A stretch of 64,000 bases of DNA from assembly GCA_964535655.1 (NCBI GenBank), contig CAZHTP010000001.1, forward strand, positions 98,573 through 162,572. Reading direction: 5' to 3'. The number at the start of each line of letters is the position of its first letter. Position 1 is the first letter of the stretch. Below the pieces are notes generated by a model, which had not been told where the DNA came from, made no database searches, and was given only the letters and a program-made list of their open reading frames with translations. The position numbers and the translations under genes were made by a program. Below are positions 1-64,000 of the stretch, one piece after another. The DNA is from an uncultured Gammaproteobacteria bacterium (GTDB lineage Bacteria; Patescibacteriota; Microgenomatia; JALYQM01).

Positions 1-2
1 TT

Positions 3-1970
3 AATCTTGATGGGACTCCTGTTACCAATCTTCCCGTTACTCTTCAGGGAGTAGTGGGGTTTCAGCGCGAGCTTAGCGCTCCATTAACGCAATACGTAAA
101 CGGTAAGGTCTATGTATTTGATCGTTGGTCTGATGGTGGGATTGCGAAACATTTTATTACCATGAAGCAGAACGCAACTTCGTACACTGCGTATTATAAA
201 GAAATACCTCCATTTAAGGGTGAGTATTTTAATAATATGAACTTAAGTGGTACTCCAGCTAAAACACAAAATGATCCGATAATTAATTTTGATTGGCAAG
301 GCAATGCTCCTTTGAGTGGGGTTAATGCAGATAGGTTCTCCGTTCGTTGGACGCGAACACAGTACTTCCCGGAAGGTAAGTATACTTTTACTACGACGAC
401 TGATGATGGGGTTAGGTTGTTTATTGATGATAAGCCAGTGATTGATGCTTGGGTGGACATGGGTGCAACGGATATTTCAGGAAAGATTGATTTAACAGCA
501 GGCAATCATTTGGTACGAATGGAATACTACGATAATTTACTTGCAGCTGTTGCCAGGCTAAATTGGACATTTGAGCCGACCGGAATTCAGCCGACTCCAA
601 CGCCTACTGCCTCACCAACTCCAAGTGTTGCTCCATCCCCTTCTGGATCACCATCAGATAGTGGGTTTAGCGCGGCATATTATAACCTGCCTGGAACAGG
701 CGCTTCGCCTGTTTTACCAACTGGAACGCCTAACCTTACTCGACAAGATGCGACAGTCGACTTCAACTGGGGGTATGGGGCGCCGAGTGCTGCAATAAAT
801 GCAGATCACTTTGGTGTGAGATGGACAAAGACACAGACTTTTGCTGGGGGTAATTATATATTTAATACTGTTTCTGATGATGGCGTGCGGCTTTATATTG
901 ATAATCAGCTGGTTATTGACCAGTGGAATGATCATAGTGAAACAAAACATACGGCACAAAAAACATTAACAGCAGGCAGCCACGACATTAACGTTGAATT
1001 TTATGACAATACTGAGGATGCTATTATTTTGATGTGGTGGGATCCAATTAATCAGCCAACACCAACGGGGACTGTTGCGCCATCTCCAACAGTTGCACCA
1101 ACTGCGTCACCAACTCCTGTAGCTGGATACACCGGTGAATATTGGAGTGTTCTAGGAACAGGAAGTAAACCAGTAATTCCAAGCCGCACAGCCGATTTTA
1201 CGCGAAGTGATGCTAATGTTAACTTTGACTTTGGGCAAGGTGGTCCAGGGGGTACCATTCCAGTTGATCACTTTATTGCTCGGTGGACAAAGGTTGATAC
1301 ATTTAGTGCTGGGACATATAGATTTACAACTGACTCTGATGATGGAATACGGTTGTATCTTGATAACACATTGATTCTTGATCAATGGAATGATCATGCA
1401 ACCACTACATATACTGCAGATGTTGTTTTAAATGCGGGTACGCATACGATTCGTTATGAATATTATGAAAACACCGGTGCTGCAGTTGCTAAATTAGGGT
1501 GGACTGTAATTAACGGGACTCCGGCACCAACTGCTTCGCCAATACCAACTATTTCACCGACCCCTACACCTCCGGTGGGAGGATATACCGGTCAATACTG
1601 GAATACTATTGGTACCGGACGCTCGCCACAATTCCCAACCGGAACGCCAGCGCTAACACGCAATGATGAAGTGATCAATTTTGATTTTGGATCCGGCTCG
1701 CCTGATGCGACCATTGATAACGAGCATTTTGTGGTACGATGGACGCGTAAAGAAACATTTACTGGTGGGACATATAGATTTACTACTGAGAGTGATGATG
1801 GGGTACGGGTTTATGTGGACGGGCAAATGATAATTGATGATTGGGTAGACCATGCTGTAAAAACTAATACTGTCGACAAGGCAATTACTGTCGGTGATCA
1901 TGACATAAAAGTGGAGTATTATGAAGACGGTGGTGGCGCAATCGCTAAGTTTAACTGGCTAAAACTGTAA
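3..1970 (+). CDS. Surface/adhesin-like protein with four tandem PA14 domains joined by Pro/Thr/Ser linkers. The 5' end is truncated by the window edge, since the frame is open from nt 3.
   Basis: Four repeats of the PA14-type motif pattern (FS/FGVRWT..Y.F.T.SDDGVRL..D...ID.W.......G...L.AG.H.....Y.E..G.A...L.W) are separated by PTPTPT/SPSP linkers. There is no stop codon upstream of the first annotated Met at nt 54. Confidence 0.75.
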   Translation, partial: NLDGTPVTNLPVTLQGVVGFQRELSAPLTQYVNGKVYVFDRWSDGGIAKHFITMKQNATSYTAYYKEIPPFKGEYFNNMNLSGTPAKTQNDPIINFDWQGNAPLSGVNADRFSVRWTRTQYFPEGKYTFTTTTDDGVRLFIDDKPVIDAWVDMGATDISGKIDLTAGNHLVRMEYYDNLLAAVARLNWTFEPTGIQPTPTPTASPTPSVAPSPSGSPSDSGFSAAYYNLPGTGASPVLPTGTPNLTRQDATVDFNWGYGAPSAAINADHFGVRWTKTQTFAGGNYIFNTVSDDGVRLYIDNQLVIDQWNDHSETKHTAQKTLTAGSHDINVEFYDNTEDAIILMWWDPINQPTPTGTVAPSPTVAPTASPTPVAGYTGEYWSVLGTGSKPVIPSRTADFTRSDANVNFDFGQGGPGGTIPVDHFIARWTKVDTFSAGTYRFTTDSDDGIRLYLDNTLILDQWNDHATTTYTADVVLNAGTHTIRYEYYENTGAAVAKLGWTVINGTPAPTASPIPTISPTPTPPVGGYTGQYWNTIGTGRSPQFPTGTPALTRNDEVINFDFGSGSPDATIDNEHFVVRWTRKETFTGGTYRFTTESDDGVRVYVDGQMIIDDWVDHAVKTNTVDKAITVGDHDIKVEYYEDGGGAIAKFNWLKL

Positions 1971-1997
1971 CATACCATTCAGGGCTTATTTATTGGC

Positions 1998-2026
1998 TTG
2001 ACACGACCTAACCAGTATATTATCTT
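1998..2026 (+). promoter_or_regulatory. Putative sigma70-type promoter (TTGACA-N17-TATCTT) upstream of the histidine kinase gene.
   Basis: TTGACA lies at 1998-2003, followed by 17 nt and then TATCTT. The -10 hexamer is weak. Confidence 0.3.
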
Positions 2027-2059
2027 ATATATTGTATTATTGCTATAAGGTAATGTGGT

Positions 2060-3232
2060 ATGGATTATGTTACGCGTGAGCATTGGAATAGGATTTTTGC
2101 ACTTACTTCGGAAGCTATAATTTTTATAAATGATTCTGGGATAATTGAACTCATGAACCCGGCAGCTGAGAAGCTGACCGGATTCTCTGTGCAAGAAGCA
2201 CTTGGCAAATCAGTTCAAGAGGTGTTTGTTGTTGACGGACAAGCGGATTTACTTACTCATCCGGCACTTGGTGCGGCATCATACCGTGACGAACAAACAG
2301 AGCCTGAATATATTGAAGTTCTCCTTACTCGCCAGGATGGAGATTCAATTTGGGTGAGCTGTTCTTTTACGCGTATTGCAGCCGAAGAAGGAGGCGATAA
2401 GCTAGTAATTTTTGCTCGAAATATTAACGAAGCTAAAAAAGCCGAGCAGATGCGATCTGACTTTATTTCAATTGCTTCACATGAACTGCGGACTCCTCTT
2501 ACGGTTGTTGCGGGATATTTATCACTGCTTATTGCCGGTAAGGTGGGTAAATTGCAAGAGCAGCAAAGTAATTTTATTAAGCAGATTTATGATGATACAC
2601 AAAGTCTTTCGAGTTTAGTTGAAGATTTACTTGATGTATCACGATTGGATAGCGGGAAGTTTCGCTTACATAAAAGTGCCATGTCCCTATACGATATCTG
2701 CAAGAAAACTATTGATAGTTTGACGGATAAGGCGATAGAAAGAAATATTGGTATTGTGTATACTGCAGATAAGGTCATTCCGCCTTTTCATGGAGACAAG
2801 GCCAAAGTAAGACAAGTATTGACTAATGTTATTGATAATGCTATCAAATATACCAATCCAGGTGGAAAGATTCGGGTCGGATTGAAAGTTAGTGAGACTC
2901 AGTTTATTGTAACAGTTAGCGATAATGGCTATGGTATTGAAAAGAAAGATTTGCCACATATTTTTGAACGGTTTTATCGCAGTGAAAATAAGCTTTTGGA
3001 CCGTGTAACCGGTGCAGGACTTGGGCTTTATATAAGTAAAACGATTATAGAAATGCACGAAGGTAGTATACGTGTTGATAGTACCTTTGAAAAAGGTACG
3101 ACGTTTACGATATCATTACCGCGTGACTTAGCTTTTGAGCGGGGACAGACGATTCAACCTGTAGAGAAAGCACCAAACGCGTTTCAACAGTTTTTGGCTA
3201 ACTTTTTACACGGTAAACGTCGAAAGGAATAA
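2060..3232 (+). CDS. Cytoplasmic PAS-domain sensor histidine kinase with HisKA and HATPase_c domains.
   Basis: The N-terminal PAS-like region has no TM segment. It carries an H-box (SHELRTPLT), an N-box (DNAIKYT), and G1/G2 boxes (DNGYGI, GAGLGL). Confidence 0.85.
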   Translation: MDYVTREHWNRIFALTSEAIIFINDSGIIELMNPAAEKLTGFSVQEALGKSVQEVFVVDGQADLLTHPALGAASYRDEQTEPEYIEVLLTRQDGDSIWVSCSFTRIAAEEGGDKLVIFARNINEAKKAEQMRSDFISIASHELRTPLTVVAGYLSLLIAGKVGKLQEQQSNFIKQIYDDTQSLSSLVEDLLDVSRLDSGKFRLHKSAMSLYDICKKTIDSLTDKAIERNIGIVYTADKVIPPFHGDKAKVRQVLTNVIDNAIKYTNPGGKIRVGLKVSETQFIVTVSDNGYGIEKKDLPHIFERFYRSENKLLDRVTGAGLGLYISKTIIEMHEGSIRVDSTFEKGTTFTISLPRDLAFERGQTIQPVEKAPNAFQQFLANFLHGKRRKE

Positions 3233-3236
3233 TCTT

Positions 3237-3629
3237 ATGAGCGATGACAAAGTACGAGTATTACTGGTAGAAGATGACCCCCGCGTTAGACAGCTCTATG
3301 AGCTGGTGTTAACGATGGAAGAATATGAGGTTATTTGTGCGGTAAATGGAGAAGAAGGCTTACAGAAAGCTGAAGAGGATTCTCCAGATTTAATTTTCCT
3401 CGATTTGCGCATTCCTAAAATTAGTGGTTTGGATTTATTGCAGATGCTTCGGAATAATACCAAGACTGCGGACATTCCTGTCGTTATTCTTTCTAACTAC
3501 GACGATGAAGCAACAATTTCTAAGGGGTTAGAATTGGGTGCTAAAGAATATATTATAAAGTCACGCATTACACCAAAAGATCTTCCAACTAAAGTTGAAG
3601 AGTATGCTCCTGAACATAAAACAAAGTAA
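3237..3629 (+). CDS. Single-domain response regulator (CheY-like receiver, no output domain).
   Basis: VLLVEDD...DLIFLDLRIP...K with the conserved Asp pocket, 130 aa. It starts 5 nt after the kinase stop, suggesting an operon. Confidence 0.85.
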   Translation: MSDDKVRVLLVEDDPRVRQLYELVLTMEEYEVICAVNGEEGLQKAEEDSPDLIFLDLRIPKISGLDLLQMLRNNTKTADIPVVILSNYDDEATISKGLELGAKEYIIKSRITPKDLPTKVEEYAPEHKTK

Positions 3630-3698
3630 TTTGGGATTTTTGTGAAGAACATAGAGAGCAATTTTTAATTTCATTTTTTTTATTTTAGGCCAAGGCAA

Positions 3699-3742
3699 GG
3701 ACGAAGCGTACGCTTCGGCTCGTGCATGCGCACGCTTCGTCC
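3699..3742. terminator. GC-rich 11-bp-stem hairpin (GGACGAAGCGT...ACGCTTCGTCC) between convergent genes. It is a putative terminator without a classical U-tract.
   Basis: A perfect inverted repeat lies at 3699-3709 / 3732-3742, with an internal 14-bp palindrome GAAGCGTACGCTTC. A T-run lies on the + side upstream. Confidence 0.4.
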
Positions 3743-3771
3743 TGTTAGACGCGGGTGGGAATGATTAGTTC

Positions 3772-4704
3772 CTAGTCGCGCGGGTCGGAGTGATTGGAAC
3801 TATCATCTGTGCCTGGGCCAAGCTTGGTTTCGGCCTGATACGAAACGCTGATCGTGGGTGCGACCGAAAGCTGCGTTCCGTCATCTGCATAGAGTGTTGC
3901 CTCCATGACAATAGTGCGAGTTGCACTGTCGTCAGGCAAACCACTAACCTCATTGACTGGCATTCCTGGCCACTGCCAGTAAATGTTGAACCCAGTCGAT
4001 CCGGCTTGTATATTGAATGTGGTAGGCCCCTGGATAACCCGGCCGTTTTCTGTTACCTGCCAAGTAACGTATCCGGTGCCAGTGCTTAAACTGACGGTTC
4101 CTGGGGTGGATTGGGTCTCGACGCCGGTCGCGCTGGTGAGATAGCTGAAATAGCCTACGTTGTAGGTAAACGATCCCGAAGGTGCTGGTGGGATGACATT
4201 GGTTGTGGTAGGCGCAGGTGTAGCTGCGGATGCGGGGGCGCTATACTGCGTTCCGTTGGTCACCCAACCGCTACTGGTATGAAACCAGTTTGGTTGGATA
4301 CCACCGTTGGTCGCCTCGCAGTTCAGCTCAGTCGATGCGGCGAAACAGCGTCGGTCGTCGACAGAGTAGGCGCCCTCACCAATGGTGCCTCCGGTTGCGT
4401 CTCCGCCCGGACCGTAAAATGTTGCGGCGGATTGATTGCATGCAACATAAAAGGTCGCAAAGTCAGAGCTATTGCCAGTGAACGAGGGGCAAGTCGCGGT
4501 GGGCTCGGCCTTGGGGGCGGCGGTTGCCACAGGCACGGCTGGTGGTGCGTAGGTGGGCACGGGTCCTTTCGGGCCTGCGTCCTCTGGATCGGCCGGTTTT
4601 GCCCAGGTGGTAGAAACGAACGCGAACACAATCGCGATCGCGAGTAAAAGTGTGATCCGTTTCAAGGTAAGTCTCCTTATTCTTACAACGCGAATGCGTT
4701 GCAT
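3772..4704 (-). CDS. Secreted hypothetical protein encoded by a GC-rich, compositionally foreign gene. It has a signal peptide, a Pro/Ala-rich linker and two Cys-containing Thr/Gly/Ser-rich domains.
   Basis: The N-terminus MQRIRVVRIRRLTLKRITLLLAIAIVFAFVSTTWA|KPADP looks like a signal peptide. An alternative TTG start with an AAGGAG RBS lies at 4665. GC content is visibly higher than in flanking genes. Many overlapping antisense ORFs here are GC artefacts. Confidence 0.6.
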   Translation of the reverse strand: MQRIRVVRIRRLTLKRITLLLAIAIVFAFVSTTWAKPADPEDAGPKGPVPTYAPPAVPVATAAPKAEPTATCPSFTGNSSDFATFYVACNQSAATFYGPGGDATGGTIGEGAYSVDDRRCFAASTELNCEATNGGIQPNWFHTSSGWVTNGTQYSAPASAATPAPTTTNVIPPAPSGSFTYNVGYFSYLTSATGVETQSTPGTVSLSTGTGYVTWQVTENGRVIQGPTTFNIQAGSTGFNIYWQWPGMPVNEVSGLPDDSATRTIVMEATLYADDGTQLSVAPTISVSYQAETKLGPGTDDSSNHSDPRD

Positions 4705-5020
4705 TTTGATTAGTCCGACGCGTACGGCAGTTCCCTTGCGCTTGGCTATGTAGCCAATTGTTCCCCTTGGGGGGGATTGTATTCGCAAAGAAAAGTGGAG
4801 AGATGGGGCCAAAAATTAGCCTCATTTTTCCACTTTTCTTAGGAATAGCTTTACAAATGAAATTTTTATATATTGCTCTCTATGTTAAAGAACAAATTCG
4901 GCGACAAGTGTCGCTAAGTCTTATCAACCGTAAACTTCTAAAATGAAGTGAGGTCGATTTGACCGAGTTATTATACTATAGGATAGTTGTTTTTGTCAAC
5001 ACTATGGGATTTACTATTAG

Positions 5021-5323
5021 CTACGCAGGGAGTTTGAATTCCGGAAAGATTTCTTTAATCTTTGGCTCATTTTTGTCGCCAAGGCTTTCGAGTATCTCAA
5101 ATACAGTTCGTACTCCAGCTAAATTTAGCCCTTTTTTACGGGTAAGATATTGAATGAATCGCAAGCGATCAATGTCTGCTGGGCTATAGCGGCGGCGATT
5201 GGTTTTTGTGCGGTGAGGAATTACTAAATTTTCATTTTCGTATAGCATTAGTGTACGTTGATGTACACCAATAATCTCGGCGGCAATCGACAAAGTGAAT
5301 AAGGGTTTAGTATTTGTATTCAT
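5021..5323 (-). CDS. hspR: MerR-family transcriptional regulator resembling heat-shock repressor HspR.
   Basis: An HTH (LSIAAEIIGVHQRTLMLYE) is followed by RRYSPADIDRLRFIQYL..GLNLAGVRTVFEILE, which is typical of HspR proteins. The gene is divergent from the hrcA-dnaK operon. Confidence 0.65.
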   Translation of the reverse strand: MNTNTKPLFTLSIAAEIIGVHQRTLMLYENENLVIPHRTKTNRRRYSPADIDRLRFIQYLTRKKGLNLAGVRTVFEILESLGDKNEPKIKEIFPEFKLPA

Positions 5324-5435
5324 AATATTTATAATTCTTACAATATTACTAATATATATTAGTGAGAAACAAAATGTAAAGACTCACAAAATGTTATAGC
5401 ATTGTTTATTTTTAGTGTATAGTAACTTTTTTGTC

Positions 5436-5465
5436 TTGACAAGAGTTTAGCAGTCGATTTATACT
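5436..5465 (+). promoter_or_regulatory. Putative promoter of the hrcA-grpE-dnaK-dnaJ operon (TTGACA-N18-TATACT).
   Basis: TTGACA lies at 5436-5441 and TATACT at 5460-5465. The -10 overlaps the CIRCE-like element. Confidence 0.45.
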
Positions 5466-5473
5466 ATTGCTAG
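5447..5473 (+). promoter_or_regulatory. CIRCE-like HrcA operator (TTAGCAGTC-N9-TATTGCTAG).
   Basis: The left arm matches the CIRCE consensus TTAGCACTC at 8/9 positions and the right arm matches GAGTGCTAA at 6/9. Spacing is exactly 9 nt, and the element lies just upstream of hrcA. Confidence 0.5.
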
Positions 5474-5512
5474 ATTTTGAGTTGTATTTTTGATTAAATA
5501 TTGGAGAAACCT

Positions 5513-6244
5513 ATGCGTGATTTGTCCCCTCGGCAGTTGAAAATCCTACAGGCCATAGTAGAAGAACATGTAGCGACTGGAACTGCAGTGGGGTCGGAAA
5601 CTATCGAAAAGAAATATAAGCTTGGAGTTTCACCTGCGACAGTGCGTAATGAGATGGTGAAGCTTGTTGAAATGGGGTATTTAAAACAGCCGCATACATC
5701 GGCTGGACGTGTTCCGACAACTGTTGCGCTTCGACTGTATATTCAGGAAATTATGAAGGAAAAGCAGCTATCAGTGCGCGAAGAGGTGCAAATTAAGCAA
5801 CAATTGTGGGATCAGCGGTTTGACTACGAGCGGTTAATGCGCCATGCGACCTTGGTTCTTGCTGATAGTACTCGGCTTTTAGGGATTGCGATTACTGGTG
5901 ACGACGATATTTTTTATGCTGGTGCTGCCAATATTTTGGATATTCCGGAGTTTTTTGATATTGATGTAACTAAAACAGTACTGTCATTACTTGACCGGCA
6001 TGAATCTTTATTGGAGCTTATTAAAACACGAGTGACCGATGACCCCGTTAAGGTGCTTTTGGGGGAGGAGCTGGATATGCACTACCTTGAGCCGTGTGGA
6101 TTTGTGTTTACTGGATTTCGGGCGGGAAAATATGGTAGTGGGATGGTTGGTATTATTGGCCCTTCGCGGTTAAATTACCCTCATGTCGTACCAACGGTGC
6201 GATATTTTGGGAACTTGATTAGTGAAGTAGGACGGAACTGGTAA
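5513..6244 (+). CDS. hrcA: Heat-inducible transcription repressor HrcA.
   Basis: MRDLSPRQLKILQAIVEEHVATGTAVGSETI matches the HrcA N-terminal winged helix. The ATG at 5513 is preceded by GGAG. The ORF-track start at 5501 is a TTG lying within that RBS. Confidence 0.85.
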   Translation: MRDLSPRQLKILQAIVEEHVATGTAVGSETIEKKYKLGVSPATVRNEMVKLVEMGYLKQPHTSAGRVPTTVALRLYIQEIMKEKQLSVREEVQIKQQLWDQRFDYERLMRHATLVLADSTRLLGIAITGDDDIFYAGAANILDIPEFFDIDVTKTVLSLLDRHESLLELIKTRVTDDPVKVLLGEELDMHYLEPCGFVFTGFRAGKYGSGMVGIIGPSRLNYPHVVPTVRYFGNLISEVGRNW

Positions 6245-6293
6245 TTCATTTTATATTGATTATTTATTACATACTATTTAGTTAGGGGGAATT

Positions 6294-6824
6294 ATGGACG
6301 ACACACAGAATAAAAATGATGCTGTCCAAGATGATGTTATTGATACCGATGAAGGTACTACAGATTCTGGTGATGATGTGGTGCAAAAGCTCATGGCACA
6401 GAACGAAGATTTGACTAATAAATGGAAGCGAGCAGTTGCTGACTACCAAAATCTTGAGAAGCAGGTGCGTCGCGAGAAAAGCGAATTTATGCAGTTTGCG
6501 ACCATGAATGTTATTGTGCAGTTTTTGCCAATCTTGGATAATTTAGAGCAAGCATTGGGCGGAATGAAAGATGAGGAGAAAAAGAGCGGTTGGGCTGTGG
6601 GGGTGCTGATGACTGCTAAGCAGTTTAAAGATATGCTTAAAGAGGAAGGGCTAACTGAAATTAAAGCAGAAGGTGAGGAATTTGACGCTCATAAAATGGA
6701 GCCAGTAGATACAGTGGAAGGTGAGAAAAATAAAGTTATCACAGTTATTAAAAAAGGATATGAAGGGTTTGGAAAAGTGGTAAGACCAGCTCAGGTAATT
6801 ATTGGAAAAGGAATGAATAGTTAG
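6294..6824 (+). CDS. grpE: Nucleotide exchange factor GrpE.
   Basis: GrpE coiled-coil and C-terminal beta domain motifs are present (KRAVADYQNLEKQVRRE..., VIKKGYEGFGKVVRPAQVII). The RBS is GGGGGA. Confidence 0.9.
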   Translation: MDDTQNKNDAVQDDVIDTDEGTTDSGDDVVQKLMAQNEDLTNKWKRAVADYQNLEKQVRREKSEFMQFATMNVIVQFLPILDNLEQALGGMKDEEKKSGWAVGVLMTAKQFKDMLKEEGLTEIKAEGEEFDAHKMEPVDTVEGEKNKVITVIKKGYEGFGKVVRPAQVIIGKGMNS

Positions 6825-6870
6825 TCGGGGTTTATTGAAATAAAATTTTATTATTTAAAGGAGTTATTTT

Positions 6871-8769
6871 ATGTCAAGAATAATTGGTATTGACCTTGGA
6901 ACAACCAACTCCTGCGTAGCAGTGATGGAAGGTGGAAAGCCAAAGGTTATTCATAGCGCAGAAGGACGCAATGTTATTCCTTCTGTTGTTGAAGTGGTTA
7001 AACATATTGTAGGGGATGTTGCAAAACGTCAAATGATTGTTAACCCTGAAACAACAATTTTTTCAGTTAAGCGGTTAATGGGGCATAAGCTTCATGACGC
7101 TTCCGTTCAGAAAGATTTAAAGCAGTTACCTTATAAAGTTGTTGCTGGGCGTGATGATATGGCCGATGTAGAAGTACAAGGAAGAACCTATACTCCGCAA
7201 GAGGTTTCTGCGATGATTTTGCAAAAGATCAAGGCCGATGCGGAGGCATACCTTGGCGAAAAAGTAACTCAAGCGGTTATTACGGTTCCTGCTTATTTTG
7301 ACGACGCACAGCGCCAGGCTACTAAGCAGGCTGGAGAAATTGCAGGCTTAGAAGTAAAGCGTATTATTAACGAGCCGACGGCTGCAGCACTTGCATATGG
7401 TTTAGATAAGTCTAATGCGCATACTATTTTGGTGTATGACCTTGGTGGTGGAACGTTTGATGTTTCGGTTTTGGAATTGGGAGAAGGTGTCTATGAAGTT
7501 CGGTCAACATCAGGAGACACACATCTGGGTGGCGATGACTTTGATCAAAAAATTATTGATTGGTTGATTGCTGAATTTAAGAATGAGCAGGGCGTTGATC
7601 TTTCAAAAGACAAGCAGGCATTACAACGCTTAAAGGATGCGGCCGAAAAGGCAAAGATTGAACTGTCTTCGTCACAAGAAGCTGAGATTTCGCTGCCGTT
7701 TGTAACGGCTGATGCTTCGGGACCTAAGCATTTGCAGATGAAGCTATCTCGCGCTAAGCTTGAACAGCTTGTTGGTGATTTGGTTGATCGCACCTTTAAT
7801 GCTGTCAAAACTGCATTAAAAGATGCTGGACTTGAAACTTCTAAAATTGACGAAATAGTGTTGGTTGGTGGTATGACCCGTATGCCAGCGGTTCAGGAAG
7901 CGGTCAAGAAGTTTTTTGGAAAAGATACCCATAAAGGGATTAATCCTGATGAGGTTGTGGCGATTGGTGCGGCTATCCAAGGGGGAGTATTAGGTGGAGA
8001 AGTTAAAGATGTATTGTTACTTGATGTTACTCCGCTTTCACTTGGTATTGAAACTTTGGGTGGCGTTTCAACTAAATTAATAGAAAAGAACACGACTATT
8101 CCAACTTCTAAGTCGCAGGTGTTTTCAACCGCTGCTGATAACCAAACATCGGTTGAAGTGCATGTGCTGCAAGGTGAGCGCGAATTTGCTGCCGATAATA
8201 AGTCGCTGGGTCGCTTTATTCTTGATGGTATTCCACCCGCACCACGCGGCGTTCCTCAGGTTGAAGTTACGTTTGATATCGACGCAAACGGTATCTTAAA
8301 TGTTTCAGCCAAAGAGAAGCAGAGTGGCAAGGAACAGAAAATTACGATTACCGGTTCAACCGGATTGTCTAAAGATGAAGTTACTCGTATGCAGCAGGAA
8401 GCCGAGCAGCATGCAGAGGAAGACAAAAAGAAGAAGGAAGAAGTAGAAACTCGTAACCATGCCGATTCACTCGTCTTTACCGCCGAGAAAGCATTGAAAG
8501 ATGCTGAAGGAAAAATCCCTGATGATGTAAAAAAAGAGGTACAAAGTAAAATTGATGAGTTAAAACCAATTGTTCATACGGGTTCTGTAGAAGAAGTGAA
8601 AATGAAAACCGAAAGCTTATCTGCCACCATTCAAAAGATTGGTTCAGCGATGTATGCTACTCCAGGCGCGGGTGCCGCACCAGGTTCTGATCCGGGAGCT
8701 TCAGCTGGAGCAAGCGATGGAGCAGGAGATGATAAGAAAGATGCACAAGAAGGTGAAGTGGTAGGGTAA
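6871..8769 (+). CDS. dnaK: Molecular chaperone DnaK (Hsp70).
   Basis: [24 protein letters not shown] and [10 protein letters not shown] are Hsp70 signatures. The RBS is AAAGGAG. Confidence 0.97.
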
Positions 8770-8771
8770 AT

Positions 8772-9632
8772 ATGGCTGATTATTACGCAACACTTGGTGT
8801 TGCACGAACCGCTACTCCTGAAGAAATAAAGAAAGCCTATCGGGGATTGGTGCGCAAGCACCACCCCGATGTGGATAAATCCGCTGATGCCGAAAAAAAG
8901 TTCAAGGAGATTTCTAATGCGTATGAAGTGTTGTCTGATCCACAGAAACGTCAAACATATGATCAATTTGGCAGTGCCGCTTTTGAAGGAAACGCAGCAG
9001 GTGGTGCGAGTTATGGAGGAAATCCATTTGGAGGTGGTAATCCGTTTGGTGGAGCTGGAGGGTATCAGTATTCGTATTCATCAAGTGGTGACTTTGATCC
9101 TTTTGATGTTTTAAACTCTTTTTTTGGGGGAGGAAGCCCCTTTGGAGGTGGTGCTGGGGGTAAACGTGCCCAACGGACACCCACGTATCAAATTCAGATA
9201 AGTTTTGATGATGCAGTGCATGGAGTGGAGAAGGAAGTTTCGATTGAAGGGAAGTCGCGTAAGATTAAAATTCCGGCAGGGGTTGACGACGGAACGCGGA
9301 TTAAGTTTGATGATTTTTCGTTAATTGTTTCAGTTTTACCTTCAGAAATTTTTCAACGAGACGGCTTTGATGTAATCGTTGAAAAAGAGATCCCGTTTGT
9401 TTTGGCAACGCTTGGTGGATCAACTCTGGTACCAACAGTTGATGGCGATGTGGAGCTAAAAATTCAGCCTGGTACGCAACCTGGTACAGTGGTGAGACTT
9501 GGAGGGCGTGGAATAAAGTCAACACGAGGTAATGCGCGGGGAGATGAGTATGTTAAATTTATTGTGAAGGTACCAACAAAGCTTTCAAATAAAGCTAAAA
9601 AACTGGTAGAAGAGTTACAGAAAGAACTATAA
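8772..9632 (+). CDS. DnaJ-family co-chaperone (J-domain, Gly/Phe-rich region, C-terminal substrate-binding domains) lacking the Cys-rich zinc-finger. It is CbpA/type II-like.
   Basis: The J-domain carries the HPD motif (KHHPDVDK). The G/F region is GGNPFGGAGGY. No CxxCxGxG repeats are present. Confidence 0.85.
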   Translation: MADYYATLGVARTATPEEIKKAYRGLVRKHHPDVDKSADAEKKFKEISNAYEVLSDPQKRQTYDQFGSAAFEGNAAGGASYGGNPFGGGNPFGGAGGYQYSYSSSGDFDPFDVLNSFFGGGSPFGGGAGGKRAQRTPTYQIQISFDDAVHGVEKEVSIEGKSRKIKIPAGVDDGTRIKFDDFSLIVSVLPSEIFQRDGFDVIVEKEIPFVLATLGGSTLVPTVDGDVELKIQPGTQPGTVVRLGGRGIKSTRGNARGDEYVKFIVKVPTKLSNKAKKLVEELQKEL

Positions 9633-9634
9633 TT

Positions 9635-10462
9635 TTATTTTATTCTTCGCGGCCCACCACCTCTGACAACAGGAACAGGTAATTTTTCTTTTAGGATGTG
9701 ACGCGCTGTAAGCATTTCAGGGATATCATGTTGTGAAGCAAACAACAGTCTTCCAGCGGCCGTTCTGTGATTATCGTTTTTGAAAACTTCAAAATTTGGA
9801 CTTTTTAATTCATTATCACACCCTGATAGGACAAAAGTTTTTCGCTGTGATCTTTCCCGATTACTATTACCTGACCCAACTGTTATACAAAATGATCCTT
9901 CAGGTTTCAGGAAAGCAGCGAGTCGTGCAATCGCAGATCGTTTATCGGGATCGTCTTTCTGGGCAAATTGGCGAAATACTTCAGGATCCGCTCGATTGAT
10001 AACGATCGTATCAAAAGGAGTTCCATGATATGTATCAGTAAAGCCACGTATGCCGAGCTCGTAATGATGAAGTGTTGTGGGAGCAATAATTGGACTTAAG
10101 GACTTTATGAGATCTTCTATATCAGTTCGCGGATCGAATGATATTGCGGAGCCAACTTTAAAGCGAGCTGATTCCTCTATATTTCCTGGTACGTCTATCG
10201 TTATTTTTGCCATTAGCGTTTTAAATGCATCTGGACGATAGGCAACTCGTAGCCAATAATCTGAGGGTGGCTCTACATAAAATGCAGAAACTTCATCTAA
10301 TGCTAACCCAGCTCCTACAAATAACGCATTTCCACCTCTTTTTATCTTTCCCATGAGTTCAAGTGTTCTAAATGCGCGATAAAAGGTATGCATTCCAGGA
10401 AATCTTAGATAGGCTTCCGCTTCTTGATGGATTAGGCTGTACTTTCTGCGGCTGCTATCCAT
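9635..10462 (-). CDS. Hypothetical protein, possibly with a class I methyltransferase-like fold.
   Basis: The RBS GAGAAGG lies 5 nt upstream of the ATG. Motifs are weak (ALFVGAGLA, LKPEGSF). No confident family assignment is possible. Confidence 0.55.
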   Translation of the reverse strand: MDSSRRKYSLIHQEAEAYLRFPGMHTFYRAFRTLELMGKIKRGGNALFVGAGLALDEVSAFYVEPPSDYWLRVAYRPDAFKTLMAKITIDVPGNIEESARFKVGSAISFDPRTDIEDLIKSLSPIIAPTTLHHYELGIRGFTDTYHGTPFDTIVINRADPEVFRQFAQKDDPDKRSAIARLAAFLKPEGSFCITVGSGNSNRERSQRKTFVLSGCDNELKSPNFEVFKNDNHRTAAGRLLFASQHDIPEMLTARHILKEKLPVPVVRGGGPRRIK

Positions 10463-10650
10463 TGTGCCTTCTCTATGGGTAGCGGTGTAGCATCAGCTAT
10501 CGTTCGCAGTGATTGTACTTGATCGATAGGTATTGCTTTCTGGATTTCGGCCTGAATTACTAAATCATTTTCATGGCGAAATTTTTCTTTAGTGGCTCTT
10601 ACCTCAGTAGGGAGGTGCCGCATACTATTTCTTACAAATTCTGCACTCAT
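10432..10650 (-). CDS. Small hypothetical protein (72 aa). It overlaps the downstream gene by 31 nt and is probably leaderless.
   Basis: The ATG lies 6 nt downstream of a TTGAAT-N17-TATAAT promoter. No SD sequence is present. Confidence 0.4.
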   Translation of the reverse strand: MSAEFVRNSMRHLPTEVRATKEKFRHENDLVIQAEIQKAIPIDQVQSLRTIADATPLPIEKAQWIAAAESTA

Positions 10651-10656
10651 TTGCGA

Positions 10657-10685
10657 ATTATACTATAGGTCTTTATATAATTCAA
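10657..10685 (-). promoter_or_regulatory. Near-consensus promoter (TTGAAT-N17-TATAAT) ending 6 nt before the ATG at 10650. This implies a leaderless transcript.
   Basis: On the minus strand the sequence reads TTGAAT tatataaagacctatag TATAAT tcgcaa ATG. Confidence 0.4.
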
Positions 10686-10689
10686 TACT

Positions 10690-11298
10690 TTGTGTTATAC
10701 TTTTTGGGTGGAATTGGTTCAAAATATCCTTAAAAAAGAAGAAAAACGACAATTTGTGTATAGTTGGTTTGGCGATGACAATCGCGAGGACCAGCATGAA
10801 ATCGTGTTGGAAGGGGATAATAGTGAAGTGGATGTTTATGGTATATTCTACGGTCATGACGCTTCAACCTTTAAAAGTAACGTGCGAGTTGTTCATAAAG
10901 GGCTAAATACTCGGGCAAACGTGTTTGCCTGCGGGGTCGTTGTTGATCGTTCATTTTTGGATTTCTCGGGGATGCTGAGGGTTGAGCATGGAGCTAAAGG
11001 TACTCGGACATTTTTTAGAGCAAATTTGATGATTCTTTCGCCTAAGGCTGCTGCCAATACGTTTCCTGGGCTTGAGATTGAGGAGAATGATATTGCGCAC
11101 GGTGGACACGCAGCAACGGTAGGTAAGGTTAACGAAGAGCAGATGTTTTATTTAATGAGTAGAGGCTTAACTGAATCTGAGTCTAAAAAAATTGTAATCC
11201 AGGGGTTTTTTGAACCGGTATTGAGTAAAATTGAGGAAGATGAACAAGGTGCGTTGCGAAGTAAATTAAATTCGTTACTTGAAACGTACTATTTATGA
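10690..11298 (+). CDS. sufD: Short SufB/SufD-family Fe-S cluster assembly protein.
   Basis: SufBD C-terminal beta-helix motifs are present (GACGVVVDRSF..DFSGMLRVEHGAKGTRTFFRANLMILSPKAAANTFPGLEIEENDIAHGGHAATVG). The annotated start is a TTG, so the true start is uncertain. Confidence 0.65.
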   Translation: MCYTFWVELVQNILKKEEKRQFVYSWFGDDNREDQHEIVLEGDNSEVDVYGIFYGHDASTFKSNVRVVHKGLNTRANVFACGVVVDRSFLDFSGMLRVEHGAKGTRTFFRANLMILSPKAAANTFPGLEIEENDIAHGGHAATVGKVNEEQMFYLMSRGLTESESKKIVIQGFFEPVLSKIEEDEQGALRSKLNSLLETYYL

Positions 11299-12500
11299 GA
11301 AATTTTCGTGAAGACTTTCCATTGTTACAGAATAGAGAGGTTGTCTTTTTGGATTCAGCGGCGAGTGCACAAAAGCCGAAACCAGTAATTGAGGCGATGG
11401 TTGATGTAATGGAGAGGCATTATGCGAATGTTAATCGCGGCGTATATACCTTGTCTGAAGAGGTCACGGTGCTTGTTGAAGAATCACGAGCTACAGTGCA
11501 GAAATTTATTAATGCAACCCAACCAGAAGAAATCATATTTACCAGAAATACAACGGAATCAATTAATTTGATAATGTATACATGGGCGCGGAAAAATTTT
11601 GTTAAAGGCGATATTGTCGTGATTACGGAAATGGAACATCACTCGAATATTGTTCCCTGGCAAATGTTACGAGATGAAATTGGTGTTGAGCTTGTTTGGA
11701 TTCCTGTGAATGACGAAGGGTACTTGGCATGGGAAGAGTTTAAAACGCGAGATACTTCACGGATTAAGTTAATTTGTGTGACTCATGTTTCCAATGTTTT
11801 AGGCACTATAAATCCAATTAAAGAAATTGCCTCCTGGACTCATGCCATTGGTGCCAAAATTTTAGTTGATGGCGCCCAAGGGGTTACAAATATTCCTGTT
11901 GATGTGCAAGATCTTGATGTGGATTGGTATGCGTTTTCGGGGCACAAGTTATATGGACCGAGTGGGGTTGGCGTTCTCTATGGAAAGACTGACTTATTGG
12001 GTGAGATGCAGCCATTTTTAGGGGGCGGCGATATGATCTTAGAGGTCACAAAAGAAAAGACAACGTATAAGGAGCCACCGCATAAGTTTGAAGCAGGAAC
12101 TCCAGCAATTGTTGAAATTATAGGATTAGGTGCTGCAATTGATTATGTTTTGGCAATTGGGATGGATGTAATTCGTGAACATAATTTAGAATTGACGACA
12201 TATGCTATTGGGAAGTTGAACCACATTGAAGGCGTTAAATTGTATGGTCCTTCAAAAGTAGAACATAAGGGTGGAGTGATTGCATTTTCAATGGAAGGAA
12301 TTCATCCGCATGATATTGCAACTATTCTTAATGAAAACTCGATTGCGATTCGAAGTGGGCATCATTGTGCACAACCCTTATGTGACCGAATGGGACAGTC
12401 AGCACTAGCGCGAGTGAGCTTTGGAATCTATAACACTAAGGAAGAAATCGATTTGCTTATTACTGGATTACAACAGGTACGATCTGTATTTAAACTATAA
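11295..12500 (+). CDS. sufS: Cysteine desulfurase SufS (class V aminotransferase).
   Basis: The PLP-lysine motif FSGHKLYGPSGVGVLYG is present, together with a C-terminal catalytic Cys region (RSGHHCAQP). A 4-nt start/stop overlap with the upstream gene suggests coupling. Confidence 0.9.
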   Translation: MRNFREDFPLLQNREVVFLDSAASAQKPKPVIEAMVDVMERHYANVNRGVYTLSEEVTVLVEESRATVQKFINATQPEEIIFTRNTTESINLIMYTWARKNFVKGDIVVITEMEHHSNIVPWQMLRDEIGVELVWIPVNDEGYLAWEEFKTRDTSRIKLICVTHVSNVLGTINPIKEIASWTHAIGAKILVDGAQGVTNIPVDVQDLDVDWYAFSGHKLYGPSGVGVLYGKTDLLGEMQPFLGGGDMILEVTKEKTTYKEPPHKFEAGTPAIVEIIGLGAAIDYVLAIGMDVIREHNLELTTYAIGKLNHIEGVKLYGPSKVEHKGGVIAFSMEGIHPHDIATILNENSIAIRSGHHCAQPLCDRMGQSALARVSFGIYNTKEEIDLLITGLQQVRSVFKL

Positions 12501-12502
12501 AA

Positions 12503-12868
12503 ATGAATTTATACCAAGACGAAATTCTCGATCATTATAAACATCCTCATAATAAAAAGCGTCTTAGTGATGTTACCGATTCTGTTGAGGCGGTTAATCC
12601 GTTATGCGGTGATAAGCTTGGACTTGATGTTAAAATTCTTGACGGAGTGATTTGTGAGGCTGGGTATTGGGGAGAGGGGTGTGCAATTTCGCAAGCTTCG
12701 ATGTCGATGCTTAGTGATGAGCTAATCGGCATGAAAGTTGTTGATTTGGAGGGAATTACGCAAGAGACAATTTTAGAAATGTTGGGAGTTTCCGTTGGAC
12801 CGTCTCGGTTAAAATGTGCTTTACTTCCGCTTACTCTGGTTCAAAAGATTCTCAAGAATTTGCATTGA
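12503..12868 (+). CDS. sufU: SufU/IscU-like sulfur-transfer scaffold.
   Basis: NPLCGDKL...GCAISQASMSM...KCALLPL matches the conserved Cys/Asp ligands of SufU. Confidence 0.85.
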   Translation: MNLYQDEILDHYKHPHNKKRLSDVTDSVEAVNPLCGDKLGLDVKILDGVICEAGYWGEGCAISQASMSMLSDELIGMKVVDLEGITQETILEMLGVSVGPSRLKCALLPLTLVQKILKNLH

Positions 12869-12904
12869 TTAGGTATAGTATATTTGGTATAGTTATGGAG
12901 CTTT

Positions 12905-13168
12905 ATGGGAAAACTTGTTAAAAAAGTAAAAATTGATCAAAGTATGTGTATTGGTGCGGGAACGTGCGTTGTTCTCGACCCGAACGGTTTTTTGCTCGAT
13001 GCGGAAAATAAAGCAGTATATAAAGATCCGGAAAATCCCGGTGTAACTCTTGTTGAATATGAATTTCCTCAGCCGGTCGATAATTTTGACCTGGTTCAGG
13101 CAGCTGAAGGATGTCCGGTTCAATGTATATATTTATATGATGAAAACGGGGAACAAATTTTTCCTTAG
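12905..13168 (+). CDS. Small mono-cluster ferredoxin.
   Basis: CIGAGTC...CPVQCI matches the Cys spacing of single [3Fe-4S]/[4Fe-4S] ferredoxins. The gene lies directly downstream of sufU. Confidence 0.7.
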   Translation: MGKLVKKVKIDQSMCIGAGTCVVLDPNGFLLDAENKAVYKDPENPGVTLVEYEFPQPVDNFDLVQAAEGCPVQCIYLYDENGEQIFP

Positions 13169-13188
13169 TTTTAGAAAGGACTAATGCT

Positions 13189-14013
13189 GTGAGCGAACAT
13201 GATATTGATAAAAAGGATGCTGTAGTAGGCGCATCGGAGGAGCAGAAATCAACTCCTGTTATTCACCAGAATATAAATCGTGGTGGATTTTTAAATGGCG
13301 GGTGGCCAACGACATTACTATTCCTCATTGCTTTCTTTGTCGTTAGTTATTCCCTTGGGGTTGTAATTGAGCGGAATAATAAAATTACAACAGGTGGTGG
13401 AACTGGAACTCAGGCTGCAGGCAATAGAAATTTTACTATTACTGGCTTTAAGAAAGCTGCATCTGATTTGAAGCTGGATACTAAGAAGTTTAATGCCTGT
13501 CTTGATTCAGGAAAGTATGCGGCTGATGTTAAGAAAGATTCTGACGAAGGTATTTCACTTGGTATTAATGGAACTCCATCGTTTGTTATTAACGGGGTTG
13601 CACTTGTGGGCGCACAGCCTTTGACGGTATTTCAGCAGATTTTACAAGGATCGCCAATAGTTATGGATCCGGAGGCAACTACTTCGGCAGGAATGGCTGA
13701 CGGAAAGAAGGTGACAGGAACGATTGCAATGGATAATGTTCGAATGAGAGGAGATAAAAATGCCCCTATAACTATTGTTGAATATTCGGATTTTCAATGC
13801 CCTTACTGTGGTCGATTTTATCAGGATACTTATCGTAAGATTGATGAAGAATTTATAAAAACAGGTAAAGCTAAAATTGTATTTAAAGATTTTCCTCTTT
13901 CTATTCATCCTCAAGCTTCTAAAGCTGCGGAAGCAGCACGTTGCGCACAGGAACAGGGTAAGTTTTGGGAGATGCACGACAAATTATTTGAACTTCAGTT
14001 GAGTTCGACCTAA
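13189..14013 (+). CDS. Membrane-anchored DsbA/BdbD-like thiol:disulfide oxidoreductase with circularly permuted domain order. The C-terminal half precedes the CPYC-containing N-terminal half.
   Basis: The TM helix WPTTLLFLIAFFVVSYSLGVVI is followed by the DsbA C-terminal block (FNACLDSGKYAADVKKDSDEGISLGINGTPSFVINGV). Then comes the N-terminal block (NAPITIVEYSDFQCPYCGRF...FWEMHDKLFE), after which the ORF ends. Confidence 0.75.
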   Translation: MSEHDIDKKDAVVGASEEQKSTPVIHQNINRGGFLNGGWPTTLLFLIAFFVVSYSLGVVIERNNKITTGGGTGTQAAGNRNFTITGFKKAASDLKLDTKKFNACLDSGKYAADVKKDSDEGISLGINGTPSFVINGVALVGAQPLTVFQQILQGSPIVMDPEATTSAGMADGKKVTGTIAMDNVRMRGDKNAPITIVEYSDFQCPYCGRFYQDTYRKIDEEFIKTGKAKIVFKDFPLSIHPQASKAAEAARCAQEQGKFWEMHDKLFELQLSST

Positions 14014-14036
14014 ATTAAAGTTCAATGTGAATAATT

Positions 14037-14068
14037 AAGCCTGGATATTTTTATTCAGGCTTTTTTTG
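14037..14068 (+). terminator. Intrinsic terminator (AAGCCTG-loop-CAGGCTT followed by TTTTTTT).
   Basis: A 7-bp stem lies at 14037-14043 / 14056-14062, followed by a T-run. Confidence 0.7.
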
Positions 14069-14146
14069 AACTGTCCTTATTGCGATGGCTGTAAGTGTTT
14101 GGGTAAATAGTAGCAAATAAGGTATAATGAGAGCTGAGGTGCTATT

Positions 14147-15310
14147 ATGCGCATTTGTATCGACATCTCTCAGACTGTCTATGAAGGTAGCGGAAGTGGT
14201 CGCTATGTTGTGGAGTTGGTTAAAGAGCTTTTAGCTCAAGATCAGACAAACGAGTACGTCCTTTTTGGAAGCGCGATGCGTCGACGATCTCAGCTTGTTT
14301 CTTTTGTTGCATTGCTTAAAGAACAATTTCCCAAAAGTCATATTACGCCGAAACTATTTTATTTCCCGCCAAAATTTTTTGAAATAGTATGGAATCGTTT
14401 ACATATTCTTCCGCTTGAGTTTTTTACTGGGCGAGTTGATGTATACCATTCTTCAGATTGGGTGGAAGCTTTGAGTAAAGCAAAGCGTGTAACAACGGTT
14501 CATGATTTAATTCCCTTTTTGTATCCGGTATTTGTTCATCCGCGGATTCGAGAGGCGCATATACTGCGGTGGAAACGAATTCTTGCTGAGGAAGATTGTG
14601 TTATTGTCGATGCAGAAATTACTAAGAAAGATATTATTTCGCGATTTTCTTTTCCAGCAGAAAAAATCGCCGTAATACCCTTGGCTTGTGATGCCCGTTT
14701 TTTCGAGATAGGTGAAAAGCGAATTCAGGGTTTGTTGAAAACTGACGCTCAATTGATAGAAGTACTTACCAGCTATAACTTAAATTTTGATTCGTATATT
14801 TTGTGTGTTGGTACCCTAGAACCACGAAAAAATATTCAGCGATTAATTCAGGCGTATTCACAACTTGATGTGAATTTTCGAGAAAAATTTCCGCTTGTTG
14901 TCGTTGGTAAAAAGGGATGGAGTTCTGATTTTGACTCTCGCGATAACGTAAGCTTTACCGGGTATGTTGCCGATACTGACTTACCGTATCTGTATGGTGG
15001 CGCAAAATGTTTTGTGATGCCAAGTTATTATGAAGGGTTTGGGCTTCCTGTCCTTGAGGCGATGGCCAGTGGAGCTCCGGTCATTTGTTCAAATATTTCA
15101 TCACTTCCAGAAATTGGTGGGGAAGAGGTCCATTATATTGAAGATCCTGAAAGTATTGAATCGATCAGACTTATTTTATCTCATGTATTGGTAAGCCCTA
15201 TTGAAGAACTATCATTAGTAGCAAAAAGTGCTTATACTCGATCTAAGACCTTTTCTTGGCAGAAAACAGCTGAGAGAACGCGTGAGATTTATAATAATTT
15301 AGTTAATTAA
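14147..15310 (+). CDS. Family GT4 glycosyltransferase (GT-B fold).
   Basis: The C-terminal E-x7-E region is present ([27 protein letters not shown]). Confidence 0.85.
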
Positions 15311-15323
15311 ACGGATATTATAT

Positions 15324-16454
15324 ATGAAAATCGGAATTGATGGTAATGAAGCGAATATAGCCGATAGAGTAGGTAGTGGTATGTATGCATACCAAGTTTT
15401 GAAGCATCTTTATGAGCTTGATACCTGGAATGAATATACGATCTATCTTAAACATGCTCCTATACGAGACATGCCCAATGAACGTAAAAACTGGAAATAC
15501 GTGGTATTGGGCCCAGAAAAATTGTGGACTCAATTTGCACTTCCTTTAAGGTTATTTATTGACGGGCGTAAGCTTGATGTATTTTTTTCTCCAGGACATT
15601 ATGCTCCTCGTTTTTGTCCTTGTAAGACAGTTATCTCTGTTCTTGATACTGCATATCTGCGTTTCCCTGAGTACTTTAAGAAAAGTGATTTAATGCAACT
15701 AAAGTCTTGGTCGAAATATAGCATAAAGAAAGCTGCTCATGTTTTAACTATTTCAGAATCATCAAAACAAGATATTGTTAAATTTTATGGTACAGATCCA
15801 AACAAGGTTACTGTTACTTATCTTGGCTTTGACACTGAGACATTTAAACCTGTTGAGAACGAAGAAAAAATTAAAAAAATCCTTGATAAATATGGATTTA
15901 AGCGGCCGTATATATTGTATTTAGGGACACTACAACCGCGAAAAAACATCGTCCGATTAATTCAAGCTTTTAAGGATCTTATTACTCAGGAAAGTTACAC
16001 TCAGCTTGGCTTAAAGTTAGTAATCGTTGGGAAAAAAGGGTGGTTATATCAGGAGATTTTTGCGGAAGTAAAGAAATTGCAGTTAGAAGATGTTGTCGTG
16101 TTTACCGGGTATATTACTGATGATGAAAAACCGGCAATTCTTTCGGGAGCGCTACTATATACGCTCCCTTCGTTATATGAAGGATTTGGAATTCCTGTTT
16201 TGGAAGCGATGGCGTGTGGAACACCTGTTGTTGTTTCACGAATTTCATCCCTGCCTGAAGTAGTAGGTGAATATGGGGTTCTTGTTGATCCGTATAATGT
16301 AAAGAGTATTAGTGGTGGACTAAAATTGTTGGTAAAAGATGTTGATTTACGTGAACAATTGAAAAAAAATGGATTGCAGTGGGTTAAACAATTTGATTGG
16401 ATGCACACCGCTCGTACAACTCTTGCGGTATTAGAATCTTATAGAAAAGAGTAA
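15324..16454 (+). CDS. Family GT4 glycosyltransferase.
   Basis: The GT4 signature YTLPSLYEGFGIPVLEAMACGTPVVVS is present. Confidence 0.85.
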   Translation: MKIGIDGNEANIADRVGSGMYAYQVLKHLYELDTWNEYTIYLKHAPIRDMPNERKNWKYVVLGPEKLWTQFALPLRLFIDGRKLDVFFSPGHYAPRFCPCKTVISVLDTAYLRFPEYFKKSDLMQLKSWSKYSIKKAAHVLTISESSKQDIVKFYGTDPNKVTVTYLGFDTETFKPVENEEKIKKILDKYGFKRPYILYLGTLQPRKNIVRLIQAFKDLITQESYTQLGLKLVIVGKKGWLYQEIFAEVKKLQLEDVVVFTGYITDDEKPAILSGALLYTLPSLYEGFGIPVLEAMACGTPVVVSRISSLPEVVGEYGVLVDPYNVKSISGGLKLLVKDVDLREQLKKNGLQWVKQFDWMHTARTTLAVLESYRKE

Positions 16455-16464
16455 GTGAGGTACT

Positions 16465-17061
16465 ATGTTTACTGACAAAGATGGCAATCAATTATCTACT
16501 GATGTTGCTTTGAAGAAAATCATTCGCCGTTTTTATTCCTACGGGGAAGACTTTTCTCTCATGCTTTTGACGCTTATTGGTTATGTTCCTTCTCATTTTG
16601 TGCGTAAATTCTTTTATAGACTGGCAGGAATCGCGATTGGTCAAAAAAGCTTTATCCATATGGGAGCCCGTTTCTACGATACGACCCGTATCAGTATTGG
16701 AGATGGAACTATAATTGGGTATCGCTGTTTCTTAGATGGCCGAGATACGCTAACGATTGGAAATCATGTGGATATTGCAAGCGAGGTAATGATTTATAAT
16801 TCAGAGCATGATCACCATGCCTCAGACTTCCATGCAATCAATGCACCTGTTACTATAGAAGACTATGTGTTTATTGGGCCCCGTTCAATTATCTTACCTG
16901 GCGTTCGCATAGGTAGAGGGGTGATTGTAGCGGCAGGAGCGGTTGTAACAAAGGATGTACCGGCATTGTCGATCGTTGGTGGTGTACCAGCTAAACAGAT
17001 TGGGACACGAAATGTATCTGAGTTAGCATATAAATTAGGGCGTCCGAGGTTATTTCAATAA
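16465..17061 (+). CDS. Hexapeptide-repeat (LbH) sugar O-acetyltransferase.
   Basis: Repeated [LIV]G-x4 hexapeptides are present ([51 protein letters not shown]). Confidence 0.8.
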
Positions 17062-17062
17062 T

Positions 17063-18019
17063 ATGTTTGATGTATCGATACTAATCGTTAATTTTAATAC
17101 GCGTGAACTTACAATGAAGCTCCTTGAGAGTGTCTTTAAGTATACGCGTGGAGTTACCTATGAAGTTATTGTTATTGATAATGCTTCTGAAGATAAAAGT
17201 GTTGCAGAAATTAAGCGAAAATACCGTAATAAAGTTACCGTTATTAAAAATAAAGAGAACGTTGGATTTGGGGCTGCTAATAATCAAGGGATGGCGATTG
17301 CTCAAGGACGATATTTCTGTTTATTGAATTCAGACACCTTACTTATTGGAAATGTATTTGAGAAAATGATCGAGTGGTTCGATCAGAATACCTTTGTTCC
17401 TATTAAAAGCTCCCGTAAAATTAATCCCGAGGAATTTAATTTATCATCTCTTCCGCATGGCACCGTTAAGCGGTATCCGATTGGATTGATTGGTTGCAAA
17501 TTGCTTAATTCTGATCGTACCGAACAATATAGTATTAAGCGATTCCCGACACTCGCAACAATGTTTGGTAATTTATTTTTATCCCGGCTTATTCGTCCAA
17601 CTATGCCTGATAAGATTACCGAGGTAGATTATGTGATGGGGGCCTTTATGCTTTTAAAGCGTGAGGTGTATGAACGAGTAGGTGGGTTTGATGAGCGCAT
17701 TTTTATGTATGTAGAAGAGACTGATTGGTGCTATCGAATACGAAAACATGGCTTTAGTGTGGTATACTGGCCTGATGCGGCGATAATTCATTATGGTGGT
17801 AGTAGTGCTATTCGTGGCCGTCGGGATCAAGTGTTAAATGCCTTTAAAGGATATCGTTATTTTTATAAAAAACATTATAGCAAAGCGATGTATTCTTGGC
17901 TTATGGCACAATTGAGATTAAAGTCCTATGTATCGTATGTGTTTGGGCGATTAACGGGAAATAAATATCTGGTCAACACCTACCGTGAAGCGTTGAAAGA
18001 TTTACATGATGGAAAGTAA
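17063..18019 (+). CDS. Family GT2 glycosyltransferase (GT-A fold).
   Basis: SILIVNFNTRELT..VIVIDNASEDKS..LLNSDT matches the DXD-containing GT2 N-terminal domain. Confidence 0.85.
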   Translation: MFDVSILIVNFNTRELTMKLLESVFKYTRGVTYEVIVIDNASEDKSVAEIKRKYRNKVTVIKNKENVGFGAANNQGMAIAQGRYFCLLNSDTLLIGNVFEKMIEWFDQNTFVPIKSSRKINPEEFNLSSLPHGTVKRYPIGLIGCKLLNSDRTEQYSIKRFPTLATMFGNLFLSRLIRPTMPDKITEVDYVMGAFMLLKREVYERVGGFDERIFMYVEETDWCYRIRKHGFSVVYWPDAAIIHYGGSSAIRGRRDQVLNAFKGYRYFYKKHYSKAMYSWLMAQLRLKSYVSYVFGRLTGNKYLVNTYREALKDLHDGK

Positions 18020-19607
18020 AATAACGTCGAACTATAAACGAGTTCTTGAGTGGATTGTTCTTGGATTACTGGTTTTTATCCCTCTTTATCCTAAATTACC
18101 TTTATTTGATGTTGCTTTTACCTGGACGTATATCAGGCTTGAAGATGTTTTTGTTGCGATTTCGTATGTGGCACTTTTTATAGCACTTCTGACAAGGAAA
18201 ACCTCTGTTCGTAACTTTTTATTAAAACCAATTGTTTTATTCTGGATAATTGGTCTACTTTCTACCGTTGTAGCTTTACTAACTCTTGGTAGACAAGATA
18301 ATTGGGCTATTTTTAAACCTCATTTAATTGTATTGAATTATCTTCGTCGTTTTGAATATCTTGGTGTGTTGTTTCTTGCGGTTGCTGCTTTTTCAGATAG
18401 AAAAGGAGTAAAAAGAGCAGCGATTGCGTTACTTGTTGGTATGGTGGGAGTGATACTGTATGGATTTGGTCAAAAATACGCTGGTTTTTGTAGCTATCTT
18501 ACTATGAATGAGGAGTTTGCGAAAGGAACGTGCATTCCGCTTCAGCCAGGAACTCGTGTTTCGGCAACTTTTGGAGGCCATTATGATTTAGCTGGATATC
18601 TGGTTTTTGTCTTACCAATTGTTATTAGCATGGTTTTTGTAGTTAAATCGACATTCTGGAAACTCTTTTTAAGCACAGTAACCCTGTTTGGATTTTTCTT
18701 GCTTCTTTTGACTTCATCTCGAATTTCTTTTCCTGCTGTTATCGCCGCTTTAGGCATAGTACTCGCAATTAATGTCAAGAATAAGAAAAAATTATTTATA
18801 GGTTTCTGCGTGATTGCTGTTTTAACCTTGATTTTTGGAAGAACAACTATTGTTGATCGCCTGGGTAAAACGATTAGAGTTAAGCAAGTGACGGTTGATA
18901 TGTCGACTGGCAGAATATTAGAGCAGCCGACTACACACAAAGACTGGGCAGGACTTCCCGAAAGTGATCGGGCAATTATTTTGCCGTTTCTGAAAGGTGA
19001 AGCTACCCCGTCTGCTTTTATAGTTTCTAAGCATGAGAAGGGAAGCCAAGATGAAATTCCTGTTTCAACTGAATCTGGCGTAAAGCGGAATACTGTTGAA
19101 GTTCCTCAAGCAGGGACAATTGAGCAAATCGGGTCTGATAAAAAAGAGATTATTGAAGAAGTGCGGGAAGTAAGAGGCAGATACGAACTAAAATACGCGT
19201 TAGTGTTGGATATCTCTTTTACCACTCGCTTTGATGGAGAATGGCCTCATGCAATGACTGCATTTTTATCTCATCCTATACTCGGGCAAGGGTATTCAAC
19301 GGTTACTGCCGCTGTTGATAGCAGTTATATTCGGGCATTAGCAGAAGTAGGCCTTCTGGGATTTGTAAGTTTCTTTGCTATTTTATTGATCTTTCTCAAG
19401 CGTTCGTTTGATTATGTTTTGAGATCGAAGGATCTGTTTTATAGAATGTTTGTTACTGGAGTTGCCTCTGGTGTTATTGGCCTTCTCATAAATGGATTAC
19501 TTATCGATATTTTTGAGGCATCAAAAGTTGCCTTTATGTTGTGGTTGTGTATCGGAGTCTCTGTTTGGATAATGGAGAGAGGTGATTCTCACGCTGACTC
19601 TTTATGA
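18006..19607 (+). CDS. Polytopic membrane protein of the Wzy_C / O-antigen ligase (WaaL/PglL-like) family with a large extracytoplasmic loop.
   Basis: At least ten predicted TM helices are present. The conserved C-terminal region HAMTAFLSHPILGQGYS...YIRALAEVGLLGF is typical of Wzy_C-domain ligases/polymerases. Confidence 0.65.
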   Translation: MMESKITSNYKRVLEWIVLGLLVFIPLYPKLPLFDVAFTWTYIRLEDVFVAISYVALFIALLTRKTSVRNFLLKPIVLFWIIGLLSTVVALLTLGRQDNWAIFKPHLIVLNYLRRFEYLGVLFLAVAAFSDRKGVKRAAIALLVGMVGVILYGFGQKYAGFCSYLTMNEEFAKGTCIPLQPGTRVSATFGGHYDLAGYLVFVLPIVISMVFVVKSTFWKLFLSTVTLFGFFLLLLTSSRISFPAVIAALGIVLAINVKNKKKLFIGFCVIAVLTLIFGRTTIVDRLGKTIRVKQVTVDMSTGRILEQPTTHKDWAGLPESDRAIILPFLKGEATPSAFIVSKHEKGSQDEIPVSTESGVKRNTVEVPQAGTIEQIGSDKKEIIEEVREVRGRYELKYALVLDISFTTRFDGEWPHAMTAFLSHPILGQGYSTVTAAVDSSYIRALAEVGLLGFVSFFAILLIFLKRSFDYVLRSKDLFYRMFVTGVASGVIGLLINGLLIDIFEASKVAFMLWLCIGVSVWIMERGDSHADSL

Positions 19608-21034
19608 AAAAATACTTGCTTGCTTTAATTATTGGATTAATTCCGCTCGGCATTTTTCTTTTTGGTTCCACTTTAACCAATTATTTTGTTTCAGATGATT
19701 TTATCTGGTTACTGCATGCCAAGCGTGATACATTCTATGATTTCTCACGCTATCTTATTGATTCACAAGGATTTTTTTATCGTCCTTTTACTAAAATGTA
19801 TTTTTTCTGGATGTGGAGATGGTTTAGTGTCGATCCGTATCCATATCATGTTGCTAGTGTATTTTTACACGGAATTAATGCCATTTTAGTATACGTACTT
19901 TCATTTTCTATGCTGCGAATATTCTTCATGAGGACTAAAGATGATAAGAAAGCAATATTCTCCTTTGTGACCGCAATTCTTTTTTTTATTCATCCGATTC
20001 ATCAGGAAAATATACTTTGGATCAGTGCGGTGACTGAGTTGTTCCCTGCGTTGTTCTTGTTGCTTGCGCTTATTATTTTTACCATTACTCGCGATAAGGG
20101 ATTTACCTTATTTTCTGGATTTCTATTCTTTCTTTGTTTCTCACTCGGACTTATGAGTCATGAGTATGTTGTGATTTTTCCCCTCCTGGTTTTTATTACT
20201 CACTATTTTAGTGTTTTACAAAAGAGAGAGCTTGTTTCTTTAAAGCAGCTTATATGTATATTTAGCATGCATAAAAAATTGTACGTGGGGTTATTGATGA
20301 TAGATCTGGTATATCTTGCTTTGCGTGCTCAAGCTAATTCTCATTGGAGTGGTGGGGATTACAGTTATAACCTGGTTAAACTGCCGTTTAATTTTATCGG
20401 GAATTTGACTGGCTATATTGGGCTTGATATTGTTGGAGTGCCGTTTATTTATTTCTACCAGGGTGTTCGGGATATCATGAAGAACAATATGGTGCTTGCC
20501 GGTATTCTGCTTATAGTTTTCTGTTCTGGACTTGTGTATCTTTATTGGTTTGCAATGCGAAATAGAGATTATCAATCCGAGCTGCAGCTAGAGCGGTTTG
20601 TTTTATATATTTTCCTGTTTTTTGTAACTGCCTTACTGCCTTTTTTAGGGTTAGGTGGAATTGCAGAACGATATGTGTATTTGCCTTCTTTTGCAGTACT
20701 ACTTTTCTTGAGTTTATTTTTGTACTGGATTATTCGTTATTTTGAAGTCCCAACCACTAGTTATCTAAAATGGTATTGGTGTATTTTTATTCTCATTGCC
20801 GGGATATATATCTACGCAGCCAAATCTGATCAGTCGGATTGGAAAATAGCAAGTGATTTTGTTTATGGAAGACTTAGTGAATTTAGAACTTATTGTGGAA
20901 AATTTGAATCTAATCAATTGATTAGTAGAGTTTCTCCTCCTAATCGCGTGGGGCGTGCCTGGGTTTTTCAGGTTGGGTATGAACAAGGCGCTAATGTTCT
21001 TTGTGATAAAAATATTAAGATATTATTAAACTAA
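19604..21034 (+). CDS. Polytopic GT-C-fold membrane glycosyltransferase-like protein (PMT/ArnT/YfhO-like).
   Basis: Many TM helices are present, together with an N-terminal extracytoplasmic loop bearing acidic residues (VSDDFIWL). Family assignment is tentative. Confidence 0.5.
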   Translation: MKKYLLALIIGLIPLGIFLFGSTLTNYFVSDDFIWLLHAKRDTFYDFSRYLIDSQGFFYRPFTKMYFFWMWRWFSVDPYPYHVASVFLHGINAILVYVLSFSMLRIFFMRTKDDKKAIFSFVTAILFFIHPIHQENILWISAVTELFPALFLLLALIIFTITRDKGFTLFSGFLFFLCFSLGLMSHEYVVIFPLLVFITHYFSVLQKRELVSLKQLICIFSMHKKLYVGLLMIDLVYLALRAQANSHWSGGDYSYNLVKLPFNFIGNLTGYIGLDIVGVPFIYFYQGVRDIMKNNMVLAGILLIVFCSGLVYLYWFAMRNRDYQSELQLERFVLYIFLFFVTALLPFLGLGGIAERYVYLPSFAVLLFLSLFLYWIIRYFEVPTTSYLKWYWCIFILIAGIYIYAAKSDQSDWKIASDFVYGRLSEFRTYCGKFESNQLISRVSPPNRVGRAWVFQVGYEQGANVLCDKNIKILLN

Positions 21035-21049
21035 TGCTATACTTTTGCT

Positions 21050-22606
21050 ATGAACAAATATGTCCTCGGTGGAATTCTTTTACTTAGCCTTGTTGCCAGG
21101 TTGTATCATTTTAATAATCCAATGGCTGATTTACACTCTTGGCGTCAGTCGGATACGGCATCGGTTGCTCGAAACTTAGTGCGAAGCAATTTTGATGTAT
21201 TACATCCACAGATTGAAAGCGCTGTCAGTATTGATGGGATAGGTCGCGATAACACCACGCGCTATCATTTTGCTGAGTTTCCGATATATCAGGCAGCTGT
21301 TGCTGCAGTAAGTTATCCAGTTGCACAAATCCATCATGGCACTTTAACTCAAAATGTTGTTTTAGCTGGTCGAATTGTTTCTACTTTCTCTTCGCTTATT
21401 GCGATTATTGGGCTTTACTTACTCTGTACTCGATATTATTCAGATAAAGTGGCGTTACTTGCTGCGTTTGTATATGGACTGCTACCGTACAATATTTTTT
21501 GGTCGCGCGCAGTTTTACCGGATAGCATGATGGTGATGTTCTGTCTTTTTATGCTCTATTGGTTCGATGTATGGATTCGGGGTGAAGATGAGCATCATCA
21601 CCGATTGTTAACACTAAAAAGCTGGTCGTTTTGGCTCGCTTTGATTTGTTTTGCCCTGGCGCTACTCCTTAAGGCTTTTGTGCCATTTCTTTTGTTGCCA
21701 GTGGCCTATATTGTATGGAAGCGATTTGGGCTTGCTGCGGTAAAACAGCCAGCTTTATGGATCTTTGCAATACTGGCTGTAATGCCTTTTGTTGGATGGA
21801 GAATATGGATGCAAAATTGGCCATTTTCTATACCAGCTAGTGGATGGCTGTTTGATGGAAATAAAGTTCGGCTCCGCCCTGCTTGGTGGCATTGGATAGT
21901 ACAAGTTCGACTTGACCAATTCATGTTTAATGCAACGGGTCTGTTTTTGATAGGTTTAGGATTGTTCTTCTATAAAGAGATTACCGAAGTGCATTTTCAT
22001 ATCATCAGTAAGAAACGTAAGGACGCTGAAAAATACGTATGGTATTTACCGCTTTGTTTATTATCCTGTTTTATTTATTTAATAGTTTTCGCTACAGGAA
22101 ATACGCAGCATGAATACTACCAACTTCCCATAACTCCATTTGGTTCCATACTTGTTGCCGTGGGTTTTTGGTATTTGTGGAGAAAAATGGGGTCTTATTT
22201 GGAAATGGTAATGCGTAGATTGCTGGCGCTGGCTTTTATTGCAATTACTTTGATGCTTGGATGGTATTCAGTAAGAGATTGGTACATTATTGGCAATCCT
22301 GCTTTAGTAACCGTTGGTGAACGGGCAGACCAAATTCTTCCTAAGAATGCGCAAGTTATTGCCGATTATGGAGGAGATACAACGTTTCTCTATTATGTTA
22401 ATCGGAAGGGATGGAGTGTCCGGGATAAACAGTTGCAGGAAATCATTGATCGTGGTGCTACCGTATATGTTTCGATGCATCGGGACGATTATATAAATAA
22501 ATTGGCAAGGCTCTACAAAGTTATTGATGAAACCCCAGAGTATGTCATGATAGATTTATTGCATCGCAGGGGAGACTGGACAGGAATAAAAGATTACGAG
22601 CTCTAA
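21050..22606 (+). CDS. GT-C-fold membrane glycosyltransferase (ArnT/PMT family, GT39/GT83-like).
   Basis: The N-terminal LYHFNNP...HSWRQSDTASVARN loop motif typical of ArnT/PMT enzymes is present, with 10 or more TM helices. Confidence 0.65.
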   Translation: MNKYVLGGILLLSLVARLYHFNNPMADLHSWRQSDTASVARNLVRSNFDVLHPQIESAVSIDGIGRDNTTRYHFAEFPIYQAAVAAVSYPVAQIHHGTLTQNVVLAGRIVSTFSSLIAIIGLYLLCTRYYSDKVALLAAFVYGLLPYNIFWSRAVLPDSMMVMFCLFMLYWFDVWIRGEDEHHHRLLTLKSWSFWLALICFALALLLKAFVPFLLLPVAYIVWKRFGLAAVKQPALWIFAILAVMPFVGWRIWMQNWPFSIPASGWLFDGNKVRLRPAWWHWIVQVRLDQFMFNATGLFLIGLGLFFYKEITEVHFHIISKKRKDAEKYVWYLPLCLLSCFIYLIVFATGNTQHEYYQLPITPFGSILVAVGFWYLWRKMGSYLEMVMRRLLALAFIAITLMLGWYSVRDWYIIGNPALVTVGERADQILPKNAQVIADYGGDTTFLYYVNRKGWSVRDKQLQEIIDRGATVYVSMHRDDYINKLARLYKVIDETPEYVMIDLLHRRGDWTGIKDYEL

Positions 22607-22609
22607 AAT

Positions 22610-23863
22610 ATGAAGATATTACTTATTTTTCCTCTCTGTCCGTTGCCTCTTAACTCAGGTGGGCAAATTCGTGTATGGAATATTGCACGGGAACTTCGTA
22701 ATTTTCATATCATCGATCTTGTGTGTTTTATCCGTGATGATGCTGAAAAAAAATATGAAGCCGAATTGAAAACAGTATTCAATTCCGTCACATTTATTAA
22801 ACGGAAAAAGTTGTTTGATCGTTCGATGTTGGTTCAGGGTGGATTATCTGCAATAACTTTTTTTCAATCTAACTTAGAGTTATTATTCTCCGCACTATTT
22901 TCAGGCAGGCCTCTTCTTGGGCATTTATATGATTCTGAGGAAATGCGTGAATACATTCTGAAGGTCGATATCGAAACGAAATACGATCTATTTTATGCTG
23001 AAACTTTTTACGGTATTGCTTCATTAAAGATTATTTTATCTCAGATTAAAACTAAGATCCTCTTACTTGATCAAAATATTGAGTCAGTTGCCTACGAACG
23101 CCAATCGAAACAACAAAAAAATCTTATTGTTCGTATGCTCATGTATTTGGATGTACTAAAGATTAGACGAGAGGAAGAATTCTTTTGGAATTCAGTGGAA
23201 ATGGTTGGCGCATTATCTGATGTAGATAGGAGGTACATTGAGCAGAGAACAAGTAAAAAAGCATTGCTTGTTGAAAATGGTGTTGATAGTGCGTGGTTTT
23301 CTCAAAAAGTTACCGAAAGAGTTACTTCAGAGATCCTATTTGTGGGTACATTTTCCTATTTTCAAAATGTCGATTCCTTAAAATGGTTTCTTGATTCAAT
23401 ATGGCCCCGCATAGTTGTTAAGACTAACATGTCTTTATCGTTGCATATTGTTGGTCGTGGAGCGGATGCTGCCTTGAAAGAATATGTATCGGGATTGGGA
23501 TATACGATCGATGAGTCGGTTGATGATATTCGTTATGCGTTTCAGAGAGCAACGTTGCTTGCGGGACCGATACGGGCTGGAAGTGGAACTAAATATAAAG
23601 TGCTTGAAGCGATGGCCTCAGGGTTACCCGTTCTTACTACGCCTGTTGGTGCCGAAGGGCTTGGAATTACTCCTGGTACAGAAATGCTGGTCGCACAAGA
23701 AGAAGAGCAGTTCGCTGAACTTGCTATACAGCTTTTACAAAATGAAAAACTGCGGGAAACAATTGGCATGGCGGGGTATTTGTTTGTAAAAGAAGCCTAT
23801 GATTGGAAGACGATTGTAAAAAAGTTTGTTATGCAGCTTAATGGTAGTACTTCGTGTCAATAA
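22610..23863 (+). CDS. Family GT4 glycosyltransferase.
   Basis: [23 protein letters not shown] matches the GT4 C-terminal nucleotide-sugar binding motif. Confidence 0.8.
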   Translation: MKILLIFPLCPLPLNSGGQIRVWNIARELRNFHIIDLVCFIRDDAEKKYEAELKTVFNSVTFIKRKKLFDRSMLVQGGLSAITFFQSNLELLFSALFSGRPLLGHLYDSEEMREYILKVDIETKYDLFYAETFYGIASLKIILSQIKTKILLLDQNIESVAYERQSKQQKNLIVRMLMYLDVLKIRREEEFFWNSVEMVGALSDVDRRYIEQRTSKKALLVENGVDSAWFSQKVTERVTSEILFVGTFSYFQNVDSLKWFLDSIWPRIVVKTNMSLSLHIVGRGADAALKEYVSGLGYTIDESVDDIRYAFQRATLLAGPIRAGSGTKYKVLEAMASGLPVLTTPVGAEGLGITPGTEMLVAQEEEQFAELAIQLLQNEKLRETIGMAGYLFVKEAYDWKTIVKKFVMQLNGSTSCQ

Positions 23864-23896
23864 GCGGGTGTTTTAGTATAATGCTCCTAGCGATTT

Positions 23897-24823
23897 ATGA
23901 CAGATATCTCAATTATTATCTTAAACTACAATACTCGTGATTTGCTTGCGCAAACTCTTAATTCGATCAGTCGCGAGCTTTCGGCTGATATTGGTATTGA
24001 GATTATTGTAAGCGATAATGGGTCGACAGACGGATCAGTAGAGATGATCCGAACTAACTTTCCTTGGGTTGGACTCCTTGAGAATAACGCAAACCTGGGT
24101 TTCTCGGCAGGCAATAATCGGGGAGTGCCCATTTCTAAGGGACGATATGTGTTATTCCTTAATTCAGATGTTCAAGTTGTTGGTGATGCGATTCACTATG
24201 TATATACACAAATGGAGGCAGATGCCTCAATAGGAATTGGGACATGTTACGTTGAACTTTCGTCAGGAGGAATTGATCCTGCTTGTCATCGTGGATTTCC
24301 CACTCCATGGCGCGCTTTCTGTTATTATAGCTCATTAGAGAGATTTGCTTCAAAGCTTCCTACTTCGGGGACTGGTTTATTACTGAGAAAATGGCTAGGT
24401 GGATATCATTTACTTGAAAAGCCGCTTGACTGCGCTCATGAGATAGATTCATGTACCGGCGCTTTTTTGCTTGTTCGACGTGATGTAGGGGAGAGTATTA
24501 AGTGGTGGGATGAGGATTTCTTTATGTATGGTGAGGATTTAGATTTTTGTTATAAGGTGAAGGAATTAGGTAAAAAAGTGATGTTTTTCCCACAAGTAAA
24601 AATACTTCACTTTAAACACCAAAGTGGTCTTAAAAAGAACGATTCAGTAGTGAAGGTGGATGTTCGTGCGATTAAACGAAAAACGACGATTGCATTTTAT
24701 GATGCGATGAAGATTTTTTATACTAAGCATTACACCACTAAATATCCAGCCTGGTTAACAGGGTTAGTTTTACTGTTTATTTCCATTAAGAAACAACGAG
24801 CATTACAAAAAATACATTCGTGA
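23897..24823 (+). CDS. Family GT2 glycosyltransferase.
   Basis: ISIIILNYNTRDLL..IIVSDNGSTDGS..FLNSDV matches the GT2 signature. Confidence 0.85.
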   Translation: MTDISIIILNYNTRDLLAQTLNSISRELSADIGIEIIVSDNGSTDGSVEMIRTNFPWVGLLENNANLGFSAGNNRGVPISKGRYVLFLNSDVQVVGDAIHYVYTQMEADASIGIGTCYVELSSGGIDPACHRGFPTPWRAFCYYSSLERFASKLPTSGTGLLLRKWLGGYHLLEKPLDCAHEIDSCTGAFLLVRRDVGESIKWWDEDFFMYGEDLDFCYKVKELGKKVMFFPQVKILHFKHQSGLKKNDSVVKVDVRAIKRKTTIAFYDAMKIFYTKHYTTKYPAWLTGLVLLFISIKKQRALQKIHS

Positions 24824-24832
24824 AAGGACTGT

Positions 24833-25546
24833 ATGCATCCAATTTTTAAGCGAGTTTTGGTTAAGATGTCTGGGGAAGCATTTTCTGGAGAACAAGATTA
24901 TGGGGTCGATCCAAAATCTCTTGAATATTTTGCTCATGAGTTAAAAAGCATAGCTGACTTAGGGGTTCAAGTTGCTGTAGTAGTGGGTGGAGGGAATATT
25001 TGGCGTGGCGAAGGTAAGGGCAAAGAGCATATGGACCAGGCACAGAGTCATTTTATGGGAATGCTTGCTACAGTTATTAATACGTTGGCGCTGCAGGATG
25101 CGCTTGAACAACTTGAAGTTCCAACGCGAGCAATGACTGCATTGCAAATAGAATCGGTAGCCGAGCCATATATCAGGCGGAAAGCAATTCGTCATTTGGA
25201 AAAGGGTAGAGTAGTGGTGCTTGGCGGCGGAACAGGAAACCCATTTTTTACTACCGACAGTGCGGCAGCGCTTAGAGCTGCTGAGATTCATGCCGAAGTT
25301 CTGTTGATGTCAAAAAATGGAGTTGATGGCGTGTATACAGCAGACCCAAAAATTGATCCGGCTGCAACAAAATTGGATACCCTTGAGTATATGCAAGCAA
25401 TTAACTCTAACTTACGAGTAATGGATACTACTGCTTTGGCATTTGCCAAGGAACGAATGTTACCAATGGTGGTTTTTAATGGTAAAGAGCCAGGCCTTCT
25501 TAAGAAAATTATTATTGGTGAAAAAATTGGGAGTAGAATTAGTTAA
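24833..25546 (+). CDS. pyrH: UMP kinase PyrH.
   Basis: KRVLVKMSGEAF...VAVVVGGGNIWRG...GNPFFTTDSAAALRA match the conserved PyrH motifs. Confidence 0.9.
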   Translation: MHPIFKRVLVKMSGEAFSGEQDYGVDPKSLEYFAHELKSIADLGVQVAVVVGGGNIWRGEGKGKEHMDQAQSHFMGMLATVINTLALQDALEQLEVPTRAMTALQIESVAEPYIRRKAIRHLEKGRVVVLGGGTGNPFFTTDSAAALRAAEIHAEVLLMSKNGVDGVYTADPKIDPAATKLDTLEYMQAINSNLRVMDTTALAFAKERMLPMVVFNGKEPGLLKKIIIGEKIGSRIS

Positions 25547-25550
25547 TTGA

Positions 25551-26675
25551 TTGGCTATGAAAATTGGAATTGACGCGCGACTTTATATGGAATCGGGTAA
25601 TGGTAGATATTTAAGAAATTTGCTTATACAGTTACGTCTCAACGATCATAAAAATTCGTACGTTGTATTTTGTCTTAAGAAGGATTTTGAAACAATTCGG
25701 AATGTACTCTCGGGTGACAACTGGAAAATTGTGGTTGCTGATTATCGGTGGTATTCTTTTAGCGAACAGTTACTATTCCCTTTTATTTTGTATCGTGAGT
25801 GGGTAGACTTATTGCATTTTCCGCACTTTAACATGCCAGTTTTATATGTAAAACCGTTTGTGGTTACTATTCACGATCTTACTCATTTTGCCTTCGCAAT
25901 GAAACGCGCTTCCACCCATTCTTTTGTTACTTACTATATTAAGCATCAGGCGTACAGTTTTGTTTTCTGGTACGCAATAACATGGAGTAAGAAGATCTTC
26001 ACGGTATCTAGCTATGTGAAGGACGATATTTTGCGTAAGTTTAATTGTGATAAAAATAAGATTATTGTAACGTATGAGTCTGCAGAGAAACCGTTACTTG
26101 TTGCTCAGGATGAAATGAAAGAAGTAGTAAAACGATTAAAAATAAAAGAGCCTTTTTTCCTGTATGTGGGAAATGCGCATCCACATAAGAACATTGAATT
26201 TCTCTTACAATCATTTTCTGAACTACAGAAGTCGGTTTCTCCCGTGCATCTTGTCCTGGCTGGAAAAGAAAATTACTTCTGGACTAAATTACTCGAGTGG
26301 GGAAAAGAGTATAAAATGATATCAAATGTTTCGTATTTGGGTTTTGTACCTGATACTGATTTAGCTGTTCTATATAGTAAAGCAATTGGGTTTGTTTTTC
26401 CTTCGCTTTCAGAAGGATTTGGGTTGCCGGTACTTGAAGCAATGTCGTATGGATGCCCGGTAATTTGTTCTGAATTGACCAGTATTCCTGAGGTTGCGGG
26501 AGATGCGGCGGTTTACATTGATCCAAAAAATATTGATTCTTTAGTTCGCGCAATGCACATGCTGTATTCTTCTTCAGATATTCGTCTTGAGTGTAAACAG
26601 TTAGGTTTTTCTCAAGTTAAAAAATTCAGTTGGGAAGAGATGGGAAAATCTACATTATCCAATTACTTAGGTTGA
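25551..26675 (+). CDS. Family GT4 glycosyltransferase.
   Basis: [27 protein letters not shown] matches the GT4 signature. Confidence 0.85.
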   Translation: MAMKIGIDARLYMESGNGRYLRNLLIQLRLNDHKNSYVVFCLKKDFETIRNVLSGDNWKIVVADYRWYSFSEQLLFPFILYREWVDLLHFPHFNMPVLYVKPFVVTIHDLTHFAFAMKRASTHSFVTYYIKHQAYSFVFWYAITWSKKIFTVSSYVKDDILRKFNCDKNKIIVTYESAEKPLLVAQDEMKEVVKRLKIKEPFFLYVGNAHPHKNIEFLLQSFSELQKSVSPVHLVLAGKENYFWTKLLEWGKEYKMISNVSYLGFVPDTDLAVLYSKAIGFVFPSLSEGFGLPVLEAMSYGCPVICSELTSIPEVAGDAAVYIDPKNIDSLVRAMHMLYSSSDIRLECKQLGFSQVKKFSWEEMGKSTLSNYLG

Positions 26676-27370
26676 TTTGGATCTGAACCATTAACATACT
26701 GATCGTAGGGTGTGGTATATCCTTGTCCCTGTTGTTGTCCACCGTTTGATTGTGCCCATCCGGATGTATCTGCTGCTGGTGTGTTGCTGAAGTTGTCTGG
26801 CTGGTATGGAGGGTATGTTGGATTACTTGGTGGTGCTGGCATGGTGTAGTTTGTGCTTTGTTTCTGTCGGCTTAATATAACCCAAACAATTCCAATTATG
26901 AGCAAGATTGTTCCAACCACTGCGCCGATTATTAGTCCGATATTAGAAGCTCCTTTTGTTGCTGGTTTTGGTGTTGGAGATAAAGTGGGGGTTGTTTGAC
27001 CAGGAATATCTATGTCAAATGTTGGTGCAGGTGTTTCAGTTTCTTGCGCTACGGTTGTTGCGGTTACGGTGGGAAACGGTGTGAAAGTTGCTTGTGTTGT
27101 AACTGTTGGAAATGGTGTTGCGGTGGCAATTGGCGTACCGGTTCCATTATCATCTTCGAGTGGCTCGTCGGGTGGCTCTGTAGCGTTAGGATTGGTGGTA
27201 CCAATCACTTCGTCGGAGGGATCAACCGCTCCTGCGAATGCGTTGTCCTTTTTTTGTAGGTTTGCCGCTATTCGAGGAGATTGGCTAATAATTGTACATA
27301 CAAGAAAAATCCCTATTATTGTTAGGGCAATTAAGAGGGTTTTATAGGATTGATCTTCACGTCTGCTCAT
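26663..27370 (-). CDS. Bitopic membrane protein with a roughly 130-aa Thr/Pro-rich mucin-like extracytoplasmic segment and a Gln/Gly/Tyr/Pro-rich cytoplasmic tail.
   Basis: The first TM is LLIALTIIGIFLVCTIIS. It is followed by the TATPFPTVTTQATFTPFPTVTATTV...TPTLSPTPKP region. The second TM is IGLIIGAVVGTILLIIGIVWVIL. The tail reads PPSNPTYPPYQP...GGQQQGQGYTTPY. The gene is convergent with the last GT4 gene. Confidence 0.65.
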   Translation of the reverse strand: MSRREDQSYKTLLIALTIIGIFLVCTIISQSPRIAANLQKKDNAFAGAVDPSDEVIGTTNPNATEPPDEPLEDDNGTGTPIATATPFPTVTTQATFTPFPTVTATTVAQETETPAPTFDIDIPGQTTPTLSPTPKPATKGASNIGLIIGAVVGTILLIIGIVWVILSRQKQSTNYTMPAPPSNPTYPPYQPDNFSNTPAADTSGWAQSNGGQQQGQGYTTPYDQYVNGSDPNQPK

Positions 27371-27530
27371 CTGGATTCTATCGTAACACTATCTTTTTCT
27401 GGGAGTCAACTATAGTATTTATGCTTCATTGACGAATGCAAATTCTCTGCGTTACGAGTAGCTCAATTCGCATTCAGTTAGCGACTTTACATATATTATA
27501 TACTAGAAGTATACGAATACTGGAGGAGTT

Positions 27531-28475
27531 ATGATTCACAATGTTATTGTTATTGGTTCGGGGCCGGCAGGTTTGACGGCGGCTCTATATCTTTCACGGG
27601 CAGAATTAAAGCCGTTTGTAATTGCAGGTGGTACTCCTGGTGGTCAGTTAATGATTACGACTGAAGTAGATAATTATCCTGGATTTCCTGAAGGGATTAG
27701 TGGTCCTGAGTTGATGCAACGAATGACTGATCAAGCGAAGCGCTTTGGTGCTGAGTTTATAAATGAAGATGCAACGAAGGTGGATTTTTCGCGTAAAGAT
27801 TCGGATATTTTGAAGGTTTGGGTGGGGGAAACGCTGCATGAATCACGTGCTGTAGTTATTGCTACTGGCGCCAGCGCGATGTGGCTTGGCCTTCCGAATG
27901 AAGCGCGTTTGCAAGGGCACGGTGTGTCTGCGTGTGCAACTTGTGATGGATTTTTCTTTAAGGGAAAAGATATTGCGGTTGTTGGAGGTGGAGATACAGC
28001 AATGGAGGAAGCAACGTTTTTAACTCGTTTTGCTAATTCAGTGACAGTTATTCATCGACGAAGTGAACTTCGTGCCAGTAGAATTATGCAGGAGCGGGCA
28101 AAAAACGATCCAAAAATAAGGTTTATGTTTGATACGGTTGTTGAAGATGTGTTGGGTCAGGATAAGGTAGAGGGGCTAAAACTTAAAAATGTTAAGAGCG
28201 GTGAAACTAGTGATGTGGTTTTCAAAGGACTATTTTTAGCGATTGGCCATAAACCCAATACGGAGATCTTTAGAGAATCGGGTCTTGAATTTGATGGTAC
28301 TGGGTATTTGGTAGGTGAACGTGAGACATGGACGAAACTTGAAGGAGTGTTTCTGGCGGGGGACGTGACTGATCATATTTATCGTCAGGCAGTGACTGCT
28401 GCGGGGAGTGGATGTAAGGCGGCGATTGATGTGGAGCGTTGGTTGGGGGAGGTTAAAACAGAGAGGAATTGGTAG
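27531..28475 (+). CDS. trxB: Thioredoxin-disulfide reductase TrxB.
   Basis: GSGPAGLTAALY (FAD binding), the redox-active site CATCDGFFF, and GGGDTAMEEA (NADPH binding) are present. Confidence 0.92.
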   Translation: MIHNVIVIGSGPAGLTAALYLSRAELKPFVIAGGTPGGQLMITTEVDNYPGFPEGISGPELMQRMTDQAKRFGAEFINEDATKVDFSRKDSDILKVWVGETLHESRAVVIATGASAMWLGLPNEARLQGHGVSACATCDGFFFKGKDIAVVGGGDTAMEEATFLTRFANSVTVIHRRSELRASRIMQERAKNDPKIRFMFDTVVEDVLGQDKVEGLKLKNVKSGETSDVVFKGLFLAIGHKPNTEIFRESGLEFDGTGYLVGERETWTKLEGVFLAGDVTDHIYRQAVTAAGSGCKAAIDVERWLGEVKTERNW

Positions 28476-28505
28476 GTCTCTCCCTTTCTCGCTGAATACT
28501 ACGCC

Positions 28506-28580
28506 GACACGCTTAATGCCTCGTCTTCGCTCGGCATTTAGAAGCTCTGCTCTGCCGTCAGTAGTTTGGCAGAGAAGGTC
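28506..28580 (+). repeat. Copy A of a roughly 75-nt intergenic two-hairpin element. It may be a structured RNA, a REP-like repeat or a 3'-UTR motif.
   Basis: It is about 85% identical to 44784-44856. Hairpin 1 pairs AATGCC (28515-28520) with GGCATT (28533-28538). Hairpin 2 pairs CTCTGCC (28550-28556) with GGCAGAG (28568-28574). The element starts 30 nt after the trxB stop. Confidence 0.5.
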
Positions 28581-28640
28581 GGCTTTAGTATTTCAGTCTC
28601 GAAAGCATTCATAAACAATTATCAATTTTTTATATTAAAA

Positions 28641-28669
28641 AACCTCTCTAAAAGAGAGGTTTGTTTTTT
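28641..28669. terminator. Bidirectional intrinsic terminator (AACCTCTCT-aaa-AGAGAGGTT, with A-run upstream and T-run downstream).
   Basis: A perfect 9-bp inverted repeat is flanked by ATTAAAA and TGTTTTTT. It lies between the convergent trxB gene and the small minus-strand gene. Confidence 0.7.
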
Positions 28670-28690
28670 GTTCAATGAAAAACAGAAATT

Positions 28691-28885
28691 CTATTCTTCT
28701 GGAACAGTTAATTTATCGTATACGTCTTTACCGACAAATTTTGTTAAGTTTGTTCCATTTACATTAGCGCGAACTGCGTAACGTACCTGATCACCTTTCG
28801 CTGTTTTGCGAACATACTTTGTCTTCTTGATTTGATCGTCTGGGACGTCAACTTTTGATCGAGTTTTAACATTATAGAATTGCAT
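28691..28885 (-). CDS. Small basic hypothetical protein (64 aa).
   Basis: An ATG preceded by AAAGGTGGTGA (RBS) gives MQFYNVKTRSKVDVPDDQIKKTKYVRKTAKGDQVRYAVRA... No family was recognised. Confidence 0.5.
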   Translation of the reverse strand: MQFYNVKTRSKVDVPDDQIKKTKYVRKTAKGDQVRYAVRANVNGTNLTKFVGKDVYDKLTVPEE

Positions 28886-29050
28886 TGATAGTGTCACCAC
28901 CTTTCAAATATTGTTGAGTGTAATTGTGCTCAATGAGAGTACTATACTGGGGAATTTTTTGTAATGCAATAGGGAAGTGAGCTACTTTAACTCAAAGTTA
29001 TAGTACGATATACTTTTGATATATTTATTTCTGTTTATATTGAGGCGTTT

Positions 29051-30115
29051 ATGGATGACGAGAAATTTTTTATTAGTACATACAAAGAAGCAGGCTTGTT
29101 GGTAATTGAAGAGGTAAAAAAATACACTTCATTTTTTGCACCAACAATAAAAGAAAGTGACGCAATGCGCAAAGAGATTACGCGGTTTATTTTAGCTGGT
29201 GGAAAACGATTCCGTCCTTCGCTTTCTTATTTAGTTGCGAAATTTTATGGTGTCGATATGATGTTTCCGCATCTTGCGCTGGAAACGTTTCATAAGTATT
29301 TATTAACGCATGATGACATTATGGATCGTGATGATATACGCTACAGTGCGCCAACGGTGCATAAAAAATTGGAGGAGATTATTCATCCCTATACAAACGA
29401 CGCTGGAGAAAGACGACATTTTGGGAATGGGTTAGCAATTGTGGCTGGTGACATGATGGAAGCGGCTACCAATAAGATTATTTTGCAATCAGATTTAGAT
29501 GCTGATGTAAAAGTTCAATTGGTAGGGTTAGTGGCACAAGCGGCTGAAGAAGCGGCGTATGGATGGTATGACCAATTAATTATGGATTATATCCAACTTG
29601 ATTCTAAAGAGCTTTCTTATGAGCGAATTGAAACTTCTATAATTTGGGTGACTGGAAAATATACTATGAAATTTCCGTTACATTTTGGAATTGCTGTTGC
29701 CGGTGTTGGTGTACCAGAAGGGATTGATCACCTGGCTGATGATCTTGGTGTCTTATTTCAAACAGGTGATGATTTGATTGGTTTATTCGGCGATCCTGAA
29801 GCAACAGGGAAATCTAATTTTGGCGATATTGTACAAGGCAAAAAAACATTGCCGATGTGGTTTACCTTTGAACTCGCTAATGCGGGTGATCGGGAAGTGT
29901 TAAAACAACTCGTTGGTAAACAGAATTTAAGCCATGATGAAGCGGAAGTGGTGCGTGGAATTTGTAAAAATTCCGGTGCTTTTGATCGCGCTAAAGGGTT
30001 AATGCGCGAATATCGTGACGCCTGCCTTGGGCAGATTGATGGACTCGATATCCCAGCGGACATGAAAAAGTTTTTGCGCGGATTTGCGATATTTCTTGAG
30101 AAGCGGGATAGATAA
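29051..30115 (+). CDS. Polyprenyl (trans-isoprenyl) diphosphate synthase.
   Basis: The first Asp-rich motif LTHDDIMDRDD and the second FQTGDDLIG are present, with the overall FPP/GGPP synthase architecture. Confidence 0.85.
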   Translation: MDDEKFFISTYKEAGLLVIEEVKKYTSFFAPTIKESDAMRKEITRFILAGGKRFRPSLSYLVAKFYGVDMMFPHLALETFHKYLLTHDDIMDRDDIRYSAPTVHKKLEEIIHPYTNDAGERRHFGNGLAIVAGDMMEAATNKIILQSDLDADVKVQLVGLVAQAAEEAAYGWYDQLIMDYIQLDSKELSYERIETSIIWVTGKYTMKFPLHFGIAVAGVGVPEGIDHLADDLGVLFQTGDDLIGLFGDPEATGKSNFGDIVQGKKTLPMWFTFELANAGDREVLKQLVGKQNLSHDEAEVVRGICKNSGAFDRAKGLMREYRDACLGQIDGLDIPADMKKFLRGFAIFLEKRDR

Positions 30116-30161
30116 TTCATTTCCTCTTTCCAAATCATTGCAGCAATGCTACTTTAATCTT

Positions 30162-31970
30162 ATGGATCGAATTGTCAATAAATTTACGTGGAAGATGGGT
30201 GGAGAAGCCGGGTTCGGGGTAAACTCTTCTGGTTTATTATTCACTCGTTTCTGTATGCGGTATGGGCTCTCTGCCTTTGAATACTCTGAGTATCCTTCAC
30301 TCGTTCGCGGTGGTCATCAAACTTCGCAAGTGAGTGTTGATGAGGCTTTAGTTACGTCTGAACATTTTAATGTGGATTTACTCGTTGCTTTAAATAAGCA
30401 ATCTATTGATTTGCACAAAGAAGAACTATCGAGTGGTTCTGCAGTCATATATGATAGCGCACAGTTTTCTTTGTCTTCACCGGAAGATTTCCTTGGTCGT
30501 AAAGCGTCACAAGTAGTACTGCTTGGTGTGCCGCTAACAGAAATTGCAATCGAATATGCAAACCTAAATCTATTACGAAATACGGTAGCCTTGGGTGCCA
30601 GTTTGGCACTGCTTGGTGCTGATGTTACATTGCTATTCAATCTCGTTGAAGAAGAATTTGCCCGTAAAGAACCGGAAGTAGCCCAGATGAATAGAGAGGC
30701 GATTCAAAAAGGGTATGATTATGTGATGCAGCATTATGCTGGACTAGTGGAATCCTATCCGTTTAAGATGGAGCGAATTACTGCTCAAGACAAGCGAATA
30801 ACGGTTTCAGGAAATGAAGCGATTGGTTTGGGTGCGATACAAGGCGGCATTGAATTTTATGGTGGCTATCCTATGACACCATCGTCAACGATTCTAGCCT
30901 TTATGGCTGCAAATCAATATGATTTTGGTTATGTGGTTAAGCATGCAGAAGATGAAATTGCCGTTGTGAATATGACTGTTGGTGCATCATTTGCCGGAGC
31001 ACGCGCCATGTGTGTGACAAGCGGTGGTGGTTTTGCGTTAATGGAAGAAGGTATTGGATTGGCTGCGATTACTGAGACACCGCTTGTTGTTGTTGATGTG
31101 CAGCGACCTGGCCCTGCAACTGGTTTGCCAACCTGGACTGATCAGGGAGATTTACGATTCGTGTTACATGCCGCACAGGGCGAAGCGTTCCGTGTTGTGA
31201 TTGCGCCAGGTGACATGGATGAATGTTATCGTGGAATACAAATGGCGCTGAATCTCGCTGAAAAATACCAAATCCCCGCAATTGTGTTATCGGATAAATG
31301 GTTAGGCGAGTCGCATGCGGTTGTTTTGAGCTTTGATCCGAAGGCAATCCCTATTGAACGGGGAAAGTTAATTTTAGAAGATTCGCAATTAAGTAAGTAC
31401 AATACTATTAACTCAGATAAAGGAGTGTATGGTCGTTATCTGCCAACCAACGATGGAGTGAGTCCGCGTACTGTTCCTGGTGTAAAAGATGGCGTATACC
31501 TTGCTAATAGTGATGAGCACGAAGAGCATGGGTATACCAGCGAAGAAGCTGATGTTCGTATTGAGCAGGTAGATAAGCGGATGTTTAAATTGCCGCATGT
31601 GCTAAAGGAATTACCCGGCCCAGAAATTTATGGCAATGAATTTTCAAGTATTTTGTTGGTTGGATGGGGGTCTACTAAGGGCCCAATTCTTGAAGCATTA
31701 AAAATGGTCCGAGAGGAGCTTGATACATCAGTTGCGTTTATGCATATGATGTACCTGTGGCCGTTTCATACTGAGATGGTAAAAACAGCATTAATGCGTT
31801 ACCGACGCATTATTATCGTAGAAAATAATTCAACAGCGCAATTTGCCGGGCTGATTGCGGAGATGACAGGTGCTTTGTTAACTGAGCGATGGCTTAAATA
31901 TGATGGTCGTCCATTTTGGCCCGAGGAACTTGCTGCGAAAATAAAGAATGTTATTCAGATGAAAGGGTAG
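30162..31970 (+). CDS. korA: 2-oxoacid:ferredoxin oxidoreductase alpha subunit (KorA/PorA type, gamma-alpha fused).
   Basis: The N-terminus FTWKMGGEAGFGV...LVRGGHQTSQV is present, and the central GGYPMTPSS...NMTVGASFAGARAM is typical of OFOR alpha subunits. The start is chosen at the Met after the upstream stop. Confidence 0.85.
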   Translation: MDRIVNKFTWKMGGEAGFGVNSSGLLFTRFCMRYGLSAFEYSEYPSLVRGGHQTSQVSVDEALVTSEHFNVDLLVALNKQSIDLHKEELSSGSAVIYDSAQFSLSSPEDFLGRKASQVVLLGVPLTEIAIEYANLNLLRNTVALGASLALLGADVTLLFNLVEEEFARKEPEVAQMNREAIQKGYDYVMQHYAGLVESYPFKMERITAQDKRITVSGNEAIGLGAIQGGIEFYGGYPMTPSSTILAFMAANQYDFGYVVKHAEDEIAVVNMTVGASFAGARAMCVTSGGGFALMEEGIGLAAITETPLVVVDVQRPGPATGLPTWTDQGDLRFVLHAAQGEAFRVVIAPGDMDECYRGIQMALNLAEKYQIPAIVLSDKWLGESHAVVLSFDPKAIPIERGKLILEDSQLSKYNTINSDKGVYGRYLPTNDGVSPRTVPGVKDGVYLANSDEHEEHGYTSEEADVRIEQVDKRMFKLPHVLKELPGPEIYGNEFSSILLVGWGSTKGPILEALKMVREELDTSVAFMHMMYLWPFHTEMVKTALMRYRRIIIVENNSTAQFAGLIAEMTGALLTERWLKYDGRPFWPEELAAKIKNVIQMKG

Positions 31971-31975
31971 TTATT

Positions 31976-32839
31976 ATGGATGTGCATGCTGCAAAAAAAT
32001 TTAATACTCGACATAAACCTACCTGGTGTCCGGGGTGTGGTGACTATAGTATTTGGCATGCTCTTAAAATGACGATTGCTGAAAATGGGTGGGAACCACA
32101 TCAGTTTTGTATCGTGTACGACATTGGTTGCAGTGGAAATATGTGTTCATTTGTAAATGCGTATGGTTTTCATGGCCTGCACGGTCGTTCACTTCCCGTT
32201 GCCGCGGGAATAAAAATTTCTAATCATGATTTACCCATAATTGTTGTTGGTGGTGATGGTGGTTTGTATGGCGAAGGGATGGGGCATTTTATTCATTTCA
32301 TGCGGGCTAATCATGACATAACGATGCTTGTACATGATAACCAGATTTACGGATTAACAACCGGGCAGACATCGCCAACTACCGAAAAAGGGCAGAAAAC
32401 AAAATCTAATCCTCTTGGTGGTATTGAAATTCCAATCAATCCCTTGGTGATGGCAATTGCATCGGGTGCTACGTTTGTTGCTCGTGGCTTTGCAGGGGAC
32501 ACAGAAGGCACTGCAGCACTTATTAAGAAGGCGATAGATCATAAAGGCTTTTCACTTGTTGATGTCTTCCAGCCCTGTGTAACATTTAATAAGCACAATA
32601 CGTATGAATGGTTTAAAGAACGGATTTATGATTTATCTGCCACTGACTATGTTCCGAATGATCGCAATGGAGCGTTTGCTAAAGCGAATGAATTTGACAA
32701 GCTTCCAATTGGTGTTGTTTATGAAGATACCTCTCGTTTAACATACGAAGAAGAGTTGCCACAACTTAAGGAGCAGACTCTTATTAAGCATGATACTGTT
32801 AATCGTGATATAACAAATTTGTTACAAACCTATATGTAG
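31976..32839 (+). CDS. korB: 2-oxoacid:ferredoxin oxidoreductase beta subunit (TPP-binding).
   Basis: PTWCPGCGDYSI...GCSGNM...GGDGGLYGEGMGH match the TPP-binding motifs. The start lies 6 nt after the korA stop. Confidence 0.85.
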   Translation: MDVHAAKKFNTRHKPTWCPGCGDYSIWHALKMTIAENGWEPHQFCIVYDIGCSGNMCSFVNAYGFHGLHGRSLPVAAGIKISNHDLPIIVVGGDGGLYGEGMGHFIHFMRANHDITMLVHDNQIYGLTTGQTSPTTEKGQKTKSNPLGGIEIPINPLVMAIASGATFVARGFAGDTEGTAALIKKAIDHKGFSLVDVFQPCVTFNKHNTYEWFKERIYDLSATDYVPNDRNGAFAKANEFDKLPIGVVYEDTSRLTYEEELPQLKEQTLIKHDTVNRDITNLLQTYM

Positions 32840-32851
32840 GGGGTGATCTGT

Positions 32852-33019
32852 TTGATTCGCACTACTCTTGAATTAACTGTTGAAGAAATTGAGCTCATCT
32901 TAGATAGCCTTGGTGTTGAAGAGCCAAGTGAGCATCATGTGAAGATCGAGTTGCGCCGTAAACTGCATGAAATGTTACTTGCCCTTCGTGAACGTCATTC
33001 TAAAGCTGGGATGGCGTAA
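32852..33019 (+). CDS. Possible small ORF (55 aa, helical, acidic) at the end of the kor operon.
   Basis: The GGGGG RBS lies 8 nt before a TTG start. The ORF ends exactly at the strong terminator. It is absent from the 60-aa ORF track and no homology was recognised. Confidence 0.3.
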   Translation: MIRTTLELTVEEIELILDSLGVEEPSEHHVKIELRRKLHEMLLALRERHSKAGMA

Positions 33020-33046
33020 AAATCTGCGCCATTGAGGCGCAGATTT
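33020..33046. terminator. Strong bidirectional terminator hairpin (AAATCTGCGCC-attga-GGCGCAGATTT).
   Basis: A perfect 11-bp stem lies between the + strand kor operon and the convergent minus-strand zinc-ribbon gene. A T-run follows on the minus side. Confidence 0.7.
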
Positions 33047-33073
33047 ACAATAAATTTAAAGTTGGGTGGCTGT

Positions 33074-33322
33074 TTAGATACTTGCAACAATTTCTAATTG
33101 TTTCTGGTGAATACGTGCGAGGCGTTGTTGACGTGCGACTTCTTTTCGTTCGCGCTCTTTTGTTTTTTGAAGTAGCATGTCATCTACTTTTTCCTGGCAT
33201 TCTTTATCGGGGCATGCAGTTTTTGATTTGCGTGTTTTTGTTCCGTTCGCTTCTTCTTCCTCCCATTCTTCTACGGTTATGCGTTGTTGTCCGCAACGTA
33301 TGCACAAGTTAAATATAGTCAT
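33074..33322 (-). CDS. Small zinc-ribbon protein with a Lys/Arg/Glu-rich helical tail.
   Basis: CIRCGQ...CPDKEC provides four Cys as C-x2-C...C-x4-C. The product is 82 aa. Confidence 0.5.
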   Translation of the reverse strand: MTIFNLCIRCGQQRITVEEWEEEEANGTKTRKSKTACPDKECQEKVDDMLLQKTKERERKEVARQQRLARIHQKQLEIVASI

Positions 33323-33609
33323 AGGGGCAGCTCCTTCTGACGCTTCATGCGTCGCAGCTATGGTACTAATAAATTATTACTATTATTTTTTATTAAGCAA
33401 TTGAAGATAGAAAGTTTGTGTGGGAGAAAAAAATTCGTATCTATGTCTATAGGGCAGTTACTCATATCTAAAGGTATGTATACTATATACCAAATATATC
33501 ATTTTTCAAGTGAGCGTAATGATATAAAGTTTTCTTTGCGTAATGTGAGCTTGATAAAATTAATATTTAAAAAACTTATATTAAATAAACGTTTAGTACT
33601 AGAATAACG

Positions 33610-33813
33610 TTGGAAGAGATTTCTTTAGATACCGCCTCTAAAATTTGGAATGTGACTTTGGGTATTCATGGAGAAACTGATAATCCGGTTTATTTGGCTC
33701 AAGGATTAAAAGAGACTTTACAATATAAGTCTTTCAAAATTGATGCTAAGACTGGCGAAGTAATATCTATGGATATAAAATTGATTAATTGTCCAAATTT
33801 GAAGAATGATTAA
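33610..33813 (+). CDS. Hypothetical small protein that may be the antitoxin partner of the downstream PIN remnant.
   Basis: It overlaps the PIN ORF start by 8 nt, a typical toxin-antitoxin (TA) layout. It has a TTG start and no recognisable family. Confidence 0.25.
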   Translation: MEEISLDTASKIWNVTLGIHGETDNPVYLAQGLKETLQYKSFKIDAKTGEVISMDIKLINCPNLKND

Positions 33814-34163
33814 ACTTATTCTTGATACGAATATTCTTCTTGTCTATTTAATAGGATGCTACCGTCCAGAGCTAACATCTCGAAATTCTAGAACTTCAAG
33901 TTATGATAAAGAGGATTTCTACTCTATAGAAAAATATATTGAAGGCAAATGCTTAGTTATAACTCCTTATATTCTAGCTGAAATTTCAAATTTATCGTTA
34001 TATATTAAGGAACCTGGACTTACTGAGTATTAATCAACCTCGACTACTTTCAACCTTTGGATTTACAGACTTATCTATAGTTGCACTGTTAAAAGATAAA
34101 ACGATATCTCTTTTATCTGATGATTCTTCTTTTGTTTGCGCTGGTTTAAGAACTAATTGTTGA
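33806..34163 (+). pseudogene. Frameshifted PIN-domain (VapC-like) toxin gene.
   Basis: Frame A gives MIKLILDTNILLVYL...ITPYILAEISNL, with the PIN Asp and Glu motifs, and stops at 34033. Frame B from 34035 continues as ...FTDLSIVALLKDKTISLLSDDSSF, the conserved PIN D-D segment, to a stop at 34163. Confidence 0.5.
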
Positions 34164-34263
34164 CAATCTTGACTTATCCACCAACATATATATAATAAAT
34201 AGTGTAATTGAAGTTTATCGAAGCGGGTTCCTTGGGGCCTGCTTTTTTTATAGGAGAAAATGT

Positions 34264-35286
34264 ATGGATTTATCACAAGCACGAACAGAGTTTGCTTCGG
34301 CGTTGCGCCAGGTCTGTGCTGAGCGTGGAATTGAGGTTGAAGCAGTACTTGAGACGATCAAAGCCGCTATTTTGGCTGCATATCGTAAGGAAGCTAATCT
34401 TGAAACAACCGACGACTTGAATGTTGAAGTTGACGCTGAAACAGGGGAGCTTGGTATATTTCAGGACGGTAAGAATATTACTCCAGCTGGATTTGGTCGT
34501 ATTGCTTCACAAACCGCTAAACAGGTTATTTTACAGAGAATTCGCGAAGCAGAAAAAGCAGCCCTTGTTAAAGAATATGAGGCTAAGATTGGTACCATTC
34601 AGAATGGTATGATTCAGCGTTTTGATCAGGGCAACTGCATAGTTGACCTTGGTAGGGCTGAAGCAATTATGCCTCGTGAAGAGCAGGTACAACGTGAGAG
34701 ATATCGCATTAACCAAAGATTAACCTTCTATATTGCGGAAATTCGTCAGACAGAGCGGGGAGCACAAATTATTGTATCCCGTTCCCGCCCAGAATTGGTT
34801 GAAGAGATCTTCCGCCGTGAAGTTCCGGAAATCGCTTCTGGTGCTGTAGAAGTTAAAGGCATAGCTCGCGAGGGTGGCTCACGTACTAAGATCGCTGTTT
34901 ATAGCAAACAGACTGGTGTTGACCCTGTAGGGTCATGCGTTGGTCAAAAAGGCGTACGTGTTCAGGCTGTTATTTCGGAAATTGGCGAAGAGCGAATTGA
35001 CGTTATCCAATTCAGCGACGATACTGCTAAATTTATTGCGGCCTCACTTGCACCAGCAAAGGGAGTGCTTGTAGACCTTAACAAAGAAGAGCATTCGGCT
35101 TTGGTAACATGTCCAACCGATCAATTGTCGCTTGCTATTGGTAAAGATGGGCAGAATGTTCGCTTAGCTGTGAAATTAACTGGGTGGAAAATAGATATTA
35201 AAGGACCAAAGGGAAGTGAAACAGAGCAGCCAGCTGATATTACTGCCGAAACAGCAAAACCAGAGGAAGTAGCAACCGAAGCTTAA
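34264..35286 (+). CDS. nusA: Transcription termination/antitermination factor NusA (N-terminal, S1 and two KH domains; no C-terminal acidic repeats).
   Basis: The typical NusA N-terminal domain LETIKAAILAAYRK is followed by S1 and KH motifs (GVDPVGSCVGQKGVRVQAV). Confidence 0.9.
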   Translation: MDLSQARTEFASALRQVCAERGIEVEAVLETIKAAILAAYRKEANLETTDDLNVEVDAETGELGIFQDGKNITPAGFGRIASQTAKQVILQRIREAEKAALVKEYEAKIGTIQNGMIQRFDQGNCIVDLGRAEAIMPREEQVQRERYRINQRLTFYIAEIRQTERGAQIIVSRSRPELVEEIFRREVPEIASGAVEVKGIAREGGSRTKIAVYSKQTGVDPVGSCVGQKGVRVQAVISEIGEERIDVIQFSDDTAKFIAASLAPAKGVLVDLNKEEHSALVTCPTDQLSLAIGKDGQNVRLAVKLTGWKIDIKGPKGSETEQPADITAETAKPEEVATEA

Positions 35287-35304
35287 AAACTATATAATAG
35301 ATGT

Positions 35305-35535
35305 ATGGCGAAGAAACAGAAACCTTCGCGAACGTGTGTTGGATGTCATACCGTGCGTCCCAAGAATGAACTCGTGCGCTTTGTACGAACATCCAAAGGA
35401 ACAGTTGTTGAAGATCCTACCTCACGATTGCGAGGTAGAGGAGCATATGTATGTTCCGAAACAAAAGAGCGTTGCTTGGTTTTAGCAATTAAAAAACGCG
35501 CTTTTGATCGAGCTTTGCCCGGAAAGGTTATTTGA
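35305..35535 (+). CDS. ylxR: YlxR/DUF448 RNA-binding protein.
   Basis: RTCVGCHTVRPKNELVRFV...GRGAYVC matches the YlxR signature. The gene lies between nusA and infB as in many Gram-positive bacteria. Confidence 0.8.
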   Translation: MAKKQKPSRTCVGCHTVRPKNELVRFVRTSKGTVVEDPTSRLRGRGAYVCSETKERCLVLAIKKRAFDRALPGKVI

Positions 35536-35536
35536 A

Positions 35537-37018
35537 ATGTTAGAAGATACTACTACCGTTCGACCACCAATTGTTGCCGTAATGGGACATGTTGACCATG
35601 GGAAAACAACCCTTTTGGATTATATTCGAAAGGCAAATGTTGCAGCTTCCGAGCATGGCGGTATCACTCAGCATTTAGGTGCGTATCAGGTAGTAACCGA
35701 TCAAGGGAAAGCTATAACTTTTTTGGATACTCCAGGACACGCTGCGTTTGAAGGAATTCGTAAGCGCGGAGGGGAAGTTGCGGATATTGTTATCTTGGTG
35801 GTGGCTGCGGATGACGGTGTGATGCCACAAACTAAAGAAGCAATTCGCCATATTAAAAATGCTGGTAGTGTTATGATTGTGGCTTTTAATAAGGTAGATC
35901 TTCCTGATGCCAATATCGATCATGTTAAGCAACAACTTGCTGAAAACGATGTCTTAGTTGAAAGCTATGGGGGAGATGTGGTTTCTGTTGAAATAAGCGC
36001 AAAAAGCGGCCAAGGAGTTGATCAGCTTCTTGAAATGATTTCACTTGTCTCTGATTTACTTGAACTTAAAGCCGACCCAAAGGCACCGGTTGTTGCGTTT
36101 ACTCTTGAATCCCGAATGGACAAAGCAGGACCTTTAGCGAGTTTACTTGTTAAGCGGGGAACTCTCAAAACAGGAATGGATATTGAGATAGATGGCTCAC
36201 TTGGCCGTATTCGTGCCATGAAGAATGATAAAGGGCAGATTGTTAAAGAAGTTTCACCTTCACAGGCTGCTGAAATTACTGGTTTTTCGAAATTACCTGA
36301 AGCAGGAACAATCTTTATTGAAGAAAACAGTAAACTGTCGACTAGCGAAAGCGTTGGCGCCTTAACAGTACGCCACGTAGCTTTGCAGAACGAAAATGTA
36401 TCAGATTTATTCTCGTCACTTAAAACTGACCGGTATCCGGTGATTCTTAAAGCTGACGTGGCAGGTTCACTTGAAGCGCTAGTTGCGAATATTCCACGAT
36501 TAAATGAAGTTCAGGTTATTGACCAGGGAATTGGTGATGTAGGTGAGTCTGATGTAATGAAAGCTCGTGGTACCAGTGCACGTATTTATTCCTTTAATGT
36601 AGGGATGAATGGCACAACGCGTAAACTCGCTCGGGATGAGAAGGTAGAGGTTAAAGAATATAAAATTATCTATAAGCTATTTGAAGACATGGAAAAAGAT
36701 ATTGTCGATTACTTCACCAAAGCTCCAACAGAGACAATTTCTGGCAAGGCGTTGGTACAAAAGGTATTCGCAGCCTCGACTGGTGGAAAAATTGCTGGTG
36801 TTAAAGTTACTGAAGGGGTGATGCAGGTTGGTGCTACCGTACGTGTAATGCGAGGCGAAACAGAAGTAGGTCGCGGTAAGATTGTCACGGTTAAGAAGTT
36901 GAAAGAGGATGTTCCTCGTATTTCTGCCGGGCAAGAGGGTGGATTAACTTTTGATACCCCAATCGAATTCGCTGAATCTGATATAGTAGAATACTACAAG
37001 CCTATTACAAAAGCCTAA
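35537..37018 (+). CDS. infB: Translation initiation factor IF-2, short form lacking N-terminal domains.
   Basis: The G-domain carries AVMGHVDHGKTTLLD, DTPGH and NKVD. The C-terminal beta-barrel domains are present. The ATG at 35537 follows the ylxR stop. Confidence 0.9.
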   Translation: MLEDTTTVRPPIVAVMGHVDHGKTTLLDYIRKANVAASEHGGITQHLGAYQVVTDQGKAITFLDTPGHAAFEGIRKRGGEVADIVILVVAADDGVMPQTKEAIRHIKNAGSVMIVAFNKVDLPDANIDHVKQQLAENDVLVESYGGDVVSVEISAKSGQGVDQLLEMISLVSDLLELKADPKAPVVAFTLESRMDKAGPLASLLVKRGTLKTGMDIEIDGSLGRIRAMKNDKGQIVKEVSPSQAAEITGFSKLPEAGTIFIEENSKLSTSESVGALTVRHVALQNENVSDLFSSLKTDRYPVILKADVAGSLEALVANIPRLNEVQVIDQGIGDVGESDVMKARGTSARIYSFNVGMNGTTRKLARDEKVEVKEYKIIYKLFEDMEKDIVDYFTKAPTETISGKALVQKVFAASTGGKIAGVKVTEGVMQVGATVRVMRGETEVGRGKIVTVKKLKEDVPRISAGQEGGLTFDTPIEFAESDIVEYYKPITKA

Positions 37019-37060
37019 TCTGTGGTATAATCCGCCTACTATTTATTAGAGATTTTACCT

Positions 37061-38440
37061 ATGGACCCGCAAAATAACCTTAAACAATTGCAGGATTTAT
37101 TTAATCAGGCTAAGGATATTCTTGTAATTACTAAAGAGAACCCAACTATTGATGGATTGTGCGCCTGTTTGGCTCTGAAAGCTGCTTTTTCTCAGAAAAT
37201 GGACATGCAAGGCAAGAAGAAGAATGTTACCCTGGCTGTTTCTAAACGTAATGGATCTCAGTATTCGCTATTGCCTGGCTTTGATCAGATTGTTTCTGAG
37301 CTTGGTCTACGTGATTTGGTGATTGGGGTTAATGGGTTTGTTGAAGGATCAATTGAAAATGTTAACTGGTATGTTGATAAAGGGCGATTAAACGTTGTTT
37401 TTAAGTCAAATCCGGCTGTTCCAATGCAATTTGATCTCAAAAACCTTGATCCATTTTATGCGGGCGCTAATTTTGATGTTGTAATTGTCGTTGATGCCAA
37501 TAGTCCTCAGGATTTAGGTAATGCGTATAAGCAGGATCCGGGAATGTATTCCGAGTTACCAGTAATTAATATCTCTAATAGTCAGCCTAACACTCGCTTT
37601 GGTCGAATCAATATTGTGGATTCCAGCGTCCCTTCAGTTTGTGAGTTAGCCTTTCAATTAGCTCAAATCGCTCAGCTAAATGTAATGGGCGATGTTGCTA
37701 CGTTATTTTTAAACGGGATAATGGAAGCCACGGATAATTTGTCTCGCAAAGGACAACAAACTGAAACAATTGTGAACCAATTAGTCGCCTTTGGTGGTCG
37801 CCAATTGGATATTAATGCTATCCGTAATCAGGCTAGTTTGCCGACACTGCCAGTTCATAAGAATCCTCCGCCTGTAACTCCTCCTGCCCCTGCGGTGGGT
37901 CAAATGCCTCCAGGAATGTACGGACAATATCCTCCAGGAATGCCGTATCCACCATATATGCCTCCACAAGGCCAATATGGACAGTATCCAATGCCACCAA
38001 TTGGGTATTATCCTGGTCAGTATCCGATGCCTCCACAAGTATATCCCCAGTATCCTCAGGTTCCACCACAGTATGTTCCACAACCCGATCCAAATATGCC
38101 AGTTCAACAGGAATGGAACAGCCAACAAACTCAGGAACCAATGGAAGAATATGATGCTGAAGTGCCTTCAATTGAGCACGATTTAACACAAAGTCAAACG
38201 TATATTCCAACTGTTGAACCGACATCATACGCCCATGTTGAGCCATCTATTTATATGCCTGGAATTTCCCAGCAGCCTGATGCGTATCAACCTGGCACTG
38301 ATTACGAATGGAATGATCAATCCCAGCAGTATGCTCCGCAACAGCAAGATATCCCGCTTGAAGAGCAAAAAGAGCAGCAAAAGGCACCCGATTTTAATGC
38401 TCCTCCTACAGGATTTGTGCCTGGTGAACGAAAATCGTAA
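37061..38440 (+). CDS. DHH/DHHA1-family NrnA-like protein with degenerate catalytic motifs, fused to a roughly 200-aa Pro/Gln/Tyr-rich low-complexity C-terminal region.
   Basis: An NrnA-like N-terminus is present (ILVITKENPTIDGLCACLALKA; VIVVDANSP where DHH is expected). GGRQ replaces the DHHA1 GGGH motif. The tail reads PPGMYGQYPPGMPYPPYMPPQGQYGQYPMPP... Confidence 0.65.
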   Translation: MDPQNNLKQLQDLFNQAKDILVITKENPTIDGLCACLALKAAFSQKMDMQGKKKNVTLAVSKRNGSQYSLLPGFDQIVSELGLRDLVIGVNGFVEGSIENVNWYVDKGRLNVVFKSNPAVPMQFDLKNLDPFYAGANFDVVIVVDANSPQDLGNAYKQDPGMYSELPVINISNSQPNTRFGRINIVDSSVPSVCELAFQLAQIAQLNVMGDVATLFLNGIMEATDNLSRKGQQTETIVNQLVAFGGRQLDINAIRNQASLPTLPVHKNPPPVTPPAPAVGQMPPGMYGQYPPGMPYPPYMPPQGQYGQYPMPPIGYYPGQYPMPPQVYPQYPQVPPQYVPQPDPNMPVQQEWNSQQTQEPMEEYDAEVPSIEHDLTQSQTYIPTVEPTSYAHVEPSIYMPGISQQPDAYQPGTDYEWNDQSQQYAPQQQDIPLEEQKEQQKAPDFNAPPTGFVPGERKS

Positions 38441-38559
38441 GGGATTCTTTTCAAGATTGACTTAGTCGTGTATAATGCTTTAATCATTATTTTAGATAGG
38501 TCGAAGATGGTGGTTTAAATGTGGAGTTCCACTTTTGTTACTACTGCTTACGAAAACAT

Positions 38560-38829
38560 ATGGCTTTAGCTAACGACGCTAAAAAGACTATTATTTCTAC
38601 AAACCAGATCCATCAAGGTGATACTGGGTCTCCTGAAGTTCAGGTAGCTATTCTCTCAGAGCGAATCACTCGTCTTACAGAGCATTTGAAGCTTCACAAA
38701 GGTGATAATCACTCTCGACGTGGTCTTTTGCAGATGGTAAATAAGCGCCGAAGACTCCTTATGTATCTTATGAAGAAAGATCCAGAGCGATATAAGTCCG
38801 TTGTTGCTAAAGTTGGCTTGTCCAAGTAA
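38560..38829 (+). CDS. rpsO: 30S ribosomal protein S15.
   Basis: [40 protein letters not shown]...KRRRLL is the S15 signature. Confidence 0.9.
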
Positions 38830-38865
38830 CACTCTTAATGAGAGTATTTTCTAAACCCTCCTTGA

Positions 38866-38962
38866 TGTCATTACGGTGGCACGCATAATTCCTCGCAAAG
38901 CTCGGAATTTAATGCTCAGCTTTTTTGCTAGTGGTATGAAAAAGAAGGCCACTGTGAATGAC
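38866..38962 (+). promoter_or_regulatory. Structured RNA region in the rpsO-pnp intergenic space. A long-range stem encloses nested hairpins, and it may be a processing or terminator element.
   Basis: TGTCATTACGGTGGC (38866-38880) pairs with GCCACTGTGAATGAC (38948-38962) at 13 of 15 positions. An inner hairpin pairs AATTCC with GGAATT (38887-38909). A small hairpin ACTCT-taatg-AGAGT lies immediately after the rpsO stop. Confidence 0.3.
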
Positions 38963-38974
38963 TTCTTCGGAGGT

Positions 38975-39001
38975 TTAGAGATTTATCATAATAGGGTATA
39001 A
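38975..39001 (+). promoter_or_regulatory. Putative pnp promoter (TTTAGA-N17-TATAAT).
   Basis: A consensus -10 TATAAT lies at 38996-39001, with an approximate -35 spaced 17 nt upstream. The pnp ATG follows about 147 nt downstream. Confidence 0.35.
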
Positions 39002-39148
39002 TGTCTATATTATTGTTTTCCCTTACCTTGGGAATCTTGGCATGATTTTGGATCCTGAATTAAACAGAAAAACTCTTTTTTCTGCTTGATCGAGGAATCT
39101 GAAAACTGTCGTGATGTGTCTTTTAGGTTAAGGAGAAGGAGTTATTTT

Positions 39149-41371
39149 ATGGCGAATATTATTTCGCAGAGTATTAAAATCGGAGATTCCGAGTTACTAC
39201 TTGAACATGGTCGTTTTGCAGCCCAAGCAAGCGGCGCAGTGATTGGTAGAATGGGCGAGACTATGGTTCTTGCAACGGTTGTTGCAAGCAAAAAAGAGTC
39301 TTCTTTAGACTATTTTCCTTTATCTGTTGAGTTTCTTGAGCGGCTTTATGCTGGTGGAAGAATTTCTTCTTCTCGCTTTATTAAACGTGAAGGTCGCCCT
39401 TCAGAAAATTCAATTTTAACTGCACGTCTTATTGATCGTTCAGTTCGTCCACTTTTTCCCGATGGATTTAAGAATGAAGTTCAGATTGTTGTTACCGTTC
39501 TTTCTGTTGACCTTGAACATGATCCAGATGTACTTGGCGTTATCACGGCAAGTGCTGCACTTGCAGTATCTGATATTCCTTGGAATGGTCCACTCGCTGC
39601 AACTCGCTTAGGCTGGAAAGATGAGACGTATTTGGTTAATCCAGTTGCTGAGGTAATGAGGGTTTCTCAGATGGATTTAATTGTTTCTGGAACAAAGAAT
39701 GAAGTTGTAATGGTTGAAGCTGGGATGCAAGAAATGCCAGAAGAGACTGTTGTTAATGGTCTTGAAGAAGCGCAGAAATATAACAAAATTGTTGTTGAAG
39801 GTATTGAAGAACTCGTTAAGAAAGTTGGAAAAGAGAAGTTTCATTTTGAAAAAGCTGAGATCTCTCAAGAAGATAAAGATGCTGTTACTCAGGTGGCACT
39901 CCCCCTTATTAATGAGATGGTTGAGCTTGCTGCTCAAAAGAAACTTAATAAAGAAGACGCTCTTGGTGAATTAAAGAAGCAAGTTGAAGAAAAACTTGCT
40001 GCTGTTGCAACAGAAGAAAGGCCAGTTCCATCAAAAGCTGTTATTGGCGAACTTTCGGAAAAATTGTTTAAGAAATCTATTCGCACTAATACACTTACTA
40101 CTGGAAAGCGTGCTGATGGACGATCATACGATCAGGTCCGTGAATTGGAAATTGAAGTCGGAGTAATTCCTCGTACGCATGGTTCAGCAATGTTTCAGCG
40201 TGGAATGACTCAAACTTTAACAACGGTAACTTTAGGATCTCCGTCACTTGAACAACTAATTGAAGGCCCGGGTGGCGAAGAAACTAAGCGCTACATGCAC
40301 CATTATAATTTCCCTCCTTATTCGGTGGGAGAAGCAAGGCGAATGGGTTCGCCAGGTCGTCGCGAAATAGGACACGGAGCACTTGCTGAGAGAGCCTTAG
40401 TTCCAGTTATTCCTCCACAAGAGCAGTTTCCCTATGCTATTCGTGTTGTTAATGAAATTATGTCTTCTAACGGGTCTTCTTCAATGGCTTCAGTCTGTGG
40501 GTCTTCACTTGCACTAATGGACGCAGGTGTTCCCGTTAAAGCGGCTGTTGCCGGTGTTGCGATGGGACTGATGACCAATGAAGAAGGTACGAAGTATGCC
40601 GTGTTAACCGATATTCAAGGTCTTGAAGATGCAACTGGTGATATGGACTTTAAAGTTGCTGGTACAGCAAAAGGTATTACTGCTTTGCAGATGGATATTA
40701 AACTCTCTGGTTTAAAACACGAATGGCTTAAGGATGCTGTTATGCAGGCCAAAGCAGGAAGAATGTTTATTCTTAATGCCATGCTTGAGAAGATCTCCCA
40801 GGCACGTCCTACACTTTCTAAATATGCACCTCGTGTTGTGATGATGAAGATTGATCCAGAGACCATTGGTTTAGTAATTGGTGGTGGTGGAAAAACTATC
40901 AATCAGATTATTAATCAGTGTGGTGTCGCGATTGATATTGAGGATGACGGCACCGTGCTTATAAGCGGAACTGAAGATGACGGTATTGCTAAGGCGCAGG
41001 CTTGGATTCTTTCTTTAACCAAAGAAATTAAAGTTGGTGAAGTATATGAAGGTGTTGTAAAACGAATTCTTGCTTTTGGCGCATTTGTTGAAATTCTACC
41101 TGGTAAGGAAGGTATGGTTCATATTTCGAAGCTTGCTCCAAATCGTGTTGAACGTGTAGAAGATGTCGTTCAGGTTGGTGATACCGTAACTGTTCGTGTT
41201 GATGAAATCGATTCCGAACGCCGTATTAACCTCACTATGGATGTTGCTGGTACATGGGTAAAAGAAGATCGCGGAGATGATACTAGCCATGGTGGAGGTC
41301 GTGAAGGAAGATTCGAGCGACGAGATCGTAATGGTGGCGGACGCAGTGACCGAGGTGGAAGACGTTGGTAG
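39149..41371 (+). CDS. pnp: Polynucleotide phosphorylase (PNPase) with an Arg/Gly-rich C-terminal tail.
   Basis: The RBS is AAGGAGAAGGAG. Two RNase PH domains, a KH domain and an S1 domain are present (GEVYEGVVKRILAFGAFVEI). The C-terminus reads GGGREGRFERRDRNGGGRSDRGGRRW. Confidence 0.93.
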   Translation: MANIISQSIKIGDSELLLEHGRFAAQASGAVIGRMGETMVLATVVASKKESSLDYFPLSVEFLERLYAGGRISSSRFIKREGRPSENSILTARLIDRSVRPLFPDGFKNEVQIVVTVLSVDLEHDPDVLGVITASAALAVSDIPWNGPLAATRLGWKDETYLVNPVAEVMRVSQMDLIVSGTKNEVVMVEAGMQEMPEETVVNGLEEAQKYNKIVVEGIEELVKKVGKEKFHFEKAEISQEDKDAVTQVALPLINEMVELAAQKKLNKEDALGELKKQVEEKLAAVATEERPVPSKAVIGELSEKLFKKSIRTNTLTTGKRADGRSYDQVRELEIEVGVIPRTHGSAMFQRGMTQTLTTVTLGSPSLEQLIEGPGGEETKRYMHHYNFPPYSVGEARRMGSPGRREIGHGALAERALVPVIPPQEQFPYAIRVVNEIMSSNGSSSMASVCGSSLALMDAGVPVKAAVAGVAMGLMTNEEGTKYAVLTDIQGLEDATGDMDFKVAGTAKGITALQMDIKLSGLKHEWLKDAVMQAKAGRMFILNAMLEKISQARPTLSKYAPRVVMMKIDPETIGLVIGGGGKTINQIINQCGVAIDIEDDGTVLISGTEDDGIAKAQAWILSLTKEIKVGEVYEGVVKRILAFGAFVEILPGKEGMVHISKLAPNRVERVEDVVQVGDTVTVRVDEIDSERRINLTMDVAGTWVKEDRGDDTSHGGGREGRFERRDRNGGGRSDRGGRRW

Positions 41372-41378
41372 ATTAGTT

Positions 41379-41400
41379 CCTCTATTTGTGATTAAATAGA
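41379..41400 (+). terminator. Hairpin after pnp (CTCTATTT-gtgat-TAAATAGAG), a putative terminator.
   Basis: An 8-bp AT-rich inverted repeat lies immediately after the pnp stop. The U-tract is weak. Confidence 0.4.
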
Positions 41401-41424
41401 GTTACTAGTCGTTACGTTCTTATT

Positions 41425-42501
41425 ATGGCTGACGGACAAAATAGCGATATTTTACAACAACAGACAGATGAACTGCGAGCTCGAGTAGAAGGCGCGAACG
41501 TTCCGGATGGTATTCGAGAAAAATGCCTTGGAATGATTGAGCGTATCGCACGAATGGCGAAGTTTGGTACGTATTCAATTGAATATGAAAATACTTCCCG
41601 ATATATTGATGTTGTGCTGTCAATTCCGTGGGGTGTACTTTCGGAAGATGTTTTGAATCCAACTGTTGCACGAGAAGCGTTAGATAAACATCAATATGGG
41701 CTCGAGCCAGTTAAAGAACGTGTTTTGGAGTACTTAGCTGTTTTACAATTACACCAATATCGTAAACAGCAATTGGGACAAGACGATACGTTTCGCGCTC
41801 CAGTTATCATGTTGGTAGGCCTTGCTGGTACTGGTAAGACATCGTTTGCTTATGCTGTTGCTGACGCAATGAATCGTAAAGTAGCTCGTATTCCGTTTGG
41901 CGGAATGGGGGATGCACTTACGCTTCGTGGACAGTCGCGCGCATTCGCAGATGCTGAGCCAGGTGCGGTTATTAAAGCACTTCTGCAAGCAGGAACACGC
42001 AACCCGGTCATGCTTTTGGACGAAATAGATCGTGTGTCCGATGAAGCACGGGCAAGTGTGATGGGTGTGTTACTTGAGCTTCTTGATCCGCAGCAAAATG
42101 TAGCGTTTCGTGATCACTATTTGGATTATCCGGTTGATTTGTCTGAATGTCTCTTTATCGCGACTGGAAACAACACGACAAATATATCTACGGCGGTATT
42201 GGATCGTTTGGAGGTTATCCAAATGCCATCGTATACAGATGAGGAAAAAATTACTATTGCAGCGAAGTATGTTTTCCCCAAAGCACTACAGGAATCGGGT
42301 TTACCTGAAAATGCAATTATTATTGACCCTTCGGTTTGGCCACAAGTGGTCAGACCACTCGGATTTGATTCCGGCATTCGTACCCTTGAGCGTACGATTC
42401 GCGGAATGTGCCGCAAGGTAGCTCGTATGATTGTTGGTGGAAGTGTTCAGCAAGTGCATGTTACCTCGGAAAATGTAAAGGAATTTTTGCCTACCTGGTA
42501 G
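41425..42501 (+). CDS. Lon-like AAA+ ATPase module lacking both the N-terminal LON substrate-binding domain and the C-terminal S16 protease domain.
   Basis: The pre-AAA region matches Lon (IPWGVLSEDVLNPTVAREALDKHQYGLEPVKERVLEYLAV). Walker A is GLAGTGKTS, Walker B is VMLLDEID, and sensor residues are present. The ORF ends after the helical lid and contains no Ser-Lys dyad region. Confidence 0.75.
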   Translation: MADGQNSDILQQQTDELRARVEGANVPDGIREKCLGMIERIARMAKFGTYSIEYENTSRYIDVVLSIPWGVLSEDVLNPTVAREALDKHQYGLEPVKERVLEYLAVLQLHQYRKQQLGQDDTFRAPVIMLVGLAGTGKTSFAYAVADAMNRKVARIPFGGMGDALTLRGQSRAFADAEPGAVIKALLQAGTRNPVMLLDEIDRVSDEARASVMGVLLELLDPQQNVAFRDHYLDYPVDLSECLFIATGNNTTNISTAVLDRLEVIQMPSYTDEEKITIAAKYVFPKALQESGLPENAIIIDPSVWPQVVRPLGFDSGIRTLERTIRGMCRKVARMIVGGSVQQVHVTSENVKEFLPTW

Positions 42502-42577
42502 GCTCGAAAGAGAGTTTCGTCTCTCGACTTCACTCGAGATGATTTTAGATAGATAAGTTAAATTAAGGAAAAATCAC

Positions 42578-44749
42578 ATGTCAAATGATACTAATGAAAA
42601 TAACAAAAATGATGGAGTAACTGATTTCTCAGCACTTGTTCCTCAAAAAAATAGATATAATCCTGCGAAGGATTCCGTACAGGTAGCACTTGGTGAATTG
42701 CGAGAGAATATCGCGCAAAAAAATCGCCCTCCCTTTCAGAAAAGAAATGATGGGACACGTCCAGTGCCACGAAATGATGCTCCACGTATCGATGGATCCC
42801 GCACTGATGGTCCACGTCGGCCGGCTCGAGCACCTGCTCCTAATCGTCGACCGCAAGGTGATGGCTATGGAGACCAGATACGCCCTGCTGGTAATCGTCG
42901 CAGTGGTTCGTATGAACCTCGTCGCCGCGATTCACGAGGACCAAGTCAGAACCGCTATCCACAATCACCTCGCCCTATGAGTTCATCAATGGCACGAGGT
43001 GCAACAATTCAAAATACTAACTTATCTCAGCAATGGTATGCCGAAACGGTACCGGTGTTACGGAAAGATCCTAACGTAGTTGAAACTGCAAAACTGCGCA
43101 TTCTTCCTATTGGAGGAATTAATGATGTTCAAAAGAATATGTATGTCTATGAAACCGAAAAAGACATAATAATTATCGACTGCGGGATGGGTTTTGCAGA
43201 CGAAGATATGCCGGGTGTTGATTATTTAATTCCTGATATTTCATATCTTAATGACAAAAAAGATAAGATTCGCGCAATTCTTATTACTCACGGGCATGAT
43301 GACCATATCGGAGCGTTATCGCTAATTTGGCCACAATTAAGGTGTCCTATTTATGCTTCGCATATTACAACTGGTTTTATAAAAACCAAAATGACTGAGC
43401 ATAATTTGCCGGTTGAAGATATTAAAGAGATTGATCCAGACGCATCATATGAATTTGGTGTGTTTAGATTTCAATTCTTTAGATTAAGTCATTCCATTCC
43501 TGATACGTTGGGGTTTGTAATGGATACTCCTGTTGGTAGAATTATTCATAGTGCAGATTTTAAATTTGATTATACTCCGGTAATAGGATTACCAACTGAT
43601 GTTCAGCGTATTGCACGATTTGGCGCAGAAGGTGTTTTGTTATTGCTTTCAGATAGTCTTGGCGCTGAAAAGCCAGGCTATACATTATCTGAAACTGTAG
43701 TTGAAGGACAATTTGATGTTGTTACTGCAAAAACTGTAGGTAAAGTAATTGTCACTACAACTAGCTCAAATATTTCTCGTATTCAGCTTGCTATGAATAT
43801 TGCAGCCAAGTACAATCGCAAAGTTGCTGTGTCTGGGCGTTCAATGGAACAGAATATTGGTGTTGCTCGTAATCTCGGATACTTGAAGTATTCTGATGAT
43901 ATGTTTATTGAGCTTGAGGATATTGGGAAGTATGAGGACCATGAATTGTTCTTAATTGTAGCGGGATCACAGGGGCAAATGGAATCAGCTCTTGGTCGTG
44001 TGTCCCGCGATGAACATAAACAGATTCGCCTTCGCCAGGGTGATTCAGTGGTGTTTTCAACGGATCCAATTCCCGGTAATGAAAACCAGACTAATAAATT
44101 AATTGACGCGCTTATCTCGCATGGTGCTGAAGTGTATTATTCAAATATTTTTAGTAACCTGCATGTTTCAGGTCACGCTGCTCAAGAAGAGCTTAAACTA
44201 ATGATTAGCCTCGTTCGCCCACAATACCTCTTACCTATTGGTGGAACAGCACGAAGTACTAAGAAGTATCGTGATATTGCTATGAATATGGGCTTCAATC
44301 AAGAGTCGGTGTTACTTCCTCAAGAAGGTGAGGTAATTGAATTTAATGTTAAAGACGGAGTTTCTACGCCTTCGATTAACGGTCGCTTTGAAGCAAAGGA
44401 TGTGATGGTTGATGGTCTTGGGGTGGGAGACTTATCTGACATTGTGATTCGCGATCGTCAAGTAATGGCTGAAGAGGGTATGTTGGTAGTTATTGTTCCG
44501 GTTGATCATAAAACGGGGCATACGGAAAGTGGGGTCGAGATTGTTTCGCGTGGATTTGTATACATGAAAGAATCGACTCAGTTGATTGATGACATTACTA
44601 AACTGGTTGAGGATATTCTTGAAGAGCAGCATGGTAAGCCAATGGATTGGACGCTTCTTCGAAAGAAGATTGAAGATCGAGTAAGTAAGTTTATCTTTAA
44701 AGAGATTAAACGTAAACCTATGGTTTTGCCGGTGGTGTTTGAGGTTTAA
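42578..44749 (+). CDS. rnj: Ribonuclease J (metallo-beta-lactamase/beta-CASP) with a roughly 170-aa Arg/Pro/Gly-rich N-terminal extension.
   Basis: ILITHGHDDHIGAL (HxHxDH) and beta-CASP motifs are present, together with the RNase J C-terminal domain. The N-terminus reads RNDGTRPVPRNDAPRIDGSRTDGPRRPARAPAPNRRPQGDGYG... Confidence 0.88.
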   Translation: MSNDTNENNKNDGVTDFSALVPQKNRYNPAKDSVQVALGELRENIAQKNRPPFQKRNDGTRPVPRNDAPRIDGSRTDGPRRPARAPAPNRRPQGDGYGDQIRPAGNRRSGSYEPRRRDSRGPSQNRYPQSPRPMSSSMARGATIQNTNLSQQWYAETVPVLRKDPNVVETAKLRILPIGGINDVQKNMYVYETEKDIIIIDCGMGFADEDMPGVDYLIPDISYLNDKKDKIRAILITHGHDDHIGALSLIWPQLRCPIYASHITTGFIKTKMTEHNLPVEDIKEIDPDASYEFGVFRFQFFRLSHSIPDTLGFVMDTPVGRIIHSADFKFDYTPVIGLPTDVQRIARFGAEGVLLLLSDSLGAEKPGYTLSETVVEGQFDVVTAKTVGKVIVTTTSSNISRIQLAMNIAAKYNRKVAVSGRSMEQNIGVARNLGYLKYSDDMFIELEDIGKYEDHELFLIVAGSQGQMESALGRVSRDEHKQIRLRQGDSVVFSTDPIPGNENQTNKLIDALISHGAEVYYSNIFSNLHVSGHAAQEELKLMISLVRPQYLLPIGGTARSTKKYRDIAMNMGFNQESVLLPQEGEVIEFNVKDGVSTPSINGRFEAKDVMVDGLGVGDLSDIVIRDRQVMAEEGMLVVIVPVDHKTGHTESGVEIVSRGFVYMKESTQLIDDITKLVEDILEEQHGKPMDWTLLRKKIEDRVSKFIFKEIKRKPMVLPVVFEV

Positions 44750-44783
44750 ATTGGTAGTAGCTTTCTTGTCGAGCTTTGATGGT

Positions 44784-44856
44784 GACACGCTTAACGCTTC
44801 GTATTCGCTTGCGTTTAAAGCTCTACTCTGCCTTTAGTTGTTTGGCAGAGAAGGTC
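44784..44856 (+). repeat. Copy B of the roughly 75-nt two-hairpin intergenic element.
   Basis: GACACGCTTAACGCTTCGTATTCGCTTGCGTTTAAAGCTCTACTCTGCCTTTAGTTGTTTGGCAGAGAAGGTC. Hairpin 1 pairs AACGC (44793-44797) with GCGTT (44811-44815). Hairpin 2 pairs CTCTGCC (44826-44832) with GGCAGAG (44844-44850). The element starts 35 nt after the rnj stop. Confidence 0.5.
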
Positions 44857-45011
44857 ACCACAAAGCTCTCCTTCAAAAGCTTATCTTCTCGTGGCTCACC
44901 AGCGGAATTTCTATCTTCAAAACTCTCAACGCGGAAGTTGTAATAGCATCACTGAGATTTTATTTCAAGTTCGTGACAAATGGGCTTGGTGCTGCTATAG
45001 TAGTTTTTGAA

Positions 45012-47195
45012 ATGTCAAAATCTGCCAAGAAACCCGCCAAAAAAACATCATCGTCGCGTCGAGCAAAGCGAGGTGGTTTAAGTCCTGCAGTGTTACGCTC
45101 TTCTTTTGCCATTTTGTTGTATGTTGGCGCGCTTCTCGTAATTCTTTCGTTTGTTTTGAAGAGCGATATCTTTTTATCAATTCGCGAAAATTTATTTCAT
45201 TATTTTGGGTTAGGAATGTTTTTTCTTCCCTTGATACTTATCAGTTTTGGAATTTTCGTACAAGGCTTCAAGTTAAAATTAGGTCAGCCACATATATTAG
45301 TGGGAGTACCTCTGTGTGTGCTTTCGTTGTTAGCCTTAATTTCTCCCTTTTCATTTGATTATTCTGGAGTAGTAGGGAATAGAGTATGGGGGAGTTTAAA
45401 TGAGTTTTTGCCGATGCCGATAACCAGCTTGTTGTTGGTTATTATTTTGGTTATTGGCTTGGCGGTGCTTTTTGATACGTCGCTTGATTTGTTTTTTGAA
45501 AAAATATTTCAGGGAATTGGTGGTTTCTTTAATTTAATATTCAGTCGCTTTGTTTGGCATAAATCTGCCATAGAAGTGTCTCGCAGTACGGTTAGTACTC
45601 TTTCGGCTGTCTCGACGGCGGCTCCATCGGGTGGATTACGTGAAGGTTTACGGATTTTTGGAAAGAAAGAGAAGAAAATAGTTGATCCGGCTATGGATGA
45701 TGGTGTAAAGCCTGAGCCGCCAAAGAAAATGTCGGAAGAGGAATCTATAAGCATTCGAATGGGAAATCCATCATTATCTGGACAAGTTTGGAATTATCCT
45801 CCTCTTTCAATTTTTTCTAACGCTCCAGGTAAGCCTGCGGATCGTGGAGATGTAAAGAACAATTCTAATATTATCGAAAAAACGCTGGAGAGTTTTGGCA
45901 TTATTGCTAAAGTAGTCGAAATTGATCAAGGGCCGGCTGTGACTCGTTATGCCCTTGATTTAGCACAGGGAACTAAAATTGCAAAAATAACTTCATTGCA
46001 GTCTGATTTAGCGATGGCGCTTGCAGCTCATACCGGTGAGGTTCGTATTGAGGCTCCAATCCCAGGTAAAGCCTTGGTTGGTATCGAAATTCCAAATAGA
46101 ACCCTCGAGATTGTTCCCATCCGATCTATTTTGGGCAACGAAGATGTTAAGAATCATAAATCTAAGTTACTTGTTCCCCTTGGATTTGATGCGGCTTGTC
46201 GCCCCCTTATTGCTGATATTACTCGCATGCCGCACTTATTGGTTGCTGGTACTACTAACTCGGGTAAATCGGTGATGCTTAATGGCATTATCGTATCTTT
46301 GTTGTTTAGAGCAAGCCCAGACGAGGTTAAATTAATTTTAGTTGATCCAAAGCGCGTGGAAATGGGCGGCTATAATGGTTTACCTCATTTGCTTACTCCA
46401 GTTATTCATGATGCTGATAAGATTGTGTCTGCTTTGAAATGGGCTGTTGCAGAAATGCAGCGTCGTTACCAGATGTTCTCTGAAGTTGGGGCTCGAAATA
46501 TCAGCAGTTACAATGAGATGAGTGGGTTTCAGGCGGTACCTTATATTGTCATTATTATTGACGAGTTGGCTGATTTGATGATGTTCGCGCCATCTGAAGT
46601 AGAAGAAGCGATCTGTCGTTTAGCGCAGATGGCTCGAGCGGTTGGAATTCATTTGATTATTGCTACACAACGTCCTTCAGTTGATGTTTTGACCGGTTTA
46701 ATTAAGGCTAACATCCCTGCTCGCATGGCATTTAACGTTTCTTCGCAAGTTGATTCACGCGTTATTTTGGATACTCAGGGGGCAGAAAAGCTTTTGGGTA
46801 GGGGAGATATGCTATATCTTGCTTCTGATGCAGCCAAGCCAACGCGAATTCAGTCGCCTTTTGTTCGAGACGAAGAAATTAATGCGTTGGTAAACTTTAT
46901 TAAAGCATCAGGTATTGCTCCGGTTTATACTGAGGAAGTTGTTACGCAACCTATTAACTCAGTGCGAGGTGGAAATGGATCAATGGGTAGCGATGATGAA
47001 CATGATCCCCAGTATGATGAAGCAATGCGGATTGTTATAGATTCTGGTAATGCTTCAGCATCTTTCTTGCAACGTAAAATGAAGGTAGGCTATGCACGTG
47101 CTGCTCGATTGTTGGATCAGTTGGAAGCTTCGGGGGTTGTAGGGCCAGCTAATGGCTCGAAGCCGCGAGAGATATTGCGAAGGGACGTGCAGTAG
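45012..47195 (+). CDS. ftsK: DNA translocase FtsK/SpoIIIE (N-terminal 4-TM anchor, motor domain, gamma winged-helix domain).
   Basis: Walker A is LVAGTTNSGKS and Walker B is IIIDELADLMM. The gamma domain reads DPQYDEAMRIVIDSGNASASFLQRKMKVGYARAARLLDQLE. The start is chosen at the Met before the first TM. Confidence 0.88.
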   Translation: MSKSAKKPAKKTSSSRRAKRGGLSPAVLRSSFAILLYVGALLVILSFVLKSDIFLSIRENLFHYFGLGMFFLPLILISFGIFVQGFKLKLGQPHILVGVPLCVLSLLALISPFSFDYSGVVGNRVWGSLNEFLPMPITSLLLVIILVIGLAVLFDTSLDLFFEKIFQGIGGFFNLIFSRFVWHKSAIEVSRSTVSTLSAVSTAAPSGGLREGLRIFGKKEKKIVDPAMDDGVKPEPPKKMSEEESISIRMGNPSLSGQVWNYPPLSIFSNAPGKPADRGDVKNNSNIIEKTLESFGIIAKVVEIDQGPAVTRYALDLAQGTKIAKITSLQSDLAMALAAHTGEVRIEAPIPGKALVGIEIPNRTLEIVPIRSILGNEDVKNHKSKLLVPLGFDAACRPLIADITRMPHLLVAGTTNSGKSVMLNGIIVSLLFRASPDEVKLILVDPKRVEMGGYNGLPHLLTPVIHDADKIVSALKWAVAEMQRRYQMFSEVGARNISSYNEMSGFQAVPYIVIIIDELADLMMFAPSEVEEAICRLAQMARAVGIHLIIATQRPSVDVLTGLIKANIPARMAFNVSSQVDSRVILDTQGAEKLLGRGDMLYLASDAAKPTRIQSPFVRDEEINALVNFIKASGIAPVYTEEVVTQPINSVRGGNGSMGSDDEHDPQYDEAMRIVIDSGNASASFLQRKMKVGYARAARLLDQLEASGVVGPANGSKPREILRRDVQ

Positions 47196-47355
47196 CTTTT
47201 CCTGAGCTATATTCTTACATGCTGTTTTTCCAGGACGGATGCAATTTTCTTGCGCTACAAATCTCTCAACCAGTTAATTATCAATTAATAGTCTAGTCGA
47301 ATTATTTTAAGTAGTACGTTATAATAACTTTACAGTTGGTATTTCCCATATAACT

Positions 47356-48003
47356 ATGAAAACTTTAGGACAGATTTTGCGCGAGCAAAGAGAAAAAAAG
47401 AATATAACCTTTGAGCAAGCGGAAGAGGCTACTAAGATTCGAAAAAGCTATTTGCGTGACCTTGAAGATGGAAACTATGCAAATTTGCCTGCATCAACGT
47501 ATATAAAAGGATTTCTTAAGATTTATGCCGAATATCTAGGACTTCCTGAAAATGATGTTCTAGCATTTTTTCGTCGAGAATTTGATGAAACTAAGGATGG
47601 CAAAATAACTCCTAAATCTTCGCTTAAGCCAGTACGAGATCCCTGGATCCGATTTAGCCCACAAGTTTTCTTTACCGTAGTCTTTGTTTCTGCTGTAGCT
47701 ATACTTTTTGCGTACATCTGGGTGCAGTATCAATCGTTTGCTGGTGCTCCGCAGCTGGAAATCTTTTCCCCTAAAGATGGTATCGTTGTACAGAAGCCAG
47801 ATATAGATATTGAGGGGAAAACATCTGCAAATAGTACGCTCACCCTTAACGGTCAAAATATTGGGTTGTCGGGAGATGGGTACTTTAAGACTTCGGTACA
47901 AATGAGTGAGGGAGTAAATGTCTTAACGTTTGTTGCAGTGAATGAAGTAGGTAAAACGACCACAGAAAAGCGAAATGTTCGATTTGATGTGGTTAAGAAG
48001 TAG
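47356..48003 (+). CDS. rodZ: RodZ-like cytoskeleton protein (XRE-type HTH, TM helix, C-terminal beta domain).
   Basis: MKTLGQILREQREKKNITFEQAEEATKIRKSYLRDLEDGNY is a RodZ-type HTH. The TM helix is VFFTVVFVSAVAILFAYIWV. Confidence 0.6.
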   Translation: MKTLGQILREQREKKNITFEQAEEATKIRKSYLRDLEDGNYANLPASTYIKGFLKIYAEYLGLPENDVLAFFRREFDETKDGKITPKSSLKPVRDPWIRFSPQVFFTVVFVSAVAILFAYIWVQYQSFAGAPQLEIFSPKDGIVVQKPDIDIEGKTSANSTLTLNGQNIGLSGDGYFKTSVQMSEGVNVLTFVAVNEVGKTTTEKRNVRFDVVKK

Positions 48004-48041
48004 ATTGACTATCTCCTGTTCCTTCTGCTTTAATTACATAT

Positions 48042-48311
48042 ATGGATATTTTGCAAGTTATTTTAGTAACATCTTTGGTACTTCTAACTACCTTACTCGT
48101 TTTCTTGGGAATTCAAGTTTATTATATTTTTCAGGAAGTTCGCAAAACACTACAATTGTTACAAAGAACTCTGGATAATGCTGCTGAAATTTCTGAAATG
48201 GCTAAGAACCCAATATTTGCTCTTACTCAAATTAAAGGGTGGGGAAGTGTTGTTAGTGGCTTACGCGAGGGAATCAGATTATATAAGTCGTTTCGTAAAC
48301 GAGAAGAATAA
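48042..48311 (+). CDS. Small membrane protein, hypothetical.
   Basis: One N-terminal TM helix is predicted. Its stop overlaps the start of the downstream gene (TAATG). Confidence 0.4.
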   Translation: MDILQVILVTSLVLLTTLLVFLGIQVYYIFQEVRKTLQLLQRTLDNAAEISEMAKNPIFALTQIKGWGSVVSGLREGIRLYKSFRKREE

Positions 48312-48793
48312 TGTTTACTTCATCTAAAAATACAAAATCATCGGGATCTGCGATATTCCCTATTGCTGCTTTTGTTGCACTTATTGGTGGAATTGGTGCG
48401 GCCGTGATTACGCATCCGAAACAAAAGAAAGTACGCGATGATTTAAGTGCTGTGGCGGATGACTTAATCGACTCTTTAGAGCGGGTTTTGGATAAAGTTG
48501 ATACAGGTGTACAAAAGAATGCTTCACAGGGATTTAGCGAAATTTCACAGCTTATTATGGGTGCATATGATGAGATTAAGTCTCTTAATGATGCGGCCCA
48601 CGATGAACCCAAAGGGCTAGCGAAAGTGACTCAGACTATTACGCATACTGTTCAGCGTGTGGAAGAAAAGGCGATAGAAGAAGTTCATGCCGTTGAAGAT
48701 TTAGCTCATACTGTTGATGACGATATATCTGAAAAAATAGCCTGGCTACAGCGCAAAGGCCGCAATTTGGCTCGAAAAGGAATCTCTAAGTAA
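48311..48793 (+). CDS. YtxH/DUF948-like membrane-associated protein.
   Basis: GSAIFPIAAFVALIGGIGAAVITHPKQKKVRDDL resembles the YtxH N-terminal motif and is followed by a helical region. Confidence 0.5.
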   Translation: MFTSSKNTKSSGSAIFPIAAFVALIGGIGAAVITHPKQKKVRDDLSAVADDLIDSLERVLDKVDTGVQKNASQGFSEISQLIMGAYDEIKSLNDAAHDEPKGLAKVTQTITHTVQRVEEKAIEEVHAVEDLAHTVDDDISEKIAWLQRKGRNLARKGISK

Positions 48794-48844
48794 ATTTCCC
48801 TATATTTTGATATAATGGCTTGATTAGTATATTTTCTACTGATT

Positions 48845-49921
48845 ATGGCAAAAATACTTAAACAAGATAAAACAGCCCACGAGGAAGTTATTTTTGAGGC
48901 TGTTAGGGTATTGAAAAACGGCGGTATTATTATTTATCCTACTGAGACACTGTACGGTATAGGTGTTGATGCGACCAACCAAGCGGCTGTAGATAAATTA
49001 CTTCAATATAAAACTCGACGAGAAGGGAAGCCTTTGTCGATTGCCGTATCTGACACTGAGATGGCAGAAAAGTATGTTGAGGTTAATGATATTGCTCGAA
49101 ATCTATACCGCAATTTTCTTCCTGGGCCTGTTACTGTTGTTTCAAAGAGTAAAGGTGCTGTTGCCAAAGGTGTCGAAGCAGAAATTGGGACATTGGGAAT
49201 TCGTATTCCTGATTATACTTTGATAAGAGAAATAGTTGCTGCATTTGGTAAGCCTATCACGGCCTCATCGGCAAATGCTTCAAATCAAAAAAGACCATAT
49301 GCAGTTTCTGATGTTCTTGAAAATATTTCGGAAAAACAAGAAAGTCTCATTGATTTAATTATTGATGCGGGTACTTTACCTAAGCGAGAGCCATCGACTG
49401 TTGTAGATACTACACTTAATCAAGAGGTGGTCTTGCGACAGGGAAGCATAAAGCTTAGTACTGTACTGGAGCAAAAAACGCAGTCTGCAAAAGAGACACA
49501 AGAAGTAGGTTTTAAGTTAATGAAAAAGTATTTACATCATCTTGGATATAAGTCGGTAATCTTTGCTTTACACGGAGAACTTGGTGCAGGCAAAACACAA
49601 TTGTCTAAGGGTATTGCACGAGCACTTGGAATTACTGAGGTGGTAACGTCGCCGACTTTTATCATTGAACGTGATTACACATTGCCTGCTGGTCATTTAT
49701 TTCATATCGACACCTGGCGACTGTTTGATAAACAAGAATTATTGGATTTAGGTTTTATGAAAAAAATAGAAGAAGGTAATGTCTTTGCTATTGAGTGGGC
49801 TGATCGGTTTAGTGAGCTTATTGATCAGGTGGCAAATGATGCGATGATAATTTGGGTTGGACTGCAATATGGTTCAAGTGAGACTGAACGTATTATTAAA
49901 GTGAGTGATTATACAGTATGA
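48845..49921 (+). CDS. tsaC-tsaE: Fusion of TsaC/YrdC/Sua5-type threonylcarbamoyl-AMP synthase (N-terminal) with TsaE/YjeE ATPase (C-terminal).
   Basis: The N-terminal half is a YrdC fold (IIIYPTETLYGIGVDATNQAAVDKLLQYKTRREGKPLSIAV). The C-terminal half carries the TsaE motifs GELGAGKT, SPTFIIERDY and HIDTWRL. Confidence 0.8.
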   Translation: MAKILKQDKTAHEEVIFEAVRVLKNGGIIIYPTETLYGIGVDATNQAAVDKLLQYKTRREGKPLSIAVSDTEMAEKYVEVNDIARNLYRNFLPGPVTVVSKSKGAVAKGVEAEIGTLGIRIPDYTLIREIVAAFGKPITASSANASNQKRPYAVSDVLENISEKQESLIDLIIDAGTLPKREPSTVVDTTLNQEVVLRQGSIKLSTVLEQKTQSAKETQEVGFKLMKKYLHHLGYKSVIFALHGELGAGKTQLSKGIARALGITEVVTSPTFIIERDYTLPAGHLFHIDTWRLFDKQELLDLGFMKKIEEGNVFAIEWADRFSELIDQVANDAMIIWVGLQYGSSETERIIKVSDYTV

Positions 49922-50973
49922 AAATCTTAGCAATAGATACATCATGTGACGAAACATCGGTTGCTATAACCGAAAATGATTGGATTCTGGCGAATAAAAT
50001 CTCTTCGCAAATTGAGTTACATAAAAAATGGGGTGGAGTAGTTCCGGGGATTGCCCGTAGAATGCATGAAGAAAATATTGATTTGGTTTTAAAGGATGCA
50101 CTGAAACAAACTAAATTGCACCTTAAGGACATTGATGTATTTGCTGTTACTCATGGCCCAGGGCTTGCTATCGCGCTTGGTGTCGGTATTGAGAAGGCTA
50201 AAAGCTTAGCCGTGGAATATGATAAACCCTTGGTCGGTGTTAATCATATGGAGGGGCATATTTATTCCGCTTTGGCACATAATTCTAACGGTAATCCAGA
50301 AATAGAGTATTCGTTTCCCTTACTTGCGTTGCTTATCTCTGGAGGTCATACCGAACTTGTGTTAATGCGTGATCACGGGAAATATGAAATTATTGGAAAG
50401 ACTCTTGATGATGCTGTTGGTGAGGCTTTTGATAAAGTTGCTCGTATGCTTGAAATTGGGTATCCTGGTGGGCCAATTTTGGAAGAGTTAGCCAAAGAAG
50501 GTAATCCTAATCGCTTTACTTTCCCAATCCCTATGAGCAAAACTGCTAGCGCGGATTTTAGTTATTCTGGCTTAAAAACTTCAGCGCTCTATTTAACAAA
50601 TCGTGAGCTTAAGGAAAAACGGGATTTGGTGTCTGTGTCTGAATATAAACAAATGATTTGTGATGTAGCATGTTCGTTTCAAGTTGCTGCCGTAGAGTCT
50701 TTGTTGCAGAAAACTTCCTTTGCATTAAGGTCACTTTCATTGGAAAATACTATTCAGGACTTAATTGTTGCCGGTGGTGTTTCGGCAAATATGTATGTTC
50801 GCAGTAAATTTCGCTTTAAATTTGGTAAGAATATGCGAATACATTTTCCAACAGATAAAAAATTATATGGCGATAACGCAGGAATGATTGGAATCGCTGC
50901 GTATTATAATGCAAAGCGTGATAACTTTGCTGATCCTCACACTTTGGATCGTATTCCTAATCTAAGTTTATAA
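49918..50973 (+). CDS. tsaD: tRNA N6-adenosine threonylcarbamoyltransferase TsaD (Kae1/Gcp family).
   Basis: ILAIDTSCDETSVAI and the metal-binding GVNHMEGH motif are present. A 4-nt overlap with the upstream fusion gene suggests coupling. Confidence 0.85.
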   Translation: MKILAIDTSCDETSVAITENDWILANKISSQIELHKKWGGVVPGIARRMHEENIDLVLKDALKQTKLHLKDIDVFAVTHGPGLAIALGVGIEKAKSLAVEYDKPLVGVNHMEGHIYSALAHNSNGNPEIEYSFPLLALLISGGHTELVLMRDHGKYEIIGKTLDDAVGEAFDKVARMLEIGYPGGPILEELAKEGNPNRFTFPIPMSKTASADFSYSGLKTSALYLTNRELKEKRDLVSVSEYKQMICDVACSFQVAAVESLLQKTSFALRSLSLENTIQDLIVAGGVSANMYVRSKFRFKFGKNMRIHFPTDKKLYGDNAGMIGIAAYYNAKRDNFADPHTLDRIPNLSL

Positions 50974-50985
50974 TCATATATTTCA

Positions 50986-51348
50986 TTGTTGACAGGGTTA
51001 TTATATTTCCTCTACGCTATTTTCATGAACAGTTTCGATTGGTTCTTATATATATTTCAGTGGCTGAATATTTTATCGATTCTCGTTTGTTTGATTTTTC
51101 TCCTTTTTACTACTCGCAAATATACTGGTGTTATCGGCACGGCATTAACCTATTTAGCCGTAGGAATTATTTTAAATGCTTTTATACAAGTAGTGGATTT
51201 ACTTAGTCGAACAATTGATTTTATTAGTTTTCAACGCATTGGTGGATTCACCTATCAGGATGCAGTGAGAAGCGGCTTCGCTACTTTTGGCTTTATTATG
51301 CTTGCAGTTGGGTTTTATAAACTTTCCAAAATTTACAAGAGATTTTAA
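50986..51348 (+). CDS. Hypothetical small membrane protein (3-4 TM).
   Basis: Hydrophobic helices are predicted. The start is a TTG with no strong RBS. Confidence 0.4.
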   Translation: MLTGLLYFLYAIFMNSFDWFLYIFQWLNILSILVCLIFLLFTTRKYTGVIGTALTYLAVGIILNAFIQVVDLLSRTIDFISFQRIGGFTYQDAVRSGFATFGFIMLAVGFYKLSKIYKRF

Positions 51349-51466
51349 CTGCTTTTAATTCTTCCTTACTAATCGGATTATTCTCCTGCGTCTTTAAATA
51401 ATATTTTCTCTACGCCATATACATCGTATTGACTGCCACTACCAGTTGATTCTATATTGATAAGGC

Positions 51467-51484
51467 ATTCGATATATTGTGTTT
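51467..51484 (+). promoter_or_regulatory. Candidate NrdR-box-like palindromic half-site (tcGATATATTGTGT) upstream of nrdR-nrdJ.
   Basis: It resembles the 3' half of the NrdR box consensus (..ATATwGTGT). Only one convincing half-site was found. Confidence 0.2.
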
Positions 51485-51523
51485 TTAAATAAATTCCAAA
51501 GTTAATACGAAAAAGAAATTGCT

Positions 51524-51991
51524 ATGAGATGTCCGTATTGTAATCACGATGAAACAAGAGTTTTAGATAAGCGTGACGATGACAATCTAGGTATAACACG
51601 AAGGCGTCGAGAATGCGAGAAGTGCTTAAAACGATTTACTAGTTTTGAACGTCCTGAGTTGCTGGACTTAGTTGTATTAAAAAAGGCTGGGCAAAAAGAA
51701 CCCTTTGATAGGCGAAAGATTATTTATGGTCTTAAGCAAGCTACCTGGAAGCGAGGCGTTTCTGACCAAATGATTGATCGAATTGTCAATGAAATAGAAG
51801 GTACGTTGCGTCAGAAAGATACCGTAGAGATTGCGAGTATTGAGATTGGAAATTTAGTAATGGATAAACTTAAATTAATTGATAACGTAGCATATATTCG
51901 TTTTGCTTCTATTTATCGAGCATTTGCTGATGTTGAAGATTTTCAAAAGGAGGTTCGAAAGCTTGTTACCGCAAAGACTACAGATAAATGA
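51524..51991 (+). CDS. nrdR: Transcriptional repressor NrdR (zinc ribbon plus ATP-cone).
   Basis: MRCPYCNHDETRVLDKR...RRRECEKCLKRFTSFE is the NrdR zinc-ribbon signature. The ATP-cone follows. Confidence 0.9.
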   Translation: MRCPYCNHDETRVLDKRDDDNLGITRRRRECEKCLKRFTSFERPELLDLVVLKKAGQKEPFDRRKIIYGLKQATWKRGVSDQMIDRIVNEIEGTLRQKDTVEIASIEIGNLVMDKLKLIDNVAYIRFASIYRAFADVEDFQKEVRKLVTAKTTDK

Positions 51992-52038
51992 TTTTTAGAT
52001 AAAATTACTATTATTAACGAAAAATTAGGAGATAGTTT

Positions 52039-54627
52039 ATGGTTTCAGATAATTCAATTATTTCTGAATCGTCAGAATCAAAAAAGAAACACCCTCTTAC
52101 CAAAGTCATTGGAGGTAATCAAAGTGAAGTGAAAAAAACGGTAAGCAAGTATGGTAAGTCGGGATCAGCTGAGCGAAGCGTTTTTGACGGGATGTTTAAA
52201 GAAGGCTTTACTCCCAGCCATGAAATGTTAAAGAGAATTTACGAAAGTATTGCAGATAATGAAGCATTTTTGGAGAGCCTTAATGTTGAAGGCCGTACAA
52301 AATATACGGGTACTAAATATACCGAGTTGGAAGGTGTTCGTAAGAAAGTATTACTTGACCGTTATTCCCTTAAAGACGAAAAAGGCGAGGCGGTAGAACA
52401 TTCTCCTGAAGAGATTTGGGCTCGTGTTGCCTGGGGGCTTGCTCAAATTGAAAAAACACCTGAACAACGAAAAATATGGGAAAAGAAATTTTATGAAATA
52501 ATGGAAGATTTTCATTTTGTTCCGGCCGGGCGTATTTTGTCTGGTGCTGGTACGGGGTATGCGGTTACGTATTATAACTGCTATGTTATTCCGTCTCCTG
52601 ATGATTCTCGCGGTGGAATTATTGATAGTCTTAAAGATATGGTAGAAATTATGGCTCGTGCCGGTGGAGTAGGGATGAACCTTTCTTCGCTTCGACCAAA
52701 GGGTTCGTATATTAAGACAGTTAACGGTCACTCCTCCGGACCGATGGCTTGGGCACAGTTGTATTCCGTTGCAACTGGTGATGTTATTAGCCAAGGTGGA
52801 TCGCGACGCGGTGCGTTAATGTTGATGATGGATGACGATCACCCTGATATTGAAGAATTTATAACTTGCAAGCAGACACCACACTGGATTGAGCATGCTA
52901 ATTTGTCTATTGCTGCTTCGGACGGGTTTATGCAAGCAATCAAAAATGACACTGATTGGGATTTGAAGTGGAAAGGTGAAGTGATGAAAACGGTGAAAGC
53001 TCGCCATTTGTGGGATCTTATTACTACTGCTGCATGGAAAAGTGCCGAACCAGGGTTTGTGTTTATGGAACGCTATAATAAATGGTCAAATACCTGGTAT
53101 TACGAAGATATTCGTTGTACCAACCCCTGTGGAGAACAAGGTTTAGGTCCATGGAGTGTTTGTAATTTAGGTTCTCTTAATTTAGCAAATTATGTTGTTG
53201 ATGGAGAAATGGATTGGAAAAAACTGGCAGAGCATGCTCGTGTTGGTATTCGCATGCTTGATAATGTAATTGACTCTAACTTATACTTTTTTGAAGAAAA
53301 TAAAATTGCGCAACTTGGCACGCGTCGTGTTGGGCTTGGAACAATGGGACTTGCCGATGCATTAATTAAAATGAAAATTCGTTACGGCTCTGATGAATCA
53401 ATGCCGATTATTGAGAAGATCTTTCAGACTGTTCGCGATAATGCATATGACGAATCGGCAAACATTGCGGCAGAAAAGGGAGCTTTTCCATTCTTTGACC
53501 GCGAAAAGTATCTGCAGGGGCATTTTATTCAGCAGCTTCCTCAAGAAATTCAGGATAAGATTGCTGAAAATGGCATTCGCAATGCAGTGTTGCTTTCTCA
53601 ACAGCCAACAGGAACAACATCATTATTTGCTGGTGCATCCTCGGGCATAGAGCCTGTTTATGATTTTGCTACCGTACGCCGTGATCGTACTGGAGAACAT
53701 GTTATTTATCATCCGTTATACCAGGAGTGGAAGGACGCAAATCCAAATGAAGAAGCAGTGCCAGATTACTTTGTCTCTACAGTAGATTTGTTACCAGAAG
53801 ATCATGTTAGAGTTCAGGCTATGGCTCAGAAATATACTGATGCGTCGATCTCTAAAACAGTTAATGCTCCGGCTGACTATACGGTTGAACAGGTTAAAGA
53901 GCTCTATATGAAAGCGTACGATCTAGGTTGTAAAGGTATAACCTTCTACCGCGATGGATCACGTGATGCGGTGTTGACTCGTGAATCTGATGAAAAGAAA
54001 ACTCCCGATCAGGCCGCACAAGTTGCAGCAGCGGTAAGTACACCAGCATCTCCAACATTAATTCAACCACTGTACCATACACTTCGTGAACGTCCGGAGC
54101 GGTTAACCGGTAGTACTTATAAGGTAAAAACCCCATTTGGTGCTGGGTATGTAACTATTAACGAAGACGAAATGGGTGAAATGTTTGAGGTATTTGTATC
54201 CCTTGGAAAAGGTGGTACTGATATTTTGGCTGATGCTGAAGCAATTGGTCGGTTAATTTCCTTAGCACTGCGTATACCAACTACGGTGTCTAAAGCCGCT
54301 GTTGTTGAATCTATCGTTGACCAGTTGTCTGGTATTGGTGGTGCTTCAACTGCCGGATTTGGTAGCAATAGGGTACGTTCTCTTGCTGATGCTGTGGCAA
54401 AAGCAATTAATGAACACGTTGCGTTGCGGGGTACACAAGTTATGGCTAACCCTGTAGCTCAAGCTCAGTTACCACTTGGCACTGCTCTAGATTCGTCTGC
54501 TTCGAATCAAGTGCGCAATGCAAAATTATCCGCACGACGCGATATGTGTCCTTCGTGTGGCCAGGCATCGCTAATGCTCGTTGAAGGTTGTGCTAAGTGC
54601 GATAATTGTGGGTATAGTAAGTGTTAA
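52039..54627 (+). CDS. nrdJ: Class II (adenosylcobalamin-dependent) ribonucleotide reductase NrdJ with a C-terminal Cys-rich zinc ribbon.
   Basis: It is a long single-chain RNR. The catalytic region is NPCGEQGL, a B12-binding-type insertion is present, and the C-terminus reads CPSCGQ...CAKCDNCGYSKC. Confidence 0.88.
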   Translation: MVSDNSIISESSESKKKHPLTKVIGGNQSEVKKTVSKYGKSGSAERSVFDGMFKEGFTPSHEMLKRIYESIADNEAFLESLNVEGRTKYTGTKYTELEGVRKKVLLDRYSLKDEKGEAVEHSPEEIWARVAWGLAQIEKTPEQRKIWEKKFYEIMEDFHFVPAGRILSGAGTGYAVTYYNCYVIPSPDDSRGGIIDSLKDMVEIMARAGGVGMNLSSLRPKGSYIKTVNGHSSGPMAWAQLYSVATGDVISQGGSRRGALMLMMDDDHPDIEEFITCKQTPHWIEHANLSIAASDGFMQAIKNDTDWDLKWKGEVMKTVKARHLWDLITTAAWKSAEPGFVFMERYNKWSNTWYYEDIRCTNPCGEQGLGPWSVCNLGSLNLANYVVDGEMDWKKLAEHARVGIRMLDNVIDSNLYFFEENKIAQLGTRRVGLGTMGLADALIKMKIRYGSDESMPIIEKIFQTVRDNAYDESANIAAEKGAFPFFDREKYLQGHFIQQLPQEIQDKIAENGIRNAVLLSQQPTGTTSLFAGASSGIEPVYDFATVRRDRTGEHVIYHPLYQEWKDANPNEEAVPDYFVSTVDLLPEDHVRVQAMAQKYTDASISKTVNAPADYTVEQVKELYMKAYDLGCKGITFYRDGSRDAVLTRESDEKKTPDQAAQVAAAVSTPASPTLIQPLYHTLRERPERLTGSTYKVKTPFGAGYVTINEDEMGEMFEVFVSLGKGGTDILADAEAIGRLISLALRIPTTVSKAAVVESIVDQLSGIGGASTAGFGSNRVRSLADAVAKAINEHVALRGTQVMANPVAQAQLPLGTALDSSASNQVRNAKLSARRDMCPSCGQASLMLVEGCAKCDNCGYSKC

Positions 54628-54649
54628 TAGCTGTTACTGTATAGTGGAG

Positions 54650-54688
54650 CCCCGGGGGGGTTAGCTATCTCCGGGGTTTATTTTCTTT
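54650..54688 (+). terminator. GC palindrome (CCCCGG...CCGGGG) followed by a T-rich run. It is a putative terminator after nrdJ.
   Basis: The inverted repeat lies at 54650-54655 / 54671-54676 and is followed by TTTATTTTCTTT. Confidence 0.35.
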
Positions 54689-55228
54689 ATGACAAGTGTT
54701 CATAAAACAGGTTTAGTTATTGTTTATACAGGCAACGGTAAAGGAAAAACAACTGCTTCGGTAGGCCTTGCGGTACGTGCTGCTGGATATAAACGAAAGG
54801 TTCTTTTCCTCCAGTTTATTAAGGAATGGTTTACTGGCGAGAAGGAAACGTTTAAATTGCTTGAGCCCTATATTACATTTGTGCAAATGGGACAGGGATT
54901 TGTGGGAATTTGGGGGGACCGGAAAGATCGCGCAGTGCACGATACAGCTGCCGCTGAAGCATTTGGTTTTGCAAAAGAAAAAGTTAACTCTAAAGAATAT
55001 GATGTAATTATCTTGGATGAAATTAACGTTGCGATAAAAGAAGGGTTAATTAAAATTGAAGATGTATTGGAGATGGTTAAAGGACGGCCAGAAGAGTTGG
55101 ATATTGTTTTAACTGGGCGTGGTGCTGATGAAAAATTAATTGGAATCGCAGATCTAGTAACAGAGATGAAAGAGATAAAGCATCCGTTTCAAAAGGGCAT
55201 ACTGGCAAAACGAAGCATTGATTTTTAA
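54689..55228 (+). CDS. cobO: ATP:cob(I)alamin adenosyltransferase (CobO/BtuR-type).
   Basis: GLVIVYTGNGKGKTTASVGLAVRAAGYKRKVLFLQFIK matches the CobA/CobO P-loop family. Confidence 0.85.
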   Translation: MTSVHKTGLVIVYTGNGKGKTTASVGLAVRAAGYKRKVLFLQFIKEWFTGEKETFKLLEPYITFVQMGQGFVGIWGDRKDRAVHDTAAAEAFGFAKEKVNSKEYDVIILDEINVAIKEGLIKIEDVLEMVKGRPEELDIVLTGRGADEKLIGIADLVTEMKEIKHPFQKGILAKRSIDF

Positions 55229-55271
55229 TTTTCTGGTTGAGTTATTTATCCAATTGTTTCATAATGCTTGT

Positions 55272-55742
55272 ATGATGGTTCTTCATAAAGCACACAAGGC
55301 TGGAGTAAGACATTGGCATGTATATATGTTTGGGATCTCACTTATTGTTATAGCGAGTGCTGCTGCCGTGCGTGATTTGCGGATTCGAGAAAAGTTAACG
55401 CTTGAGCATTTGCGGGAAGTGGAAGTGGCTTATTCCCAAATAGCTCCTTCGGCTTCACAGGTACTTGGTGCTCATTTGGATAATAATTCGTTAACTTCGA
55501 TTCGTCAGATTGGGCATAAAGGAGTATCTGTTTTGGCTCGATTACAAGAAAATCATGTTGTAATAGTAGAGTACACGGAAGATGGCACACTCGTGAAATC
55601 TATTGATGGAGCAGGAAATACTGAAGATGCGCGTCGAACTTTTGCGCATTGGAATTATTCAATAAATGGTAAAGAAGCGACCATATCGGCTGATCGTTTT
55701 GTGCCGAAAGATGGAGATGTTATACTCTGGGAGTATAAATAA
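55272..55742 (+). CDS. Membrane-anchored DUF4430-like protein (transcobalamin-like beta domain), a putative cobalamin-binding protein.
   Basis: After a TM anchor (MFGISLIVIASAAAV), the C-terminal block VIVEYTEDGTLVKSIDGAGNTED...WNYSINGKEATISADRFVPKDGDVILWEY fits the DUF4430 pattern. The gene is adjacent to cobO and nrdJ. The start codon is uncertain. Confidence 0.55.
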   Translation: MMVLHKAHKAGVRHWHVYMFGISLIVIASAAAVRDLRIREKLTLEHLREVEVAYSQIAPSASQVLGAHLDNNSLTSIRQIGHKGVSVLARLQENHVVIVEYTEDGTLVKSIDGAGNTEDARRTFAHWNYSINGKEATISADRFVPKDGDVILWEYK

Positions 55743-55754
55743 GTTGCATTAACG

Positions 55755-56735
55755 ATGAACTGGGTTGACCTGTGTATTTTTCTCATTCTCTTTTATTTTG
55801 CATATCGTGGTTTCGCGATAGGCTTTGTAGGTTCGCTGCTTAATTTAATTTCCTCGATACTCGCGGTTTTAACCGCTGTTCGTTTTTATCCCCAAGTTGG
55901 TGCCTTCTTTGTTGATTCACTTGGCGCCAATAAATTTGTTGGCCCGGTTCTTGGTTTTTTTGCCATCTTAATTGTGGCTGAATTCGCTATTTCGTTCGTC
56001 TTTTCGTACTTATATCGTTTTGTAATGAAGCTTTTCTTATGGTTAAAGCCACTGTATTGGGTGGATAAAATTGCAGGAATATTCCCGCAGCTTGCAATGG
56101 GAATTGTGTTGCTGACTACAGCGGTTATTGTGATGTTACGTCTCCCATTCAATACTGATCTAAAAAATGCGGTACTTGCTTCATATTGGGGAAAAAATGT
56201 AGTTCCGCAGGCTGCTATTCTTGAGCCGCAAATGAGACAACTACTTGGTGCTATTCCTCAAGAAACCTTACTTTATCTCATTCCAAAAACCCCCACATCT
56301 GAAGAATCGATAAAAATGAGTTTTCCGGATATTAATTCGATGGAGCTAAAAGAAGATCCTGATTCAGAACAGGAATTGTTTAAACTGGTAAATCAAGAGC
56401 GAATGGCCGTCGGACTTAAAGTATTAGTATGGGATCCAAACATAGTTCCTGTTGCTCATGCTCAAAGTATGGATATGTTTAAACGATCATATTTTTCGCA
56501 TATTAATCCCGACGGCAAATCGCCGTTTGACCGAATGACTGAAGGAGGAGTAAAGTATACGATCGCGGGCGAGAATTTGGCGTATGCACCTACGGTAGAA
56601 ATTGCTCACAAAGGATTGATGAATTCACCGGGACATCGGGCTAATATTTTGCGTCCAGAATTTGGCCGCATTGGAATTGGTGTGATTGATGGTGGAATTT
56701 ATGGGAAAATGTTTACGCAAAACTTTGCAGACTAG
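55755..56735 (+). CDS. CvpA-family membrane protein fused to a C-terminal CAP/SCP/PR-1-like extracellular domain.
   Basis: The N-terminal 4-TM region is CvpA-like (MNWVDLCIFLILFYFAYRGFAIGFVGS). The C-terminus GENLAYAPTVEIAHKGLMNSPGHRANILRPEFGRIGIGV matches the CAP-domain signature. Confidence 0.7.
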   Translation: MNWVDLCIFLILFYFAYRGFAIGFVGSLLNLISSILAVLTAVRFYPQVGAFFVDSLGANKFVGPVLGFFAILIVAEFAISFVFSYLYRFVMKLFLWLKPLYWVDKIAGIFPQLAMGIVLLTTAVIVMLRLPFNTDLKNAVLASYWGKNVVPQAAILEPQMRQLLGAIPQETLLYLIPKTPTSEESIKMSFPDINSMELKEDPDSEQELFKLVNQERMAVGLKVLVWDPNIVPVAHAQSMDMFKRSYFSHINPDGKSPFDRMTEGGVKYTIAGENLAYAPTVEIAHKGLMNSPGHRANILRPEFGRIGIGVIDGGIYGKMFTQNFAD

Positions 56736-56817
56736 CCTATAGTCTTTTAATTTTCAAATTATTGTGATATACTTACCGGATTGTAAAAGGTGACGCTTAC
56801 TTCTGAATTTTTCTCCC

Positions 56818-56846
56818 TTGATATTAGTAGCATCATCGTGTATTAT
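56818..56846 (+). promoter_or_regulatory. Putative lon promoter (TTGATA-N17-TATTAT).
   Basis: TTGATA lies at 56818-56823 and TATTAT at 56841-56846. It is immediately followed by and overlapping the CIRCE-like element. Confidence 0.4.
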
Positions 56847-56869
56847 CACTATACCCCGTTGAGTGCTAA
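56843..56869 (+). promoter_or_regulatory. CIRCE-like HrcA operator upstream of lon (TTATCACTA-N9-GAGTGCTAA).
   Basis: The right arm is identical to the CIRCE consensus GAGTGCTAA. The left arm matches TTAGCACTC at 7/9. The spacer is exactly 9 nt, and the position relative to the -10 is the same as at hrcA. Confidence 0.5.
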
Positions 56870-56943
56870 CTGAGATATTACCCCTTGTGTTTATTTCGGT
56901 TACGTGGTTTGTTAGTTATAAGTTAGTAGAGAGGAGAGGAAGC

Positions 56944-59382
56944 ATGTCTTCAACAATCTATTTAGATGGGAAGCCGGTGAAGTTGCGGGAAGAACTGCCT
57001 TTAGTTTCTTTGAGGGAAAAAGTAGTATTTCCTTCTTCATGGGAAAGTTTCTCAATTAATAGGGATAAATCCAAACTCGCGTTGGATGCATCCACAACGA
57101 CAAATGGACTTGTCGTTTTTGTTTGTCAAAAAAATCCACAAACTGTTAACCCTGATTCCAGCGATATGTACGATGTTGGCACCATTGCCCGCATTCGTCG
57201 TTTCTGGAAAGTTAATGGCGATTATAATCTTACCGTTGAAGGGTTAACCCGAGTCTATATTAAAGAATATGTTCAAGATGAACCGTATTTTGTAGTTCGC
57301 TGTGAGGAGATTCCTGAATTGACTACACATAATGATGAAATCGAGGCATTAGTTGCGAATATTACTGCGCAAATGAATCACTACCGGGAGGTAGGTGGAC
57401 ATTTGTCGTTAGAGTCTTCAATTGCGATCTTTTCTGCAGAAGACCCTAATCAATTGTGTAATGCTATTACTGCCGGTGTGGATTTTAAGCCATTTGATAA
57501 ACAGCAAATTCTTGAGATGGTAGACACTCGGGATCGCTTACAAAAGGTAAGTGAACTTCTTGCACACGAAATTCGTGTCCTTGAAATTGGTCAAAAAATT
57601 GCGAACCAAACACAGGAACGTGTTAAGCGAGTTACCAAAGAGGCAATTTTGCGCGAGCAGATGAGTGCAATTAAAAAAGAGCTTGGTGAAGATGAAACAG
57701 AGGATGAAAGTGCAAATGAAGTAAGTGGCCTTAAGAAAGCAGTTAAGAATGCTAAAATGCCTAAAGAAGTACAAGAGAAAGTTGAAAAAGAAATTAAGCG
57801 ACTTTCTAAAATGCCAGCTATGAGCCCTGAAGTTTCATACCTGCGTACATATATCGATACCGTTCTTGAACTTCCCTGGGGAGTTAAGACTGAGGCAAAA
57901 GTTAATGTGTCGGATGCTGAGAAAATTCTTGATGAAGAACATTACGGTTTAAATAAAGCTAAAGAACGTATCTTGGAGTTTTTAGCTGTGCAAAAACTTG
58001 CCGGTAAAATGAAAGGTCCAATTCTTTGCTTTTCGGGTCCTCCAGGAGTAGGAAAGACTTCAATTGGAAAGTCTATTGCTAAGGCATTGGGACGTAAATT
58101 TGTAAAAGTATCTTTAGGCGGAATTCGTGATGAAGCAGAAATCCGCGGACATCGCCGCACGTATGTTGGTGCCTTGCCGGGAAGAATTATTCAGGGTATT
58201 AAACAGTCCGGTTCTTCAAACCCCGTGTTTATGCTTGATGAAATAGATAAAATTGGTAATGATTACCGGGGTGATCCTTCGGCAGCTTTACTTGAAGCGC
58301 TTGATCCTGAGCAGAACAATAACTTCTCAGATCACTACTTGGAAGTTCCGTTCGATCTTTCGGATGTGATGTTTATTGCTACGGCAAACGTTTTGGAAAC
58401 AATACCGCATGCGCTTCGCGATCGCTTGGAGATAATTGAATTCCCAGGCTATACGGAGCATGAAAAATTCCAAATTGCTGAAACGTATCTGGTGCCAAAA
58501 CAGGTTGAGAATCACGGTTTGAAGGAGAATCAATTTACTCTTACCAGTGATGCTTTAAAGAAAATTATTAATTCGTATACACGAGAGGCAGGTGTGCGAA
58601 GTTTGGAGCGAGAAGTTTCTGCTGTAATTCGTAAGGTGGCGAGAAAAGTAGCGGAAGACAAGGGAACTGAATTCACTATTGATTTGAAAGACGTACCTGA
58701 ATACTTGGGTCCAGCAAAGTTTAGCCCTGAGATTGCTGAAAAGGAAAACGAAATTGGTATGTCAACCGGGTTATTCTGGACTGAAGTGGGAGGAGGAATT
58801 CTCTTTATTGAAGTAAGTGTTGTTCCTGGCAAGGGACAGCTCACCTTAACTGGCTCACTTGGTGATGTAATGAAAGAATCGTGTATGGCTGCTATCAGCT
58901 ATGTACGTTCACGTGCATCGGCTTTAGGATTGGATGAGAAGTTCAACCAAAAGGTAGATATTCATGTCCACGTTCCATCAGGCGCTGTACCCAAAGATGG
59001 TCCATCGGCAGGTGCGGCTATAACAACTGCGTTAGTGTCAGCCTTAACACGAATTCCAACTCGCAAAGATGTTGCGATGACTGGTGAAATTACTCTGCGC
59101 GGTAGAGTAACTGAAATTGGTGGCTTAAAGGAAAAAATTATTGGTGCACACCGTGCTGGAATTAAAACCGTAATCATTCCTAAAGAGAATGAGAAAGATA
59201 TTGTTGAAATTCCTGATATGGTTAAAAATGATTTGAACTTCTATTTTGTAGACCATATGGATCAGGTTTTACCAATAGTTTTGACTGAAAAGATTAATGC
59301 GTCAAAGCCTCAAAAATTAGGAATTCGTAAGAATCCTGAAAAAAAGGCTAAGGATGAAGATTTTAAAGTTGCGGTTGGATAA
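56944..59382 (+). CDS. lon: ATP-dependent Lon protease, full length (LON N-domain, AAA+, S16 protease).
   Basis: The RBS is GAGGAGAGGA. The N-terminal motif is LPLVSLREKVVFP, Walker A is GPPGVGKTS, and the protease active site is PKDGPSAGAAITTALVSAL with Ser and a downstream Lys. Confidence 0.92.
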   Translation: MSSTIYLDGKPVKLREELPLVSLREKVVFPSSWESFSINRDKSKLALDASTTTNGLVVFVCQKNPQTVNPDSSDMYDVGTIARIRRFWKVNGDYNLTVEGLTRVYIKEYVQDEPYFVVRCEEIPELTTHNDEIEALVANITAQMNHYREVGGHLSLESSIAIFSAEDPNQLCNAITAGVDFKPFDKQQILEMVDTRDRLQKVSELLAHEIRVLEIGQKIANQTQERVKRVTKEAILREQMSAIKKELGEDETEDESANEVSGLKKAVKNAKMPKEVQEKVEKEIKRLSKMPAMSPEVSYLRTYIDTVLELPWGVKTEAKVNVSDAEKILDEEHYGLNKAKERILEFLAVQKLAGKMKGPILCFSGPPGVGKTSIGKSIAKALGRKFVKVSLGGIRDEAEIRGHRRTYVGALPGRIIQGIKQSGSSNPVFMLDEIDKIGNDYRGDPSAALLEALDPEQNNNFSDHYLEVPFDLSDVMFIATANVLETIPHALRDRLEIIEFPGYTEHEKFQIAETYLVPKQVENHGLKENQFTLTSDALKKIINSYTREAGVRSLEREVSAVIRKVARKVAEDKGTEFTIDLKDVPEYLGPAKFSPEIAEKENEIGMSTGLFWTEVGGGILFIEVSVVPGKGQLTLTGSLGDVMKESCMAAISYVRSRASALGLDEKFNQKVDIHVHVPSGAVPKDGPSAGAAITTALVSALTRIPTRKDVAMTGEITLRGRVTEIGGLKEKIIGAHRAGIKTVIIPKENEKDIVEIPDMVKNDLNFYFVDHMDQVLPIVLTEKINASKPQKLGIRKNPEKKAKDEDFKVAVG

Positions 59383-59406
59383 TGCTTCAATTGTTATCAA
59401 GATCGG

Positions 59407-59437
59407 AGAGCGAATCGAAAGATTCGCTCTTTTTTTA
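59407..59437 (+). terminator. Intrinsic terminator after lon (AGAGCGAATC-gaaa-GATTCGCTCT followed by TTTTTTT).
   Basis: A perfect 10-bp stem is followed by a 7-T run. Confidence 0.75.
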
Positions 59438-60265
59438 TTTTAAAGCTATTTTGATGTAAGAACGATCGTCAAATGAAATGTTTCCTGTTTGTAATCCTTT
59501 AGTAGTTTTGTATCGCTTGTAGCACAATGGGTCATCAACTAATACCATTTTCAAAAACCTTTCCGATTTTTCTAGAGTATCGAAAATCTCTGGATATCCA
59601 TCTGAGGCCAGAACAATTTCTTCTAAATCGGGAGCAATATCTATAATTTGAATGCCTTGTGGGTTCTTAAAAAAACCATCAATTACGTAAAAATTAAAAT
59701 CGCTTGGTTCGTCGGAATTTTGGAACATTACCTGTTTTATTAGTAGTGGTTTAATGTATTCTCGACCAGTGTCATTTTTTTTAAGTTCCTCTTCAGTTAC
59801 TCCGCGGCGAAGTTCAGACTGAATAAAGAATGATCTAACTTGGGAACAAATGTCTTCAAGCAATAAAGGGCTGTTAATATATTCGTTTCCGATTATTGCA
59901 AGGCCACTTCCTAATATCCATATCTGATTTTTCGCTTTACTATATACTATCATTGAAGCACCACAGCGTTGGTTAATATGATGGTTCATTTCAATGGTTA
60001 TCTTATTTTTGTTGTACCATTTGGTTATTGATTTATTGCATTCAAAAAAAAACTTTTCTGCATTTGACTGGGGATTAATTGAAGGAATACATTCAGTTAT
60101 GCATTGGACTGCTATTTGGCCTGAAGTTAAATTATTCCATTTCTTATCAATTTTACTTGTTATTCCATCGATTATGGCAATGAAATTACCATCTATATAA
60201 ATAGCATCTTCGCATGTTTCCATGCGGCCGGTTTTGGACTGAATAAATTGTTCAATAACCTTCAT
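59435..60265 (-). CDS. PP2C-family Ser/Thr phosphatase-like protein.
   Basis: PP2C motif-like elements are present (ETCEDAIYIDGNFIAIIDGITS, LASDGYPE, ISFDDRSYI). The lack of a GG after DG suggests a divergent member. Confidence 0.5.
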   Translation of the reverse strand: MKVIEQFIQSKTGRMETCEDAIYIDGNFIAIIDGITSKIDKKWNNLTSGQIAVQCITECIPSINPQSNAEKFFFECNKSITKWYNKNKITIEMNHHINQRCGASMIVYSKAKNQIWILGSGLAIIGNEYINSPLLLEDICSQVRSFFIQSELRRGVTEEELKKNDTGREYIKPLLIKQVMFQNSDEPSDFNFYVIDGFFKNPQGIQIIDIAPDLEEIVLASDGYPEIFDTLEKSERFLKMVLVDDPLCYKRYKTTKGLQTGNISFDDRSYIKIALK

Positions 60266-60284
60266 AGTTTTTGGCTAAACTATG

Positions 60285-60608
60285 CTATTTTACTACACTT
60301 ACAGTAATTTGACCATCTGGCTGGTTTTTATTGACGTCTGAGTGCGTTTCATGAATAATTCCGCCATATTTATTCCAAACATAGGTGCCTTCAATATGAA
60401 CGGTATCGCCAACTTTAAGATTTAGTGGTGGATTACGGTCGATATTGTAGACGATCAGTAGTGAGTGGCGATTAGGGGTCAGTATAAGGAAGCGTTGATG
60501 CTTAACTCCGGTTTCATCGTTAGGAAGAAGCTCGGAGACCACTCCATTGGCAACAATATAGATATCGCGGAGATGTTGCTCAAACGCTTGTTCGGGAGTT
60601 ATTAACAT
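60285..60608 (-). CDS. DUF3465-like small protein.
   Basis: KHQRFLILTPNRHSLLIVYNIDRNPPLNLKVGDTVHIEGTYVWNKYGGIIHETH matches the DUF3465 conserved pattern. Confidence 0.5.
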   Translation of the reverse strand: MLITPEQAFEQHLRDIYIVANGVVSELLPNDETGVKHQRFLILTPNRHSLLIVYNIDRNPPLNLKVGDTVHIEGTYVWNKYGGIIHETHSDVNKNQPDGQITVSVVK

Positions 60609-60663
60609 GAGTTACAGCTTATATTGAATAGAGGATAGCGTCAAGAACTGGTATAATGGACGT

Positions 60664-61377
60664 ATGAAAGCTATTTTTATTGAGAAAGTGCAGGTTACGC
60701 CTACAGATTGGTCTTTTCGATTTAATAAACCTGAGGGTTTTGTATATAAGGCGGGCCAATATTCAGTTATTCGAGTTCCTCCTATTAATGAAGACTATCG
60801 TAATAATGTTCGTACCTGTTCTACCTCTTCTTCTCCCACCGAACCATACGTTCAGTTTACTTTTACTATCAGGCATACGGGATTTAAGGATACTTTAATG
60901 GATATGGATCCTGGCTTTGAGGTAGAGATGTATCCTGCGGTAGGGAAAATGACTCTGGAGGATGTTCCTGCTAAGAAACTGGTGATGATAGCTGGCGGAA
61001 TTGGTGTAGCACCGTATCGAGGCATGATCAAGTATGCGTATGATACAAAGATGTCTGGCACAAAAATAACCCTTTTATATTCAGATAAAACGTTGAGTGA
61101 AATTGCATTTCGTGATGAATTTGACGCTATTGCTGCTGATTTCCCTTCCTTTACTCCGGTCTACACACTTACTAGACATGTTCCTGTCGACGGTGATTGG
61201 AATGGCCCACAAGGACGAATTGATTCCGGGTTTATTAAAAAGTATGTGGAAGATTTTGAGGCGACAAAATTTATGGTTTGTGGCCCGGAACAGATGGTTC
61301 GTTCAGGATTATCCTATTTGTGGGAATTAGGCGTTCCTCAAGAAAGCATTGCGGCTGAATTGTTTACAGGATTTTAG
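60664..61377 (+). CDS. Ferredoxin-NADP(+) reductase-family FAD/NAD(P)-binding oxidoreductase.
   Basis: The FAD-binding motif is RVPPINEDYR..R.CSTSSSP (an RxYS-like motif). The NAD-binding motif is MIAGGIGVAPYRGMI. The C-terminus reads KFMVCGPEQMV. Confidence 0.75.
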   Translation: MKAIFIEKVQVTPTDWSFRFNKPEGFVYKAGQYSVIRVPPINEDYRNNVRTCSTSSSPTEPYVQFTFTIRHTGFKDTLMDMDPGFEVEMYPAVGKMTLEDVPAKKLVMIAGGIGVAPYRGMIKYAYDTKMSGTKITLLYSDKTLSEIAFRDEFDAIAADFPSFTPVYTLTRHVPVDGDWNGPQGRIDSGFIKKYVEDFEATKFMVCGPEQMVRSGLSYLWELGVPQESIAAELFTGF

Positions 61378-62525
61378 CTTTTTATAATGTACGTTTTAAC
61401 AAGCGATTCCAGTGACGAAGAGGCCCAGCCTGGGTATCCGGCGATCTTTCCTAAATTAAATCCGACTGTTGCTAAGTAATAGCCAATACTTCCGATGACT
61501 ATCAATAAAGGTAGACTGAGCATTGTGTATAAGAGAATCTTTCCAATAAGGGGTAAGATGTTAAGCGACATAATCGTCGTAACTACCGTGTTCTTAAATA
61601 CATGAGGTGTACCTTCTGGTAGCGCATCTTGTTTTTTAATTAGAAGTTTTGGAAGCAGTTCCTGTTTATCTACTTTTACATTAACGTTTTTAGTATTGCT
61701 CATAGCTGAAGATTTTGGGGTATCATTTTTTAAAGCACTCACTTTCTTTTCGAGTGCAGCAATTGCATCAAATTTTGAATTGGATGAATGTATTGGAGGC
61801 ATCTTGGGCTTTTCTGGCAAGGGATTTACTGGGAGGTTTATTTCTTCTGCCTGCTTGGTTAGTAAAACTGGTGCTTTGGGAATAGCGACAGGTATGGATT
61901 CCTGTTTAGGAAGTTCTGATCGGACGTTTGAGGTTCTTGAGTCATACGCGGTAAACTCAGCAAAAGTATCATTCATGTTATTTTCTGGTATTTCAAGTGG
62001 GGGCGCAGGGCGCTTGTCTTCGGGATTTTCAAATTTATTTATCTTATGAAGAATATTTACTACATCGGGAAATGCCTGTTGAAATGGAGAAGAAAGTGGA
62101 GCACCAGTTTCTATGGAATTTCTAAATGTTTTAAGATTATCCGTTGAGGGAACACTATATGTTTTGATGTGGTATTTATTTACCTCTTCCTGTGTTTTTT
62201 CGGAATAGACATTAACTTGAACTTCAGCGATTCGTTTTGATTTTTTTCCAGTTAATTTTTCGACGTCGATATTGGGGAGAAATAATACAACAAAGAGAGT
62301 ATATATCCGAATAAAGGGATTGAATATTGAAAATTTTCTTTTCTGGGTTGGTGGTAATGGGATTGGGGCAATTTCATGCGAAGCCTGAATTAATTCTTTA
62401 GGTTGAATTAACATTGAAATTACGTACACAATATATGCGGCAACGGCATCAAAATTTAAAAGGACTACTCCCGCAGCGGCACACAAAAATATTAGTGGCA
62501 GAAATTGAACTATAAATTGGAGCAT
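61374..62525 (-). CDS. Hypothetical membrane protein (TM helices at both termini, large soluble middle region).
   Basis: The N-terminal helix is FLPLIFLCAAAGVVLLNF and the C-terminal helices are LLYTMLSLPLLIVIGSIGYYLATV. No family was recognised. Confidence 0.5.
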   Translation of the reverse strand: MLQFIVQFLPLIFLCAAAGVVLLNFDAVAAYIVYVISMLIQPKELIQASHEIAPIPLPPTQKRKFSIFNPFIRIYTLFVVLFLPNIDVEKLTGKKSKRIAEVQVNVYSEKTQEEVNKYHIKTYSVPSTDNLKTFRNSIETGAPLSSPFQQAFPDVVNILHKINKFENPEDKRPAPPLEIPENNMNDTFAEFTAYDSRTSNVRSELPKQESIPVAIPKAPVLLTKQAEEINLPVNPLPEKPKMPPIHSSNSKFDAIAALEKKVSALKNDTPKSSAMSNTKNVNVKVDKQELLPKLLIKKQDALPEGTPHVFKNTVVTTIMSLNILPLIGKILLYTMLSLPLLIVIGSIGYYLATVGFNLGKIAGYPGWASSSLESLVKTYIIKS

Positions 62526-62595
62526 ATACTCTGAAGTAAAGTATAGCAGTATAAAAGGTCAAGTCAAAGATTCTAAAAACGCTTTAATAGAGGTG

Positions 62596-63081
62596 TTATC
62601 TAGTGAGAGTTGTGTGAGAATATTTGATGTCATTGAATTCCTTTTTATCCTCACTTACAACTGTCTTAAATTCTTTATATTCAGGAAAAAAAGTATCGCA
62701 TTCGAATGATTCCTGAATGATAGTAAGCATCAATTTATCAGTGAAAGGGAGAGCATCCTTATACATTTGAGCACCACCTATAATGAATATTTCTTCTTTT
62801 TCAATTTCACGAGCTTTCTCGATTGCTTCTTTAATAGTATGTACTACGATGCAATTAGATGGGGTGTATTCGGGATTTCGTGTAACTATAATGTTAATTC
62901 TGTTGGGTAAAGCATTACCTACTGAATCGTAGGTTTTTCGCCCCATTATAACTACATGGCCCGTAGTTGTTTCCCGAAAGAATTTCATGTCCTCAGGAAT
63001 TCTCCATGGAATGTGGCCTTCTTTTCCAATGCCTCGGTCTTTATCTATTGCAGCTATTGCGGTAACGGGTATTGTATTCAT
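62596..63081 (-). CDS. folA: Dihydrofolate reductase.
   Basis: AIAAIDKDRGIGKEGHIPWRIPEDMKFFRETTTGHVVIMGRKTYDS matches the DHFR signature. Confidence 0.88.
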   Translation of the reverse strand: MNTIPVTAIAAIDKDRGIGKEGHIPWRIPEDMKFFRETTTGHVVIMGRKTYDSVGNALPNRINIIVTRNPEYTPSNCIVVHTIKEAIEKAREIEKEEIFIIGGAQMYKDALPFTDKLMLTIIQESFECDTFFPEYKEFKTVVSEDKKEFNDIKYSHTTLTR

Positions 63082-63575
63082 GATTTTGTGCTCCTTAAGC
63101 TATTGTATTTTAGTTCTTTTCGAATTAGTTGAAGCGCATCAGCTATTGCTTGTTTAGTGTTAGGAAGCAAGTGATGGTTATCGAGTTTACTAATGAGAAT
63201 CCATTCGGGGATTGTGTCGAATTGTTCGATCAAATCTCCTTCTACCTTTATTGTAACAAATGTTTGCATTGCTGTCTTCTTTATTACGCTGTCTTTTTTT
63301 TCTCGATCTGCAATATATAATTTATCGGGATCATGGATAAGATTTTCTTGTTCCACTTTTAAACCGGTTTGTTCAGAAAGTGTTTTTTGTGCAGTAACGA
63401 TTGGGTCTTCAATTGAGTTTGATTTTGAAAAAGGTAAGGAGTAAATATATTTTATTTTTTCTTCTTCGGTTTCATCAACTTTTTTCATTAAAAGAACGCG
63501 ATCACCTCTCAAACATACTACACCGATAAGTAGTGTAGTTTCCTGTTCAATTTCGGGTGAGAGTAGTTCAGACAT
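63078..63575 (-). CDS. Hypothetical protein with a degenerate Nudix-like motif.
   Basis: LIGVVCLRGDRVLLMKK...EDPIVTAQKTLSEQTGL loosely resembles a Nudix box. The gene lies between thyA and folA and overlaps folA by 4 nt. Confidence 0.35.
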   Translation of the reverse strand: MSELLSPEIEQETTLLIGVVCLRGDRVLLMKKVDETEEEKIKYIYSLPFSKSNSIEDPIVTAQKTLSEQTGLKVEQENLIHDPDKLYIADREKKDSVIKKTAMQTFVTIKVEGDLIEQFDTIPEWILISKLDNHHLLPNTKQAIADALQLIRKELKYNSLRSTKS

Positions 63576-63594
63576 ATGTTATTATATGCTTTAT

Positions 63595-64000
63595 TTATTT
63601 TTTATCCTTTTTATTGTATGTACCAAATCCACCAGTTACGCTCAGTTCGGCTTTTAACGCCGGGTGTGATTTGTAATTCACCAGTTCGACTAGTTCCGGC
63701 TTGAAATCTTCGAGGGTTTTTACGTTAGGATCAAGTTTAATTGTTGGTAATTCCATCGGCTCTCGTGAAAGTTGCTCTTTTGCTTGTTCGAGATGCGCTT
63801 CATAAATATGGACGTCGCCAAAAGTGTGTATAAATTCACCCGGTTCATATCCTGTAATTTGGGCTAAAATAATGGTAAGTAAAGCGTATGAGGCAATATT
63901 AAATGGAACTCCAAGGAATATATCTGCGCTTCGCTGGTAAAGTTGTAACGAAAGTTTTCCATCGATCTGGTTTATTTGATACATATTATGACAAATAGGG
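63595..64000 (-). CDS. thyA: Thymidylate synthase ThyA, C-terminal part. The N-terminus lies beyond the window edge.
   Basis: [49 protein letters not shown] is the ThyA C-terminal signature. The ORF is open to nt 64000. Confidence 0.88.

What the first reader, a model, noticed from the sequence alone, without database searches (positions are those of the whole stretch)
41425..42501. Protease-less Lon paralog (AAA+ module only) embedded between pnp and rnj, with a full-length Lon 14 kb downstream
This 358-aa protein aligns by motif to the Lon region from just before the AAA+ domain. It has the pre-AAA LPW..D...A...LD..HYGL..VKERVLEYLAV block, Walker A GLAGTGKTS and Walker B LLDEID. It stops at the end of the helical lid. 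There is no LON N-domain and no S16 Ser-Lys protease domain, and no downstream ORF supplies one. A complete Lon (56944-59382, with PKDGPSAGAAI) exists in the same window, so this is a diverged paralog rather than a fragment of the only lon gene. Its position is immediately after polynucleotide phosphorylase and before RNase J. That suggests a role as an ATP-dependent unfoldase or remodeller attached to the RNA-decay machinery, or a regulatory Lon-like ATPase.
Basis: partly seen in the sequence, partly recalled or inferred. Interest (0 to 1): 0.62.

Follow-up and report, generated by a model that had tools for sequence, protein, structure and literature searches.

The report
Protease-less Lon-type ATPase of Patescibacteria
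This gene encodes only the ATP-burning motor of the Lon protease, with no substrate-binding head or protease domain; it belongs to a large, strongly conserved and unstudied protein family of the ultra-small Patescibacteria (CPR), and usually sits between the RNA-degrading enzymes PNPase and RNase J.

Summary
ORF 41425-42501 (+) is an intact 358-aa protein that matches only positions 245-572 of the 795-position Lon model. It has no LON N-domain, no S16 protease and no frameshift continuation. A complete LonA lies at 56944-59382.

It is not a one-off. All 80 related species loci examined carry a stand-alone orthologue of 344-433 aa. A second large clade occurs in Dojkabacteria/WS6. On a rough tree the protease-less proteins form one clade, separate from LonA. 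Walker A/B, sensor 1, the arginine finger and sensor 2 are invariant, and dN/dS is about 0.03.

The substrate-gripping pore loops are remodelled. The pore-loop-1 aromatic survives in only about half of members, is followed by conserved acidic residues (D-A-E-P-G), and the pore-loop-2 aromatic is lost.

The order rpsO-pnp-X-rnj holds across Microgenomatia and in 2 of 3 Dojkabacteria loci.

Best reading: an active, probably ring-forming, non-proteolytic ATPase that remodels a specific client rather than acting as a general unfoldase. The link to RNA decay rests on gene order alone.

It is a new variant of a known kind, and I found no paper describing it.

The parts
41425..42501 (+). Gene X: stand-alone LonA-type AAA+ ATPase, 358 aa, with no N-domain and no protease domain
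   Evidence: TIGR00763 (lon) scores E=3e-90 over profile positions 245-572 of 795. Pfam finds AAA plus Lon_lid. The AlphaFold model (pLDDT 86) matches LonA AAA+ modules with a query-normalised TM-score of 0.80-0.86.
41425..41775 (+). aa 1-117: helical bundle and PW...HYGL...VKERVLEYLAV segment, equivalent to the LonA region just before the AAA+ domain
   Evidence: Predicted helices 3-23, 28-44, 50-66, 79-89 and 94-117. The segment aligns to window Lon residues 247-353 and to MtaLon from residue 246.
41818..41844 (+). Walker A, GLAGTGKTS (aa 132-140)
   Evidence: G132, G135, G137, K138 and T139 are invariant in 81 Microgenomatia and 131 Dojkabacteria-type members.
41926..41964 (+). Remodelled pore loop 1, RGQSRAFADAEPG (aa 168-180); LonA has RGHRRTY[IV]GA[LM]PG
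   Evidence: The aromatic position 174 is F26/R20/H18/Y11/L5 of 81 and F48/E29/Y19 of 131. D176 and E178 are nearly invariant. Tyr397 of MtaLon is the substrate-contacting residue (PMC8503904).
42013..42030 (+). Walker B, LLDEID (aa 197-202)
   Evidence: D199 and E200 are invariant.
42037..42066 (+). Pore-loop-2 region (aa 205-214). The position of MtaLon Trp431 is Ala208 here
   Evidence: Alignment to MtaLon. Family position 208 is A/G/T/S or S/T/E/G/A, never aromatic. The role of Trp431 is described in PMC8503904.
42169..42171 (+). Sensor-1 Asn249
   Evidence: Invariant.
42205..42207 (+). Arginine finger Arg261 (MtaLon Arg484)
   Evidence: Invariant in all 212 family sequences examined. Its role in LonA is described in PMC8503904.
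42379..42381 (+). Sensor-2 Arg319 (MtaLon Arg541) in the lid
   Evidence: Invariant.
38521..38829 (+). rpsO (ribosomal protein S15), start of the conserved rpsO-pnp-X block
   Evidence: Pfam Ribosomal_S15, E=3e-34. Synteny.
39086..41371 (+). pnp (polynucleotide phosphorylase). It ends 53 nt before X and carries an Arg/Gly-rich C-terminal tail
   Evidence: NCBIfam PRK11824, E=5e-276. pnp lies upstream of X in 65 of 67 testable loci. The tail is shown.
42578..44749 (+). rnj (RNase J). It starts 76 nt after X. aa 1-170 form a basic low-complexity extension
   Evidence: NCBIfam RNase J subfamily TIGR00649, E=1e-163 (545.6 bits, above its 400-bit cut-off), matching aa 174-720; the RNase J1 model NF047419 scores below its cut-off. 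rnj lies downstream of X in 62 of 65 testable loci. The extension is shown.
44838..47195 (+). ftsK, the next member of the conserved block
   Evidence: Pfam FtsK_SpoIIIE with the alpha and gamma domains. Synteny.
56944..59382 (+). Full-length LonA (N-domain, AAA+, lid and S16 protease). It is 35% identical to X over the shared region
   Evidence: Orthologues lie on the same contigs as X orthologues in 5 relatives (one search compared).

Best explanation
X is a functional member of an old, Patescibacteria-wide family that arose by duplication of LonA and kept only the pre-AAA helical bundle, the AAA+ alpha/beta domain and the lid.

**Shown**
- The gene is intact.
- It is under strong purifying selection.
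- It always occurs stand-alone.
- It coexists with a complete LonA.
- It keeps every residue needed to bind and hydrolyse ATP, including the trans-acting arginine finger.

**Inferred**
- It therefore works as an oligomer, most likely a Lon-like hexameric ring, that hydrolyses ATP.
- With no protease domain it cannot degrade anything. With no N-domain it cannot recognise degrons the way LonA does.
- Its channel loops have been rebuilt. The aromatic 'paddle' of pore loop 1 is dispensable in the family. Two acidic residues (D176, E178) are fixed next to it. The pore-loop-2 aromatic is gone.
- I therefore think it is not a general polypeptide-threading unfoldase. It is more likely an ATP-driven remodelling or assembly/disassembly factor, or a switch, for one specific conserved client, possibly a basic one.
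- Its placement at the 3' end of the rpsO-pnp unit and next to rnj across two CPR classes makes PNPase, RNase J or the RNA-protein complexes they act on the leading candidate clients. That last step is inference from gene order only.
For: - **Architecture.**
- **Family size and constant length.** The top 120 homologues are mostly 346-392 aa (range 338-474). All 80 species loci carry ORFs of 344-433 aa, and none is fused to Lon_C. A Dojkabacteria clade exists.
- **Separate clade.** The protease-less proteins form one clade apart from LonA, including the window's own Lon.
- **ATPase residues.** Walker A, Walker B, sensor 1, the Arg finger, sensor 2 and the LDPxQN base loop are invariant. Their roles in LonA are described in PMC8503904.
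- **Pore-loop remodelling.**
- **Selection.** dN/dS is about 0.03 against L001 and L002. Median identity to the window protein is 56% across 77 species, compared with NusA 57%, S15 57%, PNPase 51% and RNase J 41%.
- **Coexistence with LonA.**
- **Synteny.** pnp lies upstream in 65 of 67 testable loci, and rnj lies downstream in 62 of 65. The order rpsO-pnp-X-(NUDIX)-UDG-rnj is seen in two Dojkabacteria. X-rnj adjacency is seen in the P0133 and P0201 lineages.
Against: - No biochemical data exist for any member.
- Oligomerisation is inferred, not shown. In LonA the protease domain contributes much of the hexamer interface (from my own knowledge of the family).
- The window protein itself still has Phe174 at the pore-loop-1 position, so some threading activity is not excluded.
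- The 80 loci were selected by similarity to X. This inflates X's relative conservation.
- dS is near saturation.
- The NJ tree is coarse and has no support values.
- The synteny block also contains functionally unrelated genes (ftsK, a rodZ-like gene).
- From memory, a looser infB...rpsO-pnp...rnj...ftsK order also exists in Actinobacteria. If so, the arrangement may be inherited gene order rather than functional coupling.
- The arrangement is broken in WS6 GW2011_GWF2_39_15 and in the P0153 lineage.
Confidence: 0.6

Rival explanations
1. RNA-degradosome motor. X binds PNPase and/or RNase J physically. It uses ATP to unwind or strip structured RNA or RNA-bound proteins, playing the part that DEAD-box helicases play in other degradosomes.
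For: pnp-X-rnj order is conserved in Microgenomatia. pnp-X adjacency, with gaps of 8-54 nt, occurs in two Dojkabacteria. X-rnj adjacency occurs in two other lineages. Microgenomatia PNPases carry Arg-rich tails, and this lineage's RNase J carries a basic disordered extension that an acidic pore could grip.
Against: X has no RNA-binding domain. The basic patch used by E. coli and Caulobacter Lon for DNA binding (R306/K308/K310/K311) is replaced by a segment with a median net charge of -1 (PMC11719849). The pore loops are acidic, which is unfavourable for nucleic acid. The Arg-rich PNPase tail is absent in Dojkabacteria, which also have X. Synteny is lost in some lineages. No literature supports the idea.
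Confidence: 0.2
2. LonA modulator. X co-assembles with full-length LonA in mixed rings, or binds it. This dilutes protease and N-domains and so tunes substrate choice or activity.
For: X always coexists with LonA where this could be tested (window). The ring-forming elements (Arg finger, base loop) are of Lon type. Tandem-AAA Lon proteins show that extra Lon-type AAA modules can be combined with a Lon protease.
Against: X is only 35% identical to its own LonA and forms an old, separate clade. The two genes are 14 kb apart and are not linked in relatives (one search found no Lon N- or C-domain hit within +/-10 kb in 80 loci). Family-specific conserved surfaces argue for a function of its own.
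Confidence: 0.12
3. HslU/ClpX-like cap. X is the ATPase partner of a separately encoded peptidase and feeds it substrates.
For: X belongs to the same AAA+ clade as HslU and ClpX, which work this way (established knowledge). The C-terminus is conserved to the last residue in Microgenomatia...FLPxW, with W or Y in 69 of 81.
Against: The terminal aromatic is not conserved in the Dojkabacteria clade. No peptidase gene is linked in any locus. The pore-loop aromatics are dispensable in the family.
Confidence: 0.05
4. Artefact or decaying fragment: a truncated lon pseudogene, or a frameshifted gene whose protease part is hidden.
For: None beyond the truncated architecture.
Against: The same stand-alone architecture is found in 80 of 80 species loci and in hundreds of further cluster representatives listed. 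dN/dS is about 0.03. There is no Lon_C-like sequence in any frame downstream.
Confidence: 0.01

Closest known systems
LonA protease (E. coli Lon, Meiothermus taiwanensis LonA, human LONP1)
   Same: X shares the pre-AAA helical bundle, the AAA+ alpha/beta domain with its pre-sensor-1 hairpin, and the Lon-type lid. It is 35-38% identical to LonA. Foldseek gives a query-normalised TM-score of 0.80-0.86. The Walker A/B motifs, sensor 1, Arg finger and sensor 2 are identical in kind.
   Different: X has no N-terminal substrate-binding domain and no S16 Ser-Lys protease domain. Pore loop 1 is x-[FYRH]-P-[DE]-A-E-P-G instead of T-Y-[IV]-G-A-[LM]-P-G. The pore-loop-2 aromatic is lost. The basic DNA-binding patch is absent.
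Recombinant E. coli Lon AAA+ fragment (PDB 6n2i)
   Same: It is almost co-extensive with X. X residues 11-355 align to chain residues 8-339 of 344 (E=3e-68), and the target-normalised TM-score is 0.88.
   Different: 6n2i is a laboratory truncation of a protease. X is a natural, conserved, independently evolving gene.
HslU and ClpX (stand-alone unfoldases of the same AAA+ clade)
   Same: Both are free-standing ATPases of the HslU/ClpX/Lon/ClpAB-C clade with no covalently attached protease.
   Different: X matches the ClpX models only at E of about 1e-3. It has no I-domain, zinc-binding domain or IGF loop. No partner peptidase gene is linked. The pore-loop aromatic is not conserved.
LonC-type Lon-like proteases (degenerate ATPase, active protease)
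   Same: This is another natural Lon derivative in which one of the two activities has been given up (from established knowledge of the Lon subfamilies; subfamilies A, B and C are listed in PMC9569914).
   Different: It is the reciprocal case. LonC keeps the protease and loses ATPase function. X keeps the ATPase and has lost the protease domain altogether.
Tandem-AAA Lon proteins seen (P0121-P0126 and others)
   Same: They contain additional Lon-type AAA+ modules that lack a protease domain of their own.
   Different: In those proteins the extra modules are fused in cis, upstream of a normal AAA-protease unit, and they cluster by protein rather than with X. X is free-standing.

Membership tests
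LonA protease (MEROPS S16 / NCBIfam TIGR00763 endopeptidase La) | N-terminal LON substrate-binding domain (PF02190) | tested here: not met
   X has no PF02190 hit. The window's own Lon scores E=7e-40. tblastn with the Lon N-domain hits only 56944-57633.
LonA protease (MEROPS S16 / NCBIfam TIGR00763 endopeptidase La) | C-terminal S16 protease domain with a Ser-Lys dyad (PF05362) | tested here: not met
   X has no PF05362 hit. The protein ends at the A-P linker. There is no continuation in any frame. The domain is absent in 80 of 80 orthologues.
LonA protease (MEROPS S16 / NCBIfam TIGR00763 endopeptidase La) | Lon-type AAA+ module with Lon lid | tested here: met
   PF00004 scores E=2e-16 and PF22667 (Lon_lid) scores E=1e-7. 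The structural match to LonA is shown.
LonA protease (MEROPS S16 / NCBIfam TIGR00763 endopeptidase La) | Score above the curated whole-protein cut-off of the equivalog model | tested here: not met
   303.7 bits against a cut-off of 608 (TIGR00763). 240.6 bits against a cut-off of 891 (NF008053).
Active ring-forming AAA+ ATPase | Walker A Lys/Thr, Walker B Asp-Glu, sensor-1 Asn, trans Arg finger and sensor-2 Arg | tested here: met
   All are invariant in 81 and 131 family sequences.
Active ring-forming AAA+ ATPase | Hexamer formation and ATP hydrolysis | not testable with these tools
   No multimer modelling or biochemistry was available. This is inferred from the conserved Arg finger only.
Classical polypeptide-threading AAA+ unfoldase | Conserved aromatic-hydrophobic pore-loop-1 motif | tested here: not met
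   The aromatic is present in 37 of 81 (46%) and 67 of 131 (51%) members, and is R/H/E/N/Q in the others. The next residue is mostly Pro in Microgenomatia. The Gly is replaced by Asp/Glu. The window protein itself has Phe174-Ala175.
Classical polypeptide-threading AAA+ unfoldase | Pore-loop-2 substrate-contacting aromatic (MtaLon Trp431) | tested here: not met
   The position is Ala208 in X and A/G/T/S/E in the family. The role of Trp431 is described in PMC8503904.
RNA degradosome component | Conserved gene linkage with degradosome ribonucleases | tested here: met
   pnp lies upstream in 65 of 67 testable loci, and rnj lies downstream in 62 of 65. The linkage is also seen in 2 of 3 Dojkabacteria loci. 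It is not universal.
RNA degradosome component | RNA-binding module or surface | tested here: not met
   No RNA-binding domain was found. The LonA basic DNA-binding patch is not conserved, with a median net charge of -1.
RNA degradosome component | Physical association with PNPase, RNase J or a scaffold | not testable with these tools
   This needs pull-downs or complex modelling.
Anti-phage defence AAA+ (PADLOC families, BrxL-type Lon-like) | Match to a defence-system model or a defence neighbourhood | tested here: not met
   Only weak generic AAA hits were found (DolB 1e-8, TRIP13 1e-5). The neighbourhood is housekeeping genes.

The most novel reading that the evidence does not exclude
X is the ATP-driven motor of a Patescibacteria-specific RNA-decay complex built on PNPase and RNase J. 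In this reading, a Lon-derived AAA+ ring with an acidic pore grips basic, Arg-rich tails or RNA-bound basic proteins. It would take the place that DEAD-box helicases hold in other degradosomes.
Probability: 0.12. Interest if true: 0.75.

Novelty: new variant of a known kind. Interest (0 to 1): 0.5.

Why it matters
- **For Lon research.** Lon has been studied for decades as a single-chain machine that combines recognition, ATPase and protease functions. This family is a natural, ancient and strongly conserved version that keeps only the motor and has rebuilt its pore. It asks what a Lon motor does when nothing is degraded.
- **For Patescibacteria biology.** Genomes in this group are small, so a gene conserved as well as nusA or rpsO is probably important.
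- **For annotation.** Public databases name the protein either 'AAA family ATPase' or, wrongly, 'ATP-dependent Lon protease'. Neither Pfam nor NCBIfam has a model for it. Defining the family would correct those names.
- **For RNA decay.** The fixed position behind pnp and beside rnj gives a concrete, testable lead into RNA-decay organisation in CPR bacteria, about which I found nothing published.

Tried and rejected
1. **Frameshift, fragment or pseudogene.** Rejected. There is no Lon_C-like sequence downstream in any frame. The architecture is identical in 80 of 80 species. dN/dS is about 0.03.
2. **Another AAA+ clade (RuvB, ClpX, CbbX, RFC).** Rejected. Those models score E>=1e-5 against 3e-90 for Lon. 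The structural neighbours are all LonA.
3. **Anti-phage defence ATPase.** Rejected.
4. **C-terminal ...FLPxW as a docking motif (HbYX- or HslU-like).** The motif is conserved only in Microgenomatia. Dojkabacteria-type members end differently. I dropped it as a family feature.
5. **Arg-rich PNPase tail as the family-wide client.** The tail is nearly universal in Microgenomatia but absent in the two Dojkabacteria PNPases next to X. It is therefore not a family-wide correlate.
6. **Promoter and terminator scan of 38400-45000.** Counts were no higher than in shuffled sequence. There is only a weak hairpin at 42522-42539, so this says nothing about operon structure.
7. **Exact-sequence look-up of X to identify the source contig.** The protein is not on record.
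8. **Literature searches for a protease-less Lon, or for CPR Lon-like or degradosome work.** Nothing relevant was found.
9. **Complex modelling.** The available structure tool predicts single chains only, so a hexamer or complex could not be modelled.
Full report
**1.

ORF 41425-42501 on the + strand starts with ATG and encodes 358 residues. All quoted motifs are present. Pfam finds an AAA domain (aa 128-266) and the Lon-specific lid (aa 290-340). It finds neither the LON substrate-binding N-domain nor the Lon_C protease domain.

The NCBIfam equivalog for endopeptidase La matches at E=3e-90, but only over profile positions 245-572 of 795. The score of 303.7 bits is far below the 608-bit cut-off. 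Models for ClpX, RFC, CbbX and other AAA+ families score E>=1e-5.

The best solved-structure relatives are all LonA: Meiothermus taiwanensis, Thermus, E. coli, Yersinia, Bacillus and human LONP1. E-values range from 6e-72 to 1e-63. X is nearly co-extensive with the crystallised E. coli Lon AAA+ fragment 6n2i.

An AlphaFold2 model (pLDDT 86) shows a helical bundle, an alpha/beta domain and a lid. It superposes on LonA AAA+ modules with a query-normalised TM-score of 0.80-0.86.

Nothing protease-like follows the stop codon in any frame. The only Lon N- or C-domain sequence in the window belongs to the complete lon gene at 56944-59382. X is 35% identical to that Lon over the shared region.

**2. 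It is a family, not an accident**

The window is from a member of the Patescibacteria (CPR), class Microgenomatia. The best homologues are mostly 346-392 aa and 56-89% identical. Where named, they are called 'AAA family ATPase' from Microgenomates, Shapiro-, Gottesman- and Levybacteria, or wrongly 'ATP-dependent Lon protease'.

A scan of one genome per GTDB species found 326 species with a relative. In the 80 loci kept, the orthologous ORF is 344-433 aa and is never fused to a protease domain.

An exhaustive search of 1.84 billion cluster representatives, followed by a profile search, revealed further protease-less lineages. These include a large Dojkabacteria/WS6 clade (about 380-430 aa) and several unnamed ones, some with low-complexity N- or C-terminal extensions.

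In a neighbour-joining tree of AAA+ modules, all protease-less proteins form one clade. That clade is separate from canonical LonA, including the window's own Lon. The tree is coarse and has no support values.

X is under strong purifying selection. dN/dS is about 0.03 against two close relatives, although dS is near saturation. Across 77 Microgenomatia species its median identity to the window protein is 56%. The comparison values are NusA 57%, S15 57%, PNPase 51% and RNase J 41%. The loci were chosen by similarity to X, which biases this comparison in X's favour.

Full-length LonA orthologues lie on the same contigs as X orthologues in at least five relatives, judged by matching contig lengths of 1,573,555, 49,261, 43,883, 373,835 and 97,623. 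X therefore adds to Lon rather than replacing it.

**3. What is conserved and what has changed**

These residues are invariant in 81 Microgenomatia and 131 Dojkabacteria-type sequences:
- Walker A (G132, G135, G137, K138, T139)
- Walker B (D199, E200)
- sensor-1 N249
- the arginine finger R261
- sensor-2 R319

In M. taiwanensis LonA the equivalents Arg484, Arg541 and Asp444-Glu446 build the inter-subunit ATPase site (PMC8503904). A conserved trans-acting arginine makes sense only in an oligomer.

The substrate-contacting elements differ. LonA pore loop 1 reads R-G-H-R-R-T-Y-[IV]-G-A-[LM]-P-G. Tyr397 grips the polypeptide, and both Tyr397 and pore-loop-2 Trp431 are required for degradation.

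In X the loop is R-G-Q-S-R-A-F-A-D-A-E-P-G. Across the family:
- The Tyr position is F26/R20/H18/Y11/L5 of 81 in Microgenomatia, and F48/E29/Y19 and others of 131 in the second clade.
- The following residue is mostly Pro in Microgenomatia.
- The Gly is Asp/Glu in 80 of 81.
- The [LM] is Glu in 80 of 81 and 128 of 131.
- The Trp431 position is A/G/T/S/E and is never aromatic.

The loop is therefore conserved, but to a different, acidic consensus, and its aromatic residue is dispensable.

The basic surface patch that binds DNA in E. coli Lon is R306/K308/K310/K311; I recalled which residues these are and verified only their sequence context against 6u5z. The equivalent Caulobacter lysines K301/K303/K305/K306, modelled on the E. 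coli study, are documented in PMC11719849. In X the patch is replaced by G-V-L-S-E-D-V-L-N, and the family median net charge of the segment is -1.

**4. Genomic context**

In the window the order is nusA, infB, a DHH protein, rpsO, pnp, X, rnj, ftsK and a rodZ-like gene. All are on the + strand. The gap before X is 53 nt and the gap after it is 76 nt.

The same order recurs in the 80 Microgenomatia loci:
- pnp lies upstream in 65 of 67 testable loci, and 46 of these have a gap under 600 nt.
- rnj lies downstream in 62 of 65, and 40 of these have a gap under 300 nt.

Outside Microgenomatia:

| Lineage | Context |
|---|---|
| Two Dojkabacteria (P0307, P0290) | infB-?-rpsO-pnp-X-(NUDIX)-UDG-...-rnj, with pnp-X gaps of 54 and 8 nt |
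| P0133 lineage | X-rnj-ftsK |
| Basal P0201 lineage | DUF3352-X-rnj |
| P0146 and P0147 | X-UDG, like the Dojkabacteria arrangement |
| One WS6 genome (P0330) and the P0153 lineage | rearranged, with no pnp or rnj nearby |

The ancestral arrangement was thus very probably pnp-X-rnj.

Two cautions apply. The block also holds genes unrelated to RNA decay. From memory, a looser infB...rpsO-pnp...rnj...ftsK order is also seen in Actinobacteria. The neighbourhood may therefore be inherited gene order compacted by genome reduction rather than an operon selected for function.

The promoter and terminator scan was uninformative.

**5. Mechanism**

What is shown: X is an intact, selected, stand-alone Lon-type AAA+ protein with a complete ATPase site.

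What is inferred: it forms a ring and hydrolyses ATP. It cannot degrade proteins, and it cannot recognise substrates through a Lon N-domain. Because the pore-loop aromatics are dispensable and acidic residues are fixed in the loop, it is probably not a general threading unfoldase. It is more likely a specialised remodelling factor or ATP-dependent switch acting on a particular, possibly basic, client. Gene order makes PNPase, RNase J or their RNA-protein substrates the leading candidates.

I give the core statement a probability of 0.6. I give the specific RNA-decay link about 0.2 when stated as a physical degradosome motor.

The rivals are:
- a LonA modulator or mixed ring (0.12);
- an HslU-like cap for a separate peptidase (0.05);
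- an artefact (0.01).

**6. Comparison with what is known, and novelty**

X works like the motor of LonA but fails three of the four defining features of a Lon protease: the N-domain, the protease domain and the model cut-off. It should not be called Lon protease.

It is the reciprocal of the LonC type, which has an active protease and a degenerate ATPase. It is a natural counterpart of the laboratory fragment 6n2i.

Pfam and NCBIfam have no model for it. Five literature searches found no description.

I rate it a new variant of a known kind, with interest 0.5. It would be noteworthy to Lon/AAA+ and CPR specialists and is testable, but it is not a new kind of system, and its function is still only inferred.

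Noticed in passing
Proteins P0121-P0126, P0128, P0136 and others (not in the window): These proteins are 900-1700 aa long. They carry two or three tandem Lon-type AAA+ modules followed by a single Lon protease domain, a 'tandem-AAA Lon' architecture. The modules cluster by protein in the NJ tree. Their origin is unknown because that library has no annotation.
   Followed up: partly
window 41270-41371 (PNPase C-terminus) and loci L001-L079: The PNPase ends in an Arg/Gly-rich basic tail (...GGGREGRFERRDRNGGGRSDRGGRRW). Arg-rich low-complexity tails of about 16-108 aa follow the S1 domain in nearly all Microgenomatia PNPases examined. They are absent in the two Dojkabacteria PNPases looked at.
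   Followed up: partly
window 42578-43090: RNase J carries a strongly basic, Arg/Pro/Asn-rich, low-complexity N-terminal extension of about 170 aa. It aligns only in the three closest relatives, L001-L003. It resembles the Arg-rich disordered scaffolds of RNase E-type enzymes.
   Followed up: partly
window 48845-49921: A single ORF combines Sua5/YciO/YrdC (TsaC-type) and TsaE domains, and tsaD follows immediately (49918-50973). This is a fused t6A-synthesis gene.
   Followed up: no
L001 (contig CAYOFQ010000001.1): The closest relative (X 91% identical, Lon 96%) lies on a single 1.57-Mb contig labelled 'uncultured Gammaproteobacteria'. That is large for a Patescibacteria genome, and the label is evidently wrong. 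Many other loci carry similarly implausible labels (Nevskiaceae, Bathyarchaeia, Methylomirabilota) while showing the same CPR gene order.
   Followed up: no
L089 6217-6873, L090 6673-7326, L088 3421-4053, L081 1443-2084: In the Dojkabacteria-type lineages a uracil-DNA glycosylase gene sits directly or almost directly downstream of X, between X and rnj where rnj is visible.
   Followed up: no
window 37061-38440: A 459-aa protein between infB and rpsO matches only the DHH N-terminal domain (E=1.5e-7). It occupies the position where rbfA/truB sit in many bacteria. It is poorly conserved across the clade, with a median identity of 27%.
   Followed up: no

What the first reader, a model, noticed from the sequence alone, without database searches (positions are those of the whole stretch)
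44784..44856. Second copy of the two-hairpin element, downstream of RNase J
Copy B keeps the identical CTCTGCC...GGCAGAG stem and the GAGAAGGTC tail. It changes hairpin 1 in a base-pair-preserving way. It lies in the rnj-ftsK intergenic region, about 155 nt upstream of the ftsK start. If the element is transcribed with rnj it would sit at the 3' end of a ribonuclease mRNA. That would be an interesting place for a stability or decay determinant.
Basis: seen in the sequence. Interest (0 to 1): 0.55.

Follow-up and report, generated by a model that had tools for sequence, protein, structure and literature searches.

The report
Structured intergenic repeat, not rnj-specific
The two-hairpin sequence behind the RNase J gene is real, but it is one copy of a small family of scattered, strongly folded intergenic repeats in a candidate-phyla-radiation (CPR) bacterial lineage, and it is not a control element tied to RNase J.

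Summary
Copy B (44784-44856) shares a 75-nt core, 85% identical, with a copy behind trxB. There is a third copy between rpsO and pnp. In every copy the two hairpins are enclosed by a long closing helix, giving a 120-135-nt three-way junction (B = 44759-44885).

A covariance model scores the three window copies at 96-104 bits; the next best hit scores 13. It finds five more copies in two related CPR/Patescibacteria genomes. Across seven copies, 94% of the predicted base pairs are standard pairs (about 40% when the 3' partners are shifted 1-3 columns as a control). 19 of 34 pairs show changes on both sides. G·U outnumbers A·C 10 to 2.

Occupancy is not conserved. The rnj-ftsK spacer has no copy in four relatives, the trxB 3' site in three, and the rpsO-pnp site in two. 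Relatives carry copies at other sites, one of them reversed. No match was found in Rfam 15, viral contigs or phage genomes.

The best reading is a non-autonomous, bcr1/MITE/REPIN-like interspersed repeat whose single-strand fold is under selection. Its position after rnj is incidental. It is probably co-transcribed with rnj. Any effect on mRNA decay is inferred, not shown.

It is a new member of a known kind, of moderate interest.

The parts
44759..44885 (+). Copy B, full element: closing helix P1 plus the three-way-junction core.
   Evidence: MFE fold -50.7 kcal/mol, z -5.4; 95.7 bits with covariance model R1.
44759..44786 (+). Copy B, P1 5' arm. It pairs with 44854-44881. Four optional outer pairs are 44753-44756 with 44882-44885.
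   Evidence: Helix table; P1 pairs covary across copies (helix 1: 8 of 12 pairs changed on both sides).
44789..44821 (+). It is preceded by the invariant junction bases AC (44787-44788).
   Evidence: (helices 2 and 3 are 100% paired; 8 of 12 pairs changed on both sides).
44823..44853 (+).
   Evidence: (helix 4).
44854..44881 (+). Copy B, P1 3' arm.
28484..28605 (+). Copy A. It starts 9 nt after the stop codon of the thioredoxin-reductase-like gene (27531-28475) and lies upstream of a bidirectional intrinsic terminator at 28640-28662.
   Evidence: (104 bits).
38848..38981 (+). Copy C, between rpsO (ends 38829) and pnp. Its 3' end overlaps the -35 hexamer (TTTAGA, 38974-38979) of a predicted pnp promoter.
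   Evidence: (99 bits).
42578..44749 (+). RNase J gene, upstream of copy B.
   Evidence: Pfam RNase_J_b_CASP, RNase_J_C and Lactamase_B.
44973..45001 (+). Promoter-like site for ftsK (GTGACA-17-TATAGT, with a TG extension), 88 nt downstream of the element. The same site is present in the relative that lacks the element.
45012..47195 (+). ftsK gene, downstream of copy B.
   Evidence: Pfam FtsK_SpoIIIE, FtsK_alpha and FtsK_gamma.

Best explanation
Copy B belongs to a lineage-restricted family of non-coding interspersed repeats, about 90-135 nt long, in a Microgenomates/Daviesbacteria-like CPR (Patescibacteria) clade.

Each copy folds as a single strand, in the element's own orientation. A long imperfect closing helix (P1, about 20-30 bp) is capped by a sequence-conserved three-way junction carrying two short hairpins. 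The junction reads ...GRC-AC-GC..[P2]..GC-U-CU.CU..[P3]..AG-A-AG-GYC...

Copies appear and disappear at different intergenic sites in related genomes. Sub-families with the same P1 ends occur at unrelated sites. The element therefore behaves as a small non-autonomous mobile or duplicative element of the bcr1 / MITE / REPIN kind. Its fold is kept by selection, either for its own propagation or for tolerance and function in transcripts.

Its place behind rnj is incidental.

Inferred, not shown: in this genome B is co-transcribed with rnj. As a stable structure with a helix of more than 20 bp, it could block 3'-to-5' exonucleases or serve as a double-strand-specific endonuclease site. That is what has been reported for REP and Correia elements.
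For: Family and fold:
- Models R1 and R2 find three window copies at 96-104 bits.
- They also find L008 at 82-91 bits, three copies in L015 at 62-80 bits, and a degenerate copy in L046 at 25 bits.
- On seven copies, 93.9% of the predicted base pairs are standard pairs. The figure is 34-45% when the 3' partners are slid 1-3 columns as a control, and 76% in shuffles.
- 19 of 34 pairs have changes on both sides, and 0 of 500 shuffles reach any of the measures.
- G·U 10 against A·C 2 points to a strand-specific fold.
- All copies fold well below their shuffles, z -3.5 to -5.4.

Dispersal:
- The rnj-ftsK site has no copy in L011, L013, L016/L017 and L015.
- The rpsO-pnp site has no copy in L011 or in the 136 nt held after rpsO in L018. 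In L015 it is filled, in reverse orientation.
- The trxB 3' site has no copy in L018, L019 and L020.
- The L008 copy sits at a site syntenic with window 1970-2060, which is empty.
- A and the L008 copy lie at different loci yet share 121 nt at 83% identity, P1 included.
- L015c and L046 share their P1 ends at different loci.

Context of B:
- No terminator lies between rnj and ftsK.

Analogues in the literature:
- bcr1 is about 155 bp, has a non-conserved distribution, is transcribed, and keeps a cruciform-like fold with two independent stem-loops through compensatory changes (PMC3184786).
- Correia elements bind RNase III and are either cleaved or protected by it (PMC2649163).
Against: - No transposase, no target-site duplication and no autonomous parent element was identified. 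The flank analysis is inconclusive.
- The most conserved part is the centre of the element, not its termini. This is the reverse of classical MITEs and REPINs.
- Only 8 copies from 3 genomes are known, and the alignment used for pair counts was fitted to the model.
- Compensatory changes may reflect selection on 'master' copies for mobility rather than any function in mRNA.
- No expression data exist. One copy is reversed relative to its neighbours, one lies upstream of a promoter and one lies in a 5' leader. A uniform 3'-UTR role is therefore not supported.
Confidence: 0.6

Rival explanations
1. An RNase-J-specific cis element: a 3'-UTR stability or decay determinant, or an autoregulatory site that evolved for rnj and, in copy C, for pnp.
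For: B starts 9 nt after the rnj stop codon with no terminator in between. C and the L015 copy at 6332-6420 lie in the rpsO-pnp spacer. In E. coli that spacer holds the RNase III-cleaved hairpin that controls pnp (established knowledge). Three of the 8 known copies lie next to ribonuclease genes.
Against: The element is absent downstream of rnj in all four relatives examined. It is absent between rpsO and pnp in L011 and L018, and reversed there in L015. Other copies flank trxB, a PA14-repeat gene, PFOR-beta and nusA. The sampled DNA was fetched around rnj and pnp, so closeness to RNase genes is partly an ascertainment effect.
Confidence: 0.05
2. A multi-copy family of independent structured small-RNA genes. 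The RNA could be a protein-binding scaffold or a new self-cleaving or otherwise catalytic RNA, with the conserved three-way junction as its functional core.
For: Junction nucleotides are nearly invariant, while the helices vary only by compensation. The 3' part of the P3 loop (GUAU/GUUU) and the P2 bulge (UA/UAG) are conserved (alignment). The G·U excess fits a folded RNA. No known Rfam family explains it.
Against: There is no conserved promoter at a fixed distance. A terminator follows only some copies. Copies are not at orthologous sites, which is unusual for sRNA genes. Loop-loop complementarity was seen in one copy only and is not conserved (inspection of the sequences). There is no match to any ribozyme class in Rfam, even at E = 10.
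Confidence: 0.15
3. A purely DNA-level element: a classical TIR-bounded MITE, a protein-binding or cruciform site, or a ~75-nt core that inserts into pre-existing palindromes such as terminator stems. In this reading the apparent RNA fold is a by-product of inverted-repeat symmetry.
For: P1 is a long inverted repeat. Sequence homology between A and B is confined to the 75-nt core, while their P1 arms differ. One copy is inverted at the same spacer. The empty trxB site in L018 carries the small palindrome TTTTCGAAAA where A's outer arms read CTTTC...GAAAG.
Against: P2 and P3 are not related to each other by inverted-repeat symmetry, yet both covary. The G·U to A·C ratio of 10:2 is not expected for duplex DNA. 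The reverse strand scores only 11-13 bits. P1 arms travel with the core in three sub-families found at unrelated loci. That argues against insertion of the core alone into local palindromes.
Confidence: 0.15

Closest known systems
bcr1 interspersed repeat of the Bacillus cereus group (Okstad 2004; Klevan 2007; as summarised in PMC3184786)
   Same: A non-coding repeat of about 100-155 nt. Its distribution is not conserved between related genomes. The predicted fold is a closing stem with two independent stem-loops ('cruciform-like'), kept by compensatory base changes. It lies in intergenic regions.
   Different: The phylum is unrelated, and sequence homology was not tested. bcr1 has 5-bp direct repeats and documented transcription; neither is shown here. 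Copy number here is unknown (8 copies in about 206 kb sampled).
Correia repeat-enclosed elements (CREE/NEMIS) of Neisseria (PMC2649163)
   Same: A small intergenic repeat with inverted-repeat arms. It is co-transcribed with neighbouring genes and can create promoter hexamers at its ends. Copy C's 3' end supplies a predicted -35 box. The long duplex is a plausible RNase III substrate.
   Different: CREE have conserved 26-bp TIRs, a TA duplication and an IHF site. Here the termini vary between sub-families and the centre is the conserved part. No RNase III data exist for this element.
REP / REPIN elements mobilised by RAYT transposases (PMC3337134, PMC3116915, PMC3733652)
   Same: Persistent populations of long-hairpin intergenic elements within one lineage, often just 3' of genes. 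A strand-specific single-strand fold is recognised. Effects on mRNA 3'-end stability are known.
   Different: REPINs are two conserved 25-mers at the hairpin base around a variable middle. This element is the inverse: a variable base and a conserved branched tip. No conserved GTAG/CGTC tag was found, and no RAYT gene was seen in the DNA available.
E. coli rpsO-pnp intergenic RNase III hairpin (established knowledge)
   Same: Copy C and one L015 copy are long hairpins in the rpsO-pnp spacer.
   Different: C lies upstream of the predicted pnp promoter, not in the pnp leader. The site has no copy in two relatives and holds a reversed copy in a third. A separate conserved pnp leader motif exists downstream of it.

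Membership tests
Any Rfam 15 family (including hammerhead, twister, pistol, hatchet, hairpin, HDV ribozymes, phi29 pRNA, 5S, Y RNA, known leaders) | Covariance-model score at or above the family's gathering threshold | tested here: not met
   No gathering-level hit in the whole window. At E up to 10, only unrelated eukaryotic miRNA, snoRNA and lncRNA noise around B, A, C and the L015 copies.
Intrinsic (Rho-independent) terminator | GC-rich hairpin followed directly by a U-run | tested here: not met
   No terminator-like site in 44600-45100 or 38700-39150. Copy A is followed by a separate canonical terminator at 28640-28662.
MITE | Small, non-coding, multi-copy, with presence/absence differences between related genomes | tested here: met
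   8 copies of 80-135 nt. Orthologous sites are empty in relatives, and there is a filled site where the window is empty.
MITE | Conserved terminal inverted repeats shared by the whole family and with an autonomous IS | tested here: inconclusive
   Every copy has paired ends. The terminal sequences differ between sub-families: CTTTCTYG..., CTAAACYCTC..., GATATRTTTTA.... No transposase was found among the 29 window ORFs scanned against Pfam. Whole genomes were not available.
MITE | Target-site duplication flanking each copy | tested here: inconclusive
   A possible TCTCG direct repeat flanks CTGAATAC...GTATTTCAG in copy A. The empty site in L018 reads TTTTCGAAAA. No consistent duplication is seen in the other copies. 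Relatives are too diverged for clean comparison of filled and empty sites.
REP / REPIN-RAYT | Two inverted, conserved REP 20-40-mers (GTAG- or CGTC-tagged) at the hairpin base around a variable spacer, plus a RAYT gene in the genome | tested here: not met
   Conservation is central, not basal. GTAG occurs in the P2 bulge of the L015-type copies only. The presence of a RAYT gene cannot be tested with the DNA held.
bcr1-like structured repeat | Closing stem plus two independent stem-loops maintained by compensatory changes; non-conserved distribution | tested here: met
   structure and covariation; distribution. This is a resemblance in kind. Sequence homology to bcr1 was not tested.
bcr1-like structured repeat | Transcribed; flanked by 5-bp direct repeats | not testable with these tools
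   No expression data. The direct-repeat analysis is inconclusive (see the MITE target-site row).
rnj/pnp autoregulatory leader or 3' element | Conserved association with the regulated gene across relatives | tested here: not met
   Absent after rnj in 4 of 4 relatives, and absent between rpsO and pnp in 2 of 3 relatives.

The most novel reading that the evidence does not exclude
The nearly invariant three-way-junction core is an active RNA or single-stranded-DNA module. It could be a new small self-cleaving or self-processing ribozyme. Alternatively it could be the specific recognition fold of a CPR-specific enzyme (HUH/Y1 transposase, reverse transcriptase or RNA-binding protein) that drives the element's own spread. 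That would make it a new class of structured mobile element in ultra-small CPR genomes, rather than a passive palindromic repeat.
Probability: 0.12. Interest if true: 0.7.

Novelty: new member of a known kind. Interest (0 to 1): 0.38.

Why it matters
CPR/Patescibacteria genomes are tiny and gene-dense, and little is known about their non-coding repertoire.

- A covariation-supported, lineage-specific structured repeat that comes and goes between close relatives shows that these reduced genomes still host small mobile or duplicative non-coding elements.
- It gives a ready covariance model for annotating such elements.
- It warns against reading each copy as a gene-specific regulator, here of RNase J or PNPase.
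- Co-transcribed copies with duplexes longer than 20 bp may shape operon mRNA processing in organisms whose decay machinery (RNase J, PNPase) is encoded right beside them.
- If the conserved junction turns out to be catalytic, or the handle of a dedicated enzyme, the element would be of wider interest.

Tried and rejected
1. Rfam search: gathering thresholds on the whole window, plus an E up to 10 on four regions. Nothing relevant was found.
2. Exact-pattern scan of metagenome contigs with a 24-base core pattern gave 0 hits. A protein-seeded scan of the same collection with RNase J gave 69 pattern matches, none confirmed.
3. The genome-contig pattern scan gave 10 matches, of which only L008 is real by the covariance model.
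4. Viral contigs gave 0 hits, then 25 chance pattern matches, none passing the model. A phage blastn found nothing.
5. The closest rnj relative with a long rnj-ftsK spacer (231 nt) is P0002, at 83% identity. It could not be read because no DNA is served for that sample. The same applied to P0006.
6. phi29-pRNA-like loop-loop pairing: complementary loops (AUACA / UGUAU) occur in one L015 copy only and are not conserved. Rejected.
7. Resemblance of CAGAGAAGGUC to loop A of the hairpin ribozyme: the rest of that ribozyme is absent and Rfam gives no hit. Rejected.
8. S15-binding three-way-junction mimic: only 2 of 8 copies are near rpsO, they lie downstream of it, and one is reversed. Rejected.
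9. Integron attC site: attC conservation is at the stem base, here it is at the tip, and the flanks are housekeeping genes in conserved synteny. Rejected.
10. Target-site duplication and exact insertion borders: inconclusive, because the relatives are too diverged.
11. Whether C and the reversed L015 copy are orthologous (an inversion between the P1 arms) or independent insertions: arm comparisons are ambiguous.
12. Literature searches for CPR repeats or structured RNAs found nothing specific.

Full report
OBSERVATION

- The stem motif CTCTGCC-N11-GGCAGAG occurs exactly twice in the window, at 28550 and 44826. Shuffles predict 0.01 occurrences.
- The tail GGCAGAGAAGGTC is shared exactly by both copies.
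- Pfam confirms the neighbours: RNase J (42578-44749) upstream and FtsK (ATG at 45012) downstream. The element ends 155 nt before the ftsK start.
- Hairpin 1 of B differs from copy A by one U-A to C-G double change, one C-G to U·G change and a 1-nt deletion.

First, a repeat search and the sequence show a third copy, C, at 38866-38962. It lies between rpsO (S15) and pnp (PNPase). Its hairpin-2 stem is fully compensated: CTTTTTT...GAAAAAG.

Second, in every copy the two hairpins are enclosed by a long imperfect helix, P1. The unit is therefore a three-way junction of 120-135 nt:
- A = 28484-28605
- C = 38848-38981
- B = 44759-44885

The MFE folds are -48 to -51 kcal/mol, with z-scores of -3.5 to -5.4 against dinucleotide shuffles.

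Covariance model R1, built from the three copies, scores them at 104, 99 and 96 bits. Nothing else in the window exceeds 12.8 bits.

ORGANISM AND RELATIVES

RNase J homologues carrying source names are labelled Daviesbacteria, Microgenomates or Patescibacteria. The window therefore comes from a CPR bacterium.

A pattern scan of one genome per species gave ten matches. Only one is real by the model: L008, at 82 bits. It comes from a 1.57-Mb MAG contig labelled 'uncultured Gammaproteobacteria'. Its proteins are 74-87% identical to the window's, in the same gene order.

Loci around the rnj and trxB orthologues of seven relatives were fetched through the protein index. The models found four more copies, all in one assembly (GCA_964525495.1, RNase J 62% identical):
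- L015 830-912
- L015 1435-1523
- L015 6332-6420, on the opposite strand
- L046 9888-9966, a degenerate copy

No copy was found in L011/L012, L013, L016/L017, L018, L019 or L020, even with the search filters off. In all, 8 copies were found in about 206 kb of DNA from this clade.

STRUCTURE

On the seven good copies:
- 93.9% of the predicted base pairs are standard pairs. The figure is 34-45% when the 3' partners are slid by 1-3 columns, and 76% in column shuffles.
- 19 of 34 pairs show a change on both sides.
- None of 500 shuffles reaches any of the measures.

One caveat applies: the alignment was fitted to the model.

All three helices covary, including P2 and P3, which are not inverted repeats of one another. 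G·U pairs outnumber A·C mismatches 10 to 2. The reverse strand scores only 11-13 bits. Both facts point to a fold of one particular strand.

The junction is nearly invariant: P1 ends in GRC, the linker is AC, P2 starts with GC and ends with GC, the next linker is U, P3 is CU(R)CU...AG-A-AG, and P1 resumes directly with GYC. The P2 bulge (UA/UAG) and the 3' part of the P3 loop (GUAU/GUUU) are also conserved. One P1 position is a recurrent C·U or U·U mismatch.

Sequence similarity between A and B is limited to the 75-nt core, at 85% identity. Their P1 arms differ in sequence but still pair.

DISTRIBUTION

Occupancy is not conserved.
- The rnj-ftsK spacer. In L011 (RNase J 78% identical) it is only about 44 nt and runs straight into the same ftsK promoter-like sequence. 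B is absent there. B is also absent after rnj in L013, L016/L017 and L015.
- The rpsO-pnp spacer. It lacks the element in L011 and, in the 136 nt held after rpsO, in L018. In L015 it holds a copy in reverse orientation.
- The trxB 3' site (copy A). It has no copy in L018, L019 and L020. There the stop codon is followed, within 12-20 nt in L018 and L020, by the same bidirectional terminator.
- The L008 site. L008 has a copy between a PA14-repeat gene and a histidine kinase. The window has only a 90-nt spacer there and no copy.

Sub-families keep the same P1 ends at unrelated loci:
- A and L008 share 121 nt at 83% identity.
- L015 830-912 and L046 share GATATRTTTTA...TAAAAYATATC.
- C and the reversed L015 copy share CTAAACYCTC...GAGRTTTAG.

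Contexts vary:
- Five copies start 7-18 nt after a stop codon, co-oriented with the upstream gene. Three of these lie upstream of a canonical terminator.
- One copy is reversed.
- One lies in a divergent spacer upstream of the nusA promoter.
- One lies 35 nt upstream of trxB.

This is the pattern of a dispersed, duplicative or mobile repeat. It is not the pattern of a gene-specific regulator.

WHAT IT IS NOT

- It matches no Rfam 15 family at gathering level or at E up to 10.
- It is not an intrinsic terminator.
- It was not found in viral contigs or phage genomes.
- No transposase or reverse transcriptase was found among the 29 window ORFs scanned against Pfam.
- Resemblances to pRNA, the hairpin ribozyme, the S15 junction and attC sites were examined and dropped (see Tried and rejected).

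MECHANISM

Shown:
- A family of single-strand-foldable three-way-junction repeats exists.
- It is supported by strong covariation.
- Occupancy of sites varies between relatives.
- B follows rnj with no terminator in between.

Inferred:
- The element spreads as a non-autonomous unit.
- The fold is maintained because only fold-competent copies propagate, or because the fold is needed or tolerated in transcripts.
- When co-transcribed, as B almost certainly is with rnj, the 20-30-bp P1 helix stacked on the junction would impede 3'-to-5' exonucleases or attract a double-strand-specific endonuclease. This is what has been reported for REP and Correia elements (PMC2649163; REP-mediated mRNA stabilisation is established knowledge).
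- Copy C's 3' end supplies the -35 hexamer of the predicted pnp promoter. That is another Correia-like property.

I give 0.6 to this overall reading. About 0.8 applies to 'dispersed repeat, not rnj-specific', and much less to the RNA-level effect.

Rival explanations:
- An independent structured sRNA or ribozyme family: 0.15.
- A purely DNA-level MITE, or a core that inserts into palindromes: 0.15.

COMPARISON WITH KNOWN SYSTEMS

The nearest described analogue is bcr1 of the Bacillus cereus group. It is about 155 bp, has a non-conserved distribution, is transcribed, and keeps a cruciform-like fold with two independent stem-loops through compensatory changes (PMC3184786).

The element differs from classical MITEs and from REPINs (PMC3337134). 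Its conserved part is the branched tip, while the hairpin base varies. No target-site duplication or mobilising enzyme could be established.

I file it as a new member of a known kind: structured interspersed repeats. It has not been described for CPR bacteria in the literature I could search.

VERDICT

Interest is moderate (0.38).

The most novel reading not excluded is that the invariant junction is catalytic, or is the handle of a dedicated CPR enzyme. I give that a probability of about 0.12.

Noticed in passing
window 39045-39100; L011 6515-6585; L015 6505-6565; L018 20865-20915: A conserved pnp 5' leader: an invariant TTTGGATCCTGAA, then a hairpin of variable sequence that keeps its pairing, then TGAGGWATCTRAAA. 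It is present in all four genomes whether or not the repeat element is present. It could be a PNPase autoregulatory leader. Rfam gave no hit.
   Followed up: partly
L019 10950-11062 (trxB 3' spacer of the 1.57-Mb relative); also L046 10960-11110: At the site where the window has copy A, the relative carries a different insert of about 110 nt. It has a 17-bp closing stem (GAAATGTTTTCTTTTCC...GGAAAAGAGAAACATTTC) and a branched core, z -3.0. Model R2 does not detect it. L046 also has an unexplained 230-nt spacer after trxB. The gap between stop codon and terminator seems to collect hairpin inserts of more than one family.
   Followed up: partly
window 28467-28475 and 44749-44757: The 9-mer AATTGGTAG lies 9-10 nt upstream of P1 in both copy A and copy B. 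In A it forms the last codons and stop of trxB; in B it comes just after the rnj stop. There are only 3 occurrences in the window against 0.73 expected. It may mean that B was copied from an A-like locus together with some flank, or it may be coincidence.
   Followed up: partly
window 38974-39002: The 3' end of copy C (GGTTTAGA) provides the -35 hexamer of the best predicted pnp promoter, TTTAGA-17-TATAAT. Relatives without the element have a different -35-like hexamer, read by eye, at the same distance from a conserved -10.
   Followed up: partly
L008 / L011 / L019 (CAYOFQ010000001.1, 1.57 Mb): This MAG is labelled 'uncultured Gammaproteobacteria bacterium'. Its proteins are 74-87% identical to the window's, in the same gene order. 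The RNase J clade is otherwise named Daviesbacteria, Microgenomates or Patescibacteria. The label is probably a taxonomic misassignment.
   Followed up: no
window 54-1970: A 638-aa protein made of three or four tandem repeat modules. The DNA repeat period is about 460 nt, at 67-70% identity (family D1). The modules are separated by Pro/Thr/Ser-rich linkers. It is 74% identical to its orthologue in L008.
   Followed up: no
rnj-ftsK spacer in relatives: L013 2158-2481, L015 12161-12475 (- strand), P0006 contig 12346-13364: The rnj-ftsK junction varies across the clade. It holds 0, 1 or 2 small unannotated ORFs (104-144 aa) in different relatives, and the repeat element in the window. It looks like a hotspot for insertions of several kinds.
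   Followed up: no
window 38831-38852: A small hairpin, ACTCTTAATGAGAGT, followed by ATTTTCT lies directly after the rpsO stop codon and just before copy C. It is a weak terminator-like site that the consensus scan did not report. If it is functional, copy C would lie outside the rpsO transcript.
   Followed up: no
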